64,000 bases of DNA from a phage. Every line of letters starts with the position of its first letter. Positions within the stretch are counted from its first letter, which is position 1. This document shows, piece after piece, positions 1 through 64,000 of this stretch. Location: assembly GCA_004257845.1 (NCBI GenBank), contig GCA_004257845.1_4800.1. One strand, 5' to 3'. Made by a program: the position numbers and the translations under genes. The notes beneath the pieces are model-generated. The model searched no databases. It saw only the letters and a list, made by a program, of their open reading frames with translations, and was not told where the DNA came from.

Positions 1-798
1 CGCGGCAGTCCGATAATCCCATCAAACGCTATTGCGATGGCCTACCGTCGTGAGATGAAAGGTCTTTGCTATGCGATGATTGATGACTATCAGGCAGGAA
101 TTTCAGAGTGGCTTGAAAAGAAGCAGGTGCAGAAGTTCTTTGCGCAAGACTCTGCTGATTCAACATTCCAAACTCTTATGAAACGTCTGCAGCTGAAATG
201 GGCAAAGGCGTTTGCTCGTGTTGGGTCGAAGATTGCCGCTGATTTTATCAAGTCGGTTGAAAAGGGCGCTACTTCTGCTACATTTGCAAGTCTTAAGTCC
301 GCAGGCATAGAAGCGCCAAAGGCCACATATAACAAATTCGTTGAGAACACTCTTAGAACAAGCGAGACGTTCAACACGACTCTAGTGACTAAGGTTGGCG
401 AGGATATTCACAACAGAGTGTACGAAGCAGTCATGCTTTCGCTGACTTCGCCCGACCCAGCCCAGCAAGGCACGTCAGGCATTCAGGCGGCGCTGCGAAA
501 CGTAAAACACTTCTCTGCAAAGAGAGTCGACTTAATCGCTAAAGACCAGACAAGCAAATTGTATTGCGTTCTAAGCGATGAAAGGATGCGACAGAATGGA
601 GTTGAAGAATTTGAATGGTCGCACTCAGGAGCAGGGAAGGAGCCGCGAATCTCTCATGAACATGTCGACGGAATGAGATTCAAACTTGATGACAAGCGTC
701 TATGGGAAGTGGGCGGAGAGTTGAAGTTCAAAAAGGGTGACATCGGCCCTCCTGGATGGGCGATACGCTGCAAGTGCAGAAAAATACCAATCATTTGA
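1..798 (+). CDS. head morphogenesis protein, Mu F / SPP1 gp7-like C-terminal domain (5' end outside window)
   Basis: Frame is open from position 1 (no stop before first ATG at 37), so the gene probably starts upstream; C-terminal motif ISHEHVDGMRF...PPGWAIRCKCR resembles the conserved H..DG...PP.H.NCRC signature of Mu F-like head morphogenesis domains. Confidence 0.6.
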   Translation, partial: RGSPIIPSNAIAMAYRREMKGLCYAMIDDYQAGISEWLEKKQVQKFFAQDSADSTFQTLMKRLQLKWAKAFARVGSKIAADFIKSVEKGATSATFASLKSAGIEAPKATYNKFVENTLRTSETFNTTLVTKVGEDIHNRVYEAVMLSLTSPDPAQQGTSGIQAALRNVKHFSAKRVDLIAKDQTSKLYCVLSDERMRQNGVEEFEWSHSGAGKEPRISHEHVDGMRFKLDDKRLWEVGGELKFKKGDIGPPGWAIRCKCRKIPII

Positions 799-805
799 GG
801 TCATT

Positions 806-1726
806 ATGACGATACCAATCAGCACGTTTCCTCTATCTGGACAAACGCCAGTATTACCTGCTGTATATGCGAACGGTTTGGCGATTGTTTCAGAATTTAC
901 ATCCGATAAAAATTTGATTGTTCCATTGAGTCCGCCATTGGCATCTGGATACAATTCAGTCGGACAATTCTTTATGATTGGCAATGATGGCGATTCGACC
1001 AGCAAGCCTAATCTGACATTGTCTGTACCTAAGATGGACATCACAGATGTTCAAACTGGCTTGACTGCATCAACAATCACCATTGCTTTTGGAGAAGCGG
1101 TGATTATAGGAATGGAGTCTGGAGGGTCCAAGAATGCTGTCGCCGTTAAGGTAGTCAAATCCAGCGACAACCAATACACGTTACCAGCTGCGACGGCTTC
1201 CGTTCTCGGCGGCGTCAAAATAGGAAGCGGAATAAGCGTCGCAGGTGACGGTACAATTAGCGTTACTCAATACTCATTGCCGATTGCGTCAGCATCTACT
1301 TTAGGCGGCGTAAAGGTCGGTACAACTCTATCAATTGATGGTTCCGGTGTGCTTAACGCAGCGGAAAGCACCGTCCAGAATGCCATGAACAGTGTTAGCA
1401 ATCCTCCAACCACTTTGGTTAATCTGGCAACCTTAAACCTTCCTGCAGGAAAGTGGCTTGTGACGGCAAGTCAGTTGACTGTCGCGACAGCAGGAATTCA
1501 AGCGAATACCGGAATTACAGCCAAATTGTCAACAAGCGATTCAGATATTACGGATGATGCATTTACGATGTCAGCTGGCATTCGGGCTGCAGGTCGTTTC
1601 GGCGGCAATATTCCAACAAAGATAATTACTCTTGCCGCGCCTGGCAACGTGTATCTAAACTATCAATGCACAGATGCGTTGACATCTACCGTTTACGGAC
1701 AGATCACCGCAATTAAGCTGAACTAA
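806..1726 (+). CDS. virion structural protein with internal tandem repeats (possible head fibre/decoration)
   Basis: ATG at 806 preceded by GAGG; internal repeat YTLPAATASVLGGVKIGSGISVAGDGTISV / YSLPIASASTLGGVKVGTTLSIDGSGVLN; position between head morphogenesis and capsid genes. Confidence 0.4.
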   Translation: MTIPISTFPLSGQTPVLPAVYANGLAIVSEFTSDKNLIVPLSPPLASGYNSVGQFFMIGNDGDSTSKPNLTLSVPKMDITDVQTGLTASTITIAFGEAVIIGMESGGSKNAVAVKVVKSSDNQYTLPAATASVLGGVKIGSGISVAGDGTISVTQYSLPIASASTLGGVKVGTTLSIDGSGVLNAAESTVQNAMNSVSNPPTTLVNLATLNLPAGKWLVTASQLTVATAGIQANTGITAKLSTSDSDITDDAFTMSAGIRAAGRFGGNIPTKIITLAAPGNVYLNYQCTDALTSTVYGQITAIKLN

Positions 1727-1736
1727 AGAGGAAGTT

Positions 1737-1874
1737 ATGCAAAAGATTATTCAGTCACGTTATGTTAAAGTGCGAAATATTAATTGCAACTCTTTGCTTT
1801 CTTGGAAATGGGCTGTTTACGACTCGATGTTAATTGGCGTTTTAGTTGCAGGAGTGCTATTTAATATTCACTGA
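1737..1874 (+). CDS. small hydrophobic protein (45 aa), hypothetical
   Basis: Not in ORF track (below 60 aa); ATG at 1737 preceded by AAAGAGGAAG; C-terminal hydrophobic segment SMLIGVLVAGVLF; stop TGA at 1872-1874. Confidence 0.3.
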   Translation: MQKIIQSRYVKVRNINCNSLLSWKWAVYDSMLIGVLVAGVLFNIH

Positions 1875-1904
1875 ATTCATCGGCAAAGGATTGCCGCGAG
1901 TTTT

Positions 1905-2190
1905 ATACGTATAATGACGTATCATACGTATCAAGTAAGTTATTGTTTTCAAAAGAATCTTACGGATGATACGGATGATACGCGTTGCCGCCGTACTATA
2001 TAGGAATTCAAATAAATTAATTTAAAATTATATATCTAATTTAATTTTATTTTTTTATAAACTCTTATATATGAAAAGTATCCGTATCATCCGTATCATC
2101 CGTAGCACACCAGTGATAGCGCGGCTTATACACCGATACGGATAAAAATACGCCTCATTTTATCCGTATCATCCGTATCACACTAATAAA
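1905..2190. repeat. iteron-like region 1: tandem 9-mers (ACGGATGAT) in direct and inverted orientation flanking an AT-rich core
   Basis: TACGGATGATACGGATGATACGCGT at 1961-1985; inverted copies GTATCCGTATCATCCGTATCATCCGTAG at 2078-2105 and TATCCGTATCATCCGTATCA at 2161-2180; AT-rich stretch about 2000-2070; box CGTATAATGACGTA at 1908-1921. Confidence 0.7.
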
Positions 2191-2237
2191 GGCGCGGCTA
2201 TATCGGTTGTTATACATATTCAAACCATAATTATTGT

Positions 2238-2266
2238 TTGCCTAAGTTTTTTTCATTAGATATAAT
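2238..2266 (+). promoter_or_regulatory. sigma70-like promoter (TTGCCT-17 nt-TATAAT) upstream of scaffold/capsid genes
   Basis: -35 TTGCCT 2238-2243, 17-nt spacer, -10 TATAAT 2261-2266, about 24 nt before start codon at 2290. Confidence 0.5.
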
Positions 2267-2289
2267 ACACAATACTTATTTGAGGGTGG

Positions 2290-3708
2290 ATGCGAATGCA
2301 AACGGCACGCGAAATTGACAAAAATGGATTCTTGACGATTATGGGTTGTCCAATTTCGTCATTTGGCATTTTTGATTATTCTGCTGGTCAAGTTGGTCTT
2401 GATGGTGATCCGAATCGCATCGTAAAAGTCTATCGCCCTGAGTCAGCGGTGAAAGACCCCGAAGCGATAGATTCATTCAAAAATATCCCTTTCATCGACA
2501 ATCACGAAATGCTTTCTGGATTTGAAGGTGATGAGGATAACACAGCACCCGAAGAGTATGGAGTTGATGGCGTTCTGACTGGCAATGTTTATTATGACAA
2601 GCCATGGATGCGCGGCGACCTTAAAGTGTTTAGCCGTCGTCTGAAGAAGGCCATTGATTCTGGAAAGGTTGACTTGTCTTTGGGCTATGACTGTGAATTC
2701 ATCATACAGTCTGGAGAGTTTGACGGGCAGCCGTATGAAGTGGTGCAGACAACTCTTCGCGGCAACCACATTGCTCTCGTGGACGTTGGTCGAGTACCAG
2801 GTGCACGGGTGCTGGATGGTCGTTGCTTTGACCATCTTTGTTTGACGACTGTAACACCATCCAACGAGGATTTAGACATGCCAAAACCGTTAAAAGGTAA
2901 AGCGCGTGATAATGCTGTTGAACAGCTGAAATCACTGATCCCTGCGCTCGAACAATTTCTGAATGAAGAGAGCACTGAAGCTGCTCATCAGGACGAAGTT
3001 GAAGTGAAAGCAGAAGAGAAGGACTCAACCGAAAATCGTGAAGAAGTAATGGTTGATCCAGAAGTCAAGGCAGAAGCAGAAGAAACCCCAGAAGGTGAAG
3101 AGAAGTTTGAAGTTGAAACTGAATCTAACGCTGGCGGCGAACTTCCGCAATTGATCAGCCAAATCGAAGCACTTATTGCAAAACTGAAAGGTGGCGCGGT
3201 AGGTGATGAAGAAGAAGTTGAAGCCGAAGTCAAAGACGAAGAAGTTGAAGTCAAGGCTGAAGATGTATCACCTTGCGACAAAGCTGAAGATGTGGTTAGC
3301 GGCCTGCAAAACAGCAACGTAAAGGGGGCTTCGGTCGAAAAAGATGACAAACCGACAAAAGCGGCGAAAGCGTCGCCAGGTCCAGCAAAAGGGGAACACT
3401 CAATGGCATCTGATTCAGCAGTTGCTGCTTTCTACGCTGATTCTGCTCGTAAGAATAGCCTCTACCAGCGCCTGTCTAAAGTTGTTGGTGCCTTTGATCA
3501 TGCAACTATGGACTCCAAGTCCGTAGCGAAATATGGCGCTAAAAAGTTAGGCTTGAAGTGCGTTGATGGCGCTGAGTTTGACGTGGTGGATAACTATCTG
3601 CGCGGCGTTGAACACGGTCAAAAACAGCGTGTAGTCGCAAAACAAAAGGCCGCTGCGGATTCTGCAGCAACTGACGAAGCATTTGAAGCTTGGTTGAAAG
3701 GGGAATAA
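2290..3708 (+). CDS. prohead scaffold / prohead protease-like protein
   Basis: Immediately upstream of capsid gene; long acidic low-complexity central region (EEVEVKAEEKD..., EEVEAEVKDEEVEVKAED) typical of scaffolding proteins; RBS GAGGGTGG before ATG. Confidence 0.45.
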   Translation: MRMQTAREIDKNGFLTIMGCPISSFGIFDYSAGQVGLDGDPNRIVKVYRPESAVKDPEAIDSFKNIPFIDNHEMLSGFEGDEDNTAPEEYGVDGVLTGNVYYDKPWMRGDLKVFSRRLKKAIDSGKVDLSLGYDCEFIIQSGEFDGQPYEVVQTTLRGNHIALVDVGRVPGARVLDGRCFDHLCLTTVTPSNEDLDMPKPLKGKARDNAVEQLKSLIPALEQFLNEESTEAAHQDEVEVKAEEKDSTENREEVMVDPEVKAEAEETPEGEEKFEVETESNAGGELPQLISQIEALIAKLKGGAVGDEEEVEAEVKDEEVEVKAEDVSPCDKAEDVVSGLQNSNVKGASVEKDDKPTKAAKASPGPAKGEHSMASDSAVAAFYADSARKNSLYQRLSKVVGAFDHATMDSKSVAKYGAKKLGLKCVDGAEFDVVDNYLRGVEHGQKQRVVAKQKAAADSAATDEAFEAWLKGE

Positions 3709-3710
3709 AC

Positions 3711-4328
3711 ATGACTTTCCAAACTAGTGTAGGCCGTCAATATACAACTGGCTTTCCTGGCGACATCGTTCGCGACGGCCCACAGCGTGGGAAGCCAGGT
3801 CGAATCGTTAGCGCCAACGAAGGTGCAAACGTAAACGCCATCAGCCGTGTGTTTGGTTTTAAAGCTGACGTATCTTTAATGGGCACTGGCCAAACCAAAA
3901 CCTTGGGCGCGCAGGACTTTGAAGTTGAACTGGGCGGCACCAATTACTATGGCATCCTTGGCAACAGCAAGCGTTACGCTCTGTATGGCAACTCTACTGG
4001 GCCTTTGGGTGCCAGCATGGTTCTGCCTCAATATAGCGAAGGCGAGTTTTACGATATGTGCACGGGCCTCGTAGTTGAAGTATTCAACCCTGGCACCAGT
4101 CCGCAGACGCTGAACTACGGCGACCTGCTCGCTTATGTACCTAAAGGCATTTCCAGCGGCAACAACCCGAACAACTTGCCTATCGGTGCAATTATCGCCT
4201 ATACTGGCTCACTGCCAACTGGCATGGCTGCCATTCCAGGCGGTATCGTGATTGACCCGACTGCTATTGCCCTTTCCGGCCCAAGCGTCCAGTCTTCCAC
4301 TTATACCATTGTACAATTGACTCGTTAA
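3711..4328 (+). CDS. capsid-associated structural protein (possible decoration protein)
   Basis: ATG at 3711 preceded by AAAGGGGA; Gly/Thr/Ser-rich; sits between scaffold-like and major capsid genes. Confidence 0.4.
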   Translation: MTFQTSVGRQYTTGFPGDIVRDGPQRGKPGRIVSANEGANVNAISRVFGFKADVSLMGTGQTKTLGAQDFEVELGGTNYYGILGNSKRYALYGNSTGPLGASMVLPQYSEGEFYDMCTGLVVEVFNPGTSPQTLNYGDLLAYVPKGISSGNNPNNLPIGAIIAYTGSLPTGMAAIPGGIVIDPTAIALSGPSVQSSTYTIVQLTR

Positions 4329-4342
4329 TAGGCAGGTGAATA

Positions 4343-5482
4343 ATGACTCGCATTAGCCAAACACACTCTCGCCTCCCAGCGAGCAAGGTGCGCCCTTTTG
4401 ATATGCAATCCGTTACCGACGCGGCTGTTTCCCAGCTTGCTCGTATCGGTATTGTGTTTGATTCCGCGATTGTGCGTGATCAGATTGAGCACTTAAACCG
4501 TGCAGGCGCTTTCCGCGTAGGTGATGCCGCGTTTACTGCGCCGCAGACCACTCCGTCAATCCCGACCCCGTTGCAGTTCCTGCAGCAGTGGTTGCCTGGC
4601 TTCGTCAAAATCATGACCGCCGCTCGTAAAATCGACGAGCTGGTTGGTATTGATACCGTTGGTCAGTGGGAAGATGCAGAAATCGTTCAGGGTATCGTTG
4701 AACCAGCTGGCACCGCAGTTGAATATGGTGATTTCACCTCTATTCCTCTGGCAAGCTGGAACGTAAACTTTGAACGTCGTTCTATCGTTCGTGGCGAAAT
4801 GGGCATGGCAGTTGGTATGCTGGAAGAAGGCCGCGCGTCTGCGATGCGTCTGAACTCCGCAGAAACCAAGCGCCAGCAGGCTGCTGTATCTCTGGAAATC
4901 ATGCGTAACGCAATCGGCTTCTATGGCTGGTACAACGGGAACAACCGTACATTCGGCTTCCTGAATGATCCAAATCTGCCAGCGGCGATGACTTCCAACA
5001 CCACTTCCGGCTGGGCTACTGCGACCTTCCAACAGGTGACTGCAGACATCCGTTTGATGGTTCGTCAAATTCGTGTGAACTCTCAGGACCAGATTGATCC
5101 AGAGAAGGTTGACATGACTCTGGCACTGCCGACCAACTCTATCGATTGGCTGTCCAACACCACTGACTTCGGTATTTCTGTACGTGACTGGATCACCCAG
5201 ACTTATCCGAAGATGAAGATCAAGTCTGCACCGGAACTCAACGGCGCACTTGGCAGCGACCCGACTTTCTTGAACGTGGCATACCTGTACGCTGATCACA
5301 TCGATTCCTCAATCGATGGTTCAAGCGATGATGGTTCCGTATTCAGTCAGCTGGTTCAGACCAAGTTCATGACTCTGGGCGTTGAAAAGCGTGCTAAGAG
5401 CTACGTCGAAGACTACGCAAACGCAACAGCAGGCGTTCTGCTCAAGCGTCCTTTCGCAGTCGTCCGTATGACTGGTATTTAA
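4343..5482 (+). CDS. major capsid protein (putative)
   Basis: 379-aa ORF following scaffold-like gene; RBS AGGTGAA before ATG; followed by GC-rich stem-loop; position and size typical of major capsid genes. Confidence 0.5.
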
Positions 5483-5509
5483 TTGCTGTGATTACACAGT
5501 AAAACACAT

Positions 5510-5535
5510 GGGGCGTGGTCGAAAGGCTTCGCCCC
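5510..5535 (+). terminator. GC-rich stem-loop after capsid gene (possible terminator/RNA-stabilising hairpin)
   Basis: GGGGCG(5510-5515)...loop...CGCCCC(5530-5535); no clear T-run downstream. Confidence 0.35.
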
Positions 5536-5597
5536 ATATCAATAGACCTCAAGGGCTGTAGGGGCTTATCTGAGGCTTATATAAATAGGACTACAAA

Positions 5598-6062
5598 ATG
5601 TCAAAATACATCGTTTCAACTATGTCTATGTCAGTAAACTACACCTTCTATACGGAAGTGAAAGAAAACCCGAATGCAAAAGCTGGTTCAGGCGCTCTTC
5701 CAAATATTCGCAAACAGATTCTAATCAAGGGCGGCGCTGGTCTTACTTCAGCAACTTCCGGCTTTGGTGAAATGGCAAAAGGCGCTGACGGTGCACCTTT
5801 GTGGACTCCTGAAGGAATCGTCACCGTTGTAAGCGATGCAGATTTTGAGCATCTGAAAGATCATCACGTATTTAAGCAGCATCTTGAAAAAGGTTTGGTG
5901 AAAGTCGTAAATCACGACATTGTTGGCAATCACAAAGCCGTCGCTAAAGAAGTTCGCGGCATGTCAGACGACCCGTTTGCGCCTATGACGCGCGAAACTG
6001 CTGACAAGCGCATCAAGGTGAAATTGAGCGGCGACCAAGAAGATGATTTATTCCGCGTTTAA
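5598..6062 (+). CDS. hypothetical virion protein
   Basis: ORF in same-strand morphogenesis array after capsid gene. Confidence 0.4.
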   Translation: MSKYIVSTMSMSVNYTFYTEVKENPNAKAGSGALPNIRKQILIKGGAGLTSATSGFGEMAKGADGAPLWTPEGIVTVVSDADFEHLKDHHVFKQHLEKGLVKVVNHDIVGNHKAVAKEVRGMSDDPFAPMTRETADKRIKVKLSGDQEDDLFRV

Positions 6063-6076
6063 ATAAGGTGAATGCC

Positions 6077-6532
6077 ATGTCATTAGATTACGAAAAGTTC
6101 AGAATTAAATTTCCACAGTTTGCTGATCAGGTTAAATTCCCTGACACAACACTTCAAGTATTCTATGACATGGCATGTGAATTTATTGAATCACAAGACA
6201 GTCCTTGTCGTGTTTTAAATGGCAGTAAATTGGAGCTGGCATTGGAATATATGACGGCTCATCTTTTATGCATAGCCGCAGACCAACAAGTGTCTGTGTC
6301 TTCTGGTGACGGAGTTGAACAAAGCGGCTTCGTGACTGGCGCAACAATTGGTGATATCACAGTGAACAAAGTCGCGCCGCCTGCAAGTGATGGTTGGGAA
6401 TACTGGCTTTCAAGCACTCCTTATGGCATGGCGCTGTGGGCGCTTCTTCAAGCACTGGCCGTTGGCGGCTTGTCATTCGGCGGTCTTCCAGAGCGTGAAG
6501 GATTCCGTAAAATTGGTGGGGTATTCTGGTGA
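6077..6532 (+). CDS. hypothetical head-tail joining region protein
   Basis: ATG at 6077 preceded by AAGGTGAA (track ORF begins at a GTG at 6068); stop overlaps next start. Confidence 0.4.
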   Translation: MSLDYEKFRIKFPQFADQVKFPDTTLQVFYDMACEFIESQDSPCRVLNGSKLELALEYMTAHLLCIAADQQVSVSSGDGVEQSGFVTGATIGDITVNKVAPPASDGWEYWLSSTPYGMALWALLQALAVGGLSFGGLPEREGFRKIGGVFW

Positions 6533-6915
6533 GGATTCCTGGCGTAAACTTATATCGAGTTGCGACAAAGGTTATCGGTCGCCAACCGATTCAATATTAC
6601 ATGTACAAGGGGCGCACCCTTGATAAGATGCGCAACTATGTCACTACATATGAAGAACCAATCACCTTACTTGCTTCGGTGCAGGCTGTACTTCGAAACC
6701 AATACGTTGAGCTTGGATTAGAGCTTCAAAAGAACTATGTCAAAATCTGGGTGGACAAAGACATTGTTGACCTTGACCGCGACGCTTCCGGCGACTATTT
6801 TGTGTTTGGTGGCAAAACGTACAAGATGGAAGATGAAACGACATGGTTTGACCAAGATGGTTGGACGTCTTGCCTTGCCGTGGAAGTAAAACAAAGCTTT
6901 CCAGTGTCTACTTGA
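6529..6915 (+). CDS. hypothetical head-tail joining region protein
   Basis: ORF with 4-nt start/stop overlap with neighbours. Confidence 0.4.
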   Translation: MRIPGVNLYRVATKVIGRQPIQYYMYKGRTLDKMRNYVTTYEEPITLLASVQAVLRNQYVELGLELQKNYVKIWVDKDIVDLDRDASGDYFVFGGKTYKMEDETTWFDQDGWTSCLAVEVKQSFPVST

Positions 6916-6916
6916 G

Positions 6917-7498
6917 GTGTATATGACAGATGTCGACCTGATTGACATGCTGGCAACGCGAATTGAAGAAGGTCTGGCGGCGTATAGTCGTGCAGACCTT
7001 TCTGCTGTTCCGGTCCAGAAAAAATACCAACCGACTCAACAGGGCATTCCGACTGGTGATCAGATTTGGTTTAACCTTTTATTCTCAGTTCCATTCGGTT
7101 GGTCGATGAGAAAGAATGAATTTGTCAATGATGAATCTCAATTCGTTAATGGCAAATTTAAAGATATTGAAGATCAGATATATGCAACACGTTTTCAAAT
7201 TAGCGGCTTATTTCCAGAAGTCCCTGGCAATCCAGAAAAGCCTACGGCTAATGACGTTTTGACTTATTTAGCAAGATTCATAACCCACAAGGCTAATTTG
7301 AGGGATTGGTTTAAAAGGCATCAAGCTTCAGTATATAGAGTCGACATGAACAACAATGAAAAGTTCTATGACGACATGTCTCAGTTCGAATCGTTTCCTT
7401 CTTTTGATTTGGTAATCCTTCACAGAAACGCAATTTCAATTGACACGCCTGCTGTTGCAAGAGCTGTTAATAATGATTTAGGCGATATTCCGGTGTGA
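6917..7498 (+). CDS. hypothetical neck/tail completion protein
   Basis: ORF in morphogenesis array; RBS-like GAGGTG before ATG. Confidence 0.4.
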   Translation: MYMTDVDLIDMLATRIEEGLAAYSRADLSAVPVQKKYQPTQQGIPTGDQIWFNLLFSVPFGWSMRKNEFVNDESQFVNGKFKDIEDQIYATRFQISGLFPEVPGNPEKPTANDVLTYLARFITHKANLRDWFKRHQASVYRVDMNNNEKFYDDMSQFESFPSFDLVILHRNAISIDTPAVARAVNNDLGDIPV

Positions 7499-7499
7499 T

Positions 7500-7985
7500 A
7501 TGACAAAATCAAAAATGATAGAAAAACAGATAAAGGCGCTTCAATCGATGAAGGGTCTTACTGTAGAGGCAGGATGGTTTGATTCTACCAGATACCCTTC
7601 AGAAACTGGTGGAGAAGGGATGTTGGTGTCAGAAGTCGCGCGACTTAATGAATTTGGTCACATAGCCGTTTTGAACTTTGGACAAGGTCCAGTCAGGGTA
7701 GAAGTGCCACCCAGACCATTCATGAGATATGCCTATGAATTATTCGTTAGTGAGCGCAGTGAAATAGAGAATAAAATTGCTAAAAAGATTTTTTCCGGTA
7801 AAATAGACGCTAGACAGGCATTAGGTCAGATTGGGCTTGCGATGGAAGCAAAGATTGTCGAATCAATTAAAAACGGACCTTGGCAAAGAAACGCCAGATA
7901 TACCGTGCGTGTGAAAGGATTCGACAAACCTTTAATTCACAGCAGCCTTATGTGGCAATCTGTCAACAGCCAAGTCATTAAATAA
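7500..7985 (+). CDS. hypothetical neck/tail completion protein
   Basis: ORF in morphogenesis array. Confidence 0.4.
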   Translation: MTKSKMIEKQIKALQSMKGLTVEAGWFDSTRYPSETGGEGMLVSEVARLNEFGHIAVLNFGQGPVRVEVPPRPFMRYAYELFVSERSEIENKIAKKIFSGKIDARQALGQIGLAMEAKIVESIKNGPWQRNARYTVRVKGFDKPLIHSSLMWQSVNSQVIK

Positions 7986-7997
7986 GAGGACACCGAC

Positions 7998-9536
7998 GTG
8001 ATCAGTCAATCTCGTTATATTAAAATTGTATCAGGGGTCGGAGCAGGCGCGGCTGTTGCAGTTCGCAAACTGTCGCTTCGCATCATGACTTCCAATACAG
8101 TTCTGCCGCCTGGCATTGTAGCAGAATTTTCAACTGCTGATGCCGTTGGATCATATTTCGGTTTTTCTTCCGAAGAATACAAGCGTGCAGCACTGTATTT
8201 CGGATTCATCAGCAAGCAAATCAACTCGCCTGATTCAATCAGCTTTTCTCGCGTTGTATCCACGGCGATTCCTGCAATGGTTATCGGCGACACTGAGCCT
8301 AAAACGCTTGCTACTTTCCAGGCATTCACTGGCGCTATCTTAAGCATCACTTATGACGGCACAGACTACCTGACTGACGCCATCAACCTTTCAGCGGCAA
8401 CAAGTCTTGCCAACGTAGCGGAACTTTTGGAAACGGCAATCAACACCAAGTTTGCAGCAGAAGGTGGCACGTCGGTGCCTGCACTTGCTGATGCAGAAGT
8501 GTATTGGAATGCCAACACCCAGCAGTTCACTTTGGAAGCCGCTCCGTCGACCGCTGGTGCTGGAAACCTTTCGATTAACGTCACAGGTCAACCGACAGAC
8601 CCATCTCAGGCGCTTGGTTGGACGACTACTGGCACCGTTACGGTTGCTGGACAGGGTGTAGCAAGTCCGGTAGAAGCCATCGCGGCATCTGTGGAGATTT
8701 CCAACAACTTTGGCTCATTCCTTTTCGCTGGAGCAGACCGAACGCTGGAAGAAATCACAGCCGTTGCAGCTTGGACTCACTCGCAGAACAACATGTACAT
8801 GTATCTGTTCTCGACTGCATTCGCCAACATCGGCTCATACTATACCGCGTTGAAAGGTTACTCAGGCGTTGGTATGATGATCCGTGCAACTAACCTCGCG
8901 AATGATTACATCGACCAGGCACCTGCTGAAATTCTTGCGGCGACAAACTATAACACTGTAAATGCAACTCAAAACTACATGTATTATCAGTTTGAAACGC
9001 GAAATGTAACCGTATCGACTGATTCACGCGCAGATACTGCTGATCAAAACCGTGCAAACTATATCGGTGCGACTCAGCAAGCTGGTCAAACTCTCGCGTT
9101 CTTCCAGCGTGGTGTTCTGATGGGCGGGTCTACCGCAGCAGTTGACATGAACACTTATGCCAACGAGATGTGGCTTAAATCTGCTATCACTTCTCAGCTG
9201 TTCAGCATGTTCTTGAATCTTGGTCGCGTGCCTGCAAACGAAGAAGGCAAAGCGACTGTCCAAGCCATGATTCAAGTTGCTGTTGACAATGCGAAGGTTA
9301 ACGGCACCATCTCTGTCGGTAAGGCGCTGACGGAAATTCAGAAACAGTACATCACGCAAACCTCCGGTGACAACACTGCTTGGCGGCAGGTTGAGACTAT
9401 CGGTTATTGGTTGACTGTCGATTTTGACACTGAAACCACTTCCGATAACCGCACCGAATACTATGCAACATACACGCTAATCTACTCTAAAGATGATGCT
9501 GTGCGTCGCGTTGAAGGTCGTGACGTTCTTATTTAA
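7998..9536 (+). CDS. tail sheath-like protein (putative)
   Basis: 512-aa ORF with GTG start preceded by AAGAGGA; directly upstream of a tube-like ~155-aa gene and separated from it by a GC hairpin, an arrangement typical of contractile tails; call by position and size only. Confidence 0.4.
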   Translation: MISQSRYIKIVSGVGAGAAVAVRKLSLRIMTSNTVLPPGIVAEFSTADAVGSYFGFSSEEYKRAALYFGFISKQINSPDSISFSRVVSTAIPAMVIGDTEPKTLATFQAFTGAILSITYDGTDYLTDAINLSAATSLANVAELLETAINTKFAAEGGTSVPALADAEVYWNANTQQFTLEAAPSTAGAGNLSINVTGQPTDPSQALGWTTTGTVTVAGQGVASPVEAIAASVEISNNFGSFLFAGADRTLEEITAVAAWTHSQNNMYMYLFSTAFANIGSYYTALKGYSGVGMMIRATNLANDYIDQAPAEILAATNYNTVNATQNYMYYQFETRNVTVSTDSRADTADQNRANYIGATQQAGQTLAFFQRGVLMGGSTAAVDMNTYANEMWLKSAITSQLFSMFLNLGRVPANEEGKATVQAMIQVAVDNAKVNGTISVGKALTEIQKQYITQTSGDNTAWRQVETIGYWLTVDFDTETTSDNRTEYYATYTLIYSKDDAVRRVEGRDVLI

Positions 9537-9542
9537 ATAATT

Positions 9543-9560
9543 GCCGCCGTAAATGGCGGC
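9543..9560 (+). terminator. stem-loop between sheath-like and tube-like genes
   Basis: GCCGCC (9543-9548) ... GGCGGC (9555-9560); no T-run. Confidence 0.3.
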
Positions 9561-9583
9561 CATCTCTCTGAGAGGAATCTGTA

Positions 9584-10051
9584 ATGATTAACGTTTCCGG
9601 TTTTGGCGCTTCGATTCGTTTGGTAGCATCAAACACTTTTCCGAATGGTGTGACTCTTTCTGATTTTGCAGATGATGCTGATCCGATTGACGCGCCGGAC
9701 CTGCAAATCTCTGAGGCTGCAATGGGCCTTAACGGTGACTTAGTAGTATGGAACCGTGCAAACCCGCTTGAAGTAGGTGTGAACATCATCCCTACTTCTG
9801 AAAGTGATGTCAACTTGGACGTTCTTGCAGCTGCAAACCGCGTAGGCAAGCGTAAGAACTCTGCAAAAGACGTGATCACACTTGTGCTGACTTATCCTTC
9901 TGGAATGGTTATCACGCTAAACAAAGGCACCTTGACAACTGGTTCAGTAATTCCTGGCATCCAGTCTCAAGGTCGTGTGAAAACACGCCAATATCGCTTC
10001 AAGTTTGAGAACGTAGTCAAAACTGGCGTGAGCAACCAAGAGATTTTATAA
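9584..10051 (+). CDS. tail tube-like protein
   Basis: 155 aa; strong RBS GAGAGGAA; paralogous to product of 11002-11499 (MINVSGFGASIRLVA... vs MVNISGFGTSIRIVA..., shared ITYP.G..., KTR/KTNRY motifs). Confidence 0.45.
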   Translation: MINVSGFGASIRLVASNTFPNGVTLSDFADDADPIDAPDLQISEAAMGLNGDLVVWNRANPLEVGVNIIPTSESDVNLDVLAAANRVGKRKNSAKDVITLVLTYPSGMVITLNKGTLTTGSVIPGIQSQGRVKTRQYRFKFENVVKTGVSNQEIL

Positions 10052-10380
10052 TGTATCAAATACCACTTGACAGCGTACCTAACCAGAATATCAGCTTTAA
10101 CGTTGACGGTGCATATTGGCAGTTGCACATTTTTGCTGCTATCGAGCACATGTGCGCCGACGTATACCGCAACGGTGAACTTTTGATTCAAGGGGTGCGC
10201 TGTTTTGGTGGTATCCCAATGGTGCCTTATAAGTATCTCATGATTGGGTACGGTAATTTCATTTTCGACAGCGTACCTGATTATGAAAGTTTTAACTCTG
10301 GCGGCTGTAATCTATATTACATGTCAGAATCTGAGTTGGCTGAATTCCAGGCAACTGCTGAAGCGGAGTTTGCAATTTGA
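10051..10380 (+). CDS. hypothetical tail protein
   Basis: ORF, start overlaps previous stop. Confidence 0.4.
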   Translation: MYQIPLDSVPNQNISFNVDGAYWQLHIFAAIEHMCADVYRNGELLIQGVRCFGGIPMVPYKYLMIGYGNFIFDSVPDYESFNSGGCNLYYMSESELAEFQATAEAEFAI

Positions 10381-10733
10381 CAACTCTAACAATTGAAGTT
10401 AACGAAAATAATGACCTTTTTCTGCCTGATGGAAGAAACTTAAATATTCTTTCAGGAGAAAAAGCGATGGTGCAAGTAATCAAGGCCGCGCACCAGATGC
10501 GACTTGGTGAAGACTTGTACGATATAGAAAACGGTGTCGATTATTTGGGGACCGTTTTCAAGTCGCCCGTTGACGAAGACGGTGCGCGAAAGTCGATTGC
10601 AGATGCTATTCTGAAGAAAGCAGACGTTGCCGGAATCGACTCATTGACTGTCACCATCCAAAACGGTATCCTTGGATTCACTGCAGAAGTGGTGACTATT
10701 TATGGCGAACGTATAAAGGTGAGTAATCAATAA
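10377..10733 (+). CDS. hypothetical tail protein
   Basis: ORF, 4-nt overlap with previous gene. Confidence 0.4.
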   Translation: MTTLTIEVNENNDLFLPDGRNLNILSGEKAMVQVIKAAHQMRLGEDLYDIENGVDYLGTVFKSPVDEDGARKSIADAILKKADVAGIDSLTVTIQNGILGFTAEVVTIYGERIKVSNQ

Positions 10734-10999
10734 TGGCACAAGTAATTCATTTTGCAAATGGCGTCATGAAATTTGGCGAAAAATTTGAAGACGCATCAGA
10801 GCTGTTTAATAAGAAGGTTGAGCCTGTTGCAGAAATCAAAGAGCAGGTCGAAGAAAAATCCGTTGAACAAAAACTAGATTTTGATTCCATGAGCGTTTCA
10901 GAATTGAAGTCTTATGCTAAAGAAAATGGCATTGACATCAAGGGTCTTTCTTATAAGGATGAAATTCTTGCTGCAGTTAAATCTGCATCTGCGGAGTAA
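10733..10999 (+). CDS. hypothetical protein
   Basis: ORF, overlapping start/stop. Confidence 0.4.
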   Translation: MAQVIHFANGVMKFGEKFEDASELFNKKVEPVAEIKEQVEEKSVEQKLDFDSMSVSELKSYAKENGIDIKGLSYKDEILAAVKSASAE

Positions 11000-11001
11000 A
11001 C

Positions 11002-11499
11002 ATGGTCAATATTAGTGGATTTGGCACAAGCATTAGAATTGTCGCTCTTCAATCTTTTCCTGTTGGGCTGAATATCAGTTCTTTGTCTGATGACCAGGAT
11101 TCGCTAATTATTGAGGAAGTTGAATCAGTAGGTTATCAACTTACTTACGACGGCGGCATTTGCATATACGACAAAGCCGCCGTCGTTCGCGTATCCATTG
11201 CGGTCATTCCAAACACTGAAGACGACATAAATCTTAAGCTTTTATTATCTGCCCGTAAAGGTGGATTCAAGTGGTTGCCAATTCAGGATGTGACATCGAT
11301 GCTCATTACATATCCTGACGGTGGAAGGGTGGCATTCTCTAACGGAACGATAATCAGCGGTCCGCTTGGTGACTCCATAGAGCAATCAGGCCGTCGCAAG
11401 ACAAACCGATACACATTTGTGTTTGCCAGCTACGGTGGCGCACAGAGCACGTCTCAAATTGCCAAGGGCGTGGTGCAGAGCATATTGGGGTCCATTTAA
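11002..11499 (+). CDS. tail tube-like protein, second paralog
   Basis: 165 aa; clear sequence similarity to product of 9584-10051. Confidence 0.45.
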   Translation: MVNISGFGTSIRIVALQSFPVGLNISSLSDDQDSLIIEEVESVGYQLTYDGGICIYDKAAVVRVSIAVIPNTEDDINLKLLLSARKGGFKWLPIQDVTSMLITYPDGGRVAFSNGTIISGPLGDSIEQSGRRKTNRYTFVFASYGGAQSTSQIAKGVVQSILGSI

Positions 11500-12032
11500 T
11501 GGCTATCGATTTACTGTCATATAGTCTATCAAACAGAAGCTTCACGATAAAGAGCTTCAACCTTGGAGAAGTATCCACGCTTGGATGGGCCATAGTCAAC
11601 GTCAAAATAAGACTCCAAGCGAAGATATTCAAAAACCAAAGGGAAGACGGCAGCTATATTGTCGATGGCAGAGTAAAGATGCCGCGAATACTCACTGTCA
11701 CCGTGATAGCTCAGACGAAAAGCGCATCAGATGCAATAGCTAAGATGTTGCAAAACAGGTCGACTATATACACAATTAATTCCCGTGGTCTAATATTCGA
11801 ACGTATGGTGCTGCAAAATAACAACTTCAGCCAGGACGCTGACAATATAACGTCTCAGCCCATACAATTGGTCTTCCATGAGATATTAACACAGCAGGAT
11901 GTGTCTATTCAAACAGCGCAGGCAGGCGACTCAACAGTAATAGAGCGCGGCATTGCATACATAAAAGAAACTTCTGCCAGCGTCACTGGCGTCGCTACAA
12001 AGGTGATGAATGGTATCAAGGGGATGTTCTGA
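11499..12032 (+). CDS. hypothetical tail protein
   Basis: ORF, start overlaps previous stop. Confidence 0.4.
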   Translation: MAIDLLSYSLSNRSFTIKSFNLGEVSTLGWAIVNVKIRLQAKIFKNQREDGSYIVDGRVKMPRILTVTVIAQTKSASDAIAKMLQNRSTIYTINSRGLIFERMVLQNNNFSQDADNITSQPIQLVFHEILTQQDVSIQTAQAGDSTVIERGIAYIKETSASVTGVATKVMNGIKGMF

Positions 12033-12592
12033 TGGACTTCGTTTCGATTCTGCTTTCTGGTCAATCTTTGACCATAACGAATGAGTCAACAGGTCTTCCT
12101 GTCTGGACAAGGCTTTCACCTGTTTCTGCAGAAATAACATCCCCAGCAGAAACAACTCAATTCCCTCTTGCTGGTACAGCCATGCAGGTTGTCGAAGTAT
12201 CAAGCACGTCATCAGTAAGCAATTTACAGGCGGCAAAGGTTGTAATGCCAGCCCATATGGCGTTAAACGTAATTTGCAATGACCAGTCTACAATTGAAAA
12301 TATCATAAATTCATTTGATGATGACGAAGTCACATTTTCAATAACTTCTCGAAGCATCATTGCCAGTAAAATGTCGATGTCCGACGTTGAAATAACCCAG
12401 TCAGAAGAAAACTTGAATGGAGTCTCAATAGTAATAACTTTCGAGCAAACGTCATTTAGCATTCAAGGAAGCTTCGACCCTAAACAATCTGCAGACGAAT
12501 CATCAAATGGTGTTGCCATTAAAGAACCAGTCAGTTTGACTACAACTGTGAGTTCGTTATATAATAAAATAAAATCAACAGTAGGAATATAA
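12032..12592 (+). CDS. hypothetical tail protein
   Basis: ORF, start overlaps previous stop. Confidence 0.4.
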   Translation: MDFVSILLSGQSLTITNESTGLPVWTRLSPVSAEITSPAETTQFPLAGTAMQVVEVSSTSSVSNLQAAKVVMPAHMALNVICNDQSTIENIINSFDDDEVTFSITSRSIIASKMSMSDVEITQSEENLNGVSIVITFEQTSFSIQGSFDPKQSADESSNGVAIKEPVSLTTTVSSLYNKIKSTVGI

Positions 12593-12593
12593 A

Positions 12594-13010
12594 ATGAAGA
12601 TCACCAACAAACAAACTGGTCGTACAGTAGAAATTAAAATCAGCAAAATGACTGCGATGGAAGGCTGGAATATTCAGCGTCGATTCGTAGAATTTGCAAT
12701 GTCGAAAGACCCTGCTTTTCGTTCAGAGTATACGATGGAAGTGTTGGGCTTTGCAAAAGTCGAGCTTGACGTGGGACAAGAAATCCCATTAAGCACTGGT
12801 GCACTAATTGACAACCATCTTGGTGACTGGGAAAACCTTAAAGAAGTATTTGAAGCAGTTCTCATGGAGAACGGTATAAACCCAGACACCCACGCCGAGC
12901 GTGAAGGCTACTGGGAACAAGCTGGCGGCGAAATGGCTGCAGCATTCATCGGCGAATCGATGCGATTAATCGCGCCATTCCTCAGCGGCGAGACTCCAAA
13001 CAAGGGGTAA
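12594..13010 (+). CDS. hypothetical protein (tail assembly chaperone position)
   Basis: ORF immediately upstream of tape measure gene. Confidence 0.35.
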   Translation: MKITNKQTGRTVEIKISKMTAMEGWNIQRRFVEFAMSKDPAFRSEYTMEVLGFAKVELDVGQEIPLSTGALIDNHLGDWENLKEVFEAVLMENGINPDTHAEREGYWEQAGGEMAAAFIGESMRLIAPFLSGETPNKG

Positions 13011-13013
13011 ACT

Positions 13014-15194
13014 GTGTCTGACTCATTAGAAAAATTTGTGCTTCAATATACGGTGGACTTGAAAGAGTCCATCAATCGTCTTGAGCAATTGCAAGATAAG
13101 GTTGATCAGACAAACAAAAAGGCAAAATCCGCTGGCAAAGATTTCTCTGGAGCATTCAAAGATGTTTTTGGCGAGCTAAAGCCGCTTACTGGTGAGCTAG
13201 GGTCAATTGACGGAATACTTGCGCGGCTGACATATCGTTTTGCCGCGCTCGTTCCTGTTGTCGCAGGATTGGCCGTCGTCGTCAAATCCATCGTTGATGT
13301 TCGAAAAGAATACGAAGCGCAAAGAAAGCTTGGTTTTGAAGCCGGACTCTCTCCAATGGGTGTCGAACAACTACAACGACAGTTGAATGAAAGTTCAGGT
13401 GGCATCCTTGGCGCACAGGGGTCGCGAGACTTAATCAGCAAAGCTTCTAATCTGGCATTCAATGCATACACCAACCCCGATGTGATGAACAAGGACAACT
13501 TGTTGTTGAACAAGATGGGGACAAGTCCTTTCAACAGTAACGGCGGCATCAAAGACACGAATCAGCTGCTTGATGAAATTGGAACAAAGCTGAGAAGTGT
13601 GAATGAGCAAACCGCTCGTGCTATTGGTGCCCTGGCAGGTTTTACCGCCGATGAAGTCCGCGCCCTTCGTGAGCGCAACCAGTCTGTGAAAGAAAGCACG
13701 CGCATAAGCGACGAAGAAACCGCGAAGCTGCAAAGACAGCAAGCTGCTCTTGAGACTATACGAAATAGTATGGGGCAAATTCAAGAAGATTGGCGGCGTA
13801 TTGAGTTGGTAATTGGTGAAAATGTCATGCCTGCATTCTCGACTCTTGTCAGCAAAACTGCTGATACAGTCGAAGGATTCCAGATGATGTTTCAGAGAAT
13901 GTCTGACGGATGGAGCGAATTTGTCGACAACTTCATCGCTGACTTGAAACATCCGTTCGACAAGCAGGCCGCTGTCAACGAACGTCACGAAAGAGCGGTT
14001 GACCGATGGATCACCCAAATGGCTGATGGCGATGTTAAACGCCAAAGGAATCAAGAACAGAACGCCGCTGAACAACGTTCTGCACAGGCTCTTTTTACTC
14101 GTGACATAAATCTTTTTTCAAGTGCTGTGTCAACCTTTGCTGGCGTGATTGATGAGCGTCAAGCTTGGGCGGCATGGGCAGGTGAAATCGGGCGCAGCGC
14201 AGGGCAATCCGCGATGCCTGGAACACCAGCATTGAATACTGGCGCGACCGTAGGGAATAATCTTGGGTCAGGGAATCCGACAGCATATGACTCAATATAT
14301 GAGGAAGCTTCAAAACGCTATGGCATACCTGTAGCAATGATGAAGGCTGTAACTGAAGTCGAATCTGGATTCAATCCAAATGCTGTGAGCGGAGCAGGCG
14401 CGACTGGTTTGATGCAAATCATGCCTTCTAACTTCAAGGGTCTTGGTATCACAGACGGCAACGACCCTAGACAAAACATTATGGGCGGCGCTCAACTGTT
14501 GAAAGAGTATTTAAACGCTGCCAACGGCGATTGGAATCTTGCGCTGACGATGTATCACGGTGGCTACGACCGCAGCGGCTGGGGCAAGAATACACGCGCT
14601 TATCCTGGAAAGGTCATGGCTGCTCTCGACCGACAATCCAATGGTGAGTATGCCACGGCAGCGCCGCAAGGTGCACCAGTTACTCCAGTACTTAGCGGTA
14701 GCGGAGCGGAAGCACCAAAGGGCCGTTATGCACCAGTACAAGGTCAATCGCGCCAAACGGTGCAATACAGGCAATTGCAAGAAGCCATTGCAGGATACCT
14801 GAACGTACCAGTTGAGCAGTTGATGCAGGGACAAGTCAACAAAGGTGATATTGACTTTGCTCAAACTTACCTTAAGCTCGGAACGCAAAGGGATTATATT
14901 AAAAATATGCAGCTGGCTTCAACTCCAGGTGTAAGACCGAACATTCAAGCCGAAGCGATGAAAAACGCTCGTCTTGCTGCATTCCAACTTGAAGCGTTCC
15001 AGAAATATGGCGGCGACCTTTCCGCGAATAGTCGACCTGGTGGGCGTGATATTACTATGGGTCAGAAAAACGTTGTCATCAACGTCAACGGCGCCCAAGA
15101 CCCACGCAGCACGGCATTCGAAACGAAACGGGTGCTTGAACAAGATGATATCAACGACATAAACAACCTTACTGCTACACCTTTGAAGTGGTGA
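13014..15194 (+). CDS. tail tape measure protein with lytic transglycosylase (SLT) domain
   Basis: 726 aa, GTG start after AAGGGG; coiled-coil-like N-terminal region; SLT motifs EVESGFNPNAVSGAGATGLMQIMP and MYHGGY (about nt 14300-14580). Confidence 0.7.
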   Translation: MSDSLEKFVLQYTVDLKESINRLEQLQDKVDQTNKKAKSAGKDFSGAFKDVFGELKPLTGELGSIDGILARLTYRFAALVPVVAGLAVVVKSIVDVRKEYEAQRKLGFEAGLSPMGVEQLQRQLNESSGGILGAQGSRDLISKASNLAFNAYTNPDVMNKDNLLLNKMGTSPFNSNGGIKDTNQLLDEIGTKLRSVNEQTARAIGALAGFTADEVRALRERNQSVKESTRISDEETAKLQRQQAALETIRNSMGQIQEDWRRIELVIGENVMPAFSTLVSKTADTVEGFQMMFQRMSDGWSEFVDNFIADLKHPFDKQAAVNERHERAVDRWITQMADGDVKRQRNQEQNAAEQRSAQALFTRDINLFSSAVSTFAGVIDERQAWAAWAGEIGRSAGQSAMPGTPALNTGATVGNNLGSGNPTAYDSIYEEASKRYGIPVAMMKAVTEVESGFNPNAVSGAGATGLMQIMPSNFKGLGITDGNDPRQNIMGGAQLLKEYLNAANGDWNLALTMYHGGYDRSGWGKNTRAYPGKVMAALDRQSNGEYATAAPQGAPVTPVLSGSGAEAPKGRYAPVQGQSRQTVQYRQLQEAIAGYLNVPVEQLMQGQVNKGDIDFAQTYLKLGTQRDYIKNMQLASTPGVRPNIQAEAMKNARLAAFQLEAFQKYGGDLSANSRPGGRDITMGQKNVVINVNGAQDPRSTAFETKRVLEQDDINDINNLTATPLKW

Positions 15195-15198
15195 TAAT

Positions 15199-16071
15199 TT
15201 GAAAAAGAGAATCCTTAAAGTCACCTTATCTATGCCGGATGGCACAAGCCAAGTGCTTGATGAAGGATTGATGCTCAGATGCCGAATCAAAAAGGCAGCA
15301 CTTTCCGTGCAGAATAAGGCCACAATCGAAGTTGCAGGATTGACAGGGTACTTGAGAGAGTACCTGCTTTCCAACTTCACGGCATTCAACAAACGTCTGC
15401 GTGATCAAGGCCAGTTGGCGGAGAACTATGTCAACGTGACTATTGAAGCTGGGTACAGAGAGGGGAACGTAATCAGCAGCAACTTGGTATACAAGGGACA
15501 GGTGACGACTGTCGAGATAACAGCGCCGCCGCCGAACATCGTCATACGCATCACTTGCTACACCAACCAGATAAACAGGACTAAGTTTATCACTCAAGCT
15601 GCACCGTCAAACCCAACCTTCAAAGAGTTTGTGGAGTGGTCAGCAAAGCAAATGGATATTGATACTGTTATATGCGATACGTCGATTAACAATCAACGCC
15701 TTGTGAACCCAGGCCGAACAACATATGTTGCAGCTGCCTTGCTGCTTGAGATTCAGAACTATCAAAGGAACTCTATTGCGGCATATATTGATGATGATAC
15801 GCTAATCGTCAAGGATAAAGACAAAATTCTGAATCCAGAACAGATAACGGTGATTGAGGAATTTGTCGGAATACCGATGTGGAACGAGTGGGGCGCTGAC
15901 TTCACTTGCATGTATAACGCGGATTTGAAGCTTGCCCAAGGTGTGAAATTCAAATCAGTCTTAAACCCAAGCTTGAACGACACCACATTCGTCATCATGC
16001 AACTTGAATATGATTTAGCAAGTCGTGATGACATATTTACGGTGACGGGCGGCGTTGCACCATCGGCCTAA
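15199..16071 (+). CDS. distal tail / baseplate hub protein (putative)
   Basis: ORF directly after tape measure gene (TTG start in track); call by position. Confidence 0.35.
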   Translation: MKKRILKVTLSMPDGTSQVLDEGLMLRCRIKKAALSVQNKATIEVAGLTGYLREYLLSNFTAFNKRLRDQGQLAENYVNVTIEAGYREGNVISSNLVYKGQVTTVEITAPPPNIVIRITCYTNQINRTKFITQAAPSNPTFKEFVEWSAKQMDIDTVICDTSINNQRLVNPGRTTYVAAALLLEIQNYQRNSIAAYIDDDTLIVKDKDKILNPEQITVIEEFVGIPMWNEWGADFTCMYNADLKLAQGVKFKSVLNPSLNDTTFVIMQLEYDLASRDDIFTVTGGVAPSA

Positions 16072-16073
16072 AT

Positions 16074-16595
16074 ATGAGAAAGAATAAAGTAATTGATCTG
16101 TTTGGAGTCACTTATGAAATACATCAATTCAGCGCAATAGATGCGTTTGAAATGGTTGATGCGATAAGCATATTAACTCCACTTGAATTATTAAGTGAAT
16201 GTCATGTTATCAAATATGACGGAACTAAAGTCAGGTTAAACTCTGAGAAGGCAATAAGTGAAGAAGTGAAAAGTGTGCCAAATCATTTGCCGCCCAACCT
16301 TGTATTGAAAGTTCTAATGGAAGCGGTAAAGAAGCACAATTTTGGATTCCTCAGCGATTGGAAAGGTACTAAGATTCCAAATAGATTCTTGGCTGACGTT
16401 CCGACCGTAGAGCCTAATTATCTTGAGCCGATGGTTGCAAGCCTAATAAACAATGGTCTTGCTTCGTTAAAAGAATTGGAAGAATATTATTCATTGCGTG
16501 ATGCATTCGCTATGTTTGATGGACTAATAGCAAAATCACTTAATGAAGCCTACTCAAACGAAGCTGCCATTAAAGAATCAAAGTCAAATCGCTAA
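16074..16595 (+). CDS. hypothetical tail/baseplate protein
   Basis: ORF in tail array. Confidence 0.4.
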   Translation: MRKNKVIDLFGVTYEIHQFSAIDAFEMVDAISILTPLELLSECHVIKYDGTKVRLNSEKAISEEVKSVPNHLPPNLVLKVLMEAVKKHNFGFLSDWKGTKIPNRFLADVPTVEPNYLEPMVASLINNGLASLKELEEYYSLRDAFAMFDGLIAKSLNEAYSNEAAIKESKSNR

Positions 16596-16599
16596 AATA

Positions 16600-16628
16600 T
16601 TGCTTATAGACTCCTTATAGATTATAAT
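16600..16628 (+). promoter_or_regulatory. sigma70-like promoter (TTGCTT-17 nt-TATAAT)
   Basis: -35 TTGCTT 16600-16605, -10 TATAAT 16623-16628, upstream of RBS AAGGAG and ATG at 16653. Confidence 0.4.
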
Positions 16629-16652
16629 TTGTTGATCAGATATAAGGAGTCT

Positions 16653-17381
16653 ATGATGGCAGAAAAGTTAACCCAACTTACAAGCCCCAACCAAACTGAC
16701 AAATCAAGTATGTTTGCCGCGCTGCAGGGAATGCTGGACCGTGGCAAGTATACCACTGACGGCATGATTCCTGCACAAGTAATATCTTATGACCGCAAAC
16801 AGAATTTAGCAGTCATAAAGCCTGTTATTCATTTCGTAAGTCTTGATGATAAACCAGTGGAGCGTCAACCTTTGGTGTCAATTCCTGTATTGGCAATCGG
16901 CGGCGGCGGCTTCGTAATCAACTTTCCTCTGAAAGAGGGTGATTTGGGCTGGATATTCGCTGGCGACCGCGAGTTGTCGACATTCCTTGAAGAATTGAAG
17001 CCGACCGCGCCTACCAATGGCCGTGCGAAAACTTTCGCTGATGGACTGTTCATACCGGATGTATTTCGAAAATACACCATAAGCGGAGAGGATGCAGGCT
17101 CAATGGTAATCCAGTCACTCAGCGGAGATGTCCGCATCGCATTAAGTGATGACTCGATAAACATAACTGCATCGGCTGGAGTAAATGTGAAAACACCAAT
17201 AACCACTATCGACCAACAATTGATAGTTAATGGAAAGGCAACGTTCAATGGTGGTATAGAAGGGAAAGAAGGAACGACGGCAACGCTTCCGACTGGCACA
17301 ACAATCGGCGGCACAAATGTATCCACTCACGGTCACATAGGTAACGGACCTGGAAACAGAACTGGGGATATGATAGAATGA
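16653..17381 (+). CDS. baseplate spike/needle-like protein (putative)
   Basis: ATG 16653 after AAGGAG; Gly-rich C-terminal region; position before baseplate-like genes. Confidence 0.35.
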   Translation: MMAEKLTQLTSPNQTDKSSMFAALQGMLDRGKYTTDGMIPAQVISYDRKQNLAVIKPVIHFVSLDDKPVERQPLVSIPVLAIGGGGFVINFPLKEGDLGWIFAGDRELSTFLEELKPTAPTNGRAKTFADGLFIPDVFRKYTISGEDAGSMVIQSLSGDVRIALSDDSINITASAGVNVKTPITTIDQQLIVNGKATFNGGIEGKEGTTATLPTGTTIGGTNVSTHGHIGNGPGNRTGDMIE

Positions 17382-18649
17382 GTGCACAATATTCTTACAT
17401 AGTAAGCACTGGTGTAATAACCATCGACACAGCCGATTTGCTGGCTGACGTTCAAAGTGAATGGATTGAGTCATTAGGGGTCGGGCTTGACGTTGATGCA
17501 TCGACACCGCAAGGCACCCTAATCGCGACAGAGACTTTGGCAAGAACTTCAGTCATGAAGAACAACGCCGAGCTGGGAAGTCTCATCAACCCTAATTATT
17601 CATATGGCGTATACCTTGATGCCATCGCGGCATTGCTTGGGATTGAGCGAACTAAAAACATCAGCACGATGCTAAAAGGAATTACCGCAGAAGGAACGCC
17701 GCTGTTGGAAATTCCTGCTGGAAGTTTGCTGACGGATTCAAACGGCACATACTGGTATGTTCTTGAAGACGTTCAAATCACTTCGACTGGCAAGACAAGC
17801 AACATGACTCTTGCATCAAAAGATTATGGCTCATTTACGGTTGCCCCTGATGAAGAGTTTACCGTGGTGCAAGGTTATGACGTCATCGGATGGTCAAGAA
17901 CGTATTCAACATCAGCAACGACGACCGTACCAGGTACGCAATACATGGGCGACGGAGCGTTAAAGGCCGCTCGCGTTAAGCGCCTTTACCAGCAGGGAAT
18001 TGCATCGCTTGGTGCTATTCGCGCTCGCGCCATGTCGGTCGACGGCGTGGAATCGGTGATGGTAGTGGAGAATGACACGGGATTGCCTGGAACGGTGCGC
18101 GGCATCACCTTTTCAACGCCTAACGGTGTCTGGGTGTGCGCAAGCGGAACGTTCGATAAGCAAGTTTTTGCTGAGACTATTTTCAAGGCAAAGATGGGCG
18201 GCCAGCCGTGGGACTTTGGTGCTGCCAACCAGGGTGATCCAGTCAACTCGCCTGATGGAATAGAAGTTGTCGACGAAGAATCGCAACTGTCTTATTTCGT
18301 AAAGTTCAACACTGCTGTCATATATGACTTGTATGTCGATATTACTGTTGTAAGAGGCACCGCAACCGCCGATGCCGAATCTATTATTGCCGCTGTGTTG
18401 AATTACGGTAATGGAAATTTTAACGGCGAGCAAGGATATGCAGTGGGCCAATCTCAATCTTCTTTTGAGATTGCTTCAGCAGTGTCTTGCGAGTATCCAG
18501 GCTTGTATATTAAAGATTGCAAAATTGCAGCAGTTAAAAGCGGACAGGCAGCGCCAAATTATCCATCCGATTACGGCAGCGAGTGGATTGCCAATCCTTG
18601 GGATAAGGCGAATACTATGCGCGGCTTCATCAACGTTAAATTTGTGTGA
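17378..18649 (+). CDS. baseplate wedge protein (J-like position), putative
   Basis: 423-aa ORF with 4-nt overlap to previous gene; call by position. Confidence 0.35.
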   Translation: MSAQYSYIVSTGVITIDTADLLADVQSEWIESLGVGLDVDASTPQGTLIATETLARTSVMKNNAELGSLINPNYSYGVYLDAIAALLGIERTKNISTMLKGITAEGTPLLEIPAGSLLTDSNGTYWYVLEDVQITSTGKTSNMTLASKDYGSFTVAPDEEFTVVQGYDVIGWSRTYSTSATTTVPGTQYMGDGALKAARVKRLYQQGIASLGAIRARAMSVDGVESVMVVENDTGLPGTVRGITFSTPNGVWVCASGTFDKQVFAETIFKAKMGGQPWDFGAANQGDPVNSPDGIEVVDEESQLSYFVKFNTAVIYDLYVDITVVRGTATADAESIIAAVLNYGNGNFNGEQGYAVGQSQSSFEIASAVSCEYPGLYIKDCKIAAVKSGQAAPNYPSDYGSEWIANPWDKANTMRGFINVKFV

Positions 18650-18655
18650 GGAACT

Positions 18656-21394
18656 ATGCAAAAGTTTGACACAAACCTGTTGCAAAACCTTAAGTGGATG
18701 CAGAACAATGCACCAAACATTACATCTTTGGTGCAAAAGAAAAGTGACTGGTATGAAAGATACCAAGATCAGTTTTGGACTGACTGGTACAATAACATTT
18801 TTAACATTGACACTTGTGATGCAATGGGCATTTATATTTGGTGCGACATTCTTTGCATACCAAGAGACTTTGTGGACTTAAGCAATTATGAGCACAACTG
18901 GGCGTTTGGACCGACGCGCGACAACTTTGAAGGTGCGGACAACATCGGCGGCAACTTCTTTGGTGCTGGCGGGAAGGTTGTAAAGAATATCGAAGAAGCG
19001 CGCATACTTCTTAAGCTTCGTTATCTGACGCTTACAAGTGATGGCCGCATCGAAAGTATCAACCGCATGCTTAAGTGGATTTTTAACCGTGGAGAGGCTT
19101 GGGATTACTCTTCATCACGCTACGCATATGTGACCGACAATACTCAAGGTGCGGTGTCTTCATCTGAATCAACAAATGGCTCATTCCTTCTGTACGACTG
19201 GCAAGGGTCAACTGAGATTCAGCATGATTATAAGCAGATACTTTTAAGCCATGGCAACAATGCCGGGCTGACCATCAGCGGAGTGTCAGGCACCGTGTCA
19301 CGGATGGCGCACCCAGATTGGTACTCATGGGGAAATGGTTCCGGCACAGGGCTTGTCGGCGGCGACACCAGACAGTATGGTGGGCCTGATTACTATGGGC
19401 AGTTGTGTGGTGATTACCCAGGCGAGGCCATAGAGAATTTTGCCAACGCAGTAAGGGTCATCAAGACGGCTTCAAGCGGTGAGCCTGTGTATTCTTTGGC
19501 CAATAATCCAAGTGCCAAATCAATTTCGCTTCCTTCGCAGGCTGGCGTCAACGTTTGCTATAGCTTCTACATAAAGGTGCTTTCTGAAAATGTCGCTTCT
19601 GTTTCTGTTACAGAGAATAGTGATGCATCGAGTAATGGAAAGCTGTTTGACCCCGTCACTGGACAGTTCAACTTAGACTCGTCCTTGAGTTATTTCATCA
19701 CAGGCAAGTTTGATGGGGTGAGAAGGGAATCAAGCCGTGGTGGCATAAAAGCAATCGGCGGCGATTGGTATCGAATCTGGATTGTAGAGCAGACGGCAAC
19801 CGATGCTTCTGGAGTAAGTACCAGCTTTTCAATAGAGTTGAAGGCAACTGCCGCTGGATCAACTCAAACTCGTGAATTGCCTGAAGGGTCTGACGCTCTT
19901 TTGTTTGGATACTCGATTTGCGTCTGCGACCCTGTTCAGAATCCAAATGGACCTGAGCCTTATTTTTATGGAACGCAAAACCCTCCTTCTGACGGAACAG
20001 CAATCCTGTCTGTAACGGCGGGAACGCTCAATAACATCTCCTGTGCAAACGGACCGCTGACGACAAGAAACGGTGTAGTTGGCGAGTCATTCATGCAACC
20101 TGGCTCATCACTTGCATACTCTGGCTCAATCGGCGGCTACCCGTACCCAGGGAACGCCACGCTGATTGCAGAGACTGATGGAATCAGACGCTCATGGAAC
20201 GTTAGCAGGCTGGATGGAGCACCGCCGCCGCCGACCGCCGACTATTACATGGAATACGTCATCGGACCTTATTTCGCCAACAACCTGTCTGACAACTTTA
20301 AGACGCTAGTTGGCGACAGGAATGAAGGATTCTTGCCAGCAAATGCCGGAATACGCTGGCAGCTTTACCAAGAAGTCGCAGACTTATCTGATATTGATTT
20401 GACTGTCAGCGACATAACGGACACGCGAGTAGGATTTGAAACGGAAGGTGTTGCGTGGATTAACACTGATGGCATCATCAGAGTTGGCGGCATTAACGAG
20501 TGGCCACTGAACAACTTCAACGGTGTGATACGCCAACTTGAATCTTTGAAAGGTGTTAACCAAGTCGTCGATGGCGCTTTTGTCAACGACTATTCAATCT
20601 CCAAGGCTTCTCGCGATGACTTTGGCCGTGAAATACCGCGCGCAGCCATCACAAACTATTGGCGATATACTCAGCCTAATGATGGAACTTCATTTGGCAA
20701 TATCATTGAGGATGGCGCAAACACTGTCACAGCGACGCCAATCAGCGGTGTGCCCAACCAGTTCCCATCATTCAAGCTTTCCGCTACAATAGGGACTGTG
20801 CCAGCATCCGGTTATGCACGCGCTGTACTTGCTACTAAATACACTGGCACCCTGACTGGCCCTTTGTCATTTATCGCAATAGTCAAAAACAACACGGTTA
20901 ACGGTCAAAAACTTTTTGTAACTGTACCGGATGGGATGGGTGGCTATATCCCTAAATTCTACAACATAGGCGCAGGTGATTTGCAACGTATCGAAATTGA
21001 CCTTGCCGCTGAGATTGTTGAAGGCGCTACCTGGGATGGATCAACAGGCGGCATCAGCATCGGTTTGATATCAGGGAAAGACTTGCCGACCGAAGTTGGT
21101 ACGACTCTTGAACTTGATATTTTAAGCTTGATGCTTGTGTCTGGTAATACGATGAATGCGCTTGCAATTTCAACAAGCGAAGATTTCGCAAAGAAAACTG
21201 CGACTTCTATATACATCAAAAACCCAGGATCACTTGCCACTGGAGTTCAATTGATTGCTTCTAATGGTGATGTTGTAGCAACAGTAAACTTTCCGAGAAG
21301 TGCTGCTGGTGGTTATGTTTCAAGCATGAACATAACTGACTTAACTGGTGATTGGGCATCAACCCTTTTATCAAAAATTAAATACATCGTGTAG
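18656..21394 (+). CDS. large baseplate/tail fibre-associated structural protein
   Basis: 912-aa ORF after GAGGAA RBS; Gly/Ser/Thr-rich; upstream of tail fibre gene. Confidence 0.45.
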   Translation: MQKFDTNLLQNLKWMQNNAPNITSLVQKKSDWYERYQDQFWTDWYNNIFNIDTCDAMGIYIWCDILCIPRDFVDLSNYEHNWAFGPTRDNFEGADNIGGNFFGAGGKVVKNIEEARILLKLRYLTLTSDGRIESINRMLKWIFNRGEAWDYSSSRYAYVTDNTQGAVSSSESTNGSFLLYDWQGSTEIQHDYKQILLSHGNNAGLTISGVSGTVSRMAHPDWYSWGNGSGTGLVGGDTRQYGGPDYYGQLCGDYPGEAIENFANAVRVIKTASSGEPVYSLANNPSAKSISLPSQAGVNVCYSFYIKVLSENVASVSVTENSDASSNGKLFDPVTGQFNLDSSLSYFITGKFDGVRRESSRGGIKAIGGDWYRIWIVEQTATDASGVSTSFSIELKATAAGSTQTRELPEGSDALLFGYSICVCDPVQNPNGPEPYFYGTQNPPSDGTAILSVTAGTLNNISCANGPLTTRNGVVGESFMQPGSSLAYSGSIGGYPYPGNATLIAETDGIRRSWNVSRLDGAPPPPTADYYMEYVIGPYFANNLSDNFKTLVGDRNEGFLPANAGIRWQLYQEVADLSDIDLTVSDITDTRVGFETEGVAWINTDGIIRVGGINEWPLNNFNGVIRQLESLKGVNQVVDGAFVNDYSISKASRDDFGREIPRAAITNYWRYTQPNDGTSFGNIIEDGANTVTATPISGVPNQFPSFKLSATIGTVPASGYARAVLATKYTGTLTGPLSFIAIVKNNTVNGQKLFVTVPDGMGGYIPKFYNIGAGDLQRIEIDLAAEIVEGATWDGSTGGISIGLISGKDLPTEVGTTLELDILSLMLVSGNTMNALAISTSEDFAKKTATSIYIKNPGSLATGVQLIASNGDVVATVNFPRSAAGGYVSSMNITDLTGDWASTLLSKIKYIV

Positions 21395-21404
21395 AGGAAC
21401 GGCA

Positions 21405-23192
21405 ATGCCAACACTTATTAACAGACCTTTCGCGCAAAGCGGTGATGTATCCGTGGTGCCGGATGCAAGTCCAAGCGGTTATGTGAACTTCCAGCGCGGC
21501 TACACCCCTGACTATGCACTTGCCCTGGAAGCCGGAAACGTCGCCGCGAAAGCGGTTGAACGTGAGTCGATGAACTGGTTGCTGAATCTGATCACCGACA
21601 ACCTTATGTTCATCCAGGACCACGGCGCTCAACAGTATTTCTCGTCTGACTTGAAGCCAGACGGATACCCGAAAAATGCCATCGTTGTCAGCAACTCTGG
21701 CACCCCTTCAGCGCCTGAATGGCGCATTTTCCAGAGTGCGGTAGACGGCAACACCAGCGCAGTCCCAGCTAACGGCGAAACGGAATCTTGGCAGGAATTG
21801 ACGCTGCCTAGCGAAGCGAGAAAATATATTCCTATGCCTGCTGGCGGCGATGCGCAAAACCCGTATTTTGTTCGCGGACTGATTTCAAACTTTGTGGACT
21901 TTGATAATATCACGACTTCCACAACTATTGTCATTCAATCTGATGCCGTTGCCGCTCTCTGCTCTAACATCCCGAACGCGGTTGGTGCGACGAAGGTTGC
22001 AGGCCGTCTCCAGGTTTGCGCTTGGCAGGTTAATGCGCAGACTTTCGCCCTGCAACAATACACGTCAATGAACGGATATGTTTTCACCCGCTCTTATACT
22101 TCTGGTGCTTGGAGTGCCTGGATTCAAAATGCTACTGTTCAAGACGTGCAAATTGGAACGCCGAATCTTGCATCAGGTAAAGGCGCACAAGATATAATCC
22201 TTACCGTTCCAGCAGGTTATTCATGGCCTCCGTCAGCAGGTAGTCGCCTGACCATCGTTAATGATGTCACGACCACCGGACCTGTCACCGTGACCATTGG
22301 TGCAAACAAAGTTGCAGTCCTTGGATTCGACGGCGGCGAGCTGCCAGCAGGGTCCATCGTCGGTCTTCTTCCTTTTACTATTATTTATGACGGCACCGTT
22401 TGGCGTCTTCTTCAAGCGTTCGGCGCGGCGCAAATCGGTGTCGATGCTAGTGAGCCGCAACAGTTTGTTACAAAGCGCCAACTCGATGCTTTGGCCGCGA
22501 AGTTGATCACTATGGGTGATGTGTTCGAAGTCGGTGAGACTCGATTCTTGACTAATGGCACCAACCCAAATACTAAACTGGGCGCTTACGGTCAGGTATG
22601 GACCAGGTTGCCTGATAACATGGTCATCAGGACGTCTGGCACGGCAAGAAACGGTCTTGACACTGGAGGTGCAGACTCTGTTACTCTTACCGCCGCCATG
22701 CTTCCTCTGCACAATCACAGCGTGAACATAACTACGCGACAGAGTGGTCCATGGTCCAATACCACTGGAGACGCAGGCAACCATAACCACACAGGCGATA
22801 CCAGTCAAAACGGTGCTCACGTGCACGGAATGGATTCAGCAGGCAACCACCACCATGACAGTAGCTGGGGTGAATCAAATACGACTGATGCGCGGTATGG
22901 CGTGTATGATGGGACGCACAACAACTTCGGAAGTCGAAAGGGTGGCGACTGGGACAACTATAAATACAACACCTCAACTAACGGCAACCACGTTCACAAT
23001 ATTCAATCTTCTGGGTCACACACTCATGGGTTGAATATAAATTACGCTGGCAATCACAGCCATGGATATACCCTCCCAGCTCACACTCACGATGTGGTCG
23101 GTAACACTGGCGATGCAGGGCAGGCCGTCCCAACGGCTGTTTCAACTCTGCCGCGATATGTCGTCTTGAACGGCTGGTACAGAAGCGCATAA
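21405..23192 (+). CDS. tail fibre protein with histidine-rich HxH repeats
   Basis: ATG at 21405 after GAGGAACGG; C-terminal repeats NHNHTGD, AHVHG, NHHHD, HVHNIQSSGSHTHG, NHSHGYTLPAHTHD resembling metal-coordinating HxH motifs of tail fibre tips. Confidence 0.55.
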   Translation: MPTLINRPFAQSGDVSVVPDASPSGYVNFQRGYTPDYALALEAGNVAAKAVERESMNWLLNLITDNLMFIQDHGAQQYFSSDLKPDGYPKNAIVVSNSGTPSAPEWRIFQSAVDGNTSAVPANGETESWQELTLPSEARKYIPMPAGGDAQNPYFVRGLISNFVDFDNITTSTTIVIQSDAVAALCSNIPNAVGATKVAGRLQVCAWQVNAQTFALQQYTSMNGYVFTRSYTSGAWSAWIQNATVQDVQIGTPNLASGKGAQDIILTVPAGYSWPPSAGSRLTIVNDVTTTGPVTVTIGANKVAVLGFDGGELPAGSIVGLLPFTIIYDGTVWRLLQAFGAAQIGVDASEPQQFVTKRQLDALAAKLITMGDVFEVGETRFLTNGTNPNTKLGAYGQVWTRLPDNMVIRTSGTARNGLDTGGADSVTLTAAMLPLHNHSVNITTRQSGPWSNTTGDAGNHNHTGDTSQNGAHVHGMDSAGNHHHDSSWGESNTTDARYGVYDGTHNNFGSRKGGDWDNYKYNTSTNGNHVHNIQSSGSHTHGLNINYAGNHSHGYTLPAHTHDVVGNTGDAGQAVPTAVSTLPRYVVLNGWYRSA

Positions 23193-23200
23193 GGTGATTT

Positions 23201-23845
23201 ATGATTAATGCAAACGTAATATCTAAAGGGACCGGATGCAGCATGGATGTTGCTGAAAAATGGGTCGACCCCTTCAAGCAGGCTTGTGAGCACTACGGAA
23301 TCAAAAGCAAGAATGCCATCGCGGCGCTGCTTGCAAACGTAGGAGTGGAAACAGGCAGCCTGAAGACCTTTGTGGAAAACCTGAATTATTCCGCTCAAGG
23401 TCTTGCTAATACGTGGCCTAGCCGTTACAGCGCCAGCGGTCGTTTCGGTGGCGCACCAAACTCCTTGGCATTGTCGATTGCCCGTAAACCAATGGAAATC
23501 GCCAATAATACATATGCAAACCGAATGGGAAATGGTTCGGTAGCATCTGGCGACGGTTGGAAGTACCGTGGCCGTGGTGCCATTCAGCTGACTGGAAAGG
23601 CTAACTATGCAGAGTATTCAAAGCAATCAGGGTATGACGCATTGAATAACCCTGACATTTTGACTGAGCCGAAATACATCGCTGACAGCGCGGCGTGGTT
23701 CTTCAAGAACAGCGGTTGCATTCCACTTGCCGATGCGGGTGCATTTGATTCGACCGTGAAGCGGATTAACGGGGCCGCGCCGAATACGGCTAACCATGGG
23801 GATTTGCGACGGAAGCGTTACAAGGATGCACTAGCAGTTATGTAA
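23201..23845 (+). CDS. endolysin, glycoside hydrolase family 19-like
   Basis: Motif WKYRGRGAIQLTGKANY matches the GH19 chitinase/lysozyme signature; RBS AAGGTGA; located at end of late operon. Confidence 0.75.
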   Translation: MINANVISKGTGCSMDVAEKWVDPFKQACEHYGIKSKNAIAALLANVGVETGSLKTFVENLNYSAQGLANTWPSRYSASGRFGGAPNSLALSIARKPMEIANNTYANRMGNGSVASGDGWKYRGRGAIQLTGKANYAEYSKQSGYDALNNPDILTEPKYIADSAAWFFKNSGCIPLADAGAFDSTVKRINGAAPNTANHGDLRRKRYKDALAVM

Positions 23846-23848
23846 GAA

Positions 23849-23868
23849 AAAGGCCCATATGGGCCTTT
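23849..23868. terminator. bidirectional intrinsic terminator between convergent genes
   Basis: Perfect palindrome AAAGGCCCATATGGGCCTTT with A/T runs on both sides, between endolysin stop (23845) and minus-strand gene end (23871). Confidence 0.6.
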
Positions 23869-23870
23869 GT

Positions 23871-24101
23871 TTATTTTACGGCTTCAACCTGGACGGGCGG
23901 CGCGGAACTTGTATCAATGTCTGGCAAGTCGAAGTAATACCCCGCCATGCCAATCACGCCAACAATCGCGGCCCGTGCCACCTTGTTGCTAATTGACTCC
24001 CCAATAAGCTTTACCAACAGGGACAAGATTTGAGACGTCAAAGCCTTTTTCAGCCTTTTGTTTTCTTCCAAATCTTTCTGCATAACTACCACCCATGTCA
24101 A
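23871..24101 (-). CDS. small protein with C-terminal hydrophobic segment, hypothetical
   Basis: ORF; segment AAIVGVIGMAGYYF. Confidence 0.35.
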   Translation of the reverse strand: MTWVVVMQKDLEENKRLKKALTSQILSLLVKLIGESISNKVARAAIVGVIGMAGYYFDLPDIDTSSAPPVQVEAVK

Positions 24102-24640
24102 CGCACATCCTGTGTCTTAACATTACCTGAAGCATCTCTTAAGGGCAGTGGATAGTAGGCCATTTGGTAGTCTGATACGCCTTCAACATGATAAAACACG
24201 ATTACGTCTTTGCTGTTGATGAGCATGTTAACGACATCTGATTTATCTTCTGGAGTGAGTATGAGTGCGCCGCCTGTCCTGCTGTCTACTGCAACAGGGT
24301 ATGTCTTGTCGACAAGGCCGCTGTCCAATGTATTATACCTGACAACGATTTCAGCGGCATCAACTTTTGCAATTGACATTCCGAACACAAACGAAACGAC
24401 TTGGCGACCGCGATCATTCATTACGCACATCTTTTCCTTATCAAACCTTTCCTTTATCACATCATATTTGTTCCAGCAAAATTCGAACGATTGGCCGTTG
24501 TTAAAATATCTCGTTAACACTTTGGCATTACTATTTGGCGGCGTAAACATACTTTCAGCCGCTGCACTTTTGGTGAAGAACAAGACTGTCAGCATAGCCA
24601 TGATGGTGATCAAAACAATCTTTAAAGTTTTCGATTTCAT
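24098..24640 (-). CDS. secreted/periplasmic protein, hypothetical
   Basis: N-terminal signal-peptide-like sequence MKSKTLKIVLITIMAMLTVLFFTKSAAAE. Confidence 0.45.
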   Translation of the reverse strand: MKSKTLKIVLITIMAMLTVLFFTKSAAAESMFTPPNSNAKVLTRYFNNGQSFEFCWNKYDVIKERFDKEKMCVMNDRGRQVVSFVFGMSIAKVDAAEIVVRYNTLDSGLVDKTYPVAVDSRTGGALILTPEDKSDVVNMLINSKDVIVFYHVEGVSDYQMAYYPLPLRDASGNVKTQDVR

Positions 24641-24723
24641 TATAATTCACCTTTTGATTACGAATATTAATAGTATAGGCCGAAGGTTTTGAAAGTAAAT
24701 AAGGCGAAAGGTAAATAAAAGAA

Positions 24724-24743
24724 AAGCCGGAGATTTCCGGCTT
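24724..24743 (-). terminator. intrinsic terminator downstream of ligase-like gene
   Basis: Stem AAGCCGGA / TCCGGCTT with 4-nt loop; T-rich tract follows on the minus strand. Confidence 0.5.
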
Positions 24744-24816
24744 TATGTATACACTGTATATTAAATTCTATAAAACGACGCGATAGATTATCCGCACCAA
24801 TTATTTATCTAGTGTC

Positions 24817-25779
24817 TTAAAAATACTCCATATCGGTAATATCACGGAAGCATTTATACAAAGCAGAGCGCGGCACGTCGACGATGCCAAAGTTAAAGAA
24901 TTTATACGTTAGGTATTTATCGCGATAGTTCTCGCGATTCTCCCAAAGCATTTTACGCTCTGCCATAGGCATTGAACCAGCGGAGACGCGGAAAGGAATC
25001 ATTTCACCTTTCTCATCCACATATTTTGGATTGACGACTACGAATGAGCCAAGGTATCCTTTCGCAACTAAACCTTCAGCCTCTTTTGAACGCTTGGTGC
25101 GACCCAATTCGTCAATGAATGCTTCGTTGTTGTTCTCCATCATCTCAACGAAGTCTATGATCAACCCTTCTTCATCGGTCCACGGCTTGTCCTTCCACAC
25201 ATCACGTGACTTCGGCGTCGCGCGGCCATGCTTATATTTGCCCGTCCAAGACTTGCCATACAAGCCTTCATATCCAAGCTGGTCTGCTTCGATTTGCATC
25301 GCCGCGTACTGTTCCATATTTTCGATGTTTCGATATTCGAGAGCGCGAAGGAATGGGCGTCGACCATGGTTGATGAGATGTTGATTAACTTCAGCAACTC
25401 TAGCTCGATAGTTTGCATAACGCTTTTCAAAAGGCAGATCAGGGTCGCTGAAGTCATCAAACACCCACCATGTAAAGTTAGTGATTGCATCAGTATTCAT
25501 GCATGCAGTATAGGCCTGTTGCATGACGTTCTTATCATTTGGATTGCCGTCGATTAGCTCTCCATCAAGTCCGTGAATTAGTTCACCCAAAAAGAGGAAC
25601 TCTTTTTTGATTTGAACGTTGCGCAACGGCATGCCGGAAGTGCCCATTGGCAAGTTGTCATACGCCATTGCACGTATGCCATCGACCTTGAATGACAGTC
25701 CGCAAGGCAGCGGCACGTCCTCGCCGCGCTCGATAATCTGCTTACGTTGGCAACCCTTCATTGGTTTTAATGCTGTCAT
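24817..25779 (-). CDS. ATP-dependent polynucleotide ligase (DNA or RNA ligase), nucleotidyltransferase superfamily
   Basis: Motif I KVDGIR (KxDGxR), motif III-like FLGELI, motif IV-like EEGLIID. Confidence 0.5.
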   Translation of the reverse strand: MTALKPMKGCQRKQIIERGEDVPLPCGLSFKVDGIRAMAYDNLPMGTSGMPLRNVQIKKEFLFLGELIHGLDGELIDGNPNDKNVMQQAYTACMNTDAITNFTWWVFDDFSDPDLPFEKRYANYRARVAEVNQHLINHGRRPFLRALEYRNIENMEQYAAMQIEADQLGYEGLYGKSWTGKYKHGRATPKSRDVWKDKPWTDEEGLIIDFVEMMENNNEAFIDELGRTKRSKEAEGLVAKGYLGSFVVVNPKYVDEKGEMIPFRVSAGSMPMAERKMLWENRENYRDKYLTYKFFNFGIVDVPRSALYKCFRDITDMEYF

Positions 25780-25781
25780 AA

Positions 25782-26405
25782 TTATTGTCCTGTAACTTCT
25801 CTGATCACACGGTCTTCAAGTTCCAGCTTCTTTACCATTTTGCAGGAGTGCTCATAAGCTGGATCAGTAGATTTGATGAACGTTCCGTTGTACATGACAC
25901 CTTTGCGGTCCTTGATGTCTTCGTAGGCCGCTTGCGCACAGTCGGATAAGCGAAGGCCATAATCATGAGCTACGCCGGAAAGGTAATCGACTGCGGCCAT
26001 GATGGTGACGTCAATATCCATGGTCTGATTCTTAGCAATAGCATCACCAAGCCGTCCAAGGGTCTTTGCCAGGCGAAGGATGAATGAATGAGGGTGAGCG
26101 CCTTTATCAGCACAACCGCCGCCATTAATGTTTTCGATTTCAGTACCGTTTTGCGCCGCCAGGATGGTCAACACAACAAGACAATCGCCAATGTCGTCCT
26201 TGATTGCAGCTTGCAAGTCACAGATGGCCTGCTCTGTATATCCAATTTCAGGGTCGAAGAACACAAGGTCATGGAGTTGATCAACGTGGTCGGTTAACTC
26301 CCCAAACTCGCTGATAAGCTTCGGGTATTGGTCCTTAAGGTCGCAACCTTGGATGATGTTACGGTCAGAAGCCCACTGGCGAATGTTTGCATAAATCTGT
26401 TTCAT
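25782..26405 (-). CDS. MazG-like nucleotide pyrophosphohydrolase
   Basis: EFGELTD ... DDIGDCLVVL arrangement resembling the ExxE ... ExxD metal-binding motifs of MazG/NTP-PPase domains. Confidence 0.45.
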   Translation of the reverse strand: MKQIYANIRQWASDRNIIQGCDLKDQYPKLISEFGELTDHVDQLHDLVFFDPEIGYTEQAICDLQAAIKDDIGDCLVVLTILAAQNGTEIENINGGGCADKGAHPHSFILRLAKTLGRLGDAIAKNQTMDIDVTIMAAVDYLSGVAHDYGLRLSDCAQAAYEDIKDRKGVMYNGTFIKSTDPAYEHSCKMVKKLELEDRVIREVTGQ

Positions 26406-26921
26406 TTATTTTTCCTTTGATGCATTGAATTGATCGATTTTTATTTTAGCCTGATTATAAGTATCAATCAAGCTATTAACTTTCTCTTTTAATCGATTTG
26501 TTTCTGCGGCGAACTGAACAAGAAATCTGACATCCTCTTCTGATAGTCCACAGTTTCCTTCTGGGATAGAGAGGCGTCCAGTGGTCGCAGAGTCGGGCAC
26601 ACTCCTGAGTAACTCACGGGAGCAGCTGAGTTGCTCGCGCAACTTGACATTCCCAGACTTGTAACGAGCAATAGTGTCATCAGCAACCAGTTGCGCTTCC
26701 TGGCGACCCTTCTCATATGCCGATGCCGATTCAACCTGTAAAGTTGCAATTTGCTCTTCGAGTGCATTTATCTTGTCCTTACGCTCATTAAGCGATGTCA
26801 GATATTGATTATCCTTGGCCAGTGATGCGTTGGTTTGCTGCAGGTCTTCAACGTATGATCCAGCGGCAAACGCGCCAACAAGGGCCAGAATCTTCAGGAG
26901 CGGTACAATTCTTTCTATCAT
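26406..26921 (-). CDS. membrane-anchored coiled-coil protein (i-spanin-like)
   Basis: N-terminal hydrophobic segment IVPLLKILALVGAFAAGSY followed by heptad-rich region; alternate-frame ORF inside it has a signal/lipobox-like LLLVTSLGMSSC. Confidence 0.3.
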   Translation of the reverse strand: MIERIVPLLKILALVGAFAAGSYVEDLQQTNASLAKDNQYLTSLNERKDKINALEEQIATLQVESASAYEKGRQEAQLVADDTIARYKSGNVKLREQLSCSRELLRSVPDSATTGRLSIPEGNCGLSEEDVRFLVQFAAETNRLKEKVNSLIDTYNQAKIKIDQFNASKEK

Positions 26922-26978
26922 GATGCACCAGATAAATAAAAGGCCGCCAAACGGCAGCCTTGTTGATTTGATTGTCGA

Positions 26979-27839
26979 TTAAAACTCTTCTGCGTCGGTC
27001 GGAGTTTCATTGACAGGACCAGCGGCACCGCTTGCTTCTTCCTGCTTGCTGCGGTCGATGTTAACGTTACCGCCAACTACGTCGTTGCGGAATGCCTTGG
27101 CGACTTCGTACAGACCTTTGTCCTGCACCAGACCTTCCAGCTCAAACTTCAGAACGGACCAGGTGTTGCCGTCTTTGGACTGGGATGCAGTACCCATGCG
27201 AACGATGTTCATAAAGGTCGGCGGCGTTTTCAAACCTTGCGGAGTTTGAACTTTCTTCTGCTGCAGCGCGGTCATCAGCATACGAGACGGCTTGATCATC
27301 GAAGAAGTCAAAGACAGCATGGCACTGCCAAATTCACCCGTTTCTTCGTTCAACAGAATCACGAAGTGGTTACGTGTATCTGCATAGTAAGGAGATTTCT
27401 TCTCGTGCACTTTGCCGTTTTCGTCCGGCACAAATACCTTACCGTTGATCTCAACAGCGCGGCCTGCCGCGACTTCTGCATCAACGTGCTCTTTGGTGAA
27501 TTCACCTTTAAAGCCTTTATCGTCGGACTCGCGACCGCCCCAAAGGATGAAGGTGCGTTTGAATGCGCAAGGGATGATCTGCACGCCTTTCTTGCCGTCA
27601 TACAACTCACCAGTAACGGTGTTGTAAAGCATGCCAGCTTTTGCACCAGGAACGTGTTTTGGATCATCTTCGTCGACCATAGGAGACATCTTCTGCAGGA
27701 CGACGATAAAAGGAATGGCATACGCATCGGCATCGGCACCTTCAAAACCAGCGCCAAAATCGGTCATGTCGACAAAATCAGCCATAGCGGACATCTGGGT
27801 GTTTTTCACTGCAACTTCGGTGGTTTCTTTCTTAGACAT
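26979..27839 (-). CDS. ssDNA-binding protein (T7 gp2.5-like), putative
   Basis: Acidic C-terminal tail ending ...TDAEEF (terminal aromatic), as in gp2.5-type SSBs; located in replication module. Confidence 0.4.
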   Translation of the reverse strand: MSKKETTEVAVKNTQMSAMADFVDMTDFGAGFEGADADAYAIPFIVVLQKMSPMVDEDDPKHVPGAKAGMLYNTVTGELYDGKKGVQIIPCAFKRTFILWGGRESDDKGFKGEFTKEHVDAEVAAGRAVEINGKVFVPDENGKVHEKKSPYYADTRNHFVILLNEETGEFGSAMLSLTSSMIKPSRMLMTALQQKKVQTPQGLKTPPTFMNIVRMGTASQSKDGNTWSVLKFELEGLVQDKGLYEVAKAFRNDVVGGNVNIDRSKQEEASGAAGPVNETPTDAEEF

Positions 27840-27898
27840 TTGATATTTTCCTATAGTATCAAGTTTCGTGGCAACCTGATTTCAAGATAAAGGTTAAA

Positions 27899-28456
27899 TT
27901 ACTTTTTGCTTTTAGGCAAGGTTATTTTAGCTTCTTTGTATTCAAAAACGCTAATATCTTCACTAACTGGATTGCCCGCTTCCAGCTGTTCTTTTACAAA
28001 CGACTTCAGTGTAGCAGAATGAACGCCTTGTTTCAACGTGGCTTCAACACCATCTTCACGCAGCGCGGCAACAATCTCTTGCGCCTGTTCGATTTCTTCG
28101 CGACCGAACTCAGCCGTGACGCTGGACTTGATCAAGCCGCCGTAACCGTTGTTGACAAGCCAATCGAAAACTTTTAATTCGTTTTCTTTCTTGATTGAAG
28201 CGTTCACCTTGGACTCGACCTTGATTTTGGTCTTGTCCTCAAGCTTGATTTCGGACACGCCAAGCTCATCCATAACGCCAGGAAGCAGAACAGTTTTGAT
28301 TTCACTGATTCGCTGCTTTTGCATATCAGCTTCATCTTCAAGCTCTGTCAAAGCTTCTTGGCGTTCTGCCAGTTCAGATACTAAGCGCGCAAGGCGCTCT
28401 TGAATGCTCTCAGGAGCGACCTGCGGCAAATCATCTTCCCAATTAATATTGCTCAT
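27899..28456 (-). CDS. acidic coiled-coil protein, hypothetical
   Basis: ORF; 4-nt overlap with downstream gene. Confidence 0.4.
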   Translation of the reverse strand: MSNINWEDDLPQVAPESIQERLARLVSELAERQEALTELEDEADMQKQRISEIKTVLLPGVMDELGVSEIKLEDKTKIKVESKVNASIKKENELKVFDWLVNNGYGGLIKSSVTAEFGREEIEQAQEIVAALREDGVEATLKQGVHSATLKSFVKEQLEAGNPVSEDISVFEYKEAKITLPKSKK

Positions 28457-28716
28457 ATTTTACCTTCTTGCATTAGCCCTTCAACACGGGTCATTTGATA
28501 ACGTTCAGGTTTCCAAGCCGCCAAAGCCTTCTCAGCGCCTTTCAAGGTTTTATATGCCTTGATGCCAGGCATAATAACGGTATTCACCCCAGCACCGTTG
28601 CCATAATCAAACTCTTTAACAACGCGGAACATCCCGTCAATTTCTTTGACCAAAAGACGTTTGAAAGCGATTGCACCAGTAGCTTCATTTTTGTAACGTT
28701 CAAGGATGCGTACCAT
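28453..28716 (-). CDS. hypothetical protein
   Basis: ORF; sigma70-like promoter just upstream. Confidence 0.4.
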   Translation of the reverse strand: MVRILERYKNEATGAIAFKRLLVKEIDGMFRVVKEFDYGNGAGVNTVIMPGIKAYKTLKGAEKALAAWKPERYQMTRVEGLMQEGKI

Positions 28717-28748
28717 TTTGTATTCCTCTGTTTCGTTTCGATGAAGTA

Positions 28749-28777
28749 ATTATGACTCATCTTCCGTGACAAGTCAA
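28749..28777 (-). promoter_or_regulatory. sigma70-like promoter on minus strand (TTGACT-17 nt-CATAAT)
   Basis: Minus-strand -35 TTGACT (plus coords 28772-28777), -10 CATAAT (28749-28754). Confidence 0.4.
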
Positions 28778-28790
28778 ATTATTTTTGATA

Positions 28791-30314
28791 TTAATTCATC
28801 TTTTTGCCGTCGAGGATGTGATCAGCAAGCATAGACTTCATACTTAATGAACGCTGAATTTCTTCATCGATGGTATCAACACCAATAAAATCAACATACA
28901 GCACACTTGATTTGGTGCCGATGCGGTGATTTCGGTCTTCGGATTGTTTGCGCAACTCGTTGTCATAGTTGCAAGAATAATAGATTGCCAAGTCGGCGGC
29001 GGTAAGCGTGATACCGATTCCTGCCGCTGCAGCGTGACAAACAAGCACTTGCGTCCCACCGTTCTCGACTGTGTTCTTCTGGAAGTCATCAATCAAGAAC
29101 TCACGCTGCTCTTTTGACGTCTCACCGTTATATACACCAGTGACCACGCCTTCAGACTCAAGCCAGTCCTTAATCTGGTTCATTTCTTCCTTAAAGATGG
29201 CCCAAACGATGAATTTGCGCTCTGGGTCGTCTTCCAGCACCCCTTCCACATAATCCTTAAAGGCCGTGAATCGTGGGTTGTCTTCCATGTAGACCATCTC
29301 ATCATACACCTTGACAAAGCCGGATGTAACCTGCTTCATCTTGGTGCGCGACGCGATCATCTCAAACTTGACGTTTTCTTCTTCGCCCTTGTATTCCATC
29401 AAATAGTTGTACTCATTCTTGAGTTCATCGTAGACATCGCGTTGTTTAGGCGACAGCTCGAAGTCGATAAACTTATACACCTTCTCTGGAAGGTCAGGCA
29501 AGTATTCCGCTTTTGTCGCACGAAAATAGTGCGGTTCCATCAGCCGGATAAGCTTGTCAAGGTTTTTGTACATCGGTCGGCCAAACTGGTCTTTGCGCGG
29601 CACTTGCGGAATCCCATAGCCATTGCCGCCGATTTTCTTGAGGATGGCTTGCATTTCTGGGTCGTGCGCTTCAAGTAGCACAGTGAATTCAGAGTTGAAG
29701 GCGCGGAAAGATTTGGTGCCGAGCAAGCCTGCTTCAAGGAAGTGATATTGCATGTAAATATCCGCAGGCGAGCGCGGCAACGGCGTGCCAGAAAGGATTC
29801 GACGGGCCTTTGCCAGCCGACCCAATTCCACGACCTTGATGGAGCGTTTTGCTGTGTTATTTTTGATGCGAGTCGATTCATCAATGATCATCAGGCAGCG
29901 GTATTTCTTCAAGACCGACTCGATGTGTTGATAACCTACTGGTGTGTTGACGGTATCGATGTTGAATGAGAAGATGCGCGCAGGCACTTCGCCTTCAGGG
30001 TAGTGATCAGCAAACATCTTCTCCCAAAGCGCCTTGCCCTTTTTAGTCTTCATCTTGTCGTTGCCGCGCCAGTAGTGCCCAATCCACTTGATGGAAAGGT
30101 GTTCTGGTGCTTCACGACGAATCCAGTTGGAGTGGACACCGTTTGGAGCGATGACGACCATGGCATCGAACGCGCCAGCAGTGAAGTGCTTTTCAAACTC
30201 TGCCAAAGCGGTCCAAGTTTTACCAAGACCCTGTTCCATGAAATAGGCAAAGTATTTTCTGCGGCCTGCTTTATCAAGCGCCAGAAGCTGGTGGCGCATC
30301 CCTTGTGTTTTCAT
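28791..30314 (-). CDS. SNF2-family DNA helicase
   Basis: Motif I GLGKT, motif II IIDESTRIKN, C-terminal helicase motifs HAAAAGIGITL. Confidence 0.75.
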   Translation of the reverse strand: MKTQGMRHQLLALDKAGRRKYFAYFMEQGLGKTWTALAEFEKHFTAGAFDAMVVIAPNGVHSNWIRREAPEHLSIKWIGHYWRGNDKMKTKKGKALWEKMFADHYPEGEVPARIFSFNIDTVNTPVGYQHIESVLKKYRCLMIIDESTRIKNNTAKRSIKVVELGRLAKARRILSGTPLPRSPADIYMQYHFLEAGLLGTKSFRAFNSEFTVLLEAHDPEMQAILKKIGGNGYGIPQVPRKDQFGRPMYKNLDKLIRLMEPHYFRATKAEYLPDLPEKVYKFIDFELSPKQRDVYDELKNEYNYLMEYKGEEENVKFEMIASRTKMKQVTSGFVKVYDEMVYMEDNPRFTAFKDYVEGVLEDDPERKFIVWAIFKEEMNQIKDWLESEGVVTGVYNGETSKEQREFLIDDFQKNTVENGGTQVLVCHAAAAGIGITLTAADLAIYYSCNYDNELRKQSEDRNHRIGTKSSVLYVDFIGVDTIDEEIQRSLSMKSMLADHILDGKKMN

Positions 30315-30733
30315 GACAATTCCTCTAAATACTTGATGATGTGATGGATGGACCCGCTCGCGGCGACCATAGCCAGAATCTCATGCTTAGTATATTCTTT
30401 TAATCGCAATGAAGGGTGAACTAAATAATAAGCCTTTTCAGAGTCCACCTTCAGCAACACGAATGACGAGAATTTCCAATCACTCCAAGAAGTCAAAAAG
30501 CTTTGTTGACCTTTCTCAAATGCGCTCTTGAAAGGAAGAGTGGTGGCCCTTGCAGGCCACGATTCAAAGAACTTCATTTCAAGCCAAAAGCCGCGCCCTT
30601 TCCGGTTGGTGCCGATTACGTCCGGCACACCATCACCCGTCATTGATTCGATTCTTTGAAGCTTCAAGATTGATTCTGAATGCTTCTTCAAAGGCACGAA
30701 TATGTATTTCTGTTCACGGTTATTTGTTGCCAT
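30311..30733 (-). CDS. VRR-NUC domain nuclease
   Basis: PD-(D/E)xK-like GVPDVIG...WLEMKF; 4-nt overlap with SNF2 helicase gene; start taken at internal Met just after polymerase stop. Confidence 0.5.
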   Translation of the reverse strand: MATNNREQKYIFVPLKKHSESILKLQRIESMTGDGVPDVIGTNRKGRGFWLEMKFFESWPARATTLPFKSAFEKGQQSFLTSWSDWKFSSFVLLKVDSEKAYYLVHPSLRLKEYTKHEILAMVAASGSIHHIIKYLEELS

Positions 30734-33617
30734 CTGGATACACCTGTTTGATAACGTCGACGATGAACATGTCAATGCCTTCAAGTTTGCGGCCTTTCAT
30801 CAGGAAGAATGCGCCGTTCCCGACGTTCTCTGCAATGTATTTCCCGTATTTCTGGAACTTCTCTGGACGAATCCTGAAGCGCATTGGCGAGTCGGTCGAA
30901 TCGTCCTTGCACATAAGGTCAATGAACTGAGTCTCAAGCTTGTTTCCATACTGGTCAAACTCTGCGTAGCGGCCATCAGCTTGAAGACCCTTTTTAAGTT
31001 TGCCGTGCTTTGTATAAATGCCGCGCTCAAGACGTTTACGGATGCGTGTCGCTTCGTTCTCGTCAGCCAGCACTTTCTTGGTCAACTTGCCGATCACTAT
31101 TGCACGCTCGTCATCGCCGACTTCCTTCATCTGGCGTATTGAAGCACCGGAAGTAACGCCAATCAGATAGGGGTCATTATATGCCCATCCGAACTTTGTG
31201 TGCATCTCTGTAAGGTCGCCGTATTTGACTTCAGCATTGGCCAATGCATCCTTTTGCTTTTGCGTTAAGGTTCCGGCTTCACGTGCTTCGATATACTTCA
31301 TCGCCTTCACCATGCCATATCCTTTTGCGTTCATGATGCCGCCGATTAGCTTTCCGTTAGCGATGGTCCAGTTCATTGAAGAGTGATCAGGGTCGATTGG
31401 CACATAATCCACGCCTTCCTTCGCAAGTTCACGTAATATCGCAATCGTCTGGTCTTCGTCCTTAGCAGCGCGTAAGCAAGCAGCGGCAAATTCCAACGGG
31501 TAGTGTCGCTTAAGCCACAAGGTCCAGTAGGTCACGACCGCGTATGATACGGAGTGTGACTTGTTAAAGCCCCATGACCCGAACGTCGCCATCGCTTGCC
31601 AAAGCTTTCTTGCATCCGCTTCCGGTACGCCGTTATTTATTGCTCCTGCAACGAAGTCTTCGCCAAGCTTGTTAAAGTATTCCTCACCCTTACGACCTGA
31701 CATCGCCTTACGTACAGCGGATGTTTTCGCCCAGTCAAATGAACCAATCTCTTTGACCACGGCCATGATTTGCTCTTGGTAAAGAAACACGCCGTAAGTC
31801 TCTTTTAAGTACGGCTCAAGCTGCGGCACGTCGTACTCAATCGGCGCACGTCCTGCCGCGCGTTCAATGTATTTCTGGGCCATACCGGACGACAACGGGC
31901 CAGGTCGGCCAAGTGCTGTCAGGTTATCGATTTTGTTAAAGTTATCAACGTGCACAAAGTTGGTTACTGAGCGTACAGCGTCGCCTTCAAACTGGAAGAT
32001 GCCTGACATCTTGTTTTCGTTAAGGATGTCAAGGACGCTTTGGTCATCAAGCTTGATTCCGTACAGCGTTTCAGCATCTATCACGCCAGTATCAGAAATG
32101 ATTCCGAGAGTACGAAGGCCCAGCGCATCAAGCTTCAAAAGGTTTAGGTATTCGCTGTCAGGCTTATCGATTTGCGCAATCCCTTCTGCAGTTACAGTAC
32201 AGTAATCAGAGATTGGGTCATTACACACAATGATTCCCGCTGCGTGAACACCTGTGTGAGACGGGTGAATCTCAAGGTCACCCATGCAACGCGCGGCGTC
32301 AGGATATTTCGCCACGAACTCTTGGCCCGTGGTCGTTGTTGCAAAGGTATCCTCCAGGCCGTGACCATAACGGGCGTCACCGGATGAGTATTCAAGCAGT
32401 GCGTTTTTAATGTTGGCTGTTTCGTGGTATCCAATGTTGAACTTCTTACCAACTTGAGCCATTACTGAGTTGGCCTTAAGCGTGTTGATGTTGCCAAGCT
32501 TTGCAACGTTCATTTCGCCGTATTTCTCTTTAAGATAATCAAACACCATATAGCGTTTGGTATCTTCAAAGTCGATGTCGATGTCAGGAAGGTCGGCGCG
32601 GCTTACGTCGATGAATCGGGCAAACAGTAGCTTATACGGGATTGGGTCCACTTCCGTGATGCCGAGGCAATAGCAAACAAGTGAACCAGCCGATGAGCCG
32701 CGAGCAGGACCGACGAGCATTTTTGTTTTTGCGAATCGTACAAGGTCTGCTACCACCAGAAAGTATGAGTCGAAATCTTTCAGCTGAATCTGGTGAATTT
32801 CTTCGTTGAAGCGGTCCTCGTATTCCTGAGTCCATTCTTTGATGTGACCTGCTTTGAGACGGTACTCCATGCCCTCACGCGCAAGCTTTACCATGTCACC
32901 AGCAAGGTGAATAATCGGTGCCTTACGCAATTTCAGGTCAAGTCCGACTATGCCGTTTGCTATGTCAACAGCATTGGCCGTTGCCTGATTGAGCTCATCT
33001 TCAGTCAAGATGCCTTTAAGCTGTTTTCGCAAGTCTTCCGCGTCAACGATGCAATGCGGCTTCACCGTGTCGCGCACTTCCCAAGCATAAGCAAAGTCAA
33101 CGTGCTCAGGTGAAGGCATGTGGTTGTATCCGGTTAAAACCAGCGGCCTTCCACCACTACGATGAGCCAACACCTGGCGCTTTGCCAAAAGGAACGACGA
33201 TGGGTTGACGTCTATATAGTCGTAGTCCTCTGGCCGCAGCAGTTCCACGGCACCGCCACAGAATTTAACGACGCCATCGAGCGCCCCGAACTCTGCACGG
33301 GTAAGACCACCACGCTGCGTTGCAAGTGTTGTAGCGTTGTAAAAAGATTTTAAGTCAAGGGCCAATATCCAAGCCTTCGGTTTGAATCCCTTTTTCGGGT
33401 CCGCATCAGGGTCGATGATTGGAATCTCCATTCCAAACATAGGATTAATATCATTTTTCTGGCATTCCTTTTCCCAGCGAACGTGACCCCATGTGTTGTT
33501 ATCAACTAATGCCGCGACTTCGCAGCCCAACTCTTTGAGCCGTGCTATAATTTCAGGATGCCGTCCATAAACTTCTTTGAACGTGTAACCGCTGCGAACT
33601 CTCAATTGTGGAAACAT
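30720..33617 (-). CDS. dnaE: DNA polymerase III alpha subunit-like (DnaE-type) replicative polymerase
   Basis: Catalytic palm motif LPDIDIDFED, FNKSHSVSYAVVTYWTLWLKRHYPLEF, GRPGP; N-terminal PHP-like region. Confidence 0.8.
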   Translation of the reverse strand: MFPQLRVRSGYTFKEVYGRHPEIIARLKELGCEVAALVDNNTWGHVRWEKECQKNDINPMFGMEIPIIDPDADPKKGFKPKAWILALDLKSFYNATTLATQRGGLTRAEFGALDGVVKFCGGAVELLRPEDYDYIDVNPSSFLLAKRQVLAHRSGGRPLVLTGYNHMPSPEHVDFAYAWEVRDTVKPHCIVDAEDLRKQLKGILTEDELNQATANAVDIANGIVGLDLKLRKAPIIHLAGDMVKLAREGMEYRLKAGHIKEWTQEYEDRFNEEIHQIQLKDFDSYFLVVADLVRFAKTKMLVGPARGSSAGSLVCYCLGITEVDPIPYKLLFARFIDVSRADLPDIDIDFEDTKRYMVFDYLKEKYGEMNVAKLGNINTLKANSVMAQVGKKFNIGYHETANIKNALLEYSSGDARYGHGLEDTFATTTTGQEFVAKYPDAARCMGDLEIHPSHTGVHAAGIIVCNDPISDYCTVTAEGIAQIDKPDSEYLNLLKLDALGLRTLGIISDTGVIDAETLYGIKLDDQSVLDILNENKMSGIFQFEGDAVRSVTNFVHVDNFNKIDNLTALGRPGPLSSGMAQKYIERAAGRAPIEYDVPQLEPYLKETYGVFLYQEQIMAVVKEIGSFDWAKTSAVRKAMSGRKGEEYFNKLGEDFVAGAINNGVPEADARKLWQAMATFGSWGFNKSHSVSYAVVTYWTLWLKRHYPLEFAAACLRAAKDEDQTIAILRELAKEGVDYVPIDPDHSSMNWTIANGKLIGGIMNAKGYGMVKAMKYIEAREAGTLTQKQKDALANAEVKYGDLTEMHTKFGWAYNDPYLIGVTSGASIRQMKEVGDDERAIVIGKLTKKVLADENEATRIRKRLERGIYTKHGKLKKGLQADGRYAEFDQYGNKLETQFIDLMCKDDSTDSPMRFRIRPEKFQKYGKYIAENVGNGAFFLMKGRKLEGIDMFIVDVIKQVYPDGNK

Positions 33618-34159
33618 TATTTACTCCAGATGTCATATACGCCAATTTGTTGGCAGACTTTGTGCAGTAATATTACGTCGTCTAATGCACGGTGTTTCTG
33701 TTCATATTTTCCGAAATATAATTCATACAGCTCTTGAAGCTTAACTCTTCGGCCAAAAATAGGCAAGGTTTGCTCAACTGTACAAATGTTTATTTCTGGA
33801 AAATTAACATCATCAAGCGTAAGTCCTTCGCGCTGTAGTGCATAATCAAGAATGTTTTTATCGAACGCATGGTTGTGCGCGATAGTTGCATCAGTCTTCT
33901 TGAAGATTTCTTTTAGCTGCGGGACGAAATTGATGAACGGTGGATTGCACTCAAGGTCTTCATTTGTTAATCCGGTAATCTTTGTGATAATTTCTTCAAT
34001 CACGATTTCAGGATTAATTATGAATTCAAACGTTTCAAGAATCTCTTTGCCGTCTGTCAACAGACCTGCAAATTCAATAGGGCGCGGCTGCATCCCAAGC
34101 GGCGCTTTCGGGTGCACGGTCAATCCGGTTGTTTCGAAGTCATAAGGGAGAAATAACAC
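33617..34159 (-). CDS. dnaQ: DnaQ-like 3'-5' exonuclease (DEDDh)
   Basis: Exo I YDFETTGL, Exo II IAHNHAFDKNIL, Exo III HRALDDV. Confidence 0.75.
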   Translation of the reverse strand: MLFLPYDFETTGLTVHPKAPLGMQPRPIEFAGLLTDGKEILETFEFIINPEIVIEEIITKITGLTNEDLECNPPFINFVPQLKEIFKKTDATIAHNHAFDKNILDYALQREGLTLDDVNFPEINICTVEQTLPIFGRRVKLQELYELYFGKYEQKHRALDDVILLHKVCQQIGVYDIWSK

Positions 34160-34213
34160 ATTAGCCTCCTACAAAAAGGCCGCCCATTAGGACGGCCACA
34201 GATTCACGATTCG

Positions 34214-34765
34214 TTATACAGTGTACGGAGTACCGTCTTGATTCAAGCGCACGATAAACTTCAAATCAACGCCGATGATTTCACGCGTATCAAAGATCAC
34301 ATAGTTGTAACGACGTTGACCAGCAATGTTCGGGTTGGTATGAGAGTCAGTTACAACTTCCTGTGCAACCTGAATGCCTTCTTCGCTAAAGAACTTACGC
34401 CATTCAGCAAGTTCAGCGGCAGTTACGTGCATACCAAGATGGCTAACCTGATTGTCATGCGCATCGATATATTCGATGTTTTCGTTAATCCAGTTGCAGC
34501 CCATTGTGTAGTCAAGGATTTCAAGCTCAAGAGGCTTACCAGCGCCGCCATCAGTACCGTTGCCAGCCTGATAGTTGAAGCGCAAGTCAGCTTCATTGGT
34601 GCAATCGTCGCGACGACCTTTAAAGTCATCAGCTTCAAATACGCGACCAGTAGCAACAACATGATCATGGAACCATTCTGTCAGGCCGATTTTAGCCAAG
34701 AAATCCTGTGCGCGCTGAGCATCTGGAATTGACAGGGCGATTTGTTCAATTTTAAAATGTGGCAT
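34214..34765 (-). CDS. hypothetical protein (possibly VOC/glyoxalase-like)
   Basis: ORF; weak resemblance only. Confidence 0.3.
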   Translation of the reverse strand: MPHFKIEQIALSIPDAQRAQDFLAKIGLTEWFHDHVVATGRVFEADDFKGRRDDCTNEADLRFNYQAGNGTDGGAGKPLELEILDYTMGCNWINENIEYIDAHDNQVSHLGMHVTAAELAEWRKFFSEEGIQVAQEVVTDSHTNPNIAGQRRYNYVIFDTREIIGVDLKFIVRLNQDGTPYTV

Positions 34766-34861
34766 TTTGTTTCCTTAATTAAATATTATTGATTAATTAC
34801 TGTGTTGTCTTCGTCCTGTTTCTTTTCAGGAGCGGGTGTGACAACTTCAAATGTTCGTGAT

Positions 34862-35545
34862 TTATTTACCAAATGGAATATCAGTACCAGACATAAAGCG
34901 CCATGCGCCAGTAATTAAGATATGGCGAATGAAGTCAGCAATTACTTGCGGCTCAGTCTCCAATCCATTCATCAATGCCTTTTTCTGGTATTCAGCAGCG
35001 TATTCAGGAGTCCAGCCGCGAGTCGCGCAAACGGCATCTTCAATCTGTTTAGACATGCCAGTGCCGCGCAACTTGTTAGGACTAATAGAGAATACCGTGA
35101 TGCCGTACTTAGGCGTAAGTTCGTGAGCCATCTGCTTGCTGATCATAAGCGCAGCAGCCTTGGATGCATTATAACACAAGCTGGACGTCATAGGAATATG
35201 CGCAGCGTTGGAAACGATGTTGATCACAAAGCCTTTGTTGTCGATAAGACTTTTCAGCGCAGCCTGAGTCGTGTTAACGAAAGAGAATGCGTTGGTGTGC
35301 ATAACGCGGTTAAACTCTTCATAGTTTACATCTTCAAACCAATTGTTAGAGTTGACACCAGCACAGTTGATCAAGCCTTCAACATCATATGGGCTTAAAA
35401 TTTCTTTCATCTGTTTAGCATCGCGGACGTCATATCCGTATGCTGAATCGATGCCAAGCACGTTATGACCGTAAGCGCCAAGGGTGTCAAAAATAGATTT
35501 ACCAAGACCGGAATTGGAACCTGTTACAACAATTACTTTTTTCAT
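34862..35545 (-). CDS. short-chain dehydrogenase/reductase (SDR)
   Basis: TGSNSGLGKS (TGxxxGxG), NCAG, catalytic YNASK (YxxxK). Confidence 0.7.
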   Translation of the reverse strand: MKKVIVVTGSNSGLGKSIFDTLGAYGHNVLGIDSAYGYDVRDAKQMKEILSPYDVEGLINCAGVNSNNWFEDVNYEEFNRVMHTNAFSFVNTTQAALKSLIDNKGFVINIVSNAAHIPMTSSLCYNASKAAALMISKQMAHELTPKYGITVFSISPNKLRGTGMSKQIEDAVCATRGWTPEYAAEYQKKALMNGLETEPQVIADFIRHILITGAWRFMSGTDIPFGK

Positions 35546-35610
35546 TTATTTATCCTTTTTGGACTTCGTTTCGATGAGGTAAATATAACTCATCGAAACG
35601 CACAAGTAAA

Positions 35611-36483
35611 CTATTTATTGAAATTAATATTATGGGTGTTTACAAGACGTTCACACATGGCGCTATAAACACCATCGTCGTGTATTGAGTCTTCGTGCTT
35701 CAGGCCGCTGATTGCGAAGCGTGTAAGCTTGACAATCTTAAGCTCGAACAGATGCCACATGTGGTAGTCTTCCGGCGTTTTCAGCGTCACGCCATTAGGG
35801 AACAACACCTGCATAACCTGACCTACCATCACAGCGTTATCGCCATAAACGGCATTGCGCTCACGGAAGGTCGCGGCCATCGCATCAAGAATATCGGCGG
35901 CAGTTGCCGGAGATTGTTCAACTTCCACAGCCTTAGTCTCTTCTTGCCCTGTTGCGCTTGGATCAATTGCTAATTGTTGCACCACTTCACCTGCTTTGCA
36001 AAGATTAAATGTAAAAGCGATTTTATTTTGAGCAACGGAGTTATAATACAATGCTTCATCTTGCATCCGCGCGAGTACGTCTTGTCGGTCGTCGAATACA
36101 TTGATGATTCGATAATCGCCGTGCCGCAAAGCGTGCGATAGCCATGCAGATTTCATAATAGTTGATGGACGTTTGTCGCCATAGTCTCTCATCTTGATTG
36201 TAAATTCATCAAAAGGGAAAACATTGTCCAGACGTTCAAAAGTCACTTGTCTGTATTTTTCTGGCCTTGCAGTCCAATATTCAACCGCCTCACCGCGAAG
36301 AGATGCCGACTCTACTGCTGATGCAATGTGAGGATAGAACTGATCATAACCAATACCGCTGTGATAGTCATCATAGTCTGACAACGGACCTGCCACCTTG
36401 ATGCGGTCTAAGCGCCAACGGTCATCAAACAGCGTTCCGTCAAGGTCGAATACGTTTAAGATTTCGCTGTTTTTAATGCTCAT
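35611..36483 (-). CDS. HAD-superfamily phosphatase-like protein
   Basis: Motif I VFDLDGTLFD; later INVFDD. Confidence 0.5.
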   Translation of the reverse strand: MSIKNSEILNVFDLDGTLFDDRWRLDRIKVAGPLSDYDDYHSGIGYDQFYPHIASAVESASLRGEAVEYWTARPEKYRQVTFERLDNVFPFDEFTIKMRDYGDKRPSTIMKSAWLSHALRHGDYRIINVFDDRQDVLARMQDEALYYNSVAQNKIAFTFNLCKAGEVVQQLAIDPSATGQEETKAVEVEQSPATAADILDAMAATFRERNAVYGDNAVMVGQVMQVLFPNGVTLKTPEDYHMWHLFELKIVKLTRFAISGLKHEDSIHDDGVYSAMCERLVNTHNINFNK

Positions 36484-37283
36484 CCTTTTGATACTCCATC
36501 TTTAGCAACTGGATTGTTGGTGATTGGCATTGCACTCCAAAACTGGATGCGCAACTCTTCTTGCTGTGCCGTGGTATCCATCCAATCACGATACCAAGGG
36601 CAATGGGCTTTGCCATGACGAGGAAACGCGCACTTACCCATACCGATGCACTGAGGCTGTAGTAAAGGATTGGCCCACGGGTGCACCTTAAGGACTTCCG
36701 CAACCATTGCACGGAATACTTCTTGATACTCGCCTTGAGTACGCGTGCACAAGCGGTTAGAGGCCATTTGTTGCAGAGTGCGCAAGTTGAACTTTGCCAT
36801 GATATGCGTTTGCATATTAGAAGGCAACACGGCACGTGCATCTTGAATCTCTGCGCCAGCCGCGCGAAGTTCTTGGTATAGGGCGTCAATGGTTGCCATT
36901 GCATCATCCCATTTCTCTGCCAGTTCAGCAGCCTTCTCGTCATGACGAGTCCATCCCTTTGGATCATCCTCTGGGTAAGTAAATTTGGCAGGACGAATCG
37001 CATCAAATGCTGACGACTCCTGAGCGCGGCTTGTGCGTTCTTGATATGCACCTGTGCGTGTGCGCACCATCTGATGAGTCATATTCTTTGATACATCAGT
37101 GATGTCAAAGATATAGTCCACAAAGTCAAAAGGCGACTTGATTGTATCAAGCATGTAGCGCCAGTGCTCTTGCTTCTCTGATTCTGTCATCTCAGAGACT
37201 GGCTTACCAGTCATGCGCGTGTTCTTTGTTTCCAGCAAAAGGTCAAGTGCATCTTGGGTGTATCGAATTAATTCAACTTTCAT
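36480..37283 (-). CDS. thyX: flavin-dependent thymidylate synthase (ThyX)-like protein, RTR variant
   Basis: THQMVRTRTGAYQERTSR aligns with ThyX signature (Q..RHR..SY.E.S.R) but has Thr in place of His in RHR. Confidence 0.55.
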   Translation of the reverse strand: MKVELIRYTQDALDLLLETKNTRMTGKPVSEMTESEKQEHWRYMLDTIKSPFDFVDYIFDITDVSKNMTHQMVRTRTGAYQERTSRAQESSAFDAIRPAKFTYPEDDPKGWTRHDEKAAELAEKWDDAMATIDALYQELRAAGAEIQDARAVLPSNMQTHIMAKFNLRTLQQMASNRLCTRTQGEYQEVFRAMVAEVLKVHPWANPLLQPQCIGMGKCAFPRHGKAHCPWYRDWMDTTAQQEELRIQFWSAMPITNNPVAKDGVSKG

Positions 37284-37296
37284 TTTAATTATCCTA

Positions 37297-37743
37297 TTAA
37301 CGGTAATTCACTAGTTGCTGATCACCAGAGAAGGTGCAATGATAAACGAATTGTGCGTTATAAAGCAACTGAAAACTTTTCTTTGGTTCATTATTAGAAC
37401 TCATTGATGTAAAGATTTCTGCACCAGAACGGTTTTCACCAATCAGGTTAATAAAGCCGCCAGTTGAACGAGGCTGAACGAAAGTGAAACGCTGCATCCA
37501 CGGAGTCCGGTTGGCACCTTTTCCAGTGAATCCCTGAATCTGAATATTCAGACCTTCTTGCTCGTTCACACCGATGTAAGTGGTAATTGTTGCGCCAGTC
37601 GTCGCTGCGGTCTTGCCGTCCATCGCTTCGCAATCGTAAACAGCGATTGAATCGGAAGTACGGACAGCGGCTTCAGTCGCTTCCATATACATGGTTCCGA
37701 GAATAGCAGTCGCGGCAAGCGCGATTCCAGTGATGCGTTTCAT
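37297..37743 (-). CDS. secreted protein, hypothetical
   Basis: Signal-peptide-like N-terminus MKRITGIALAATAILGTMYMEA. Confidence 0.4.
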   Translation of the reverse strand: MKRITGIALAATAILGTMYMEATEAAVRTSDSIAVYDCEAMDGKTAATTGATITTYIGVNEQEGLNIQIQGFTGKGANRTPWMQRFTFVQPRSTGGFINLIGENRSGAEIFTSMSSNNEPKKSFQLLYNAQFVYHCTFSGDQQLVNYR

Positions 37744-37808
37744 TTTCGTTTCCTCTATGAGTTCTGCTTCAATGATTAAAGTATACGCCCATTGAAGCAG
37801 AAAGCAAA

Positions 37809-38804
37809 TTATTTATTAGCAATATAAGCAAATTTTTGATAGTTATTTGCTTTGATGAGTTTTTCAACTTCAGCAAGGTCATGAGCGACGTCATCAAGCA
37901 AAATGTTTCGCCAAGTAGCGAATCGACCGACACTAAATACGTTCAAATCCATAGTCAACTGGAGCAGTAAGGCGTGGCGCAAGTCTTTCGGAATGTCGAC
38001 AATTTTGCCATACTTCTGGTCAACCTTTTCAACTTCTTCCAAAGAGATGTCATTCCATGAAAGACCAAAAGCGGTAAGAACTTCATCCACTTCTGCACGC
38101 AGCTTCATGTCGCGATAACGGGTAATGCCGCCAGCGGCTTCAACTGCTGCCGCGCTGACGCTTACCAATGGAATTGTTTCAATGATCAGCGTGTCACCAG
38201 TGATTGATGCGCGGTAAGTCCTTACAGAATAGTCAGGGAAGTAAATTGTTTGATAAAGTTCACACTTGCGCTTAATCTTAAAACGATAAACGCGAATATT
38301 TGCCTTATCAAACGAGAAGTCGAGTTTTTGATCAATACCAGCAAGCTTCATCATGACTGGCAGCGGCGATGTGTTGATGATTGGCGTCTCGCTATAGCCG
38401 CAAAGCGTGTCGACCGGAGTATTAAAGAATATACGGTCACCCAGTTTATCGACAAGTTGATCATAAAAGTCATCCGGCGCTATGTAGCGCGTAGCAGTTT
38501 GAAGCTTCATGATTGAGCGGCTGCCAAACTGGTTGGTGACTTTCATAGAGTACATGTTGGCAAGGTTAATCGGGCAGTGGTCGTGATAGTAGTTGCCGCG
38601 AAAATACACAGCCTTATCGACTGTCACGGCCTTAAAGGGGATTCCGGTAATACGGCTTACTTCTTCGCCGCGAAATCGTAGCAGCGCCTTGTGCTGCGCG
38701 ACGCGTTCGCCTGCTTCGTACACAATAGAGTTCGGAAAGTGACAAGCCGTGATAAGTCCTGCCAGTCCGCCGCCGATAATCATTACAGGTTGTTTCATGT
38801 TCAT
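37809..38804 (-). CDS. FAD/NAD(P)-binding Rossmann-fold oxidoreductase-like protein
   Basis: N-terminal VMIIGGGLAGLITA (GxGxxG) followed by IVYEAG. Confidence 0.5.
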   Translation of the reverse strand: MNMKQPVMIIGGGLAGLITACHFPNSIVYEAGERVAQHKALLRFRGEEVSRITGIPFKAVTVDKAVYFRGNYYHDHCPINLANMYSMKVTNQFGSRSIMKLQTATRYIAPDDFYDQLVDKLGDRIFFNTPVDTLCGYSETPIINTSPLPVMMKLAGIDQKLDFSFDKANIRVYRFKIKRKCELYQTIYFPDYSVRTYRASITGDTLIIETIPLVSVSAAAVEAAGGITRYRDMKLRAEVDEVLTAFGLSWNDISLEEVEKVDQKYGKIVDIPKDLRHALLLQLTMDLNVFSVGRFATWRNILLDDVAHDLAEVEKLIKANNYQKFAYIANK

Positions 38805-38888
38805 TTGTCCTTTGTGGGTGATATGATAAGTATAATAGCTAAATTATCTTACAGCAACAAGTCATTTTATTTAGTACAGACGAAAAAA

Positions 38889-38909
38889 GACCCACAACTG
38901 GTGTGGGTC
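38889..38909 (-). terminator. intrinsic terminator downstream of Lys/Ala/Glu-rich protein gene
   Basis: Stem GACCCACA / TGTGGGTC followed on the minus strand by TCTTTTTTC. Confidence 0.65.
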
Positions 38910-38937
38910 AATTACCGCTACATAACCGTCCTAGAGG

Positions 38938-39786
38938 TTATTCTGCTTGATCGTCGTGCTCTTCGGCATCTGCTTCGGATTCAACATCGATGAACTCGAT
39001 GTGGCCCATCTCTTCCAGTTTGCTCAGGTAAGAGCGAACTGAAGCGCCAAACAGCTGATCTTTAACTTTTTCACCCAGCTCGTCGATAGACTGCGGCTGA
39101 CCGATTTCACCTTCTTTGATCGCAGCCAGTACGCGACCACGGGTGGAATGTTCTTGCGGCTGGCTCAGGCCGTTTCCGGTGTAAACAAAGTGAGTTGCTT
39201 TAGCGCGACGCTGACCATTAGCTTTCTTGGCGGCTTTACGCTCTGCAATCGCTTTGCGACGCTCTTCAGCTTCTTTCTTACGCTGTTCTTTCTGTTGTTC
39301 TGCAGCTTCTTTCGCCGCAATCTTAGCAGCTTCACGCTCTGCCTTGCGTTTCGCTTTCGCTTCTTCTTTAGCCTTTTCTTTTTCGGCTTTCGCTTCTGCA
39401 CGGGCCTGATCACGTTCAGCCTTTTTCGCCGCAGCTTGTTCAGCTTTCAGGCGCTTGGCTTCTTCTTTCGCCTTTGCCTTTTCAATTTCTTTAGCGGCTT
39501 TAGCGGCTTCACGCTCTGCCTTCTTAGCAGCAGCCTTTTCAGCACGCTCTGCAGCCTTCTTAGCGGCTTCTTCAGCACGCTTCTGAGCCTTCTCGTCAGC
39601 AGCCTGCTTGCGTTTCAGCGCAGCTTCTTCACGCTTGGCTTGTTTTTCCTGCTCACGCTTCTGGCGTTTTTCTTCGGCTTCTTTCTTTTTAGCCAGGCGT
39701 TTTTCTTCAGCCACGCGACGACGTTCTGCTGCAGCTGCTTGTTTTTCTTCTTTAGATAATACTTTGATTGCTTCGGCCATATTCAC
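38938..39786 (-). CDS. Lys/Ala/Glu-rich low-complexity protein with C-terminal globular domain (histone H1-like composition)
   Basis: About 190 aa of KAE-rich repeats (KKAAERAEKAAAKKAEREAAKAAKE...) then non-repetitive C-terminus; strong terminator downstream. Confidence 0.5.
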   Translation of the reverse strand: MNMAEAIKVLSKEEKQAAAAERRRVAEEKRLAKKKEAEEKRQKREQEKQAKREEAALKRKQAADEKAQKRAEEAAKKAAERAEKAAAKKAEREAAKAAKEIEKAKAKEEAKRLKAEQAAAKKAERDQARAEAKAEKEKAKEEAKAKRKAEREAAKIAAKEAAEQQKEQRKKEAEERRKAIAERKAAKKANGQRRAKATHFVYTGNGLSQPQEHSTRGRVLAAIKEGEIGQPQSIDELGEKVKDQLFGASVRSYLSKLEEMGHIEFIDVESEADAEEHDDQAE

Positions 39787-39939
39787 AGTCCTTAAATAAA
39801 TTAGTTTATTTTATATTCCCCGTTTGGGATAACTTAATTGTGCCTTAAGTCGCCGCCAGTAGCAACTAAAAACTATGGCGGAAATGCCACTTTAATTAAA
39901 CTGATTTTCAGTTTTATTTTTCGTAAATTTACGTCAACA

Positions 39940-41124
39940 TTAACGCGCTTTCAAATCACGGTACACGGTCAGATTCTTCTTAGCACGGGTGATAGCTGTG
40001 TACATCATCTTGGAGTACGGAACGCCGCGCAAGATTTCTTCCAGCACGCACACATTGTCCCACTCGCTGCCTTGCGATTTGTGCACCGTGATGACATAGC
40101 CATAATCCATCCCGCCAACAGCGCGTTGGGCCTCTTTGCGCACTTCCTGATCAGTAGAGAAGGAAAGAGGATTAATCTTAACCTTTATATCTTTGCCATC
40201 GGTAAGCGAGCGCAAATTGACATACATGATTTCATTGGACTCGTCTTCGTCCCTTTCAAAGTCCGGCACTGGTTCATAGCTAATAACAATCCCTTGCTCG
40301 CCATTACAGAATCCTGGCCCGTGCTGGTTGAAGGTGCAAATAACTTTCTCGCCGATTCCTGGCATTGGCGTTATACGTCCGCTCACTTGCCGTAATAATG
40401 AATTCCATTTATCTTTGGTGCTATTATAGGAGCAAATAATTTGATCATCTTCGCCCATGAATTTCTTCAATGCAGTAACGCGCGGCGATTCTGCCAGAAC
40501 TTTTACATCGTCGTATTCACGCGGAGGAAGGCGGTTGCCTTGGCGCACGAAGAAGGAGGCGCGGATGATGTTGGACTCTTTCCCTTGGCGCATGATTTCT
40601 GTTAACAGTACGTCAACGGCTTCTTCGGTAAAGTAGGCGGCGGCTTTTACCGGAGGGACTTGTCCAATGTCGCCTAATGCCAGGACAGGGATGCGGTGAT
40701 CAAGAAGGCGCTCTGTGTCCCACTCGCCAACCATTGACGCTTCATCAAGAACAACAAGGAGCGGCTTTTCGTCCAGCTTTGACTTTCTCGAGAATATTGG
40801 CTCATTGTCGTCATTTACGCCGCGCACGTTATAGATGAACTGGTGAAGGGTCTTAGCTCCACGACAGCCTTTTTGCTTTAATCGGCTTGCAGCCTTTCCG
40901 GTAGGCGCAATATAGATAGCGCCGTACTCACCGACACAGCGGCGCACAATCTCGCGAGCAATAGAGGTTTTACCAGTCCCTGCATAGCCAGCGATGAAAA
41001 ACACGCGCTTCGTCGTTTTACCGTCCTGCAATCGCTTGTACCATGCAACGGCCTTCTCGATGGCATCGATTTGTTGCGCGTTAAACTGAATCACTGGCTC
41101 ATCATTAAATTCTGGAATGTTCAT
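39940..41124 (-). CDS. SF1 DNA helicase, RecD/Dda-like
   Basis: Walker A GYAGTGKTS, VVLDEASMV, C-terminal TVHKSQGSEWD. Confidence 0.75.
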   Translation of the reverse strand: MNIPEFNDEPVIQFNAQQIDAIEKAVAWYKRLQDGKTTKRVFFIAGYAGTGKTSIAREIVRRCVGEYGAIYIAPTGKAASRLKQKGCRGAKTLHQFIYNVRGVNDDNEPIFSRKSKLDEKPLLVVLDEASMVGEWDTERLLDHRIPVLALGDIGQVPPVKAAAYFTEEAVDVLLTEIMRQGKESNIIRASFFVRQGNRLPPREYDDVKVLAESPRVTALKKFMGEDDQIICSYNSTKDKWNSLLRQVSGRITPMPGIGEKVICTFNQHGPGFCNGEQGIVISYEPVPDFERDEDESNEIMYVNLRSLTDGKDIKVKINPLSFSTDQEVRKEAQRAVGGMDYGYVITVHKSQGSEWDNVCVLEEILRGVPYSKMMYTAITRAKKNLTVYRDLKAR

Positions 41125-41450
41125 TATAACTCCACTACGCTTTCAAGGTCCAGATATACTGGAATAAAATGGCAATCTTCTTTTCGTTCAAACATCTCAC
41201 CATCAACATGGCTGAAGAAAACAGTCGTGTTTGGTATCTTCCATCCTTTCTCGTCGCGCACTAAGTACGCCATGGATTCAACAGGGATGTACAGAGATAC
41301 CGGATTTGCGGCAAAAATAAATTTGATTCTGTCTGGTTGACCCAGGAATCGCATGATTGTTAGGCTTGAATTCAATCTTGTATTAAGGAAGGACTCAACG
41401 ATTCCGACGTGTGTTGCACGTTCGCGTTGCTTCGTCTCTTTTTCGTTCAT
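41124..41450 (-). CDS. hypothetical protein
   Basis: ORF; start overlaps helicase; minus-strand promoter upstream. Confidence 0.4.
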   Translation of the reverse strand: MNEKETKQRERATHVGIVESFLNTRLNSSLTIMRFLGQPDRIKFIFAANPVSLYIPVESMAYLVRDEKGWKIPNTTVFFSHVDGEMFERKEDCHFIPVYLDLESVVEL

Positions 41451-41488
41451 TTCAGGCGACCTTTGTTAGTGCGGAAATATTTTCTGAT

Positions 41489-41517
41489 AGTATAATTGCA
41501 GATATAGTATAAAGCAA
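41489..41517 (-). promoter_or_regulatory. sigma70-like promoter on minus strand (TTGCTT-17 nt-TATACT)
   Basis: Minus-strand -35 TTGCTT (plus 41512-41517), -10 TATACT (plus 41489-41494); divergent from + strand promoter. Confidence 0.4.
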
Positions 41518-41553
41518 AGTAAATCGAAATTGTGAACTAAATGGTAAATATTG

Positions 41554-41581
41554 TTGACTTTGTATCACTCAATATTATACT
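41554..41581 (+). promoter_or_regulatory. sigma70-like early promoter (TTGACT-16 nt-TATACT)
   Basis: -35 TTGACT 41554-41559, -10 TATACT 41576-41581, upstream of RBS GAAGGAAAG and ATG at 41611. Confidence 0.5.
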
Positions 41582-41610
41582 GCAGGTATTGATCACCGAA
41601 GGAAAGAAAG

Positions 41611-42693
41611 ATGGCTAGTTTAAGAGAAGAAGCAAAAATAATTGAAGAGTTTTTAACAGAACTCCAAAGAGGCATCCCAGAAGATGAGCGCGTCATGACG
41701 GTGTTTGCTCCTGAAGCAACGGTGCAGACCGACGAGCGCGGCAAGAAGATCAACAGCAGCTTCTGGCCTAAGCCTTGGAAGTTGGGCAAGCCGCTCATGC
41801 AGCACCAAAACGGCTATGCATGCATCAGTTCAATGCGTAAGTCTCCCAACCCAAAGACGGGTGAGATGCGATACTGGCGTACAGAGTCGGCCTTTGGTCA
41901 CGGCATGGCGATGATGGTCGACGACATCGGTCACGGTAAAGGTTCCAAAGGCGATTTAGATTTGGAATTCTTTTTTGAGCGACTGAAGCCGACTGTCATC
42001 GTCGAGACTTCACCGAACAACCACCAGCTTTGGTACTTCTTTAAAGAACCGATTGACCATCTTATTCAGTTCAAAGCGTTCCTTGGGTCTTTCGTTAACA
42101 TGGTACTCAAGAAGGGCGGCGACAACACGATTAAAGACGTAACGCGCGTGGGTCGTGTTCCTGGGTGCATCAACAACAAGCGTGTGACTCACGACGGCCC
42201 CTATAAATATGTCGATGAGAACGGCGACCCGTTCCGCTGCCGACTTGTCCATGCAGACTACTCATTGCGCTACACCATCGAAGACATTTGTCAGGCATTT
42301 GGCTTTCACGTCGTCATGCCACAAAATCGTGAGATTCAAATTGACGTCGATGAATACAAGTATGATGCTGTTTGGTATAAAATAGCCCAGCAGATTCTAT
42401 CGCGCAACAAGATGGGTGAAGGGTCTGATGGCGACGTCATCGAGAATATGTCAGGCAAGTGCCGCATAATCTGTCCTTGGGGTGAAGAACACACCAACGG
42501 CGACCCGTATGGCGCTTACTTTCGCGGCCCTATCCCTGGTGCAGAACATGAGTTTGTGTTCGGTTGCGCCCACGACTGTCACCGGAAAGGGGAAGGCAAG
42601 AAAGGTTGGACTGCTTTTGTTGAAGCAATCGTCATGCCTTATATTGAGAATCAACTTGACATGATAAATCGTCGTGCAGGTGGCATAAAATAG
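41611..42693 (+). CDS. AEP-type primase-polymerase-like protein with C-terminal zinc-binding motif
   Basis: MMVDDIGHG (acidic motif), ETSPNNHQLWYFF (SxH-like), C-terminal Cys/His cluster CPWGEEH...GCAHDCH. Confidence 0.45.
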   Translation: MASLREEAKIIEEFLTELQRGIPEDERVMTVFAPEATVQTDERGKKINSSFWPKPWKLGKPLMQHQNGYACISSMRKSPNPKTGEMRYWRTESAFGHGMAMMVDDIGHGKGSKGDLDLEFFFERLKPTVIVETSPNNHQLWYFFKEPIDHLIQFKAFLGSFVNMVLKKGGDNTIKDVTRVGRVPGCINNKRVTHDGPYKYVDENGDPFRCRLVHADYSLRYTIEDICQAFGFHVVMPQNREIQIDVDEYKYDAVWYKIAQQILSRNKMGEGSDGDVIENMSGKCRIICPWGEEHTNGDPYGAYFRGPIPGAEHEFVFGCAHDCHRKGEGKKGWTAFVEAIVMPYIENQLDMINRRAGGIK

Positions 42694-42751
42694 TTTGCTT
42701 TTATTTTCATAGCAACTATAATCATTTTATGAACTGAAGCAGAGGTGATTT

Positions 42752-42898
42752 ATGCAAAGCGAAGAATTGAAAATCGAGGTTGAATGTCTGTTAAAGTCGT
42801 TAGAACCTAAACCAGCAGAGCTTCCGACCCTTCAAGGAGTCATGGCTCACCATCAAGCGGCTGCGGCCAAACACTACTCTGAATTTGTTAAGGAATAA
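42752..42898 (+). CDS. small protein (48 aa), hypothetical
   Basis: Not in ORF track; ATG 42752 preceded by AGAGGTGA; stop at 42896-42898 adjacent to next gene start. Confidence 0.35.
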   Translation: MQSEELKIEVECLLKSLEPKPAELPTLQGVMAHHQAAAAKHYSEFVKE

Positions 42899-42900
42899 AG

Positions 42901-43191
42901 ATGAACGAACCAAAAATGATGACCGTTGAAGAAGCGCAAAAGCTTCGTGTTGAAAACGAGCTTAAGCTTGTCAACCAGATTCTTCCTTTGTTTGCAGGCT
43001 ACGCAGTGGAGGAAGTTGTTGGGGCAATCCTTAACGTATCCACGCATGTCGCTATGAATCTTCAGGCCGAGCGATTCAACACACTGCTGACTATTAAAGA
43101 CCTTACCGTCAGCGCAACGTTCACTGTTGAGCCAGTCAATTTTGACGAAGCTTCAGCCGCGATTCAACAGCAAAGAGATCAAGAGGTGTAG
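42901..43191 (+). CDS. hypothetical protein
   Basis: ORF in early array. Confidence 0.4.
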   Translation: MNEPKMMTVEEAQKLRVENELKLVNQILPLFAGYAVEEVVGAILNVSTHVAMNLQAERFNTLLTIKDLTVSATFTVEPVNFDEASAAIQQQRDQEV

Positions 43192-43192
43192 C

Positions 43193-43456
43193 ATGGGTGC
43201 TTTCCGTAACGAGTTCATCTGGAACGTTACCAGCAATCTCTCGACTTGTCCTAACTGTGCGAGCGATGTTATCAAGGTGCGGCAGCATCGCAACGCGGAG
43301 AAGGGTGCATGGGAAGATGGCGACCTTGTAGAGTGCCAGTGCTGCTCTCATGAAGGTGTTGTTGAGCTTCAAGCTGGTGAAGGTTGCCCACCAGCAGAGC
43401 GCACAGCACGCGTTGAATGGGATGCAACAGACTCCATTGGTGATCCTCAACAGTAA
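43193..43456 (+). CDS. four-cysteine zinc-ribbon protein, hypothetical
   Basis: ATG 43193 after AGAGGTG; CPNC...CQCC. Confidence 0.4.
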   Translation: MGAFRNEFIWNVTSNLSTCPNCASDVIKVRQHRNAEKGAWEDGDLVECQCCSHEGVVELQAGEGCPPAERTARVEWDATDSIGDPQQ

Positions 43457-43474
43457 ATTTAGGTATAGATACTT

Positions 43475-43579
43475 ATGAAAGCCGTAAAGAAATACACATT
43501 AATCATTTCCCTTGTCATCATCCTGGGGCTATTATATGTATTGGATATGGCATATTATTTGGCAGGGGTGAGTGGATGA
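43475..43579 (+). CDS. small hydrophobic peptide (34 aa), hypothetical
   Basis: Not in ORF track; MKAVKKYTLIISLVIILGLLYVLDMAYYLAGVSG; stop overlaps next ATG (ATGA). Confidence 0.3.
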   Translation: MKAVKKYTLIISLVIILGLLYVLDMAYYLAGVSG

Positions 43580-43866
43580 ATATTGTAATTCTTTATGGTG
43601 AAAATATCAGCGATGACGACATCGAAGTTGCCGTTGATGTTTACGGTATCGATGAGGTGAAACGTGTTGAAGAAATTAGTGGCGCAAATCTCAATGAGAT
43701 TGTCAAAGAGGCTGGCTGTCCTTCGGAAGAGATTCTGGTGGTTACTAACGATGACCTGTCTTCTATGGATCATTTGCGCCGCATCTTCACCGATTGCCAA
43801 TACCTTCATGCTGTTCAATCAGTAAACAAATTGAGAAAGGCATACGCCAACCAATTTCCTTGCTGA
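43576..43866 (+). CDS. hypothetical protein
   Basis: ORF in early array. Confidence 0.4.
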   Translation: MNIVILYGENISDDDIEVAVDVYGIDEVKRVEEISGANLNEIVKEAGCPSEEILVVTNDDLSSMDHLRRIFTDCQYLHAVQSVNKLRKAYANQFPC

Positions 43867-44002
43867 TAGTTCACCAGTTATATTGCTTTAAATTGAGTTT
43901 TACTATATTAATATACAACGCCAGATTTCTGGCGTTTATTTACCGCACCCTGAAAGGATATATCCATGCAACAATATAACAAAGCCGTATCAGGAGGATT
44001 AA

Positions 44003-45673
44003 ATGTCAATTAATAATGACAATCTTCCAGAGGATACAGGTGATGAATTTGGTGCAATCTTTGACGAAATTCAAGATGCAGGTGTTTCGGAAGAAATGCA
44101 GGCAGCAGAGCAGCAAGGCACCAGAGCTAAAATCAGCCTTCAACACAAAGCTGTTGAAAAAGATTCAGAGCGCATGGAATGCTACGGTGAAGAAGACTTG
44201 GTTGAAAGAGCACGCTTGCTCGCCTCACTTCAGGTAATCAAGTTCCCTCACTACAAGCCTACCAAAGATGACTTCGTTCTACAGGCAGACCGGACGAGTG
44301 ACATGAACCGTTATGCGGTTTTCGACGCGTTGTTTGATAAGGGAAGTGGCATTGTTCCATTCCCTCACAAAGATACTTTTCGTGGGCGCTTAGTCGACCA
44401 TCGCGGCGAAACATTCACTGACCGTACCTTGGAAGTCACAGAGATAGTCGCTGCTGTCGACGCAGCAGGGTTGTCCAACCCAAACTCACGTCAGGTCGCT
44501 CAATCCTATAAGGAATGGGCCATGCGTTATCAGCGTGACGACCTGATGGACTTCTTCTACAAGAAGCTGCCTGAATGGGACGGTACTGCGCGCATCGAGA
44601 AATACCTTATCGAGCTATTCCGACCGTTCGATACAGAGTTAAACCGACAAATCGGTGTGTATTTTTGGCTATCGCTCTACAACCGCCTGACCAACCCTGG
44701 CTGTCAAGCGCCAATCTCCATCGCGCTAATCGGCGGCCAGAACGCAGGGAAGAGTTATTTTAGCAAGCTGCTTTGCGAAGCTATTATGAACGACCGCCAC
44801 GCAACACCGATTCCGTTGAACTTAGCCGCGCAAAACTTCAACCCGTTCTTGCGAGCTATTACGGGTCGCTCAATTATCGCGAACGTTGGCGAGATGACAG
44901 GCTTTAAAAAGGCCGACATCGAAAACATGAAAGCATTCCTGACTAAGACGGAAGATGACCTGGACTTCAAATTTGAAGATACGCAGGTTAAACCACGCCA
45001 GTGGATTGCCATCATGGACGGCAACGAATACGCAGGCATGCAGCGTGACGATACGGGCAACCGTCGTGTTTACCCTATCTTTGTTGGCCAACTTGCTGAC
45101 AAGGACGGGCAACCGAACTGGTCTAAAGACTTCCAAGCTGACCTTTCCACTTTGAAAGAAGATGTTTGGCAGCTTATGGCTGAGTGCGCTGCGTGGATGG
45201 AGAAGCACGGCGAAGCAGGCTATAACGCGTTTGTTGGTGAAACATCTCGCATGCTTACTGAGTTCAGTAAAAACGAAATGGAACGTGCACGCGGCGTTAT
45301 CCGTGATGAGATGGTCGACAACGACCTTGTTGAAGTCGTCATCACCGCGCCTTATGACCGACATCACAGCGGACGCTGGCACATCACAAGTGGTGCTATT
45401 GCTATGGGATTCAGAGCGAAGTGCGGCAAGTCGCCTTTCTCTCGTACCCTTGCGCCGCACATGTCGAAGCTTGGCTTTGAGCCTGCGACCTATCGCAACC
45501 AGCGCGGCTACTTTACGCCGCTGATTAAGAATGAAGCAGGGGAATACATTTCTGATCTGATGACCATCTTAGCGTATCTTATCCGCGATGAGTCTGACCC
45601 TGAAGATATTGAATTCTTGAAGAAGGTTATTGAGCGTAAACGTTCTTTGGGAAGAGATAAGGATGAATTCTGA
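44003..45673 (+). CDS. P-loop NTPase, primase-associated/D5-like helicase family (putative)
   Basis: Walker A LIGGQNAGKSYFSKLL; Walker B-like IAIMDGNE; RBS AGGAGG. Confidence 0.5.
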   Translation: MSINNDNLPEDTGDEFGAIFDEIQDAGVSEEMQAAEQQGTRAKISLQHKAVEKDSERMECYGEEDLVERARLLASLQVIKFPHYKPTKDDFVLQADRTSDMNRYAVFDALFDKGSGIVPFPHKDTFRGRLVDHRGETFTDRTLEVTEIVAAVDAAGLSNPNSRQVAQSYKEWAMRYQRDDLMDFFYKKLPEWDGTARIEKYLIELFRPFDTELNRQIGVYFWLSLYNRLTNPGCQAPISIALIGGQNAGKSYFSKLLCEAIMNDRHATPIPLNLAAQNFNPFLRAITGRSIIANVGEMTGFKKADIENMKAFLTKTEDDLDFKFEDTQVKPRQWIAIMDGNEYAGMQRDDTGNRRVYPIFVGQLADKDGQPNWSKDFQADLSTLKEDVWQLMAECAAWMEKHGEAGYNAFVGETSRMLTEFSKNEMERARGVIRDEMVDNDLVEVVITAPYDRHHSGRWHITSGAIAMGFRAKCGKSPFSRTLAPHMSKLGFEPATYRNQRGYFTPLIKNEAGEYISDLMTILAYLIRDESDPEDIEFLKKVIERKRSLGRDKDEF

Positions 45674-46320
45674 TGAATAAAGCAATCAACATCGCTAAAT
45701 TCTTTCAACATCTTGGTGAACTGAACAAAGAGAGTGATGTTCACGGCGAAGAAATGAACCGGATGATTTCAACAGTGTTGCGCGGCTTTGGTTATGATAA
45801 GGACTCAATCACTTGCAAGCGCACAAAGCTTGTCGATGAGTCTTATCTTTACTACGTAGAGCTGCGCATTGGTAAAGATGTAATGATCATTGACCCTAAA
45901 CTGGAAGGGGCACACTGTTTTGGCGCTCATCCTCGTGCGAGTGAATTCAAGGGTCGCGGTCGCAACCGAATCCAGAAGCTTGATGACGCAGGCGACTTGA
46001 ACATCGCAATGTTCCTTAAAGAGTTCCTTGCGCTACCGAAGGTTGCATCATCCACGGGCCGTGATGACCCTTGCAAGATTGGATTCCGAACTAAAGATTT
46101 GCGCAATGCGCTACGCAAGAAGGGATTTGTGCCTTCTTATGACAATGTCGCCGCGCTGATGGCTTCAATGGAGGAAGCTGAAGCGATGGACAAGGTACGC
46201 GGCTATTTCCTGAATACAGGCTTCACCATGTATGAATGGCACACGAAGGGATTGACTGTCGCCGACTTCATCTATTCATTAGAGCAGAAGTATGTACGCA
46301 ATATGCAGGCCACAGGATAA
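45673..46320 (+). CDS. hypothetical protein
   Basis: ORF; ATGA overlap with previous gene. Confidence 0.4.
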   Translation: MNKAINIAKFFQHLGELNKESDVHGEEMNRMISTVLRGFGYDKDSITCKRTKLVDESYLYYVELRIGKDVMIIDPKLEGAHCFGAHPRASEFKGRGRNRIQKLDDAGDLNIAMFLKEFLALPKVASSTGRDDPCKIGFRTKDLRNALRKKGFVPSYDNVAALMASMEEAEAMDKVRGYFLNTGFTMYEWHTKGLTVADFIYSLEQKYVRNMQATG

Positions 46321-46359
46321 TCATCATCAAAATATTTGCTTTTCTGACGAGGTGATATT

Positions 46360-46584
46360 ATGATTAATTTAGACAGGATTGAGTTAGCACTTAGTACCTT
46401 AATCAAATATTACCAGTTTGCTTTTAAGGCTAGTTTGTTTGGCTTGTTCAATCCTCATCAAGCAGCAAAGGCGCGAAGCAATGCCAACCGCCTGCGCTGC
46501 ACTGGTATAGTCATCCATGACCGGATATTGACAGAGGGTAGATTCAGCCATGAATACACAGTGGAGAATAACAAATCAACGTAG
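46360..46584 (+). CDS. hypothetical protein
   Basis: ORF preceded by GAGGTGA. Confidence 0.35.
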   Translation: MINLDRIELALSTLIKYYQFAFKASLFGLFNPHQAAKARSNANRLRCTGIVIHDRILTEGRFSHEYTVENNKST

Positions 46585-46759
46585 GGCTTTACAAGTCCTC
46601 ATCCACTACCTGTCACGCCTTTATCCAACGGCGCACGAGCAGAATCCAGCAACTGGTCATCTGTTTAAGCGCCGTAACCTTTCGCTAAAAACATTCGCTT
46701 TAATCCAATATGACCGCTACCTGGACGGGCGCTACTGCGGCCCGAAGGATTCTCTATGA
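46550..46759 (+). CDS. hypothetical protein
   Basis: ORF preceded by GAGGGTAG; overlaps previous ORF by 35 nt. Confidence 0.3.
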   Translation: MNTQWRITNQRRALQVLIHYLSRLYPTAHEQNPATGHLFKRRNLSLKTFALIQYDRYLDGRYCGPKDSL

Positions 46760-47034
46760 TTACTACATACAAAGTATTCTTTGTCAAATGCACATCATCT
46801 ATTGATGACCAATTTACTGCTGGCAAGAATTATCCCGTGATTTCTGAGTCAAAGCTAGATATAATCTTGAACGATCATGAAATCTATGAGCCGATGCCAG
46901 CGACTGCGTTTGATGTTATCGGTCACGTTCGGATTAAGACGAATGTTGAGACGATGCACGATCCGTTGTTCAAGAAGCAAATCAAGAATGCCATGCAAGA
47001 CTTTTGCGCGGCTATGTTTAAATATTATAAGTGA
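46756..47034 (+). CDS. hypothetical protein
   Basis: ORF with 4-nt overlap. Confidence 0.4.
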   Translation: MITTYKVFFVKCTSSIDDQFTAGKNYPVISESKLDIILNDHEIYEPMPATAFDVIGHVRIKTNVETMHDPLFKKQIKNAMQDFCAAMFKYYK

Positions 47035-47041
47035 GTTGAAG

Positions 47042-47263
47042 ATGAGCAAGAAAACCCTTAAGGCTGGCGACCGTATCCGTTGGATGTCAGGACAGAATAT
47101 GCGCGCAGGCACCATCCTTGAGCTGGACCAATACCTTACTGATTCACGCGGTCGCAATCATTACCGTGTAAGAATCGATACGGTAAAAGAAGATGACAAG
47201 TCACTGGTTGGTGAAGTCGTCATCGTAACTCCACGTCAAATCAAGGCGGCTTGTGAAGCATGA
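47042..47263 (+). CDS. hypothetical protein
   Basis: ATG 47042 (internal Met of track ORF 46877-47263) preceded by GAAGATGAG. Confidence 0.35.
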   Translation: MSKKTLKAGDRIRWMSGQNMRAGTILELDQYLTDSRGRNHYRVRIDTVKEDDKSLVGEVVIVTPRQIKAACEA

Positions 47264-47415
47264 ATAAATATCAATTTAGCGATAATAAAATCAGTAAGGC
47301 AGACGCAATCAAGCAGCTTCGCCGCGTACTTGAAGCCAGCGGCCATACGAAAGAGCGCGCACGCGTCCTGGCCAAAGAGCATTATAAACGTTTCGTGTCA
47401 CAAATCAGAGGTTAA
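47260..47415 (+). CDS. small protein (51 aa), hypothetical
   Basis: Not in ORF track; ATGA overlap with previous stop; stop at 47413-47415 just before next ATG. Confidence 0.3.
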   Translation: MNKYQFSDNKISKADAIKQLRRVLEASGHTKERARVLAKEHYKRFVSQIRG

Positions 47416-47417
47416 TT

Positions 47418-47909
47418 ATGATCATCCATCGCCCTTTAATGTTAAACAAAGAAGAAGCTAAAGAAATTTTACACGCATTGAGACGTGCAGAAGCAGATGT
47501 TAACCTTCGCGTAAAGGTAAGAGACTTCATTATGAAGCAGTTCGAAAGTTATGATGTTGACTATGCCATCGATGAATTACTGAAGCGAAACGTCAAGGGT
47601 GCAACAAGACCTATTCACCATCAATCACGTTGCGTAAGAGTTCCTATTAAAACTTATGTTGATAAAAAGCCGCGCCTTAAGCCAATTGACATATTTGACA
47701 TAAAGAACGGCGACTCAATCATAAGCAAGGACGCGGAAGAGGGTGCAATTCCTGTCAATGGCCGAGTGATTTACGTGTCGCATGACGCTGATCAGACTTT
47801 AATTCAATGGGTAAGGTTTGATAACACCGGCGGCGGCAAATATCGCTACTATGGCGACGAGCGATTCACCACTAAATTCTATAAGGTACTCGACCATGGC
47901 TCATGTTAA
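47418..47909 (+). CDS. hypothetical protein
   Basis: ORF in early array. Confidence 0.4.
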   Translation: MIIHRPLMLNKEEAKEILHALRRAEADVNLRVKVRDFIMKQFESYDVDYAIDELLKRNVKGATRPIHHQSRCVRVPIKTYVDKKPRLKPIDIFDIKNGDSIISKDAEEGAIPVNGRVIYVSHDADQTLIQWVRFDNTGGGKYRYYGDERFTTKFYKVLDHGSC

Positions 47910-48243
47910 AGACGAAGTGTTGTTTGGCGCAGAGATTAAGAAACGTGTCAGAGAAATGGCAGGAGAAGAAAGAATGAAGTCGCTGCGAAAAGGTTTTGAT
48001 CACATCAATGGCGTATCCGGCACGAAGGAGATGGGCGTGTTGGTAAAAGACATTCGCATTGGCGATGTCATGGTCATCGACCGACAAGCGCGCGTCGTTA
48101 TCCAGGTACAGCCGAACGATGATGAAGGTTGTGTCCTATTGAAGTTGAAGAAGCTTTCATCAAGCCCAGCGAAGGCCGTCATCAAGAAGGTATGGCCCGA
48201 AGGATTACGCAAACTCATTCGTCGACCAGTGGAGAATGTATAA
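47896..48243 (+). CDS. hypothetical protein
   Basis: ATG 47896 (internal Met of track ORF) overlapping previous stop. Confidence 0.35.
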   Translation: MAHVKDEVLFGAEIKKRVREMAGEERMKSLRKGFDHINGVSGTKEMGVLVKDIRIGDVMVIDRQARVVIQVQPNDDEGCVLLKLKKLSSSPAKAVIKKVWPEGLRKLIRRPVENV

Positions 48244-48479
48244 TGGAAGATTATATCAATGCTATGTATATGGCATTCTATGTCGTGCAACTTCCGAATG
48301 GCGCGGTATTCTATGGCGAGTATACCTTTGACGTTCAATATGACGTTTCAGAGCGTACAGTGTTAACAAGGGAGTTGATTGCTGACCTTAAGGACGACAT
48401 CAAACGCGTCGCGCGGCAGCAGTTCAATTTGGATGACACCGTCATCGTTCGAATTACTGGAATAACAGAGGTGCAGTGA
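48243..48479 (+). CDS. hypothetical protein
   Basis: ATG 48243 (internal Met of track ORF 48129-48479). Confidence 0.35.
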   Translation: MEDYINAMYMAFYVVQLPNGAVFYGEYTFDVQYDVSERTVLTRELIADLKDDIKRVARQQFNLDDTVIVRITGITEVQ

Positions 48480-48808
48480 TGACCCGTGATCAGATACTTG
48501 CCGCGTATGAGCGTAGGAAGGTGAACGAAATCTGGAAAAGACACAACGCCTTTGCCGAGTCCTATTACTTCTTAAAGAGGTGCATAAAAGAGAATGTGAG
48601 GATGGGCGATACCGTTTTGACATTTAACATTTTGTCTTATGGTAATAAGCTTAATGCAATATATGCTTGTCGACTAGCCAACATGAAGTTCGATAGAGGA
48701 GGTGACGGAGAGTTGACCATCTATCGATTCTCTCACCGGACGGGTGATACAAAGATAACAAGGACACGTGACCAGATAGAGATTGACCTACTCCACTATG
48801 TAAAATGA
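48476..48808 (+). CDS. hypothetical protein
   Basis: ORF with 4-nt overlap. Confidence 0.4.
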   Translation: MMTRDQILAAYERRKVNEIWKRHNAFAESYYFLKRCIKENVRMGDTVLTFNILSYGNKLNAIYACRLANMKFDRGGDGELTIYRFSHRTGDTKITRTRDQIEIDLLHYVK

Positions 48809-48826
48809 ATATCAAAAAGGTGATTT

Positions 48827-49021
48827 ATGAGTGTTAAACTAGACATACAGAAAACTCTTGATAAGGCCGCTGCAATAAAGAACTTCATGGATTGTTACGC
48901 CAGTTGCACGCTTTATGGAAGCGTTCCAAACGGCGACGTAAGACCGGAAAGTATGCTTGAGTGGCTTGTTGAGCATCGCTACATAATCGACATAGTTGAT
49001 GAATACATAAAGCAGAAATGA
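48827..49021 (+). CDS. hypothetical protein
   Basis: ORF preceded by AAAAAGGTGA element. Confidence 0.4.
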   Translation: MSVKLDIQKTLDKAAAIKNFMDCYASCTLYGSVPNGDVRPESMLEWLVEHRYIIDIVDEYIKQK

Positions 49022-49106
49022 ATATCAAAAAGGTGAGCTAAATGCTTGCCTTTTCTTTTATCAATATTTATACTCTTTTCATCAATACGAACAAGTGAGG
49101 TGAATT

Positions 49107-49424
49107 ATGATTTACTTAGGCATCGACAAGGAACAGGACGAGCGGTTAGGAAGCGTGTTAAACGTAGACTTGAACACAGCTGTACACACCAAGCCTTGGC
49201 CAGAGGGCCACCCCGACGTAGTTGTACCCGTTGCACCTTGGACGCGTTACGTGGCCATTGACGATAACGGCCTTGTTCATTGTTACTCAGAAAAGCCGAC
49301 ATACTTCGAAAAGTATCACCAATGGCTCATGACTGGATGGGCAAAGGTGCGCTGTTGCGGCGAAGTCGGTCTGGATGGCTGGAGCTTCGAGGCTAGTGAA
49401 TCGTGTGTCGAGGTGCAATTATGA
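49107..49424 (+). CDS. hypothetical protein
   Basis: ORF preceded by AGTGAGGTGA. Confidence 0.4.
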   Translation: MIYLGIDKEQDERLGSVLNVDLNTAVHTKPWPEGHPDVVVPVAPWTRYVAIDDNGLVHCYSEKPTYFEKYHQWLMTGWAKVRCCGEVGLDGWSFEASESCVEVQL

Positions 49425-49639
49425 ATGCCGCGCTGGGTAAGTTGTCTTTTAATAAGCGCAATGAGTTGCGTATGGTGTCGGCTTTTCAGCGCACCCTTAA
49501 TGCCATGTCAAGCATTGCAATGACAATTCTTCGTGCCGATTGTCCTGAAGAAGAACGTGAGTGCTTGTACGCAAGACACAAACAACTAAACAAAGCTGCA
49601 TTCAAGTTGCAGCAATATGCTATGGAGTATGCGAAATGA
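49421..49639 (+). CDS. hypothetical protein
   Basis: ATG 49421 overlapping previous stop (ATGA). Confidence 0.35.
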   Translation: MNAALGKLSFNKRNELRMVSAFQRTLNAMSSIAMTILRADCPEEERECLYARHKQLNKAAFKLQQYAMEYAK

Positions 49640-50019
49640 GAATGAAGCGTTGCCCTTACTGCCACGATGTGATGCACCTTCCACACGAAGAGTTTGTGCA
49701 GCACATGACTGACTGTGATAAGAATCCTAATAGCGAAAGCCAACTTGAAGAAAGAATGTTCTTGGTGTCATTCAAAGCTTCTGCTTATGAAGTGCAACGT
49801 TCTTACGGCGCACCAAGTACGATTTACTGTCCAACAACATTGAGAAGCGACATCGACTCAATTCAGCTTGCGGCCTGGATTAACGTTAAGGAAGGAATCA
49901 CGCCGCACTTTATTGCGCGCATCCAATCTCAGATTCTACAAATCAAGCGCGAATACAACCGTGACATCACTGAAGTGAAGGTGTTGTCTATCACGCCGAT
50001 GAATAAGGAGTTGCCGTGA
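49636..50019 (+). CDS. putative zinc-binding protein, hypothetical
   Basis: ATG 49636; N-terminal CPYCHDVMHLPHEEFVQHMTDC. Confidence 0.4.
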   Translation: MRMKRCPYCHDVMHLPHEEFVQHMTDCDKNPNSESQLEERMFLVSFKASAYEVQRSYGAPSTIYCPTTLRSDIDSIQLAAWINVKEGITPHFIARIQSQILQIKREYNRDITEVKVLSITPMNKELP

Positions 50020-50276
50020 ACAAGGGTCCGATGACCAAGTTGGCCGTTGGCGCGCGGAAGCTTCGACAAGCCGTTAATGGGTCGCGGCCCGTGGCGTTAA
50101 CACTAGACGATGCAAAGGCACTGGTAGAGCTACTCGACGAGCACAACCGACGCAAGAATCTGGAGAACACATTACGCTGGCGCGTTACTCCGAAAGGGCG
50201 GGAGAGCGAAAAGAAAGCTTACTTGCGACGCAAACTAAGGTCGGTCGGCCTTCACGAAGAGGCGAAGAAGATTTGA
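50016..50276 (+). CDS. basic small protein, hypothetical
   Basis: ORF with 4-nt overlap. Confidence 0.4.
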   Translation: MNKGPMTKLAVGARKLRQAVNGSRPVALTLDDAKALVELLDEHNRRKNLENTLRWRVTPKGRESEKKAYLRRKLRSVGLHEEAKKI

Positions 50277-50348
50277 TTCAAAAAGGTGAGCTAAATGCTT
50301 GCCTTTTTATTTACCTGTATTATACTTAGTTCATCAAGCAAAGGAGAA

Positions 50349-50657
50349 ATGATTATGAGTTACGACGAAAGGTTTGGCAGAAGCGGATTATTTCATGACG
50401 CTGTACACAAAGACAGCAAAGATGTTGTCTGCGCATTCAAGGTTGATTCTTACGGTACGCTGAAACCTTTTAAGGTCGGCGAAACATACAAGCTGTTTCA
50501 CGGATGGTTAACGCGTCGCAACAACTTGCCTGACATGGAAGTCTGGTGGATAGAATACAATGGTCAGGCTCATCGGTGCAAGGTTGTAGAGGTGCGCGGC
50601 GTGACCTACTACCAATCTGTTATCAGCGGCTTTGTTTTTAAAGAGGGTGAGTTATGA
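50349..50657 (+). CDS. hypothetical protein
   Basis: ATG 50349 preceded by AAGGAG. Confidence 0.4.
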   Translation: MIMSYDERFGRSGLFHDAVHKDSKDVVCAFKVDSYGTLKPFKVGETYKLFHGWLTRRNNLPDMEVWWIEYNGQAHRCKVVEVRGVTYYQSVISGFVFKEGEL

Positions 50658-50959
50658 GCACCAAAGCGATGAAGATTAAGTTGTTGAAGGTGATGCAGGC
50701 CGCTGTAGAGTGCGGCGCTATTCAGGAGTTCAAAGAGACTCAAGAAGGCGGTGAGCCAGTATTCTTCTTTAAGAATAAGAAAGGTGCGGCAGTTGCGTTG
50801 ATGCTCTTGAAGAACAGCGACACGACCTTTATTCTTTGCGCAGGCGGTTATGACCTTGTTGCCGATGACGCTTACATCACCTGCGCGACGGGCCTTAATC
50901 CTATGTTAACGTTCGAGCGTCGCGGTATTCGTGTTGCGACATTTGGAGGCTGTTTATGA
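50654..50959 (+). CDS. hypothetical protein (N-terminal module shared with 51469 product)
   Basis: KLLKVMQAAVECGAIQEFKE resembles QLEAVLEMAVKAGAIKSWRRE of the 51469-51972 product. Confidence 0.4.
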   Translation: MSTKAMKIKLLKVMQAAVECGAIQEFKETQEGGEPVFFFKNKKGAAVALMLLKNSDTTFILCAGGYDLVADDAYITCATGLNPMLTFERRGIRVATFGGCL

Positions 50960-51252
50960 AACTAAGTTTAGCACAAGTCCAAACATTATACCGTATGGAA
51001 GACGGGACGCGATATATGTTGCGTGGCGATTGCAAGAAGGCTCATGAGAAGCGCCCATCGCTGTTTCATGACGTCAATGCACCATCAATCCCTGTTTTGT
51101 TTCGCCTTGGGCTTGTTGATTGGGCGGTTCAAGGAGAAAAAGACCCAAGGCTATATTCATTTGTGGTGATGACAAAGAAGGGTCGCGAGGCATTACAAGG
51201 AATTAAAGAGAATATGAGAGGAGGAAAATACTATTATGACATCCAACCTTAA
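50956..51252 (+). CDS. hypothetical protein
   Basis: ORF with 4-nt overlap. Confidence 0.4.
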   Translation: MKLSLAQVQTLYRMEDGTRYMLRGDCKKAHEKRPSLFHDVNAPSIPVLFRLGLVDWAVQGEKDPRLYSFVVMTKKGREALQGIKENMRGGKYYYDIQP

Positions 51253-51472
51253 AGCCCGTTTGTTATTCATCAAGCCACATATGCCTTATAAGATTAGTAA
51301 ACGCACCTGGCTCAACATCTACAACCGCAGCGGCGACCGTTGCTTGTACAAGGCGAAGCGACGCAAGAAGGTATATTTAAAAGCGGTGATGTCGCAGCCA
51401 GTCGATGCATTCATCATCGGAGAAAATGAATTGTCAGTAGGACATCAAATCGAACTCGGAGCAAAGAAATGA
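51236..51472 (+). CDS. hypothetical protein
   Basis: ORF in early array. Confidence 0.35.
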   Translation: MTSNLKARLLFIKPHMPYKISKRTWLNIYNRSGDRCLYKAKRRKKVYLKAVMSQPVDAFIIGENELSVGHQIELGAKK

Positions 51473-51972
51473 AAATCGAACAACTCGAAGCAGTATTGGA
51501 AATGGCTGTTAAAGCAGGCGCAATCAAAAGCTGGCGTCGCGAGAAGTCGGATGACGCCGCGCACTTTTGCCGCAACTTCTATATTGTCGGCAACCTTAAC
51601 GACCACTACACCATCGAGTGGTATACTAATATGATGACGCTTAAGTCGCGCACCATGGAGCTTTGGTGCAATGACATTTGCTTATCCAACACTCATCCAT
51701 CCTACGACGTTGCATTGGCATTCTATCACGGAAGTCATCAACCAGTAGCCCACATTGGTGAGAAGCACGAATACCTGAAGGCGGGACCAGAAGATCCAAT
51801 GGAAGGTTGGATTGAATGGTCTGGCGGCAAGAATCCGGTGCCTGGTAAAAAGGTCATGTTGATGTGGAGGAATGGCGCAAAGTCATCATACGCTTTCAAT
51901 TCAAAAGGATACATATGGACTCACGACGGAAGCACCCATGACATCATCGCTTATCGCGTCGTGGAGGAATAA
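51469..51972 (+). CDS. hypothetical protein with shared C-terminal module
   Basis: C-terminal WIEWSGGKNPVPGKKV...IIAYRVVEE similar to C-terminus of 53118-53537 product. Confidence 0.4.
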   Translation: MKIEQLEAVLEMAVKAGAIKSWRREKSDDAAHFCRNFYIVGNLNDHYTIEWYTNMMTLKSRTMELWCNDICLSNTHPSYDVALAFYHGSHQPVAHIGEKHEYLKAGPEDPMEGWIEWSGGKNPVPGKKVMLMWRNGAKSSYAFNSKGYIWTHDGSTHDIIAYRVVEE

Positions 51973-52313
51973 TGGAAGAGCAAGAAGGCCGTGAGCTAAC
52001 GTTCGACGAGCAGATGCAAGAGCTTCAGCGCACATCGCCGCTGCGCGGTAAGGTTGTTGACATCGAGGCGAGAGAATCCAATCTCACCCAGTGGCGGCTC
52101 AAGTGCACCAGCGCAAGCAAGGATATGTTAAGCTTCAAAGTCGGTCAGACCTATTTGCTTTATGAGGCAAAAGGACTTATTATTGATGGAAGGCAAATTG
52201 TCTTCACGGTCGTCAGCGGAATGCGTTGGTTTGTGAAGCGTGATGTCGAGGGCCGTGACATGTTTGTCGCAGGCTTTCCAGCAACAAGATTCCAATTGGA
52301 GAAGGTTGAATGA
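51972..52313 (+). CDS. hypothetical protein
   Basis: ORF, overlapping start/stop. Confidence 0.4.
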   Translation: MEEQEGRELTFDEQMQELQRTSPLRGKVVDIEARESNLTQWRLKCTSASKDMLSFKVGQTYLLYEAKGLIIDGRQIVFTVVSGMRWFVKRDVEGRDMFVAGFPATRFQLEKVE

Positions 52314-52633
52314 AGTCTCTTCAACTGCACGCGCAATCGCTTGCATCTAAGTTCGGATTCATGGATGGTGACATCGTGTCACTTTTCTGTGAAGAAAATA
52401 ATATTGAATCAGAATTAAAGGACAAAGACTCCCACGACGTTTTAATCAAATTAGTAAGGAAGCACCTTTTGCCGCTGGTAAGTCACGTTGAGGTGTTTGA
52501 AATATCAACGATGCACAACCCGATACGTTGTGAAGATGAATTCATTGATGATATGCGTCAAAGCGATGTGCAAGTTGAAGTTGGCATCAAAGAAGTATTA
52601 CAGTGCATTAAAGAAACGGAGAAATTTGAATGA
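52310..52633 (+). CDS. hypothetical protein
   Basis: ORF with 4-nt overlap. Confidence 0.4.
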   Translation: MKSLQLHAQSLASKFGFMDGDIVSLFCEENNIESELKDKDSHDVLIKLVRKHLLPLVSHVEVFEISTMHNPIRCEDEFIDDMRQSDVQVEVGIKEVLQCIKETEKFE

Positions 52634-53121
52634 CTAACAAAACGCAGCGCATCAATTTTGAAGGTAAAGAATACGAAATAGACGCTCGTGCAAGATTTGT
52701 TGCGCGCGATTCTAACGGAACCATCTGGGCGTATGAGGGGAAACCTGCATGGAACGATTGGCGCGGCCAGTGGGGATACGAAGTCGGCGATTCGCTTTGG
52801 TGCAAGCAAATTGGTGATGGAAAGATGTTTGAAGAGAACAGACCCGCATCACGCGATTCATTGAAGGAAGTGGCAGAAATCAAAATCCAGGACCCAACGC
52901 CGTCGACCGATAATCAATACGCAGTCGGGCAACGTGACATCGAGCAACTCGACGAGGGCGGCTATTATACGCGCCACATCTATGCTATGACTCAAGAAGG
53001 ACTTTACAGCAAGTCGGACATTGCCGCTGAACTGGCCCATCGTGACTTGCAAATTGACCTGCTCAAGATAGAAGTGCAAAACTTACGCAACACCCTTTTA
53101 AATACCTGGAGCTTAAAATGA
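52630..53121 (+). CDS. hypothetical protein
   Basis: ORF with 4-nt overlap. Confidence 0.4.
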   Translation: MTNKTQRINFEGKEYEIDARARFVARDSNGTIWAYEGKPAWNDWRGQWGYEVGDSLWCKQIGDGKMFEENRPASRDSLKEVAEIKIQDPTPSTDNQYAVGQRDIEQLDEGGYYTRHIYAMTQEGLYSKSDIAAELAHRDLQIDLLKIEVQNLRNTLLNTWSLK

Positions 53122-53537
53122 TACAGCGTTACGATGTTGATTATTGCACGCAGCACGCTTGCACTTGTGAAGTTGTAAAGGATGATGAAGGCGGCTATGT
53201 TGAATATGAGGACTATGAATCACTACTCAAGCTTAATGAGTCGCTAACAAAAGAGATTGAGCAATACCGCGAGCGCATCAAAGTCGCTGAAGATATTATC
53301 AAGCTTTTTAGCGAGGCTGTTGAGAAATACAAGGAGCGCAACGTACCGATTAAGGAGGAAGCGTGGACCGTGTGGTTTGGTGGCGTGAATCCGGTGCCTG
53401 GGAAGATGGTTGAGTTTGAATTACTCAACGGTTATAAATCAAAAGGTGCTGTTCCTTCGGATAGTTTGACATGGGATAAAGTCACAAGCCCGACTGGTGC
53501 AAAGATTGTTGCTTATCGGGTCGTTAAGGAGGGGTGA
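53118..53537 (+). CDS. hypothetical protein with shared C-terminal module
   Basis: C-terminal WTVWFGGVNPVPGKMV...IVAYRVVKEG similar to 51469 product. Confidence 0.4.
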   Translation: MIQRYDVDYCTQHACTCEVVKDDEGGYVEYEDYESLLKLNESLTKEIEQYRERIKVAEDIIKLFSEAVEKYKERNVPIKEEAWTVWFGGVNPVPGKMVEFELLNGYKSKGAVPSDSLTWDKVTSPTGAKIVAYRVVKEG

Positions 53538-53986
53538 TGGGTAAACGGCTTATCGCCGCTGGTTGGGCCATACCGAAGTGGGGCCATCGTGCGCATTACT
53601 TTGACGAAGGAGAAGTGCAAAGCCTTTGTGGTCGCGCAACATACTTCGGTGATGAGCGCGTCAGCGGCGATTACATCGACTCGCTTTTAGGCAAAGGTGA
53701 TTGCAAGAAATGTCAGGATATATTAAGAGATATTCTTACGCAAAGAGGATTGCTTGAGCTTGATGAATCGGAGGAAGTAATTGAACTTAAGCTTGAAGCG
53801 AATTACCTTATTTATACGTTCAAGAACTATTACGCAACTAATATGCGCTCAAAAATGAGCGAGGAAGTAATAGAAAAGGTGTTCACCTACAATCCGCTAA
53901 GGATGAATAAAACTAAATTGAAGAAGTTTAATATAATGTTAAGGAAAGAATTTAAAAGGCTTGGAGTGAAGAATTTTATATTTTAA
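53534..53986 (+). CDS. hypothetical protein
   Basis: Last ORF of early array, followed by strong terminator. Confidence 0.4.
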   Translation: MMGKRLIAAGWAIPKWGHRAHYFDEGEVQSLCGRATYFGDERVSGDYIDSLLGKGDCKKCQDILRDILTQRGLLELDESEEVIELKLEANYLIYTFKNYYATNMRSKMSEEVIEKVFTYNPLRMNKTKLKKFNIMLRKEFKRLGVKNFIF

Positions 53987-54003
53987 TAGTGATTAATGTT
54001 AAG

Positions 54004-54027
54004 AGGGCCGATTGGCCCTTTTTGTTT
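54004..54027 (+). terminator. rho-independent terminator ending the + strand early gene array
   Basis: Stem AGGGCC / GGCCCT with 4-nt loop followed by TTTTTGTTT. Confidence 0.65.
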
Positions 54028-54312
54028 GCCTGTGGAATGTGAGGCTTTATTATCGGATAAAGCGATTGATTTGTGTAAATCTATTAGAGGGTCGTGGGTA
54101 GTAAGGATTGTGACGTGAATTTTGTGTCTTGAATATGTGTGCGAATTTGGAAGAATATTGTACTGTGGTGCTGTGGGATTGGAGAGGGAATCACTAGGAA
54201 TTGGAGCGTGTACCGTGGTGTGTGGTCCTGTAGGCTGCGCCGTATATGGGATTGTCGCTTGAAACTAAAAAGGAGATATAGTTAGCTGGCTAACCTTACG
54301 CATAGAATTTAA

Positions 54313-54604
54313 GCGTATAATGACGTAAGATTTGGACCTATCCGTAGTTCACTCCACACACTTCTATGGTGCGCCGCGACTGGGTTCAGTGGTACATCTT
54401 ACGGATGATACGGATGATACGCGTCGCCGCTATACTTTATACAACTTTGAAAAAACAATTAACTCCATTTTGAATTAATTTAAATTAATTTTTTTCTACA
54501 TCCTCATACTTATACTAAACTTATATTTATACGTATTATCCGTAAGATATAAGTAAAAACAAAGACTTGCGGCAATACGGATGATACGTCATGATACGCT
54601 TCGA
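54313..54604. repeat. iteron-like region 2 (diverged paralog of region 1)
   Basis: GCGTATAATGACGTA at 54313-54327; TACGGATGATACGGATGATACGCGT at 54400-54424; AT-rich stretch about 54430-54530; inverted TATTATCCGTAAGAT at 54533-54547; ACGGATGATACGTCATGATACGC at 54578-54600. Confidence 0.7.
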
Positions 54605-54710
54605 CCAGCCAGCAGCGGCTAAGTCATTGATTTGCATAACAAGCGGCGAAAGGGATGGATTTCTTTTATACGTATCAAACAGTACACCACGCACCACGGT
54701 CCGCAATCCT

Positions 54711-56283
54711 ATTTGCACTATGATTTGTGTACGTTTATAGCCATAATGAACATCAATCTGCACTTGAATATAATGTCCATCCATTGTATAATTCACACTA
54801 TTAATTTGCACTATGGGATTTTGCACTATGAGTCAAGATTATGTAGCGATGCCTGAAGACTTTGAAGACCCGCGATTCGCAGAGCACAATCAGGCTTTAT
54901 TCGATGAGTTCATTGACCTTGTTATTCAGGGCCATGACATGCGCGCAGCTTTTGCACTAGTATTTGGAATGGAAGTTGCAACGGATAACTACACTGGCCA
55001 GCGAATCCTTTGCGCACAACGCAATCCGTACTACAAAATGCGCTTCAAAAAGCGTATGGAAGAGATGCCACTCAAGGATTTGTGGAGCGTAAAAGGTGCA
55101 ATTCACAATTTGGTCAAGCTTGTGCGTGATCCAGAAGTCGCGGCGTCAGCCAAGCTTAATGCTATTCGTGAACTGAATATCATCTACGGCATCACGATGA
55201 TTGATGAAAACGGCAATAGTAAAATGGGCCGTTCCATGGACGATTTCTACAAGGATTTTGGAGAGGCAGCCAAAGAAGGTGAGCAATTCTCCCGCCACTA
55301 GCCAATTTGCACTATAAAACGGCCCTAGAACACATTTTCTCCACTTCTAGGGCCATCGGTAATACGACGGGGAAGGTTACAACCGTAAACGCGTTAGAAA
55401 GTGTATTATTATAAGTCATCTTTTAGTCACTTTACGTAACAATTTACGACCTTCAACCGTCCAATCGAACGACTCCACCAGCAGATTTGCACTATAACCT
55501 AAGACGATGCGCCCTTTCTCGTTATCGACCCGCCAACAAGTCTCGAATAGCATTCGATTTGCACTATTAACTATTGCCGCAACTCGCGTAGGATAAGCGC
55601 AATTTGCACTATGGTCGTAAAGGGATAAGGTGCGACCACTTCCGATGGACAACGTAGCGATGAGAATGAGTGTATTCATAAGCCACCAATTTGCACTATG
55701 AAAAGCGACCCCGAAGGGCCGCCATTCGATTAGATAATCTGGAAGGTGTAGGACTTGTTGCCGAACTCGAAGTTTAAGCGTCCAGCTTCCTTAAGCTTCA
55801 TGCGGAAGCGAATGTGCTTGCTATCCGGTAAGCCCAGCGCGGCGAACGCTACGCGGACCGATTTGAACTCGCCTACACCCTCGACCATGACACCGTTACG
55901 GGTAAGACGCTTTTGCGCCACTTCCTTATTATCCCAACTTTTTGCAATACCTTCGCTATTCGAACGGCGATGGGATGGAGTTCCATTTTGCACTACGCAA
56001 TTTGCACTATCGTTTAAACCGCTCTTAACGAAGGCTTCATACTCTTCGTCGGTCATCGCGTCGAGTTCTTCCTGGGTCGGCTCGGACTTTTTAACGACCG
56101 CACGCGCCTTATGCGTTTTTACATCGTTGGGCACTTCCTCGCGCGACTTCGCGTCTGGGATGGGCGACTCGTTGGACGGCTCATCGAGCGCGTTTAAGGA
56201 CTCGATTAACGCTATTACGCGAGTCTCGGCGGTCCGGCGGTCCGCAAATTTTTTGATCGGCTTCGAACCGGAATTTGCATTAT
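54711..56283 (+). repeat. dispersed same-orientation array of 12-bp motif AATTTGCACTAT (at least 11 copies including variants)
   Basis: Copies at about 54711, 54803, 54819, 55304, 55485, 55557, 55601, 55688, 55985, 55999, 56272, all on the + strand; several lie antisense within minus-strand ORFs. Confidence 0.75.
54813..55301 (+). CDS. hypothetical protein
   Basis: ORF; start could be ATG 54813 or 54828 (no clear SD for either); followed by hairpin 55321-55354 (10-bp stem GGCCCTAGAA / TTCTAGGGCC). Confidence 0.4.
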   Translation: MGFCTMSQDYVAMPEDFEDPRFAEHNQALFDEFIDLVIQGHDMRAAFALVFGMEVATDNYTGQRILCAQRNPYYKMRFKKRMEEMPLKDLWSVKGAIHNLVKLVRDPEVAASAKLNAIRELNIIYGITMIDENGNSKMGRSMDDFYKDFGEAAKEGEQFSRH

Positions 56284-56356
56284 AAAATGCAACGAGGTCG
56301 GCGGTCTTAGTTGCGATAACGTCGCCGCTAGTCGAGAAACGATTTAAGCTAACCAT
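55730..56356 (-). CDS. hypothetical protein (CpG-rich island)
   Basis: 208-aa ORF with distinct codon usage; contains antisense motif copies encoding SANCVVQNG. Confidence 0.4.
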   Translation of the reverse strand: MVSLNRFSTSGDVIATKTADLVAFYNANSGSKPIKKFADRRTAETRVIALIESLNALDEPSNESPIPDAKSREEVPNDVKTHKARAVVKKSEPTQEELDAMTDEEYEAFVKSGLNDSANCVVQNGTPSHRRSNSEGIAKSWDNKEVAQKRLTRNGVMVEGVGEFKSVRVAFAALGLPDSKHIRFRMKLKEAGRLNFEFGNKSYTFQII

Positions 56357-56436
56357 AATGAACTCCTATTTGTTAGGGCGCTAGGCGCGAAAGAATTTTA
56401 TTAAAGCGCCGCGCACGACGCTCTAAAAATCCTCTC

Positions 56437-56721
56437 TTACGCTTCGACGAGGGAGAAGGTCTCAAATTCTTCTTCGCCCATAACGAGTAAGATGTTACCG
56501 ATTTCGACCGCTTCGAAGAAGTATCCGTTAACGTTTACTTCGAAGGCTTCGCGGTCCGATTCCGGTAACGCCGCGTAAAGTTTAAAAGCCTCGGCGACCG
56601 TAACCCCACCCGCCTCGATAGTTTGGTCTACGTTCGCGGCGTAGACTTCGGATAAAATTTGTTTTACGCCGTAGTTCTCGACGATAGCGTTACGGATAGA
56701 AGAAACGTTAAGAATAGCCAT
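56437..56721 (-). CDS. hypothetical small protein, paralog A
   Basis: 94 aa; similar to product of 57355-57645 (SIRNAIVE/AIRSARVE, VYxxNVDxTIE, NGxxxxxxEIG). Confidence 0.45.
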   Translation of the reverse strand: MAILNVSSIRNAIVENYGVKQILSEVYAANVDQTIEAGGVTVAEAFKLYAALPESDREAFEVNVNGYFFEAVEIGNILLVMGEEEFETFSLVEA

Positions 56722-56945
56722 TTTAAACTCCTAGTTGGGAGAGGCGTTAACGACCTATTCGTTAACTCATCCCGTCCCGATATGAGTACATTATAATATA
56801 GTGTAGAAAAAAGTAAAGCACTTTTTCGATAAAGATGAGATAAATTATTTTATCTTTTTTCTTTACTTCTTCGTACACTCGCGTATACTTGTTTATATCG
56901 AGACGGGCGATGACCCTTTCTTTTACTACCATCGGGAGTTTTATT

Positions 56946-57248
56946 ATGGCTACTTTAATTTCTTCTCTTCTTACTTACGACGAAGACCGCTTAACCGTCG
57001 CTTCTCTTCTTAAAGCCGTTAACGCAGAATTAGACGGGACCGCTATTAAGGTCCGCGCGTTCGCCTTCGTCGGCCTTTCCTTCGACGATATGAAGTACGT
57101 CGAACGTAGCGCCATCCGCTTCGCGAAGACCGACGACGAAGCCGTTACCCTTATCGAAACCGTAACGCCGCGCGGCGAAGCGCTAATTATCGTCGAGTAT
57201 CTCGATATAGAAGGCTATAAAGCTTATAAACATTTTATCGCAAAATAA
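56946..57248 (+). CDS. hypothetical small protein
   Basis: ATG 56946 preceded by GGGAG; CpG-rich codon usage. Confidence 0.4.
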   Translation: MATLISSLLTYDEDRLTVASLLKAVNAELDGTAIKVRAFAFVGLSFDDMKYVERSAIRFAKTDDEAVTLIETVTPRGEALIIVEYLDIEGYKAYKHFIAK

Positions 57249-57354
57249 CGAAAAGTGCTTTACTTCTTCGTACACTAAGACTATAATGTTTTATATCGAG
57301 AGGGGATGAGGTAGCGAATAGGTCGCTACCCGCCCGACCAACTAGGAGATTATT

Positions 57355-57645
57355 ATGATTACTTTAGCCGCTATCCGTTCCGCTCGCGTCGAGACTTCCG
57401 AAAACTCTAACGTATTTGGCGAAACCTTAGAGAGCGTTTATCTCTCTAACGTAGACGCAACTATCGAATCTATTTATGAGCCGATCAACTTCCTCGACCT
57501 TTACAAGTATCGCGATGAGGACATCGTATCTTGCCGCGTAACCATCAACGGCTTCGTCTATACGATTACCGAAATCGGCGGCGAATATCTCGCGGTCCCG
57601 CAACTCGGCGGCGAAGTAACTTTCTTTAAAATCGTAAGCCTGTAA
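57355..57645 (+). CDS. hypothetical small protein, paralog B
   Basis: 96 aa; similar to product of 56437-56721 but on the opposite strand; RBS AGGAGA. Confidence 0.45.
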   Translation: MITLAAIRSARVETSENSNVFGETLESVYLSNVDATIESIYEPINFLDLYKYRDEDIVSCRVTINGFVYTITEIGGEYLAVPQLGGEVTFFKIVSL

Positions 57646-57656
57646 GGAGAAGGAAG

Positions 57657-57866
57657 ATGACTAATATGAATAATTCTCTTAACGCGCGCGCCCATCGTAC
57701 CGCCGTAATCGATATGTTCCGCGAGCTTAAGGAATTATGCGATAATATGAACGCGATGTTATCCATCGGCGGCTGGGGATACGAAGAAGAGGTTAAATAC
57801 GCGGTTATGCGTCGCCGTCGCGATAACGTCCTTGGGCAAATTAAACGCGCCGGATTATTCCTTTAA
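57657..57866 (+). CDS. hypothetical small basic protein
   Basis: ORF preceded by GGAGAAGGAAG. Confidence 0.4.
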   Translation: MTNMNNSLNARAHRTAVIDMFRELKELCDNMNAMLSIGGWGYEEEVKYAVMRRRRDNVLGQIKRAGLFL

Positions 57867-57892
57867 TTATAATTACCAACAGTTACTAATAG

Positions 57893-57914
57893 GCCGCGCT
57901 TAGTCGCGGCTTTT
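57893..57914 (+). terminator. rho-independent terminator
   Basis: GCCGCG (57893-57898), loop CTTAGT, CGCGGC (57905-57910), then TTTTCTT. Confidence 0.6.
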
Positions 57915-58036
57915 CTTCGCCCCTATCTCGATGCGCTTCTCCGCGAAAACTCCTTTATCCTTCCCTTCGTCGTCGCATAATCTTCGTCGAGATGCTCCTT
58001 AGTTCGTATAACGGGTATTACGTTAAATGGAGAACA

Positions 58037-58110
58037 TCGCGTAAGTCCTTGTTTTATATAGACACCTATATCGGACCGTTAGGGCGGGTCGCGTAAGTCG
58101 TTGTTTTATA
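58037..58110 (+). repeat. 22-bp direct repeat pair TCGCGTAAGTC(C/G)TTGTTTTATA
   Basis: Copies at 58037-58058 and 58089-58110, one mismatch, in a non-coding CpG-rich stretch. Confidence 0.6.
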
Positions 58111-58386
58111 AAGGCGCAAAACTTTCCCTTCGTTCCGAACTAAAACGAGGAATATGCCGACCCTTCGTCCGAAAATAGTACGCATGCGAAATTACATGCA
58201 TCTCGAATAATTCCCACCGATATTATCCTACAAGCAATCATTCTCTTTCGAATCATTATGCTTCATATTATTATGCGTCGAATCATTCGCTTTCGAATTG
58301 TAACGCTGGAAACTGTAACGGCGATTGATTATTGCGTTCGTGTGGTTTTTAGGGCATGGGTCTTTTGGTGCGTTTTGGTACTTGAT

Positions 58387-58500
58387 GAAATTTGCAGTAC
58401 ACTAATCAAAATACGACACATTTGGTCCACTAACTTTTCAAAGAAAAAGTCCTGGACAGTACCGTACTATTTTGTACCCACAGGAAATTTGCAGTACACT
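58387..58500 (+). repeat. two exact 17-bp copies GAAATTTGCAGTACACT
   Basis: 58387-58403 and 58484-58500; share AATTTGCA core with the upstream motif array. Confidence 0.6.
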
Positions 58501-58571
58501 CCTGCGCGCCAGGCAAAATAAAGGGCCGCACTAAGCGACCCACGATTCACGGTTAAGGCAACATCCACCCA

Positions 58572-59018
58572 CTATTCACTCTTATGGGCATCACCAAAGC
58601 CATCCGCAATCTGGCTGATCAACGACTCAATGGACACAGTCTTACCAATTGATCGAGCGGTTATGGCGAGCATATTATCAATCAAACCGTGATTAACACA
58701 ACACTCTGGAGATTTAGAGTCATCTTCAGAACAACCAAAAAGCTGGTCGCGCAGACTTTCAAGAGAACGCTCAATATTTTCCAACTTCTCTTCTAAATCG
58801 GATTGGCGACGTAAAACCCATGTCAAGTCACGGTTGCCAACTTCCAATCCATCAGAATAGCAAGGTGGAGCGTCAATTTTGATACTGGAGCCAAAAGCGG
58901 TGCCGCTGCCTTTAGTATATGTGTGGCTCATAGAATCATTTTTATTTGACATATCATTACCTTTAATATTTGGGTGATTAACAATAACTATAATAAAGCC
59001 GCATAGCGCGGCATTCAA
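58572..59018 (-). CDS. hypothetical protein
   Basis: ORF; true start may be an internal Met. Confidence 0.35.
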   Translation of the reverse strand: MNAALCGFIIVIVNHPNIKGNDMSNKNDSMSHTYTKGSGTAFGSSIKIDAPPCYSDGLEVGNRDLTWVLRRQSDLEEKLENIERSLESLRDQLFGCSEDDSKSPECCVNHGLIDNMLAITARSIGKTVSIESLISQIADGFGDAHKSE

Positions 59019-59027
59019 ATCGATTTA

Positions 59028-59276
59028 TTAATTGTGACGATTGGATTCATCAATCGATACCAATTGTGCAGGGTCGCCGGATACCGTTGCGCCGATGATT
59101 CCCATCTGAGAGAAAAATTCTGAATAAACTTCTTTCCAGTACTTGCGCGCAGCTTTCTGGGCCTGCCCTTTGCGCTTGTAACTTTTTCCTTGAAAGATGA
59201 AGCGGTCTTTTGGAGCGTGATACTCCACCACACCTTCCAGCCATTGTAAGAATGCTACTGATTCATTTTGATTCAT
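59028..59276 (-). CDS. hypothetical protein
   Basis: ORF. Confidence 0.35.
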   Translation of the reverse strand: MNQNESVAFLQWLEGVVEYHAPKDRFIFQGKSYKRKGQAQKAARKYWKEVYSEFFSQMGIIGATVSGDPAQLVSIDESNRHN

Positions 59277-59283
59277 ATAATCC

Positions 59284-59679
59284 TCAATATTTTAATAAGA
59301 AAGCACCCAACCAGCTTTCCTCAATCTCGCGGCCAGTGGCCAAACGGTCGGTCTTGGCTATGGGTCTGGATTCGCCGCAGGGCAATCCGTCCTGTAGATG
59401 TGTACTATTGCCAATTCTCACCATGACCTTTCCATCAGGGTCGATATAAGCGCGACAACCCATAATTTCGAGTCGTTGTAGACACTGGCGAATCATTTTC
59501 AGCTTCTCACCTGACCGGATAGAGCGCGGTCGCGACCGCTGACCGTTCTTATTCACTGTACGCTTGAAAACCGGAATATCATTGGTGCGTTGCGGCTTGG
59601 GTCGGTAATAAGCCTCTTCGCCAGGAGTTGCACCTGGTGTCAGTTCGCGCTTGAGCGCCTTTTCAATATCAATGATCAT
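59284..59679 (-). CDS. hypothetical basic protein
   Basis: ORF. Confidence 0.4.
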   Translation of the reverse strand: MIIDIEKALKRELTPGATPGEEAYYRPKPQRTNDIPVFKRTVNKNGQRSRPRSIRSGEKLKMIRQCLQRLEIMGCRAYIDPDGKVMVRIGNSTHLQDGLPCGESRPIAKTDRLATGREIEESWLGAFLLKY

Positions 59680-59773
59680 AATTTATGCCGCAGCAGCATG
59701 GATGATTGCGTAAACAATTCCAAACAGGGCGACAACACAAACAGTGCCCCAAAATGCAAAGCGCCGTGCCTCT

Positions 59774-59980
59774 TTATCCATTGTCCACCGCCCCAATATC
59801 AGTTAAGAACTCGTGCAACGCACCTTTCTTATTGAGCTTTTGCATCGTTTTGATATCATCAAGTGATATACTTTGATCGCTTTGCTGTTTATCGATGCAA
59901 ACGAGACTGCCTTTGGCCTTGATGGTCATGCCTTTGGCTTCGATACTTTTTACAAAATCGGACAACACTTTAATTTCCAT
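59774..59980 (-). CDS. hypothetical protein
   Basis: ORF; overlaps upstream gene end. Confidence 0.35.
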   Translation of the reverse strand: MEIKVLSDFVKSIEAKGMTIKAKGSLVCIDKQQSDQSISLDDIKTMQKLNKKGALHEFLTDIGAVDNG

Positions 59981-60272
59981 TAGAGCCTTCTCCGCTGTTA
60001 ATGTTGTCCAGAATCAAGGTTGGAATTTCATCTTGAGTCCTGACTTTGTAATGCGAAGGCATTTTGCTTTCTAACAATGCCTGTTCAGCTTCTCCCTTTG
60101 TTTCAAAGAGCGGGATGCACCAATCAACTGCATTGCCGTGTTCATCACCCTTGACGGCCTTCAAAAAGACAAGACGCTTGTCCGCAGGGTCGATGCCGCA
60201 AATTAAGTATTTTGGAAGAGCCTTTGCTTTCTGAGCTTTATCAATATCTTCAAATTTCATAAAACACCTCAC
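59970..60272 (-). CDS. hypothetical protein
   Basis: ORF immediately downstream (minus strand) of fibre gene. Confidence 0.4.
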   Translation of the reverse strand: MRCFMKFEDIDKAQKAKALPKYLICGIDPADKRLVFLKAVKGDEHGNAVDWCIPLFETKGEAEQALLESKMPSHYKVRTQDEIPTLILDNINSGEGSNGN

Positions 60273-60314
60273 TTGTTAACGTATAATGAGTATAACTTAA
60301 TAGCGCATAAAGTA

Positions 60315-60334
60315 AAGGCGCTTTTCAGCGCCTT
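60315..60334 (-). terminator. stem-loop downstream of fibre gene (possible terminator)
   Basis: AAGGCGC / GCGCCTT stem with 6-nt loop, 8 nt beyond stop at 60342. Confidence 0.45.
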
Positions 60335-60341
60335 GAGTGAA

Positions 60342-62690
60342 TTATTTCGCTGCTTTCAGCGCGGCTATCTCTGCCTTGAGTTCATCAATCTGATCCATCA
60401 ATGCGAGAATAGCCTCGTGGTGCAATGCCGCTGCAACACCTGGAGTGTTTACTGACTTTACGTCGTCCAGAATTGAACCATCGCGCAGGGTGACTGGTGA
60501 AGACTTCGTTTCTGATACTGCTTCAGGAAAATCTTTCTCTACGTCCTGCGCGATGAATCCGTATCCTATTGAGCCATTGGTTTCCAGAACCCATGTGACT
60601 CCTTTGATGTTTCTCATCTTGGATAGTGGATTACTGATACGCTCAATGTTGCTTTTAATTCTTTCGTCAGATGTGTTTCGCCATTCTTGGCATCTTGCTA
60701 TACCATCAGCACCAAATAAATAAGATGCGCTGCTTCCAGTGCCACTTAAAATGTTAAGTTGCGCGCGGTCCAATGCTGTCGTGCCACTTCTGACCCCTCC
60801 GAGCATCCAAGTTCCATCGTACCAGTCGCCGCCAACAGAGTTAATATAGCCTCCTTCTGGTACATTCGCGTAGTTGATCATCCTGATGGCATTTCTTTCT
60901 GAAGCCGCTACCCCAACTGAGTTTAACGGTTGTGCAACGACATCCTTGGGTCTGACGTATGCATCAATATGTAATGCGCCATCAGGTCTTAGTGTGCCAA
61001 TTTGAGTCTCTGCGCCTGGAAAGTACAAAGTCCCAGCTTGGTTGAATGACCATTCTTGCACCCCATTAGATATCACAGCACCTTGTTCAGACGTTAATCC
61101 ATCAATCTTACCGTATGCTTGCAAGAATGCTTGATACGCAATGTTGGTGCCAATTTTATATTCAGATTTTACACTGCCGCCTCTGACAAACGTTCCGGTT
61201 GCAGGTTTTACTGCGTCACCATTAATAACGCTCCAAGTCGTATTCGCAGCAACGAACCCACCAGATGCACGGATTACCCAGACGCCGACAAAACTTGCGG
61301 GAAGCACTTCGTTGTTGGCACCACCATAAATGTTGTTGTATTTGTTGGCGTCAAAAACAGCTTCGCCATAGGACGTTGCACCTGTGGAAATAGCCCTTGT
61401 CTGATACCTTGTTTGTGGGTTTGCAGGACTAAACACCCCAGATGCCCCAGACATTGCTGTCGCGCCCGATCCACCTGTATCAGTTCCGTGAAAGGTGACT
61501 GTACCTATAATGTTTGGCAATCCAGGCTTGGTGATTCTTCCGTCAGTATTACTAAGCCCTTTGTCTCCGCGCGCGAACAAGCCTGCAACAGAACCAGTCT
61601 GCACGCCATTTCTGTCAGGTACACGGAATGTGGTTGATCCATCACCAAGGGAGTATTTGCCTCGTTGAGAATAATCAGCAAGCCAGTCTGCATCGGCGAT
61701 AGGTGACAGCATTTGCGCATACGCCCAAAGCTCAGGCCAGTCAGCACGGTTGAGTAATTGACCATCAGCAACAACTTCATACGGCTGAATATAGGCGCGA
61801 CTATCTCGTAAGTGAAAGTCACCAACGCCATAGTTCATTACGCCGTTCATGCTTGGGCCAACGGTGCCAGTATTTACTAAGTTCTCAACCCAACACTTCG
61901 TCGCGGCATCATAATCATTAACAGGGTCGCCAGCCAGTGGTGTTGGGCCTTGTGGACGAATATTCAACCATGCTTGCGCATTGTCTGCTGATCCGGTGCC
62001 GCCCATGGAAGTTGGAACGATGCTTTGATCAGCAACAGGGCCAAATCCAAAGGCATCTTTCATTCCCTGAATAGTCGTTTGTCCTGTGCCGCCGTTGGAT
62101 ACTGGGATGACAGTTCCAGCATTATATAATTGCGCCCATGGGCTCCAAACTCCATCTACCGCGTTATAAGTCCTTTGGTGTGTAATGTTTTCGTAGTACG
62201 TTGAGTATCTTTGAACGCAACTTTCTATTGATGGTCCAGTTTTTAGGACTTCAAGGACTCCTGCTTGCGCCACTGGGTAATTAAGAGCAAGTTGAGCACT
62301 AGCATTAAAGTCTTGGAAATACTGCCCAAACCAAGAGCCTGTCAGCAAGTTCAGATTTATCCCAGAAGGAAGCACTCCGTAATTCCTTACAGTTCCTGTC
62401 AATGTTGCGGCAGTAGTTCGAATGGAAAGCATGTCACCAGCAGCCCATGCACGCGCTGCAGTCCCTTCCTGTGCACGCTGAACGGTCAGGACATCACCAA
62501 CGACGGCTGTTACTGTGATGATTTCGAATTGGAGGCCTGTTGCAGCGTCTACGATTGTCGCCACTACACGCTCGTTTGCAGCCAAGGTCGGAAAGCCCGA
62601 CCCTGAGCGGATTGTGATTGTGGTGTCTGAAGTCGTCGTTGGCTGAGCGAGCGCGACCTCAAAGTTGTTTTTGAATATTAGCCTTGGCAT
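60342..62690 (-). CDS. tail fibre/tailspike protein with C-terminal intramolecular chaperone (peptidase S74-like) domain
   Basis: C-terminal SDERIKSNIERISNPLSKMRNIKGVTWVLETNGSIGYGFIAQDVEKDFPEAV...coiled coil matches the auto-cleaving chaperone domain of phage fibres/endosialidases; Gly/Thr/Ser-rich body. Confidence 0.65.
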   Translation of the reverse strand: MPRLIFKNNFEVALAQPTTTSDTTITIRSGSGFPTLAANERVVATIVDAATGLQFEIITVTAVVGDVLTVQRAQEGTAARAWAAGDMLSIRTTAATLTGTVRNYGVLPSGINLNLLTGSWFGQYFQDFNASAQLALNYPVAQAGVLEVLKTGPSIESCVQRYSTYYENITHQRTYNAVDGVWSPWAQLYNAGTVIPVSNGGTGQTTIQGMKDAFGFGPVADQSIVPTSMGGTGSADNAQAWLNIRPQGPTPLAGDPVNDYDAATKCWVENLVNTGTVGPSMNGVMNYGVGDFHLRDSRAYIQPYEVVADGQLLNRADWPELWAYAQMLSPIADADWLADYSQRGKYSLGDGSTTFRVPDRNGVQTGSVAGLFARGDKGLSNTDGRITKPGLPNIIGTVTFHGTDTGGSGATAMSGASGVFSPANPQTRYQTRAISTGATSYGEAVFDANKYNNIYGGANNEVLPASFVGVWVIRASGGFVAANTTWSVINGDAVKPATGTFVRGGSVKSEYKIGTNIAYQAFLQAYGKIDGLTSEQGAVISNGVQEWSFNQAGTLYFPGAETQIGTLRPDGALHIDAYVRPKDVVAQPLNSVGVAASERNAIRMINYANVPEGGYINSVGGDWYDGTWMLGGVRSGTTALDRAQLNILSGTGSSASYLFGADGIARCQEWRNTSDERIKSNIERISNPLSKMRNIKGVTWVLETNGSIGYGFIAQDVEKDFPEAVSETKSSPVTLRDGSILDDVKSVNTPGVAAALHHEAILALMDQIDELKAEIAALKAAK

Positions 62691-62728
62691 TTTACGGTCC
62701 TCGTTTTGTCGACAACCGTATTATAACC

Positions 62729-63070
62729 TTAATTTCTTTTGAGAGGAATATGACGGTTGTTGTCATTATTTGGTTTAATAATGAGCATAAAAACGATTAG
62801 AAAGATGATGGCTGATATACTTAATTCAATCAGCGCGGCTTGAGATATAGATTGATCTTCATGATACTGCTTTTGCATTTCTGCTTTCTTCTGAGCGCAA
62901 ACTTCAGGCGATATATAATCACCTTTTGAGTTGCCATAATAAATTTCGCCGTTTTCAGAAATCAGCCTGCCGCAAATATCCGTTTCAGCCTTTGCACTTG
63001 ACATCATAATAACGGTGCCGATGATAGCGGCGATAGTCCAGATTAGCAGTTGTGATAAAGTGTTGTTCAT
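62729..63070 (-). CDS. membrane protein with signal peptide and C-terminal transmembrane segment
   Basis: Start at internal Met (MNNTLSQLLIWTIAAIIGTVIMMSSAKA) preceded by AGAGG; C-terminal ISAIIFLIVFMLII. Confidence 0.4.
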   Translation of the reverse strand: MNNTLSQLLIWTIAAIIGTVIMMSSAKAETDICGRLISENGEIYYGNSKGDYISPEVCAQKKAEMQKQYHEDQSISQAALIELSISAIIFLIVFMLIIKPNNDNNRHIPLKRN

Positions 63071-63266
63071 GATAACCTCTTTAAATTCCCTTCCCATTTC
63101 GGGAAGGGCGATGATTATTTTACGCGAAAGAATAGGCGCGTGCCACACAGCGAGTCCCAACGGCCTTCGCCATCCCATACCGACACAACGCCAGCGGTGA
63201 TGACACCAGCAGAATTGGCGGCATTGGCCCAGGCAAGACGTTTCAACTTCCAACTGCACCAACGAT

Positions 63267-63518
63267 TCACAGTTCGTCTCCAGATTGCAAAATAAGACCT
63301 GTATAGAGGATTGCCAGAGCTAAAGGCGCACCGCTTCCAGCCTCTCTATTCTCTTTAATTTGAAGCGTGTCCTTAAGGAATTGCAATTGAACGTTAAATT
63401 CATTTTCAATCCCAAGCACCACGGCCAATTCTTTTACAGAATCTGCATATGCCTTATCTAGCACTTCTTTTGGTACTTTTAAAGTTAATTCACTTGCCAT
63501 TTTCTTTCCACTCCACAA
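63267..63518 (-). CDS. hypothetical protein
   Basis: ORF. Confidence 0.35.
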   Translation of the reverse strand: MWSGKKMASELTLKVPKEVLDKAYADSVKELAVVLGIENEFNVQLQFLKDTLQIKENREAGSGAPLALAILYTGLILQSGDEL

Positions 63519-63711
63519 ATGTGCTGCCGATTGTTTCTCTGTTTAGCAGGTATCTGCCGCGCATTCCATGAAGGCTAAACTCAACCGTCGATGGATTAGA
63601 TTTTGAAAGCCACATCGCTTGACCGTCGAATGGACCGCCTACGCATGTATATTTCGCTTTTGGCTCACTCCTTTTGGGACGTTTTGCCCGCTCTTTGATT
63701 GATAGTCTCAT
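63490..63711 (-). CDS. hypothetical protein
   Basis: ORF overlapping neighbours. Confidence 0.3.
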   Translation of the reverse strand: MRLSIKERAKRPKRSEPKAKYTCVGGPFDGQAMWLSKSNPSTVEFSLHGMRGRYLLNRETIGSTFVEWKENGK

Positions 63712-63926
63712 CAGTCTTCACCTTGAGATTCCAGACAAGTAAGGACAAGCCACGTCATCGGAAGAATCAAAACCAGAGAAATGAGGGACCAGATAGACCA
63801 GCACAAGATGACAGACTTGAATGTGTGAACGTCGCCAAACGCAGCAGTAAAACAGAATCCCATAACAAATGCAATAGCGGTGGAATGGTTGTCTATGGCT
63901 TTGATGGCACGGTCGATGAGTTTCAT
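63711..63926 (-). CDS. small two-transmembrane protein (holin-like topology)
   Basis: 71 aa with two hydrophobic segments AIAFVMGFCFTAAF and ILCWSIWSLISLVLILPMTWLVL and a charged C-terminus. Confidence 0.35.
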   Translation of the reverse strand: MKLIDRAIKAIDNHSTAIAFVMGFCFTAAFGDVHTFKSVILCWSIWSLISLVLILPMTWLVLTCLESQGED

Positions 63927-64000
63927 ATTACCTCCGGTTTTGAGTTAATATGATTATAACGCAGAGTCTCAGAAAGGCAAACTTTTTGTGAATTTTAATC

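Follow-up and report, generated by a model that had tools for sequence, protein, structure and literature searches.

Paired repeat-flanked, A+T-rich modules in the head-gene operon and at the genome terminus of a Wifcevirus phage: a probable second origin-type or terminase-docking element

Results

Module A occupies a non-coding gap among the head genes

The DNA analyzed here is one 64-kb stretch of a phage genome, and the whole of this stretch is referred to as the window. By sequence comparison, the source phage belongs to the genus Wifcevirus; it is a myovirus of E. coli whose genome has direct terminal repeats (DTR). The first 8 kb of the window are 95–98% identical to 29 Wifcevirus phage records, which include vB_EcoM_WFC (WFC), Mansfield, and Bas98-101. 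The genus comprises E. coli and Shigella myoviruses with genomes of ∼68 kb, which are distant kin of the Pseudomonas Pbunavirus. Among the replication proteins encoded by the phage are a RepB-type primase (41611–42693) and a VapE-like P-loop NTPase (44003–45673).

The element under study, module A (about 1900–2200), lies in a non-coding gap between two groups of structural genes (Table 1). The original prediction had given the length of this gap as 560 bp; it is 415 bp (1875–2289) when the 45-aa ORF immediately upstream, which is annotated in relatives of this phage, is taken into account.

Table 1. Coordinates of modules A and B and of adjoining genes in the window
Feature	Position	Strand	Remarks
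Operon 5' of module A			Portal, MuF-like gene, head-fibre-like gene, 45-aa ORF
45-aa ORF	1737–1874		Annotated in relatives; positional counterparts in three other genera
Terminator-like hairpin (CGGCAAAGGATTGCCG) with T-rich tail	1881–1906	+	Found by consensus scan; closes the upstream operon
Degenerate ACGTAT-type units	1904–1932		Palindrome TATACGTATA, plus ATACGTATC at 1924–1932
Module A left iteron array	1959–1985	+	Three tandem 9-bp units, CTTACGGAT GATACGGAT GATACGCGT; consensus GATACGGAT
Short G+C-rich element (ACGCGTTGCCGCCG)	1981–1994		Between left array and AT-rich core
Module A AT-rich core	1996–2078		∼90-bp A+T tract; segment 2012–2072 is 95% A+T
Module A right iteron array 1	2080–2106	-	Three tandem inverted units
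GCGCGGC element 1	2119–2125		Part of 38-nt composite repeat
Single exact unit GATACGGAT	2135–2143	+	
Module A right iteron array 2	2162–2179	-	Two exact tandem units
GCGCGGC element 2	2192–2198		In the 38-nt composite repeat family
Sigma70-type promoter TTGCCT-17-TATAAT	2238–2266	+	For the protease/scaffold-major capsid operon
Head maturation protease/scaffold gene (DUF2213)	2290–3708	+	First gene 3' of module A
22-mer TCTATGGTGCGCCGCGACTGGG	54363–54384	+	Module B only; ends in CTGGG
Module B left iteron array	54398–54424	+	Three units identical to those at 1959–1985
Module B AT-rich core	54431–54531		Second least stable segment of the window; holds 54467
Module B right-hand units	54528–54601	-, +	ATACGTATT, ATCCGTAAG (-); AATACGGAT ... 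GATACGCTT (+)
terS, small terminase, 157 aa	54828–55301	+	First gene right of module B, inside the DTR

Clustered 9-bp repeats flank the least stable DNA of the window

At its left side, module A has a terminator-like hairpin (stem-loop at 1881–1896) whose position varies among relatives (identity across 1875–1955 is 82.7%), followed by degenerate units, one of which (1924–1932) is an exact ATCCGTATC in four aligned relatives. Tandem 9-bp units then precede the A+T tract, and inverted arrays follow it; the two sides include a perfect 22-nt inverted repeat (1961–1982 and 2083–2104) with 100 nt between its arms. On the right, two units, a spacer, and GCGCGGCT make up a 38-nt composite repeat that is present twice (2089–2126 and 2162–2199, 84% identity). 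The last array is ∼60–100 bp 5' of the sigma70-type promoter (∼60 bp from its -35 element), which has 10 of 12 consensus matches and an inferred start site near 2274.

This anatomy agrees with the original prediction in its main parts. The tandem 9-mers that it placed at 1961–1985 are there as three + strand units that begin 2 bp earlier, the AT-rich stretch and the two clusters of inverted 9-mers are found within the limits given in Table 1, and the sigma70-like promoter is at the predicted position. Absent from the prediction were the + unit at 2135–2143, the degenerate units at 1904–1932, the two GCGCGGC elements, and the second copy of the entire module described below, which is the most informative of these additions.

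The clustering of the repeats is far outside chance expectation. In the window, the exact 9-mer GATACGGAT has 8 copies on both strands compared with ∼0.5 expected; six of these are inside 212 bp of module A, and only one lies elsewhere than in module A or its paralogue described below. When one mismatch or fewer was allowed, eight units were found in 300 bp of module A, whereas 200 first-order Markov simulations gave a maximum of three (mean, 1.4).

Of all 60-bp duplexes in the 64-kb window, the least stable (2012–2072, z = 5.08) is in the A+T tract enclosed by these arrays; the 100-bp segment 1996–2096 has a z value of 4.69. The duplex-stability profile is therefore in line with the unwinding element proposed in the original prediction. 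As single-stranded DNA, module A is predicted to form a long hairpin (-30.3 kcal/mol, z = -6.5).

Within the genus, the module A core is invariant in five aligned Wifcevirus genomes except for one T-run indel. When Wifcevirus subgroups with an overall divergence of 4.75% are compared, the 334 bp made up of module A and its promoter differ at 5 positions (98.5% identity). Other segments of 334 bp have a median of 14 differences between these subgroups, and 11% of them are as conserved as module A. Because the adjoining protease gene is equally conserved within the genus, the conservation of module A could partly reflect a recent recombination block.

A paralogue of module A contains the left end of virion DNA

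A search of the window with module A found a paralogue, module B, at about 54300–54680. The two align colinearly over 190 nt (69% identity, E = 2e-21), an alignment that spans the left array, the G+C-rich element, the A+T core, and the inverted units, and in a genome-wide k-mer comparison module B is by far the closest partner to module A (55 shared 9-mers versus 1.3 ± 3.9). Over one 35-nt stretch (1957–1991 and 54396–54430), the identity rises to 97% in the window phage but not in WFC.

Common to modules A and B are the repeat arrays, the G+C-rich element, and a very unstable core of ∼90–100 bp; a DNA end, terS, the 22-mer at 54363–54384, and long flanks belong to module B only. Serratia phage MyoSmar has this 22-mer with 100% identity, in the form of an inverted pair, and the CTGGG at the end of the 22-mer is the core of the phage-specific start-site motif of phage 14-1. 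Elements of the GCCGC/GCGGC type flank the core in both modules in every genus read; the flanking motif GCCGCG/CGCGGC was discarded as a genome-wide signal because the 7-mer is too common in these genomes. In most relatives, homology to the window stops immediately left of 54396, and sequence to the left of each module varies or is mosaic.

The position of the DNA end was obtained from two records. Position 1 of the WFC record maps to 54467, inside the module B core, and the Mansfield record, which was opened at a DTR boundary predicted by PhageTerm (terminus mapping from read starts), ends at 54466. Because these independent records agree on the base, we conclude that the left physical end of virion DNA, the first base of the DTR, is 54467, between the module B arrays. 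The WFC record carries a DTR of 3784 bp, and Korf et al. give a terminal repeat of ∼3.7 kb (PMC6563267). The repeats found at the right edge of the DTR (window position 58446) are different ones.

The first gene to the right of this end, 227 bp downstream of module B, is terS. Its product matches the E217 small terminase (PDB 7UXE) with a phmmer E value of 7e-34, and the gene is annotated only as hypothetical in relatives.

Ends in two other genera were compared with these positions. The DTR boundary of MyoSmar (a PhageTerm prediction, record position 3559) is inside its module B. Several papers describe Pbunavirus genomes as circularly permuted; at least six Pbunavirus records (PAP8, Pa204, Pa193, TH15, Ab29, and PS44) start within 3 bp of DP1 position 58740, which is ∼50 bp left of the module B core, and Essoh et al. 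reported a single fixed read end ∼50 bp left of this core. Because the Wifcevirus, MyoSmar, and Pbunavirus ends map there, module B is the packaging-initiation or terminus region in three genera.

Packaging as a possible explanation for module A

The left end within module B and the terS gene adjoining it make packaging the main rival, and a serious one, to an origin as the function of these elements. On this explanation, which we consider somewhat unlikely, module A would be an uncut paralogue of the packaging-initiation site, and the 9-mers would bind TerS or another packaging factor; as at P1 pac or SPP1 pacL-pacC-pacR, this factor would wrap or bend the AT tract that the arrays enclose. 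At module B, the complex would direct the left-end cut; at module A, which lacks the B-specific flanks and the cut-site sequence, it would dock and leave the DNA uncut. Module A could then serve for pairing with module B, as a rare second start, or to tie head-gene expression to the terminase level.

An end between the module B arrays in two independent Wifcevirus records and the adjacency of terS are better accounted for by packaging than by an origin, and the ends mapped at module B in MyoSmar and Pbunavirus add to this. In addition, the ∼92–113 bp that separate the flanking arrays across genera are estimated to correspond to about one turn round a TerS ring.

The data for module A itself are harder to reconcile with packaging. 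None of the 29 Wifcevirus records starts there. One Pbunavirus record in 297 (E215) does, ∼15 nt from the homologue of the module B end, as a packaging site would predict, but a single case among 297 phages is compatible with chance, and we rejected it as a DNA end at module A. In the published terminus analyses consulted, module B is the only place for which ends are given. Another terminase site at the position of module A, 16 kb from the first and ∼16 kb from terS on the circular map, would have no obvious use in a genome with exact terminal repeats, and packaging leaves unexplained why module A has been maintained in the long term, in four genera. Nor does it explain the extreme A+T core; pac sites are not known to require a duplex of such low stability. 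Module A also has more symmetry than module B, an uncommon property in a unidirectional packaging signal. Finally, in the one related experiment, E217 TerS bound DNA to no appreciable extent in vitro (PMC9611059), which also speaks against TerS as the binder.

A metagenome contig breaks exactly at window position 1957, the start of the repeat shared by modules A and B. This contig end was set aside as a real feature, since an assembly break at the A/B repeat explains it.

Other signals and element classes

Neither module contains a DnaA box (TTWTNCACA), of which the window has two compared with 6.9 expected; there are two mismatches between the unit TTATCCGTA and the box. With no DnaA box in either module, any origin at these sites must use a phage initiator. 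No match to the IHF consensus was found in module A, and the only one at module B is in its right flank (54620). Neither module is at a point of divergent transcription, and GC skew was rejected as an indicator of an origin because it only tracks gene orientation in this genome.

Other classes of element were examined. An inverton was rejected, as 29 records match the module in one colinear piece (at least 95%) and the five aligned genomes have it in one orientation; no site-specific recombinase is annotated in the genome. Only sub-threshold matches were obtained with Rfam 15 (22.8 bits versus a gathering threshold of 140, and 16.4 versus 57.6), and ARAGORN found no tRNA genes.

Transcription at modules A and B

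Transcription start sites mapped by ONT-cappable-seq in phage 14-1 include a sigma70 site, P014, at the homologue of the promoter at 2238–2266, which supports the assignment of this promoter in the original prediction; its -10 region, ATATAATACA, is kept in MyoSmar and DP1. In 14-1 module B, the sigma70 promoter P040 overlaps the right-hand repeats, and P040 and P041 transcribe terS. No start site was mapped in the homologous module A core or repeats, and a promoter inside the AT core is unsupported by this map. The distance from the last repeats to the start site (about -103 and -134 in both the window phage and DP1) was considered as a signal, but it is absent in MyoSmar and other landmarks shift, and we judged it to be chance.

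The overlap of P040 with the repeats would suit packaging, and it would also suit a role in transcriptional control. In the latter case, module A would be an operator or enhancer through which an early repressor or late activator controls the protease/scaffold-capsid promoter, and the terS promoter at module B would be controlled likewise, leading to co-regulation of prohead and terminase genes. Such control is consistent with the short distance between the last array and the sigma70 promoter, with the -10-like hexamer TATCAT held in the repeats, and with the late packaging or head functions of the genes downstream of both modules. We regard it as quite improbable, given that the 14-1 map has no start site in the core or repeats and that other late promoters (portal, TerL, and tail genes) lack such repeats. 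Transcriptional control also offers no account of the extreme instability of the two cores, which are the least stable DNA in four genomes, or of arrays that flank the core on both sides at 100–200 bp 5' of the promoter, and phage XcP1 keeps the gap upstream of its protease gene without any module.

The A/B pair is found in four genera with different repeat units

The gap 5' of the protease gene is also present in MyoSmar, Pbunavirus DP1, Xanthomonas XcP1, and Burkholderia WTB. Three of these four relatives have another short repeat in this gap, and the best genome-wide k-mer partner of the gap is, in each of the three, the one that separates terS from the VapE-like gene. The MyoSmar unit is TTACTTTTCGTTTT, with 35 9-mers shared between the two gaps (versus 1.8 ± 2.8) and an A/B alignment of 144 nt (68% identity, E = 4e-13). 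For DP1, the unit is TGGTAATTTGG, 28 9-mers are shared (versus 1.4 ± 2.2), and A and B align over 79 nt at 82–85% identity via close relatives. In WTB, whose unit is TTAACTA, the corresponding values are 32 shared 9-mers (versus 2.6 ± 3.2) and 171 nt (70% identity, E = 5e-23). In each of the window phage, MyoSmar, DP1, and WTB, the two module cores rank as the least stable pair of segments, whether 60 or 100 bp is taken as the segment length.

The core proteins of the four genera that have the A/B pair are only 35–70% identical. Judged from these alignments, the repeat unit has been replaced several times, always in step at both loci, which points to a putative lineage-specific DNA-binding protein that acts in trans. 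The original prediction of direct and inverted iterons around an AT-rich unwinding element had been drawn from one locus; as a design, this layout is kept at two loci in four genera. The repeats are thus conserved in related phages, by sequence within the genus and by architecture across genera.

The protease-upstream gap of XcP1 has no paralogue and no A+T core, and the only module in this phage is of the B type, beside the VapE-like gene. Module B is directly 3' of the VapE-like gene in DP1, MyoSmar, XcP1, and WTB and 8 kb away from it in Wifcevirus; terS is directly 3' of module B in four genera and ∼3 kb away in XcP1. Gene adjacency was therefore rejected as a test of whether TerS or the VapE-like protein is the binder, because XcP1 and Wifcevirus give opposite answers. 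Among five core proteins compared, TerS and the VapE-like protein are the fastest diverging (32–44% identity), and for this reason either could carry the changing repeat specificity. The rapid divergence of TerS is a further point in favor of packaging.

The 97% identity between modules A and B over 35 nt, present here and not in WFC, suggests a recent exchange of sequence, and it raises another explanation, in which module A is a functionless duplicate of a B fragment kept similar by gene conversion or else has a role in structure only, for example as a cruciform, a site of RNA hairpin processing, or a hotspot of recombination. The strong hairpin potential, the contig break at 1957, and the variable or mosaic DNA left of both modules would fit this account. 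We consider it very improbable, because the pair is kept at the same two positions in four genera with its units replaced in step, whereas neutral relics do not persist across genera as distant as these. The near invariance of core and repeats within the genus and the lack of an Rfam family match also argue against it.

Discussion

Module A is probably a cis-acting element that provides 9-bp sites for a putative phage-encoded, lineage-specific DNA-binding protein, and its relation to module B suggests that it is probably a second replication-origin-type (or terminase-docking) element. Because the DNA end is present only in module B and the arrays and core are present in both, the function that the two modules share is predicted not to be cutting itself; it would be to let a protein complex assemble on each side of DNA that is easily opened or bent. 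For module A, protein binding, the identity of the binder, unwinding, and origin or fork-barrier activity are what we infer from these features.

Our preferred, although tentative, reading is that modules A and B form an origin system of iterons and unwinding elements of the type of SPP1 oriL and oriR. Module B, which is beside the replication genes for the VapE-like NTPase and RepB-type primase, would be the main copy, and module A, bracketed by a terminator and a promoter between the MuF-like and scaffold/protease genes, would be an oriR-like second copy. Once loaded on the inverted arrays, an initiator would open the core or distort it. At module A, either a second origin would fire or, as has been proposed for SPP1 oriR, the tightly bound initiator would stall replication forks and help the switch to concatemer synthesis.

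We favor this origin reading because extreme duplex instability flanked by repeats is a hallmark of unwinding elements, because in four of the five genera examined (the exception being Wifcevirus) module B comes directly after the VapE-like gene, because the order of repeats, G+C-rich element, and A+T tract is that of a plasmid origin, and because SPP1 oriL and oriR are a close precedent. That XcP1 has module B and lacks module A is as expected if module A is an accessory second copy. The DNA end between the module B arrays and the adjoining terS require that an origin reading invoke either coupling to packaging or coincidence. In the original prediction, this layout was taken to indicate either a replication origin or a multi-operator regulatory hub, an interpretation that is supported in part; the former is strengthened by the extreme instability of the core and the SPP1 precedent, and the latter is weakened by the start sites of 14-1.

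Classical plasmid oriV regions have repeats, a G+C-rich element, and an A+T tract in that order, and short repeats beside an AT-rich region are found in the origins of IncQ plasmids (RSF1010 oriV), SaPI/PICI elements (ori), and P4 (ori/crr); in P4, two separated repeat clusters cooperate. Modules A and B resemble these origins in the order of their parts and in the enzyme families that accompany them, a RepB-type primase and a P-loop NTPase similar to primase-helicases. They differ in the repeat unit and its arrangement, in that no initiator of the RepC, Rep, or alpha type was identified, and in the location of module A inside the structural operon of a virulent myovirus.

P1 pac and SPP1 pac (pacL-pacC-pacR) exemplify sites that terminase recognizes and in which the cut is flanked by short repeats. 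Module B is directly comparable, with short-repeat arrays on both sides of the cut and a small terminase gene adjoining, and the likeness extends to module A by paralogy. Unlike these sites, module A has no DNA end, is not beside terS, and has an extreme A+T core, and the ends of Wifcevirus are exact 3.7–4.0-kb terminal repeats, not headful ends. In T4, the gp16 pac site in gene 16 and a related sequence in gene 19 are the basis of a synapsis model, which is unproven. The A/B pair is like these sites in having two copies in a late region that are proposed, in T4, to pair; the T4 sites are short homologies in coding sequence, unlike the repeat and AT-core modules described here.

[quoted passage not shown] SPP1 oriR interrupts the order of head genes between the MuF-like gene 7 and the scaffold gene, is bracketed by transcription signals, and has been proposed to stall forks and trigger concatemer synthesis (PMC6316719). 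As with the gp38-bound SPP1 oriL and oriR, the phage studied here has two copies of repeats with an AT-rich region, one of them beside replication genes, and module A has the same position in the head-gene block as oriR and the same bracketing by transcription signals. The two systems have no sequence or protein homology, SPP1 using gp38, gp39, and gp40 where this phage has the VapE-like NTPase and RepB-type primase, and the 9-bp units here are in inverted arrays on both sides of the core. SPP1 has a separate pac site, whereas the copy beside the replication genes here also holds the genome terminus.

The origin and packaging readings can also be combined in a view that we think unlikely, in which one repeat/AT-core module serves both replication and packaging in phages of this family. 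Here, the complex responsible for opening the origin would also make the structure that terminase cuts, giving rise to the left genome end; in Wifcevirus and MyoSmar this end would be the DTR boundary, and in Pbunavirus it would be the single fixed end. Module A would then be a partner of module B, acting either as a barrier to forks or as a site for pairing that sets the time of the changeover from replication to packaging.

As a cis element of iterons and an AT core, the element is of an ordinary kind, but its details are new. Its new aspects are lineage-specific repeats that change in step at two loci in four genera and a twin that holds the genome terminus beside terS. In the literature and annotated records consulted, we found no description of the A/B pair, and for the group of Wifcevirus, Myosmarvirus, and Pbunavirus no origin or packaging signal has been described there. 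Both of these candidate functions are now pinned to two short DNA elements, and terS, which is unannotated in the records of E. coli Wifcevirus, is placed directly beside the genome end. The conflicting reports on Pbunavirus ends (circularly permuted or fixed) are reconciled in that all of the fixed ends are in module B.

These results bear on the use of phages of this family, since the Pbunaviruses are among the Pseudomonas phages that are used most in personalized therapy and synthetic rebooting, and they give phage engineers concrete regions to leave intact or exploit when rebuilding genomes. We know of no description, for tailed phages, of coupling between an origin and a packaging signal with a dedicated second site. 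If it is true of this family, such a physical link between origin and packaging site would represent a new means of bringing the two processes into coordination.

A 22-mer near the left virion end is shared by an E. coli and a Serratia phage

Module B, the repeat array with an AT-rich core at ∼54300–54680 of the window, has the left virion DNA end (54467) in its core. The 22-mer found in this element, TCTATGGTGCGCCGCGACTGGG, is 100% identical between the window, which derives from an E. coli phage, and the Serratia phage MyoSmar, whereas the proteins of the two phages are just 36–69% identical. In MyoSmar, the terminus is bracketed by an inverted pair of this sequence. The last bases of the 22-mer, CTGGG, are the core of a motif that has been reported at non-sigma70 start sites in the Pseudomonas phage 14-1.

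Repeated sequences near the boundaries of the terminal repeat
Feature	Sequence	Window	MyoSmar record	Position
22-mer	TCTATGGTGCGCCGCGACTGGG	54363–54384	3348–3375 and 3632–3659	
16-nt direct repeat	AAATTTGCAGTACACT	58388–58404 and 58484–58500		∼50 bp either side of right boundary, 58446

The first gene to the right of module B (54828–55301, + strand) is labeled "hypothetical protein" in the Wifcevirus records inspected. Its product is a clear homolog of the small terminase of the Pbunavirus E217 (PDB 7UXE, E = 7e-34). This gene lies within the terminal repeat, and the large terminase gene is far away.

Mosaic breakpoints and variable DNA beside the modules

In 18 of the 29 Wifcevirus records, homology to the window stops at position 54396, where the repeat array of module B begins, or no more than ∼30 bp from there. 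The site at ∼54396 is a mosaic breakpoint. A break is also found at the corresponding edge in most of the Pbunavirus records sampled (∼58718 in DP1). Unusually high variability is also present to the left of module A, the paralog of module B at ∼1900–2200, in the segment 1875–1955 and the head fiber-like gene. Within the first 8 kb, no gene varies more than this one, which lies at 806–1726, upstream of a 45-aa ORF; its identity to the related phage Mansfield is 90.6%. It carries the label "tail fiber protein" in Bas98, another relative, and its Pfam match is to the head fiber family (PF11133).

Record and contig ends

One end of a 68.5-kb metagenome contig (IMGVR_UViG_3300045988_152943) corresponds exactly to window position 1957, the first base of the stretch common to modules A and B; most probably, the assembly broke off at the repeat and the contig end is not a physical one. 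The Pseudomonas phage E215, a Pbunavirus, is the only phage whose record (NC_042080.1) opens inside module A; its position 1 is equivalent to DP1 12800, and the counterpart of the fixed module B end lies ∼15 nt away. Position 1 of the record of the Pseudomonas phage PS44 (KM434184.1) is the module B end site. In positions 1–2511 of this record, the small terminase gene and one other gene are fused via a 34-bp overlap to the DNA preceding the large terminase gene, a fusion that duplicates 60397–62368 and 68299–68871. This arrangement suggests that the early region either carries a deletion or was misassembled.

Strand composition around module B

The cumulative GC skew of the window reaches its global maximum at the module B region. 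DnaA-box consensus sites are depleted in the whole window (2 found versus 6.9 ± 2.4 expected). By eye, the top strand is strongly G/T-rich to the left of module B (54100–54240) and C/A-rich to its right (54680–54720), and a like bias is visible in the module B flanks of DP1, MyoSmar, and the Xanthomonas phage XcP1. The same visual inspection showed recurring motifs in the flanks, such as ATTGTGG and TTCGTGGA, and a large imperfect palindrome (∼600–900 bp) formed by the flanks around the core.

Direct repeats at the right boundary

The right boundary of the terminal repeat is flanked by 16-nt direct repeats, and copies of GTACACT adjoin the corresponding boundary in MyoSmar. The cut at the right end may have a recognition signal of its own in the direct repeats around 58446.

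Follow-up and report, generated by a model that had tools for sequence, protein, structure and literature searches.

The closest described counterparts of this locus come from the Pseudomonas Pbunaviruses. In phage E217 the tail tube is gp32, the "tail tube-B" is gp36 and gp41 is a trimeric hub of 287 residues (PDB 8fuv, 8env, and 8eon; Li et al., 2023, PMC10329688), and in phage Pa193 the tail tube is gp33 and the baseplate tube gp37 (PDB 9b42 and 9b45; PMC11456595). E217 gp36 and Pa193 gp37 each form a single ring of six subunits that shares the axis of the tube and stands on a ripcord heterohexamer and the trimeric hub (PMC10329688; PMC11456595), and the sheath initiator of Pa193 binds the C-terminus of gp37 (PMC11456595). 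The cyanophage Pam3 is a minimal myophage with the tube gp14 and the tube initiator gp17 (PMC9942802).

The window analyzed here, a stretch of 64,000 nucleotides, is 99.7% identical to NC_048195, which identifies it as Escherichia phage vB_EcoM_WFC, genus Wifcevirus. Judging by its genes, it is a contractile-tailed E. coli phage with a tail constructed like those of the Pseudomonas Pbunaviruses. Gene by gene, its neck and tail region is colinear with that of the Pbunaviruses, for which cryo-EM virions of E217 and Pa193 have been solved, and for 15 of the 16 successive genes from 5598 to 16071 the best BLASTP match was the gene of the same position in phage E215. Two of these genes encode related proteins, named A and B below. 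A is very probably the major tail tube protein and B its duplicate, forming a single starter ring in the baseplate. The genes from the sheath to the hub are as follows.

7998–9536, plus strand: tail sheath protein, directly upstream of A (PF11863/DUF3383, 398 bits; PHROG 205 tail sheath; 53% identity to E215 gp09).
9584–10051, plus strand: A, very probable major tail tube protein of 155 aa, ortholog of E217 gp32 and Pa193 gp33.
10051–10380, plus strand: baseplate adaptor of the Pam3 gp18 "plug" family, counterpart of the "helical bundle" E217 gp33/Pa193 gp34 (PF22479 Pam3_gp18, 2.5e-16; PDB 9b45_A, 1.1e-26; 8env_G, 2.4e-26).
10377–10733, plus strand: sheath initiator, counterpart of E217 gp34/Pa193 gp35 (PDB 9b45_G "gp35 Sheath initiator," 6.1e-23; PHROG 120 baseplate wedge subunit; 44% identity to E215 gp12).
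10733–10999, plus strand: protein of 88 aa with a C-terminal SAP/HeH motif (PF02037 SAP, 7.1e-06; PHROG 10541, unknown function).
11002–11499, plus strand: B, very probable baseplate tube or "tail tube-B" of 165 aa, ortholog of E217 gp36 and Pa193 gp37.
11499–12032, plus strand: ripcord-1, tube-fold/Dit-like, counterpart of E217 gp37/Pa193 gp38 (PDB 9b45_S, 1.1e-20; PF22760; PF21821 Dit_like).
12032–12592, plus strand: ripcord-2, counterpart of E217 gp38/Pa193 gp39 (PDB 9b45_V, 1.3e-27; PF22760, 239.8 bits).
12594–13010, plus strand: probable tail assembly chaperone, a function read from its position just before the tape measure gene (53% identity to E215 gp17).
13014–15194, plus strand: tape measure protein with a lytic transglycosylase domain (PF01464 SLT, 2.8e-24; PHROG 2013 and tape-measure PHROGs; E215 gp18 by BLASTP, 1.1e-67).
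15199–16071, plus strand: tail hub, homolog of E217 gp41 and putatively a trimer under the ripcord ring (49% identity over 290 aa to E215 gp19, 287 aa).

The gene order just listed, from sheath to hub, is also that of E217, with which the phage also shares the PF22764 family. A and B are 54 and 52% identical to the E215 proteins, which are nearly identical to those of E217, and the A–B divergence is 31–33% in both phages. The systems differ in their host (P. aeruginosa for E217, E. coli here), in the tape measure protein (858 aa in E217/E215, 726 aa here) and in the small gene before tube-B, which in E215 is unrelated and encodes 143 aa; the SAP protein gave no BLASTP match to E215 gp13, its positional counterpart. 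Moreover, E217 and Pa193 were solved as virions, whereas Wifcevirus is described here from sequence and predicted models. The A start codon lies 48 nt past the stop codon of the sheath gene. As had been proposed, exactly three ORFs separate A from B, and the RefSeq record of vB_EcoM_WFC also places three genes there, the middle one with a shorter start. A scan of 7400–13200 did not suggest that B is transcribed as a unit of its own, with 14 promoter-like sites (10.4 ± 3.0 in shuffles) and eight terminator-like sites (4.9 ± 2.2), both near chance. Within 12594–13010, no ORF of 40 aa or more that might encode a frameshifted chaperone product starts in another frame of the plus strand. Ripcord-2 is a distant paralog of ripcord-1 (21% identity, E 2e-4), and the ripcords have C-terminal arms by which the plug would be held.

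The earlier note on this DNA had regarded the products of 9584–10051 and 11002–11499 as homologous, and the pairwise alignment bore this out: BLASTP aligned them without gaps over 143 positions, 47 of them identical (33%), with 61% positives and an E value of 2e-32. The Smith–Waterman score was 251, against 30.8 ± 5.0 (maximum 54) in 1000 shuffles (z = 44). The N-termini that it quoted, MINVSGFGASIRLVA and MVNISGFGTSIRIVA, and the motif pair KTRQYRF in A and KTNRYTF in B were correct, but only the TYP.G part of its motif ITYP.G is common to both proteins, A reading LTYPSG and B ITYPDG. Both proteins match PF22764 (E217_Gp32) far above the cut-off of 27 bits, A with 203.8 bits (residues 2–144 on profile positions 1–143 of 144) and B with 180.4 bits (residues 3–144 on 2–143 of 144). 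At 22 positions the A and B families hold the same residue, each at least 90% conserved. This two-copy state is widely conserved, with 737 matching places in 380 phage records. A recent duplication or an assembly artefact is ruled out by the 33% identity together with the retention of both copies in about 375 genomes.

Additionally, each protein could be assigned to its own counterpart. Among PDB chains, A matched best 9b42_M, the "gp33 Tail tube" (E 1.4e-48; 2.5e-25 to the baseplate tube), and it is 54% identical to E215 gp10, against 39% to E215 gp14. A is placed in the tail-tube orthogroup by its reciprocal best match with the tube proteins and by the position of its gene right after the sheath. 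Its AlphaFold2 model (pLDDT 86.6) found the solved Pa193/E217 tube at the top of the Foldseek list, with TM scores of 0.91/0.94 to 9b42_M. B, conversely, matched 9b45_M, the "gp37 Baseplate tube" (1.1e-52), and 8env_I (2.2e-49) ahead of the tube (1.4e-21), and is 52% identical to E215 gp14. It is a reciprocal best match of the baseplate tubes and falls in a clade apart from the tube proteins, and an unrooted tree splits the B family from all A-type sequences with a bootstrap of 100/100; P0150, an outlier of 144 aa that the B search had turned up, groups loosely with the A-type sequences and was excluded from the family. The B model was of moderate confidence (pLDDT 72.3), with the C-terminal 15–20 residues poorly predicted, and its top Foldseek match was the Pa193/E217 baseplate tube (9b45_M, TM 0.68/0.74). 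Pa193 gp33 and gp37 were therefore the best matches of A and B, respectively, in both sequence and fold; Pa193 differs from this phage as E217 does, and its gp37 was built for residues 1–151 only. Next in both Foldseek lists came other myophage tubes, PVC/AFP tubes and Hcp. Both models agree with the tube beta-sandwich, a fold with an extended beta-hairpin and one long helix: they showed the expected strands and a helix at 73–85/87. Structure prediction and comparison with tube/Hcp-like folds, the check that had been suggested for the pair, returned a tail-tube (Hcp-like) fold for A and B alike.

B is set apart from A by a C-terminal extension past the tube core (165 against 155 aa), which aligns with gp37 through residue 162. 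G146, A147, and Q148 are near-invariant in the B family, and a C-terminal helix, lacking in A, is predicted with low confidence at 150–164. The gene lies downstream of the adaptor and sheath initiator and directly upstream of the ripcord pair. By analogy with the orthologs, which are 52–54% identical, six copies of B would form one hexameric ring, with the tube above it and the ripcord heterohexamer below, and A would assemble as stacked hexamers over the whole tail, with many copies per virion. Virion position, contacts and order of assembly would follow the same orthologs.

Duplicated tube-like proteins had been taken as a hint of a tube plus a tube-initiator. By position this is right, although B is better named a baseplate tube, the ring adjoining the first A ring; contact with that ring and the starting of polymerization would be functions held by analogy with its position in E217 and Pa193. 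In T4, gp19 is the tube, gp54 the tube initiator and gp48 the baseplate–tube cap, and two tube-fold layers, both homohexamers, lie between hub and tube. By position we take B to correspond to T4 gp54 and the ripcord ring to gp48, with the difference that the lower layer here would, by homology, be a 3+3 heterohexamer. A and B showed no detectable sequence relationship to the T4 proteins; in the Pfam scan (E ≤ 0.1) they matched PF22764 alone and no tube-initiator family, and the NCBIfam scan gave no family for either of them, the SAP protein or the chaperone. The simplest form of the initiator idea would make B the only tube initiator, in the narrow sense of Pam3 gp17 or T4 gp54, seated directly on the hub and leaving another role to the Dit-like pair. 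Its tube-like barrel with a C-terminal helix does loosely resemble Pam3 gp17, but in E217 and Pa193 the ripcord heterohexamer separates the B ortholog from the hub, and both ripcord orthologs are found here in unchanged order. Moreover, the single initiator gene of simpler relatives, located after the tape measure gene and beside the plug gene, is Dit-like and pairs with the ripcords; the Dit_like family that marks it matches both ripcords, but not B. The two ripcord genes just downstream appear to be closer equivalents of the Pam3-type initiator than B is, and a sole-initiator role for B is improbable.

Published mass spectrometry bears on the relative amounts of the two proteins, with the caution that the preparations held non-structural proteins as well and that protein scores are not quantitative. 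In vB_Eco4M-7, a 98%-identical phage with orthologs 98–100% identical, A and B were both detected, A far more strongly: vB_Eco4M-7_49 (A) gave six peptides, 52% coverage and a non-quantitative score of 283, and vB_Eco4M-7_53 (B) three peptides and a score, likewise non-quantitative, of only 4.5. The ortholog of the SAP protein, vB_Eco4M-7_52, was strongly detected. Of the two, only A was detected in ECML-117. The weak signal of B fits a single ring, within what a non-quantitative score can say. B might instead be a second polymerizing subunit of a mixed or segmented A/B tube, a reading with the same fold and the 22 common conserved core positions in its favor, and with precedent in solved phage tubes that hold several tube paralogs, such as that of cyanophage A-1(L) (8kee), of which the fold search returned several distinct chains. 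Yet the 52%-identical orthologs form exactly one baseplate ring in two independently solved virions, the signal of the B ortholog is very weak next to that of A, and B carries its family-specific extension, so that a mixed polymer is very unlikely. That A and B are tail fiber proteins, as the names in RefSeq, PF22764, and PHROG 2420 have it, deserves practically no credence, for it has database labels alone on its side, while the family founder E217 gp32 was solved as a tail tube, the models are compact tube beta-sandwiches of 150–165 aa whose fold searches give tube-fold proteins and no fibers, and the real Wifcevirus fibers have been published at other genome positions; the name is a legacy misnomer.

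Assembly on a single ring of B would proceed as follows. B would be an old duplicate of A that has lost the ability to polymerize and now makes only the baseplate tube ring. Its upper face would mimic a tube ring, where the first A ring docks and polymerizes, and further hexameric rings of A would pile up around the tape measure protein to give the tube within the sheath. With a tail of 107–120 nm and about 3.8 nm per ring, some 28–31 rings of A, or about 170–190 copies, would be expected. The lower face of B would bind a pseudo-hexamer of three ripcord-1/ripcord-2 heterodimers (11499–12592), which would lower the symmetry from six-fold to that of the trimeric hub (15199–16071) and the tail tip. 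Details of this interface may differ from those of the Pbunaviruses, because the ripcords are only 30–33% identical to their counterparts there. The extra C-terminal segment of B (about residues 144–165) probably points outward and grips the sheath initiator (10377–10733), as reported for Pa193 gp37. On contraction, the ripcords, the hub and B would all remain at the tube tip, and the wedge "nut" would move up with the sheath.

With respect to the origin of the pair, relatives of about 40 kb (Bordetella phage IFTN1 and the metagenomic contig L004) and Pam3 are informative. A tube-fold ring starts the tube on a trimeric hub in these phages too, and they have the plug (Pam3_gp18 family) and sheath initiator in common with Wifcevirus; identity between the Pam3 tube and A is only 14%. 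In the 40-kb relatives, which share their head, neck, sheath, tube, plug, and hub families with Wifcevirus, each genome has one tube-family ORF, a single Dit-like initiator gene comes after the tape measure gene, and a homolog of the chaperone is encoded between tube and tape measure. Wifcevirus and Pbunavirus differ from the Pam3-like phages in the extra tube-derived ring (B), in an initiator split into ripcord-1 and ripcord-2, and in the block from adaptor to ripcords between the tube and chaperone genes. Because the simpler relatives carry one tube gene, the duplication may be lineage-specific. We tentatively suggest, with slightly less than even confidence, that B and the split ripcord pair are specific to Pbunavirus and Wifcevirus: two duplications, of the tube into tube-B and of one Dit-like initiator into ripcord-1 and ripcord-2, together with the movement of the plug and sheath-initiator genes between tube and chaperone, would have built a four-layer adaptor out of a minimal Pam3-like core of tube, one initiator and hub. 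The tree does not decide between a lineage-specific duplication and an older one with subsequent loss, since the B branch is long and attaches outside every A-type sequence, a position that agrees equally with an old duplication and with fast evolution after a later one. The Bordetella tube was placed within the A-type diversity, and when it was used as outgroup, an ill-posed rooting, the B clade had an uninformative bootstrap of 6/100. If the lineage-specific account is true, B as a tube-starter ring would have an origin separate from that of T4 gp54, namely in a duplicated copy of the major tube gene.

The duplicated genes do indicate the tail architecture, as had been supposed, but that architecture was already known for this phage group; the arrangement of tube and baseplate tube has been solved by cryo-EM in the related Pseudomonas phages and is nothing new in kind. 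The practical gain is the correction of a database label. In RefSeq and several GenBank Wifcevirus records the tube, the baseplate tube and both ripcords are labeled "tail fiber protein" or "hypothetical protein," and the names of PF22764 and PHROG 2420/2580 are of the same sort. Moving the names over from the solved Pbunavirus virions gives a full, correct tail and baseplate map for a genus of E. coli phages of interest for biocontrol and therapy, and keeps hunts for receptor-binding proteins away from the tube, baseplate tube and ripcord genes. Moreover, the contrast with relatives that have one tube gene would be a clear case of baseplate complexity rising through the duplication of tube-fold genes.

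The ORFs between 5598 and 16071 on the + strand run without a break, close-packed or overlapping. The two genes compared here, A and B, are separated by three small ORFs, and B is followed by two counterparts of the ripcord genes of Pa193 and E217, Pseudomonas phages (Pbunavirus) with virions solved by cryo-EM:

9584-10051, + strand: A, 155 aa
10051-10380, + strand: first small ORF, counterpart of the Pa193 gp34 "helical bundle" and E217 gp33 (solved-chain match), also matching Pfam Pam3_gp18 "plug"
10377-10733, + strand: second small ORF, sheath initiator counterpart (solved-chain match)
10733-10999, + strand: third small ORF, 88 aa
11002-11499, + strand: B, 165 aa
11499-12032, + strand: ripcord-1 counterpart (solved-chain match; PF22760 and Dit_like)
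12032-12592, + strand: ripcord-2 counterpart (solved-chain match; PF22760 and Dit_like)

A and B were aligned without gaps over 143 residues, with 33% identity and 61% similarity (E = 2e-32), and their Smith-Waterman score of 251 lay 44 standard deviations above 1000 shuffles (maximum 54). The homology proposed in the earlier note was thus confirmed, and the motifs quoted there were right except one, the common motif being TYP.G and not ITYP.G. The region 7998-13010 was 99.7% identical to Escherichia phage vB_EcoM_WFC (NC_048195, Wifcevirus) and 89-99% identical to 28 further Escherichia/Shigella phage records.

Both products belong to the Pfam family PF22764 "E217_Gp32" (204 bits for A, 180 bits for B, cut-off 27); the NCBIfam scan gave zero matches. 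Among the sequences of solved structures, A was closest to the Pa193 "gp33 Tail tube" (9b42_M, 1.4e-48) and also matched E217 gp32 (8fuv, 4.4e-42), with a far weaker match to the "baseplate tube" (2.5e-25). B was closest to the Pa193 "gp37 Baseplate tube" (9b45_M, 1.1e-52), matched E217 gp36 (8env_I) at 2.2e-49 and the tail tube at merely 1.4e-21. AlphaFold2 models built from alignments of 115 (A) and 30 (B) homologs reached pLDDT values of 86.6 and 72.3. In Foldseek searches of the PDB, the Pa193/E217 tube came top for A (TM 0.91/0.94, rmsd 1.7 Å) and the baseplate tube for B (TM 0.68/0.74), followed for both by other myophage tubes, PVC/AFP tubes and Hcp. On these matches A and B both have the tube fold; the unrelated folds that the earlier note had named as a refutation did not appear. 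In E217, gp36 ("tail tube-B") likewise resembles the tube gp32, with an RMSD of 3.6 Å (PMC10329688). In Wifcevirus, A and B correspond to E217 gp32/gp36 and Pa193 gp33/gp37, and every testable feature of the Pbunavirus tube and baseplate-tube families was found in them.

The gene neighbourhood was compared with that of E215, a Pbunavirus closely related to E217. For 15 of 16 consecutive ORFs the best E215 match was the gene in the same position (29-54% identity), 10733-10999 being the sole one without a counterpart. The product of this ORF, which lies within the baseplate gene block, carries a C-terminal SAP/HeH-like motif (PF02037 at 7e-6), belongs to PHROG 10541 (unknown function) and does not resemble the 143-aa gene that Pbunavirus has in this position. 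The two ripcord genes directly after B are likewise paralogs, but have diverged far more from each other (21% identity, E 2e-4). The RefSeq start of the sheath-initiator gene (NC_048195 gp037, 88 aa, at 8470-8736 of that region) is probably too far downstream, because the full 118-aa product, read from the TTG codon at 10377, matches Pa193 gp35 (1-111) from its first residue onward and the vB_Eco4M-7 annotation is the long form (357 nt). The tape measure gene (13014-15194), whose product has an internal SLT lytic transglycosylase domain (residues 430-529), is preceded by a single chaperone-like ORF (12594-13010); no ORF of 40 aa or more overlaps it in an alternative frame, and therefore the usual G/GT-type frameshift product is not evident.

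A GC-rich hairpin, GCCGCC-gtaaat-GGCGGC, was observed at 9543-9560, downstream of the stop codon of the sheath gene and ahead of the ribosome-binding site of the tube gene (folded region -16.6 kcal/mol, z = -2.5). E215 also carries a hairpin at the corresponding place (7383-7407 of its region), with another sequence, TTGCGGCGG-actcgat-CCGCCGCAA. Conservation of position and not of sequence points to an element that either stabilises the mRNA or acts as an attenuator between the two most abundant tail genes. Promoter and terminator scans gave counts near chance level.

In E217, gp36 forms one hexameric ring, collinear with the tube, to which three gp37/gp38 heterodimers attach; these bring the symmetry down to that of gp41, the trimeric hub, and of the tip, gp43, and the tube tip still carries gp36, gp37/38 and gp41 once the tail has contracted (PMC10329688). 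The Pa193 paper agrees with this arrangement, names gp37 the "baseplate tube" and describes the sheath initiator as binding gp37 and gp38 at their C-termini, which point outward (PMC11456595). The ripcords of both phages form a 3+3 heterohexamer, an adapter from 6-fold to 3-fold symmetry (PMC10329688, PMC11456595). As in Pa193 gp37, the C-terminus of B is extended; it contains G146-A147-Q148, nearly invariant across the B family, and a helix predicted at 150-164 in the AlphaFold2 model, both absent from A. By homology, assembly would likely start from hub plus tip, onto which the ripcord ring and then the B hexamer would be added, with A probably polymerising last around the tape measure protein. 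Sheath growth would begin at the sheath initiator, itself held by B and the ripcords.

The earlier note had suggested a tube plus tube-initiator pair. By position, and by analogy with these phages, B would indeed be the ring contacting the first tube ring, but it is not a member of the sequence family of either the cyanophage Pam3 initiator gp17 or T4 gp54. The closer equivalents of a Pam3-type initiator, whose C-terminal arms hold the plug, appear to be the Dit-like ripcords. The Pam3 tube measures 84 nm for 22 rings (PMC9942802); with the same rise of ~38 Å per ring, a Wifcevirus tail, which is 107-120 nm long, would hold roughly 28-31 A rings; this corresponds to 170-190 copies of A, compared with 6 of B.

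Published mass spectrometry was available for vB_Eco4M-7, 98.3% identical across this region, to which locus tags were mapped. The A ortholog (vB_Eco4M-7_49, 16.5 kDa) gave 6 peptides, 52% coverage and a score of 283, and the B ortholog (vB_Eco4M-7_53, 17.6 kDa) 3 peptides and a score of 4.5. ECML-117 has a 100% identical B protein; there A was seen and B was not detected. These data fit a major and a minor component, although the scores are not quantitative and non-structural proteins were also present in the preparations. Additionally, the ortholog of 10733-10999 (vB_Eco4M-7_52, 9.8 kDa) gave 10 peptides, 65% coverage and a score of 2929, among the highest of the preparation, so the 88-aa SAP protein may be abundant, either as a virion-associated or as a late protein.

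The A/B pair is real and its interpretation is supported, and the tail architecture was already known, since the BASEL-collection paper already reports that Wifcevirus structural genes had been annotated through their homologs in the Pbunavirus cryo-EM structure. The practical gain is the correction of labels: A, B and both genes after B are named "tail fiber protein" in RefSeq (NC_048195 gp035, gp039, gp040, gp041). This naming error is systematic in RefSeq/GenBank products for tube-fold baseplate and tube proteins, and the same misnomer occurs in PF22764 ('Tail fiber protein gp32') and in PHROG 2420 and PHROG 2580 ('tail fiber protein').

A tblastn search with B found 737 places in 380 phage records, with two copies in nearly all Pbunavirus, Wifcevirus, BcepF1-like, Serratia, Pantoea, Xanthomonas and Vibrio relatives. 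Neighbour-joining of 72 sequences placed the B family apart from all A-type proteins in 100/100 bootstraps, and mean identity was ~59% inside each family and 33% between them; the A/B duplication is accordingly older than the Wifcevirus-Pbunavirus split. Two relatives of ~40 kb, Bordetella phage vB_BaM-IFTN1 and the metagenomic contig JAZHCI011334125.1 (42 kb), have the E217-type capsid, neck, sheath, tube, plug and hub families in common with these phages, as well as the sheath-initiator family. In both, just one ORF is recognised by the A or the B family HMM, and the tail genes are arranged minimally, as in Pam3: the sheath gene and the only tube gene are followed by the chaperone and tape measure genes, a lone Dit-like gene, and then plug, hub, spike, sheath initiator and wedge. 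In Wifcevirus and Pbunavirus, by comparison, a block of six genes lies between those for the tube and the chaperone, and it contains the duplicate B and two Dit-like genes. With B on a long branch outside every A-type sequence in the tree, this difference may be a gain in the larger phages or a loss in the smaller ones. The two smaller relatives are a natural comparison set for the origin of the larger baseplate core.

Follow-up and report, generated by a model that had tools for sequence, protein, structure and literature searches.

A conserved Wifcevirus tail fibre with a Pbunavirus gp47-like baseplate anchor and a probable T4 gp37-type HxH needle tip

Our data suggest, with a probability of about 0.8, that the gene at positions 21405..23192 (+ strand) encodes a conserved lateral tail fibre composed of a gp47-type anchor and shaft (aa 1-372) and a T4 gp37-type tip made up of collar, needle and head (aa 373-595), the fibre being presumably trimeric with putative metal ions along its axis. 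The DNA analysed here, a stretch of 64,000 nucleotides referred to as the window, belongs to a myophage of Wifcevirus, a known group of E. coli phages. The original prediction of a tail fibre with a tip of the T4 long-fibre type is borne out by the match of the N-terminus to PDB 9b45, the match of a C-terminal profile to PDB 2XGF, the similarity to Felixounavirus fibres and the detection of an orthologue by mass spectrometry. The T4-like HxH tip of the Wifcevirus fibre is already known from Humolli et al. 2025, who described for Bas99 Gp32 an elongated tip resembling that of T4 gp37, in which the HxH motifs are conserved and which is also seen in an AlphaFold-Multimer model. They further noted that the fibre is conserved across the genus and suggested a "more mechanical role" for it.

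Results

Gene, genomic setting and conservation

The gene encodes 595 aa plus stop, without internal stops in the translated open reading frame. Translation is assigned to ATG 21405, the start also annotated in the orthologues, which is preceded at a distance of 5 nt by the Shine-Dalgarno sequence GAGGAA (21394..21399, + strand; read from the sequence) overlapping the last base of the upstream gene's stop codon. A start at GTG 21348 would run into the upstream gene. The fibre gene closes the baseplate gene block, with the orthologues at the same genomic position and the same order in Pantoea phage Kyle, and is followed on its 3' side by a gene for a GH19 endolysin. Assembly of T4 gp37 depends on the chaperones gp38 and gp57A; among the few neighbouring ORFs scanned, no gp38-like or gp57A-like gene adjoining the fibre gene was seen.

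The gene matches 29 deposited phage records with 87-99% nucleotide identity and 100% of the gene covered, and at the protein level the identity is at least 90% over the full length in all 29 Wifcevirus records. Orthologues include Bas99 Gp32 (ManiWeber/Bas99), vB_Eco4M-7_63, the locus tag of which was tied to the orthologue, and Bas100_0031, and are also present in FEC19, WFC and ECML-117; they represent the same gene as in the window with few substitutions only. The phage collection served as the source of the orthologues, the word-indexed homologue search having returned eight distant proteins and zero Wifcevirus orthologues. The protein matches PHROG 5717 "tail protein" (E=3e-175), and a Pfam scan with the window fibre and with its C-terminal 226 aa returned no family at E<=0.1.

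We obtained dN/dS values of ~0.03 (0.026-0.047, at dS 0.54-0.71), indicating purifying selection. By mass spectrometry of vB_Eco4M-7 phage preparations, the orthologue vB_Eco4M-7_63 was reported with 13 peptides and 34.6% sequence coverage. The same measurement also picked up proteins that are not structural, among them a helicase and the lytic enzyme; it demonstrates that the protein is expressed and co-purifies with the phage rather than that it is strictly located in the virion.

The N-terminal part resembles Pbunavirus gp47

The N-terminal part of the fibre (aa 1-372; 21405..22520, + strand) represents a Pbunavirus gp47-like baseplate-binding domain and proximal shaft. In a single-sequence PDB search, aa 2-372 align to residues 4-368 of Pa193 gp47 (PDB 9b45, E=1.2e-31); this search returned the N-terminal match only and did not find 2XGF. 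Matches to aa 2-376 were obtained in approximately 290 records of Pseudomonas phages. The Pa193 paper describes that gp47 loops 38-52 dock on gp46 and that loop 80-113 of gp46 holds the fibre. Leu39 and Leu41 of the window fibre align to the docking-loop hydrophobic residues Ile41 and Leu43 of gp47, and the gene directly upstream (18656..21394, + strand) encodes a baseplate wedge ("triplex") protein of 912 aa with a DUF2612 match, presumed to be the docking partner, in which aa 4-185 are similar to baseplate wedge 2 of Pa193, gp46 (E=4e-41), as well as to the E217 gp45 triplex protein. We infer from these alignments that a trimeric gp47-type anchor would dock on a loop of this wedge protein.

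The similarity to Pbunavirus gp47 (Pa193, 9b45; E217) thereby comprises the N-terminal ~370 aa, the docking-loop hydrophobic residues, the wedge partner and the gene order. The Pbunavirus fibre, however, is considerably longer (962 aa compared to 595 aa), and its distal part has no significant similarity to the C-terminus of the window fibre, the match stopping at aa 376.

Eight HxH motifs surround a His-poor insert

The HxH motif occurs eight times in the C-terminal region, with first residues at aa 436, 460, 472, 482, 529, 539, 551 and 560. Four motifs (H436/H438, H460/H462, H472/H474 and H482/H484) lie on the putative descending needle strand (aa 436-484; 22710..22856, + strand), followed by a His-poor insert of 44 aa (aa 485-528; 22857..22988, + strand), presumed to form the receptor-contacting head at the needle apex, and by four further motifs (H529/H531, H539/H541, H551/H553 and H560/H562) on the putative ascending strand (aa 529-562; 22989..23090, + strand). 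Almost all histidines of the fibre (18/19) fall within aa 436-562, 16 of these 18 being part of HxH motifs, and the last 33 residues after aa 562 are His-free. The original prediction had described a C-terminal region rich in HxH repeats, and every string it quoted is present; its extent of "~120 residues", while indeed His-rich, is corrected to aa 436-562 (127 aa) and is split by the 44-aa insert. The first HxH motif, LPLHNHS, had been overlooked.

The number of motifs is far above chance. When the complete protein is shuffled, 0.57 HxH motifs are obtained on average, with 0/100,000 shuffles reaching the eight observed, and shuffling of aa 426-575 alone gives a mean of 2.0 with 7/100,000 reaching eight. 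At the DNA level we found no tandem repeats under the motif array but only short GCAGGCAACCAnnnCCA matches, encoding AGNHxH. DNA-level repeats were therefore ruled out as the source of the array, and the repetition exists at the level of the protein motif only. None of the 16 motif histidines changes in the 12 orthologues, whereas the x positions 461, 473 and 483 vary, and the histidine columns remain invariant even in distant homologues with 30-47% identity.

Variation in the head and the second fibre of the window

Amino acid variation among the orthologues clusters in the head, with 15/37 variable columns in aa 485-521 versus 35/558 elsewhere (Fisher p=2e-8). Comparing the window with WFC, the nucleotide identity is 71% within a recombining cassette (gene nt 1441-1570, aa 481-523; 22845..22974, + strand) versus 98-100% across most of the gene, with 92.9% in the adjoining nt 1301-1440. 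The head exists in two alleles: in 28 records, 16 show 92-98.5% and 12 show 77-80% amino acid identity to the window head peptide. The "A" allele (SWGESNTTD...FGSRKGGDW) is present in the window, Eco4M-7 and Bas100, the "B" allele (GWGEAYADQ...GSAR-SDY) in Bas99, WFC, WFH and ECML-117. Outside of Wifcevirus the head was not found within the phage collection; the nearest outside relative is an uncharacterised Xenorhabdus tail fibre (P0001), sharing the motif WGE..ARYGVYD..NN.GS..D[WY]DNYKYNTST with the window head. Assigning a receptor via a head shared with a characterised phage was ruled out by this confinement to Wifcevirus.

Both alleles are carried by phages listed for O157:H7 (vB_Eco4M-7n and FEC19 versus ECML-117), by phages listed for Shigella flexneri (ECO71P1 versus CWP003) and by BASEL isolates (Bas100 versus Bas99), all of the latter needing the O16 O-antigen of K-12, so that the allele tracks no recorded host difference. 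It is conceivable, but rather doubtful, that the head of ~43 codons (aa 481-523) with its two alleles is a specificity cassette exchanged on its own, by which Wifcevirus phages would recognise their hosts at a second level independent of the O-antigen. If true, the head alleles might make different contacts to the LPS core or the outer membrane needed for irreversible binding, and this would contradict the published view of the fibre as functionally invariant.

The original prediction had further proposed that the region may be a host-range determinant. In T4 gp37 the head is the receptor-binding site, and the clustering of variation in the head of the window fibre as well as its exchange as a cassette agree with the view that the fibre, via its His-rich tip, is what chiefly determines the host range of the phage. 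We nevertheless regard this as unlikely: the protein is nearly identical throughout all 29 members of the genus and under strong constraint as judged by dN/dS, both head alleles occur on phages of O157:H7, Shigella flexneri and K-12 O16, and the window encodes another fibre which is far more variable. Within the fibre, only the ~43-residue head varies, and its alleles do not track the recorded host.

This second fibre (60342..62690, - strand; 782 aa), which carries a Peptidase_S74 intramolecular chaperone, served as a comparator within the window. Its identity among Wifcevirus falls to 55-82%, compared to at least 90% for the fibre at 21405-23192, and it shares receptor-binding domains with unrelated phages: aa 235-769 share ~70% identity with fibres from T5-like phages as well as from EP335, and aa 233-515 match a chain of 8hqz, deposited as "L-shaped tail fiber assembly" (E=5.5e-116). 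Humolli et al. 2025 treat its counterpart as the T-shaped fibre, and the EP335 fibre binds O157. Host-range specificity is most likely carried by this second fibre.

Relation of the C-terminal module to known fibre tips

The motif array of the conserved fibre is embedded in a putative collar-like domain, the first half of which (aa 373-435; 22521..22709, + strand) ends in GGADSVTLTAAMLP directly before the first HxH motif, while the second half (aa 563-595; 23091..23189, + strand) ends in ...LPRYVVLNGWYRSA. The first half contains a G/TGG.DS..L..P motif invariant among homologues; the homologues end in MGWYRSA and differ in the number of HxH motifs. A C-terminal profile of nine homologues matches the T4 gp37 tip 2XGF (2xgf_A) with E=9e-9 and six HxH motifs aligned, the match carrying a heavy compositional bias (41.9 on a domain of 35.8 bits). 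The same profile also matches the A-1(L) long tail fibre 8kec (E=0.005). The window fibre resembles the T4 gp37 tip in the proposed order of collar, needle and head and in that the descending as well as the ascending strand carries HxH motifs. It differs in the number of motifs, with eight (4+4) compared to seven in T4 gp37, in being much smaller, and in its anchoring, as its N-terminus would dock directly on the baseplate whereas T4 gp37 joins gp36. The HxH needle of T4 gp37 binds Fe2+.

The C-terminus aligns end to end, up to the last residues, with the long tail fibre of Felixounavirus DE7 (34% identity, E=4e-16), and the Felixounavirus C-terminal match was obtained by tblastn at 27-33% identity. 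In the Bas63 paper, Felixounavirus tips are described as being composed of a collar, a six-stranded HxH needle and a head. The end-to-end alignment with Felixounavirus fibres (Bas63 gp27/gp26 long/short; DE7 long) covers the C-terminal ~210-240 aa; their N-terminal anchors and shafts, however, are unrelated, their head sequence is a different one, and the Bas63 fibres have six or seven HxH motifs. We also considered a reading as a central spike with an iron-loaded apex, which is ruled out by the N-terminus being a lateral-fibre anchor and by the four/head/four array within a collar module.

The original prediction had named both the long and the short fibres of T4 as examples. The likeness to the long fibre gp37 holds, and the one to the short fibre gp12 turned out to be only loosely right, the window sequence matching the Pfam family of the gp12 receptor domain, S_tail_recep_bd, only faintly (E=0.49) and no other Pfam family. 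The homologues match Pfam Gp10_C (PF21939) above threshold and one of them matches Collar (PF07484) weakly, with no match for the window sequence itself; the flanks of the window module (YPVG...GGxDSVTLT..LPxH and ...Y..L..W.R.A) resemble the C-terminal domain of T4 gp10, the C-terminus of which reads YITVYRWIRIA. As gp12, gp10 and gp37 have a collar-type fold in common and as the fibre, with its 595 aa, is short and conserved like short tail fibres, the C-terminal domain could be imagined as a receptor domain of the T4 gp12 type with a single zinc site and no multi-ion needle. This is very improbable, since the arrangement of eight HxH motifs as 4+4 around a small insert corresponds to the layout of gp37 and not to a single site. 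Compared to the gp10/gp12 collar-type domains, a long HxH needle and a head would be inserted. Furthermore, the profile reaches the C-terminal domain of gp10 only weakly (E=0.75-2; 2fkk, 5hx2), a gp12 chain is absent from its PDB matches, and in Felixounavirus fibres that share this module the tip has been described as a needle.

That the His-rich stretch is merely a low-complexity, flexible segment lacking an ordered metal-binding structure, with HxH as a motif relic, is hardly credible: the richness in G, S, T, N and H, the missing Pfam match of the window sequence, the bias flagged for the 2XGF score and an uninformative, disordered monomer AlphaFold2 prediction of aa 373-595 (alignment of nine sequences, mean pLDDT 41.6) agree with it, but monomer predictions are expected to fail for intertwined trimers, the motif histidines stay unchanged next to changing x positions at a synonymous divergence of up to ~0.7 as well as in the distant homologues, and shuffling within the region yields on average 2.0 HxH motifs compared to the eight observed.

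Discussion

The similarity of the conserved fibre to gp47 in its N-terminal part and to the T4 gp37 tip in its C-terminal part supports a model according to which the polypeptide chain leaves the collar, descends a thin needle with four HxH motifs, folds at the apex into a small head comprising ~44 residues, and returns upward with four more HxH motifs to rejoin the collar. In the trimer, each HxH level would provide six inward-facing histidines coordinating one metal ion octahedrally, and up to eight ions, a number drawn from the motif count, would be stacked on the axis and rigidify the six-stranded β-needle. The trimer topology, the identity and number of the metal ions, the docking geometry, the receptor and the secondary step of the fibre are inferred.

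The head would touch the cell surface. Since the fibre is near-invariant across the genus, its most likely role is either binding to a component of the cell surface that is itself conserved or a later function in commitment or triggering. The O-antigen would be read by the other fibre, which is highly variable. The variation and recombination observed in the head would also fit some role in specificity.

Beyond annotation these findings are of little importance: the gene can be annotated as the tail fibre conserved in Wifcevirus, its tip being an HxH needle like that of T4 gp37. These phages replicate fast and infect O157 and Shigella; where their host range is to be engineered or predicted, the first target is the fibre at 60342-62690 and not the one at 21405-23192, in which the head cassette (aa 481-523) is the only part worth considering for secondary specificity. 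Judged from its sequence, the needle with eight motifs may serve as a compact model for metal-stabilised fibre tips.

An HxH array in a T4-type fibre tip

The tail fibre gene at 21405-23192 (+) is a 595-aa ORF whose ATG at 21405, with GAGGAA upstream at 21394-21399, is the annotated start in the orthologues. The protein carries eight HxH motifs, with first residues at aa 436, 460, 472, 482, 529, 539, 551 and 560; 18 of its 19 histidines lie within aa 436-562, 16 of these 18 in HxH motifs. Shuffling the whole fibre gave a mean of 0.57 motifs and never the observed eight (0 of 100,000), and shuffling aa 426-575 alone, which keeps the local His content, gave a mean of 2.0 and reached eight in 7 of 100,000 shuffles. 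The HxH-rich C-terminal region of the original prediction is thus real and far above shuffled expectation; all strings quoted there were found in the protein, and the first motif (LPLHNHS) can be added to them. A His-poor insert of 44 residues, which we call the head, divides the array into four plus four motifs, and 33 residues without His follow C-terminally. No tandem repeat was found at the DNA level in the fibre gene. An antisense ORF of 197 aa (22233-22826, -) lies entirely within the gene and is most likely a chance ORF.

Across 12 orthologues, whose synonymous divergence reaches about 0.7, none of the 16 motif histidines changes. The middle residues at 461, 473 and 483 do change, which fits His side chains that face the axis of the fibre and intervening residues that face outward. 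Whole-gene dN/dS is 0.026-0.047 for diverged orthologue pairs.

The window sequence of the C-terminal part (aa 373-595) alone had no match to a Pfam family. The homologues of this part are tail fibres from Xenorhabdus, Izhakiella and metagenomes with 28-38% identity; they share a collar-like start (YPVG..., TGGxDSVTLT..LPxHxH) and the C-terminal end MGWYRSA, differ in HxH motif number, and score above the cut-off of the Pfam family Gp10_C, which represents the C-terminus of the T4 baseplate protein gp10. The tip-module profile matches the T4 gp37 tip 2XGF at E=9e-9, and six HxH motifs line up between the two; this score has strong compositional bias and is hence supportive rather than conclusive. 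The profile also matches the cyanophage A-1(L) long tail fibre (8kec, E=0.005) and, weakly, T4 gp10. Independently of the 2XGF match, the C-terminal 210 residues of a Felixounavirus long tail fibre can be aligned with the module over its whole length (E=4e-16, 34% identity). Felixounavirus tips consist, according to the Bas63 paper, of a collar, a six-stranded HxH needle and a head. Homology and constraint together bear out the predicted tail fibre with a T4-type HxH tip, which is probably metal-binding; the tip would form a trimeric needle holding as many as eight metal ions. AlphaFold2 run on the monomer gave no useful model (pLDDT 41.6), which is what an intertwined trimer would lead one to expect; a published AlphaFold-Multimer model of the orthologue Bas99 Gp32 shows the elongated tip (Humolli et al. 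2025). Modules of this kind are very common: among 1.84 billion cluster representatives, the profile matched 23,305 (E<=1e-3), and 6,451 at the stricter E<=1e-10. Since the T4-type tip of a near-identical orthologue has already been published, this fibre is an ordinary, already described member.

Genomic setting and probable baseplate attachment

Full-length matches to the fibre gene (87-99% nucleotide identity) occur in 29 phage genomes, every one a Wifcevirus myophage from E. coli or Shigella; among them are vB_Eco4M-7, FEC19, WFC, ECML-117 and Bas98-101. The Bas100 orthologue, Bas100_0031 (annotated 'tail protein'), is the last gene of a baseplate block ordered hub, spike, wedge, 912-aa protein and fibre gene, followed by the endolysin. 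Pantoea phage Kyle has the same gene order and a full-length fibre homologue with 31.8% identity and nine HxH motifs. In the window, a GH19-type endolysin gene (23201-23845, +) starts 8 nt past the end of the fibre gene. Unlike T4 gene 37, which has gene 38 beside it, the fibre gene has no neighbour that encodes an assembly chaperone. By mass spectrometry, vB_Eco4M-7_63, whose locus tag we confirmed to be the fibre orthologue, was detected through 13 peptides, which cover 34.6% of the protein (PMC7048862); since some non-structural proteins were present in the same preparations (PMC7048862), the evidence for a virion location is good but not strict.

N-terminally, fibre aa 2-372 match residues 4-368 of the Pa193 tail fibre gp47 (PDB 9b45, E=1.2e-31), and about 290 Pseudomonas phage records match this part of the fibre only. 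In Pa193, according to its structure paper, the wedge protein gp46 receives the gp47 loops 38-52 (Ile41, Leu43) on its attachment loop (80-113). Fibre Leu39 and Leu41 align to these two residues, and the ORF upstream, a 912-aa baseplate wedge ('triplex') protein at 18656-21394 (+), matches Pa193 gp46 over aa 4-185 (E=4e-41), supporting as a well-founded inference that the fibre docks on this wedge protein, which should hold it. The matches to Pa193 gp46 (504 aa) and E217 gp45 are limited to aa 4-185. The remaining 727 aa (aa 186-912, 19211-21391) had no Pfam family match and, in the phage collection, were found only in Wifcevirus (96-99% identical) and in one weak Pantoea phage match. This part is a large extension, conserved and specific to the genus, and may be where the second fibre docks.

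Host range and the recombining head

The original prediction also saw in the HxH-rich region a possible host-range determinant, which is weakly supported at best: the HxH fibre keeps 90% identity or more across the 29 relatives, whereas the second fibre (782 aa, 60342-62690, -) is only 55-82% identical within Wifcevirus, its nearest relative in the phage collection being ECML-117 at only 82%, and represents a new allele. The second fibre ends in a Peptidase_S74 intramolecular chaperone domain, its aa 233-515 match a chain of 8hqz, which was deposited under the name 'L-shaped tail fiber assembly' (E=5.5e-116), and its aa 235-769 share ~70% identity with fibres from T5-like siphoviruses and from the podovirus EP335. 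The EP335 fibre is reported to bind the O157 O-antigen (Humolli et al. 2025). It is the likely host-range determinant. The conservation contrast agrees with Humolli et al. 2025, who found the HxH fibre highly conserved, suggested 'a more mechanical role' and saw the T-shaped fibre, i.e. the second fibre, as the one responsible for variable receptor recognition.

This published picture can be refined, since amino acid substitutions in the HxH fibre cluster in the head: 15 of the 37 columns in aa 485-521 vary, and only 35 of the other 558 do (Fisher p=2e-8). Between the window and WFC, nucleotide identity is 98-100% over the greater part of the gene but drops to 71% in gene nt 1441-1570 (aa 481-523), with 92.9% in the adjoining segment, a pattern indicating exchange of the head as a cassette. 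The 28 phage records with full head-peptide cover fall into two allele classes, 16 with 92-98.5% and 12 with 77-80% identity to the head peptide of the window. Both alleles occur among phages listed for O157:H7 (vB_Eco4M-7n and FEC19 versus ECML-117), for Shigella flexneri (ECO71P1 versus CWP003) and among O16-dependent BASEL isolates (Bas100 versus Bas99); the allele therefore tracks no recorded host difference. A secondary specificity role of the head is conceivable but drew no support from the analysis.

A Xenorhabdus bovienii tail fibre protein encoded in a bacterial genome (P0001, 310 aa) has the same collar, needle and head module, with fewer HxH motifs (about four) and a head motif in common with the fibre (WGEAY.D...ARYGVYD.T.NN.GS..DWDNYKYNTST) that is nearest to the 'B' allele, the one of Bas99 and WFC.

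Over gene nt 1-600 the Bas99 orthologue (L005) has 99-100% nucleotide identity to the window; over nt 901-1116 its identity is 100% to WFH (L011) but 82% to the window. This mosaic beyond the head points to frequent recombination in the fibre gene within the genus.

Follow-up and report, generated by a model that had tools for sequence, protein, structure and literature searches.

DNA polymerases of the C family are rarer in tailed phages than those of families A and B, as a preliminary description of the locus considered here had supposed. Across 18,382 genomes they were the least common type, with 947 C-family enzymes compared with 6560 PolA and 2857 PolB (PMC11348598), and a C-family polymerase was present in 1414 of the 50,697 phage records searched in this work. 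A module that pairs such an enzyme with further DNA-processing genes was described in 2025 for phage Banzai of the genus Pbunavirus (Lindbergviridae), with functional assignments that match those given below and include a Holliday junction resolvase and an Ino80/CHD1L-like translocase (PMC12390725). The same genes are found in Wifcevirus phages (ManiWeber_Bas99, vB_EcoM_WFC/WFH, FEC19, ECML-117 and others), where the GenBank labels read DNA polymerase (III alpha), exonuclease subunit and helicases. The operon is real but ordinary and already known, being annotated in GenBank and having a Pbunavirus counterpart interpreted in print; with its genes annotated in dozens of records, it has little discovery value. 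A search of the literature found no characterised phage DnaE/epsilon pair of this lineage.

The window analysed here is a stretch of 64,000 nucleotides, within which the locus occupies positions 28791-34159. Nucleotide identity over this interval was 98.8% to Escherichia phage ManiWeber_Bas99 and 94-95.5% to the other Wifcevirus phages named above; identity to 29 Wifcevirus records ranged over 94-99% and, judged from sequence, the stretch is that of a virulent, PB1-like Wifcevirus myophage. Wifcevirus is a group of E. coli phages related to the Pseudomonas PB1-like phages. The locus is essentially indistinguishable from the annotated Wifcevirus module, apart from slips in the Bas99 annotation concerning the exonuclease start and the nuclease label. 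We read it, with a probability of roughly 0.85, as the central replication operon of this phage, working by the mechanism proposed below.

The four open reading frames claimed in the preliminary description were all recovered at their coordinates on the minus strand, and lie in the order exonuclease, polymerase, small nuclease, SNF2 ATPase. The exonuclease stop and the polymerase ATG overlap as TAATG, the end of the polymerase gene shares 14 nt with the small nuclease gene, and the small nuclease and the SNF2 start overlap by 4 nt (ATGA). Given these overlaps, the four coding sequences are probably translationally coupled. A Shine-Dalgarno sequence, AGGAGG (34165-34170, minus strand), lies 5 nt upstream of the exonuclease GTG, and a putative terminator-like hairpin (34178-34197, minus strand) with an 8-bp GC-rich stem containing 7 G-C pairs and a TTTTT tail was identified by pattern scan between the exonuclease gene and the gene upstream of it. 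A scan for promoter-like sequences returned 27 matches compared with 23.4 expected from shuffled sequence, and thus no excess.

The gene order exonuclease-DnaE-nuclease-SNF2 is common to Wifcevirus, Pbunavirus, Carpasinavirus, Luteibacter phage Pluto and Pseudomonas phage tabernarius (Tabernariusvirus). The likeness to Pbunavirus extends to the flanks: ThyX and a PNK-like gene precede the exonuclease-DnaE-resolvase-SNF2 series, and MazG and a ligase follow it. By contrast, the polymerase of Pbunavirus shows 58% identity and has about 50 residues more, identity between the nucleases is only about 32%, and the SDR and glyoxalase-like genes that lie between the PNK-like gene and the exonuclease are absent from Pbunavirus BL9.

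The largest of the four genes (30720-33617, minus strand) encodes a 965-residue DnaE-type, Pol III alpha-like C-family DNA polymerase. A profile search had been set beforehand as the test of the motif on which this assignment was based, and the protein matched the Pfam models for both the Pol III alpha catalytic region (PF07733, 3e-63, 214 bits, cut-off 23.9) and the fingers (PF17657, 1e-37, 129 bits, cut-off 22), while the PHP model was matched at 3e-5, under its gathering score. Among NCBIfam models, TIGR00594 was passed (473 bits, cut-off 434) and the bacterial DnaE equivalog NF004226 was failed (494 bits, cut-off 1002). By its profile scores the protein is thus a member of the superfamily that does not reach an orthologue-level match to bacterial DnaE. 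An assignment as PolC was rejected: the PolC models scored only 40-42 bits, and a sequence search of the PDB returned DnaE1 at ~1e-85 and no PolC. Similarly, an AlphaFold2 (AF2) model (pLDDT 86) compared by Foldseek superposed on DnaE1 structures with TM scores of 0.70-0.75 (E about 1e-45 to 1e-50), compared with 0.62-0.63 (E about 1e-27) for PolC. The model comprises a degenerate PHP domain (residues about 1-240), palm, thumb and fingers (about 240-790), a helical HhH-like region (about 770-820) and a C-terminal OB fold (about 838-959), which is the domain order of DnaE and not that of PolC. The PHP and C-terminal domains were recognised only through profile-profile alignment and the AF2 model, since PDB sequence searches with the N-terminal 245 or the C-terminal 170 residues alone gave nothing meaningful.

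The catalytic motif LPDIDIDF, noted at the outset, lies at 32568-32591 (minus strand). In pairwise alignment D345, D347 and D497 correspond to the catalytic D401, D403 and D555 of E. coli DnaE, and all three are invariant in 52 homologues. The motifs of the PHP domain are replaced, with Arg/Arg at the HxH positions (QLRVR; Q/R/R) and VD-N in place of TDH, so that by alignment the metal-binding residues are gone. This replacement spans the PB1-like and Ss1-like clade, whereas actinophage and many bacterial DnaEs keep HxH and TDH.

Phylogeny, which had been proposed as a further check, placed the polymerase in a phage lineage. In a neighbor-joining tree that is rough, and whose bacterial sample is biased by having been collected with two exact peptide patterns, it fell in a PB1-like clade with 100% support, sister to other phage sequences and apart from E. 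coli DnaE1 and DnaE2. The DnaE-like polymerases of actinophages (Mycobacterium phage KandZ, Streptomyces phage Persimmon) share this broad region of the tree, in which phage sequences dominate; they differ in being 1090-1130 residues long, with 30-38% core identity, in keeping the HxH/TDH/E metal ligands of the PHP domain, and in having no exonuclease gene annotated alongside in the stretches examined. The contig scan with these two peptide patterns returned no copies in Enterobacteriaceae prophages.

These data also bear on whether the enzyme could be the host replicase, captured recently, or else an error-prone DnaE2/ImuC of host type, acting in repair or mutagenesis while host Pol III replicates the phage. 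The score against the error-prone DnaE2 model is sizeable (331 bits), and the protein lacks tau- and clamp-binding elements, as such a role would allow. The DnaE score of 494 bits is nevertheless higher, core identity is just 33-34% to E. coli DnaE and 27-28% to DnaE2, and the tree position is away from both. Furthermore, the polymerase is coupled to a proofreader, for which an error-prone enzyme would have no need, it has no ImuA or ImuB neighbors of the kind found at DnaE2 loci, and its gene is grouped with those for a primase, helicases and a ligase in an operon conserved among strictly virulent phages. Both host capture and a DnaE2-like role were rejected on these grounds, and we regard this explanation as highly improbable.

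A proofreader is predicted from the gene immediately upstream of the polymerase (33617-34159, minus strand), as the preliminary description had proposed. Its 180-residue product consists of a DnaQ/epsilon-like DEDDh 3'-5' exonuclease catalytic domain only. It matched Pfam RNase_T (PF00929, 9.6e-22, 78.7 bits, cut-off 24), its best PDB match was the PolC exonuclease domain 2p1j (4e-6), and the DEDDh residues D7, E9, D100, H156 and D161 are all present and invariant. The gene end at 34159 proved correct, corresponding to the GTG start; the start given for Bas99 in GenBank is 22 codons later and forfeits the DxE motif. Some GenBank records name the exonuclease 'PolC-type'. In Pbunavirus, Pluto and FoX7 the gene immediately upstream of DnaE likewise encodes the exonuclease; so does that of Cronobacter phage Ss1, a more distant phage (33% identity, 1e-22), and a MAG contig (L012) carries a candidate 180-residue ORF, a putative exonuclease, in the same position. 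Against the epsilon equivalog TIGR01406 the protein scored 43.8 bits and failed the cut-off of 222.7.

The polymerase and exonuclease together resemble the E. coli Pol III core in combining a C-family polymerase with a separate DEDDh proofreader. The two polymerases share the catalytic Asp triad, their domains follow the order PHP-palm-thumb-fingers-HhH-OB, and the PHP domain is catalytically dead in both. Alignment of profiles by hhalign covered only residues 4-857 of E. coli DnaE. Unlike E. coli alpha, the phage polymerase has no tau-binding domain in the AF2 model, in which the protein stops at residue 965, just after the OB fold, and it has neither an internal nor a C-terminal clamp-binding motif: the one string that resembles Qxx[LM]xF is YQEQIM, a finger motif that is universal, and there is no conserved Gln at residues 790-965 across the family. 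Unlike E. coli epsilon, the exonuclease lacks both the C-terminal alpha-binding tail and any clamp-binding-like motif, because the protein ends at residue 180. A physical alpha-epsilon complex of the two proteins can therefore only be supposed. Taken from sequence, the phage pair appears to have lost all the features through which E. coli alpha connects with the clamp, tau and epsilon.

The third gene (30311-30733, minus strand) is annotated with its start at 30733, giving 140 residues, and not as the longer ORF that reaches 30784. The product is a predicted PD-(D/E)xK nuclease in which D38, E52-x-K54 and Q76 are conserved; D38, E52 and K54 do not vary among 10 sequences drawn from at least five genera. 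Bas99 is annotated with the name 'DNA helicase' for this protein. The family corresponds to phrog_2165 and is confined to PB1-like phages (357 phage records), and a word-indexed search for homologues yielded 6 relatives. The predicted fold, from a model built on a shallow 6-sequence alignment for which the five models had pLDDT values of 54 to 83, was nearest to the RecU and Hjc resolvases and similar to solved resolvase structures; VRR-NUC domains were not among its nearest structural neighbors. A PDB sequence search with the protein alone gave chance matches, and the top PDB match of the family profile, the FLI1 pointed domain (E 0.003), looks spurious.

The preliminary description had called this gene and its SNF2 neighbor an SNF2 helicase/VRR-NUC pair. 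The adjacency of an SNF2 ATPase and a small nuclease was upheld, but VRR-NUC membership was not, there being no match to Pfam VRR_NUC (PF08774) at E<=1. Nor was there a match to Hjc; the sole Pfam match was RecU (E=0.1, 13 bits, cut-off 25), so that the protein falls in no detectable sequence family of RecU, Hjc or VRR-NUC. The PD-(D/E)xK active site is common to the whole superfamily and hence does not discriminate VRR-NUC. It is unlikely, in our estimation, that the protein is a true VRR-NUC member too diverged for Pfam, forming with its neighbor the classical phage SNF2/VRR-NUC pair. Such adjacency is known in phages, and the family profile did match the VRR-NUC structure 4qbo, aligning GvPD...vEvK, at E 0.29; against this stand the Pfam results. 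All three of VRR-NUC, RecU and Hjc are members of the PD-(D/E)xK superfamily, and phage and bacterial VRR-NUC proteins are likewise junction resolvases. The distinction is thus a matter of label and not of function. On the predicted fold, the small nuclease is of the RecU/Hjc-like Holliday junction resolvase type, with membership of VRR-NUC not demonstrable.

The last gene (28791-30314, minus strand) encodes a predicted SNF2-family ATPase and dsDNA translocase of 507 residues, with matches above cut-off to Pfam SNF2-rel_dom (PF00176, 8.6e-22, 78 bits) and Helicase_C (PF00271, 5.8e-11, 43 bits), a match to phrog_62 (2e-106), a Walker A GLGKT at 29 and a DEST box at 145. Nuclease-helicase pairs are common in conflict systems, and the C-terminal half of this protein is similar to SNF2 domains found in defence proteins, ZorD among them (4e-19, far under cut-off). 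Both observations would suit a counter-defence or host-DNA-degradation module that owes its place in the operon to chance. The likeness to defence proteins is, however, confined to the generic helicase core, and the nuclease has the fold of a junction resolvase and not that of a non-specific DNase. Moreover, the pair overlaps the polymerase gene, is frame-coupled to it, and holds this position in Wifcevirus, Pbunavirus, Carpasinavirus, Tabernariusvirus and Luteibacter phage Pluto. We regard a function outside replication as very improbable.

Further candidate replication genes were identified elsewhere in the window. A 286-residue Pam3_Gp34-family protein (26979-27839, minus strand; Pfam PF23977, 1.8e-85) is a candidate ssDNA-binding protein; it has an acidic C-terminal tail ending in Phe, conserved in four genera, and gave no match in a PDB sequence search. 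An ATP-dependent DNA ligase (24817-25779, minus strand) is assigned by the annotation of the 98.8% identical relative and weak Pfam ligase domains. A Dda/RecD2-like SF1B helicase (39940-41124, minus strand) matched Pfam AAA_30 (4.6e-22) and UvrD_C_2 and NCBIfam RecD2 (2.6e-34). On the plus strand are a RepB-type primase resembling that of plasmid RSF1010 (41611-42693; Pfam RepB_primase, 6.2e-36) and a VapE-like P-loop NTPase (44003-45673; Pfam VapE-like_dom, 1.6e-28), a candidate self-loading replicative helicase whose Pbunavirus homologue has been described as a SaPI-like self-loading helicase (PMC12390725).

It had been suggested that clamp and clamp-loader genes be sought outside the window; the annotation of the 98.8% identical relative, whose complete genome is 68 kb, lists no such gene and only a single DNA polymerase. 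Within the window, no Pfam clamp or clamp-loader domain was detected in the scanned ORFs, and the only P-loop proteins among the scanned non-structural ORFs were the SNF2 ATPase, the Dda-like helicase and the VapE-like NTPase. A very divergent clamp might conceivably lie among the small ORFs of no assigned function. Compared with E. coli, no counterpart of theta, the beta clamp, the clamp loader, DnaB or DnaG was found; the phage has a primase of RepB type and, as its candidate replicative helicase, a VapE-like protein. The earlier designation of the locus as a bacterial-type replisome core therefore fits only the alpha/epsilon pair, and not the primase, the helicase or the missing clamp and loader, and the SNF2 protein and small nuclease are not core parts.

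The following mechanism is proposed, the activities and interactions of the operon proteins all being inferred. The DnaE-type enzyme would be the only DNA polymerase of the phage and its replicase. The co-translated exonuclease would proofread in trans, in the manner of alpha and epsilon in E. coli, because the PHP domain of the polymerase cannot do so. Primers would be supplied by the RepB-type primase, the VapE/SaPI-like helicase would unwind the template with the Dda-like helicase as an accessory, and the ligase would close nicks. The SNF2 translocase and resolvase-like nuclease would remodel and cut branched DNA, such as stalled or reversed forks, recombination intermediates and branched concatemers, before headful packaging. 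No phage-encoded clamp or clamp loader would be involved.

The remaining value of the operon is biochemical, as a compact candidate for the study of processivity and proofreading by a C-family polymerase without a holoenzyme. Pbunavirus relatives are widely used in phage therapy. We tentatively raise the possibility, to which we give rather less than even odds, that the PB1-like/Wifcevirus replicase is a minimal, clamp-independent C-family replicase, composed of an alpha without tau and clamp elements and an epsilon without an alpha-binding tail, with processivity coming from further phage proteins, for instance the SaPI-like helicase or the SSB-like protein with the acidic tail. An infection cycle of 3-5 min has been reported for two Wifcevirus isolates, according to a citation in PMC11990801, and a clamp-independent replicase, if that is what the phage encodes, could underlie a cycle of this length. 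It would also be the first case in which a C-family polymerase was shown to copy a genome with no sliding clamp.

The region 28791-34159 carries, as previously described, four minus-strand open reading frames (exonuclease, 33617-34159; DnaE-type polymerase, 30720-33617; small nuclease, 30311-30733; SNF2 protein, 28791-30314). Its nucleotide identity to the corresponding part of Escherichia phage ManiWeber_Bas99 is 98.8%, and 28 further records, all Wifcevirus from Escherichia or Shigella (WFC, WFH, FEC19, ECML-117 and Bas98-101), were 94-95.5% identical. Wifcevirus comprises virulent myophages of 66-72 kb, to which the Pseudomonas Pbunavirus (PB1-like) phages are distantly related (PMC11990801); a report cited in the same paper puts the infection cycle of two isolates at 3-5 min. 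Existing GenBank labels for the four genes are DNA polymerase (III alpha), exonuclease subunit and helicases. The statement that a family-C polymerase is less common in tailed phages is correct, though well known: a survey of 18,382 Caudoviricetes genomes counted 6560 PolA, 2857 PolB and 947 family-C polymerases (PMC11348598). Given this, and that the module of the Pbunavirus phage Banzai has been interpreted in print as alpha and epsilon homologues, a primase, a ligase, three helicase/translocases and a Holliday junction resolvase (PMC12390725), the replication module of the window is already known.

The assignment of the 965-amino acid polymerase to the DnaE type withstood profile searching, with Pfam matches to DNA_pol3_alpha (3e-63) and DNA_pol3_finger (1e-37). 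The LPDIDIDF catalytic motif is encoded at 32568-32591, and Asp-345, Asp-347 and Asp-497, the counterparts by alignment of the catalytic Asp-401, Asp-403 and Asp-555 of E. coli, are invariant in 52 homologues (57-86% identity). PDB sequence matches over residues 240-798 were to Thermus, E. coli and Mycobacterium DnaE1 (∼1e-85), with no PolC among them. NCBIfam scores were 494 bits for DnaE, 331 for DnaE2 and 40-42 for PolC; the TIGR00594 superfamily cut-off was passed, and none of the equivalog cut-offs. An AF2 model (pLDDT 86.4, pTM 0.79) gave Foldseek TM values of 0.70-0.75 to DnaE1 structures versus 0.62-0.63 to PolC. Downstream of the fingers, the model shows a short helical region followed by an OB fold (strands 838-852, 897-904, 912-916, 937-944 and 950-959, with local Foldseek matches to OB proteins), at which the protein ends; by contrast with alpha of the E. 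coli holoenzyme, the tau-binding domain is absent. As to a clamp-binding motif, no Gln is conserved within residues 790-965 across the family, and a Qxx[LM]xF-like string occurs only as YQEQIM, the finger motif that is universal. The polymerase gene of the window is uninterrupted. That of phage Ro157lw (MH051335.1, 44657-47678) aligns as two separate segments, with an additional ∼127 nucleotides, and carries two coding-sequence annotations, and a 1232-amino acid metagenomic homologue contains an intein domain (PF14890).

The PHP match was weak (3e-5, under the Pfam gathering score), and the family profile aligned to residues 4-857 of E. coli DnaE, PHP domain included. The metal ligands are replaced, H-x-H by R-V-R (in QLRVR) and T-D-H by V-D-N, in all of the PB1-like clade and also in the Ss1-like group that is sister to it, whereas actinophage DnaEs and many bacterial DnaEs retain both motifs. 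An inactive PHP domain would fit with the need for a separate proofreader.

A candidate for this role, a separate DEDDh exonuclease, is encoded: the 180-amino acid protein is of RNase_T type (Pfam, 9.6e-22), with Asp-7, Glu-9, Asp-100, His-156 and Asp-161 present. It consists of the catalytic domain alone, without the tail by which E. coli epsilon binds alpha. The boundary at 34159 is right, given a GTG start, AGGAGG upstream at 5-nucleotide spacing and a conserved N-terminal DxE motif that is also kept in Pluto, BL9 and FoX7; this GTG is likely the true start. The annotation of Bas99_0045 begins at an internal ATG, so that the Exo I DxE motif is lost (window equivalent 34093-34159, minus strand). 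A DEDDh gene immediately precedes dnaE in Pbunavirus, Pluto and FoX7 and likewise in the distant Cronobacter podophage Ss1 (33% identity, 1e-22; annotated as hypothetical), and a putative 180-amino acid open reading frame occupies this position in metagenomic contig JAFLJO010000119.1.

DnaE-like genes were detected by tblastn in 1414 of 50,697 phage records (376 full-length), the hosts being mostly Pseudomonas, Mycobacterium, Streptomyces, Gordonia and Bacillus. A large protein database yielded >5800 relatives at E≤1e-10; the best 120 of these are 56-99% identical and ∼930-1040 amino acids long, many on contigs of ∼60-74 kb, and include Pantoea phage Kyle, Serratia phage Hera, Luteibacter phage Pluto, Xanthomonas phage Carpasina and Burkholderia phage WTB. 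In a neighbour-joining tree (534 core columns, 43 taxa, 200 bootstraps) with sparse and pattern-biased bacterial sampling, the window polymerase fell in a PB1-like clade with 100% support. The sister of this clade (100%) comprises Ss1 and probable phage contigs in bins of metagenome-assembled genomes, and the combined group next joins the phage DnaEs of KandZ, Persimmon and SSU5 with weak to moderate support (36-84%). Full-length relatives of the phage-type DnaE (33-37% identity), including that of JAFLJO010000119.1, lie on contigs (L012, L016, L011, L014 and L015) binned as Desulfocapsa, Thioalkalispiraceae, Phycisphaera, Alphaproteobacteria and Desulfopila; the contigs probably come from phages and were wrongly assigned to bacterial bins. 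The window polymerase grouped with neither E. coli DnaE1 (34% core identity) nor proteobacterial DnaE2 (27-28%). This placement speaks for a long-standing phage lineage and against recent acquisition from an enterobacterial host.

The small gene, taken to start at 30733 as annotated in relatives, encodes 140 amino acids. Its earlier VRR-NUC label could not be upheld, as no Pfam VRR_NUC match was obtained even at E≤1; the only Pfam match was RecU (E=0.1), an NCBIfam search gave none, and the PHROGs assignment, phrog_2165, is labelled "DNA helicase" without visible reason. Asp-38, Glu-52-x-Lys-54 and Gln-76, conserved in an alignment of at least five genera, form a PD-(D/E)xK signature, and the protein is filed as a RecU/Hjc-like resolvase-type nuclease of that superfamily. 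Cutting of branched DNA is the expectation under either label, and the Pbunavirus homologue has been named a Holliday junction resolvase (PMC12390725). By tblastn, the gene occurs in 357 phage records, exclusively of PB1-like phages (Pseudomonas, Escherichia, Serratia, Burkholderia, Xanthomonas and Pantoea), and adjoins the polymerase gene throughout the matches listed and loci examined. The adjacent 507-amino acid protein proved to be SNF2, with SNF2-rel_dom and Helicase_C domains (Pfam) and GLGKT and DEST motifs. SNF2 ATPases are dsDNA translocases, not replicative helicases; together with the resolvase-like nuclease, this protein would likely act in fork or junction remodelling and debranching ahead of packaging.

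The four genes overlap successively, by TAATG (exonuclease stop, polymerase start), 14 nucleotides (polymerase, nuclease) and ATGA (nuclease, SNF2), and a GC-rich hairpin with a T run (34178-34197) lies ahead of them. Wifcevirus, Pbunavirus, Carpasinavirus and Pluto share the order ThyX, PNK-like, (SDR, unknown), exonuclease, DnaE, nuclease, SNF2, two to three unknowns, MazG and ligase; Tabernariusvirus too keeps the central DnaE-nuclease-SNF2 order. The minus-strand block immediately upstream (34214-38804) encodes glyoxalase-like (weak match), SDR/FabG-like, HAD/PNKP-like (290 amino acids), ThyX and Rossmann-like (331 amino acids, phrog_4828) proteins. Pluto and FoX7 share the first four in synteny, within stretches that end before the phrog_4828 gene. 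Given the considerable restriction resistance reported for Wifcevirus in K-12 (PMC11990801), this block could conceivably serve to modify nucleotides or DNA. A 282-amino acid protein (38938-39786, minus strand; phrog_4765) combines a long Lys/Ala/Glu-rich low-complexity region with a short globular C terminus and had no Pfam match.

Also encoded are a primase of the RepB type (6e-36), an NTPase resembling VapE (1.6e-28; both Pfam), a Dda/RecD2-like SF1B helicase (Pfam, NCBIfam) and, by annotation in Bas99, an ATP-dependent ligase. The Pbunavirus VapE-like protein has been described as a SaPI-like self-loading helicase (PMC12390725). A 286-amino acid Pam3_Gp34-family protein (Pfam; 26979-27839, minus strand) has an acidic C-terminal tail with an invariant terminal Phe (DAEEF, QADNF, EAEEF and TADNF in four genera); given the resemblance to the tails of E. 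coli SSB and T7 gp2.5, this protein is a possible ssDNA-binding protein of the phage. Used as a query against PDB sequences, it gave no matches. The cumulative GC-skew minimum of the window, at ∼40000-42000 (intergenic 41450-41611), falls at the divergent junction between leftward replication genes and rightward RepB-primase and early genes. It could be a replication origin or merely a transcription strand switch; skew minima occur in the replication region of Pbunavirus too (PMC12390725).

The suggested search for clamp and clamp-loader genes, including beyond the window, returned none, either in the annotation of the complete Bas99 genome or by Pfam in 30 window open reading frames covering all non-structural ones of at least 130 amino acids. 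The one remaining point of some interest is that neither a clamp nor a clamp loader of the phage could be detected, and neither a clamp-binding motif nor a tau-binding domain. The term "bacterial-type replisome core" holds for the alpha/epsilon pair and fails for the RepB-type priming and VapE-like unwinding functions: the replisome is a mosaic, in which a bacterial-type alpha/epsilon pair is combined with plasmid- and phage-type priming and unwinding.
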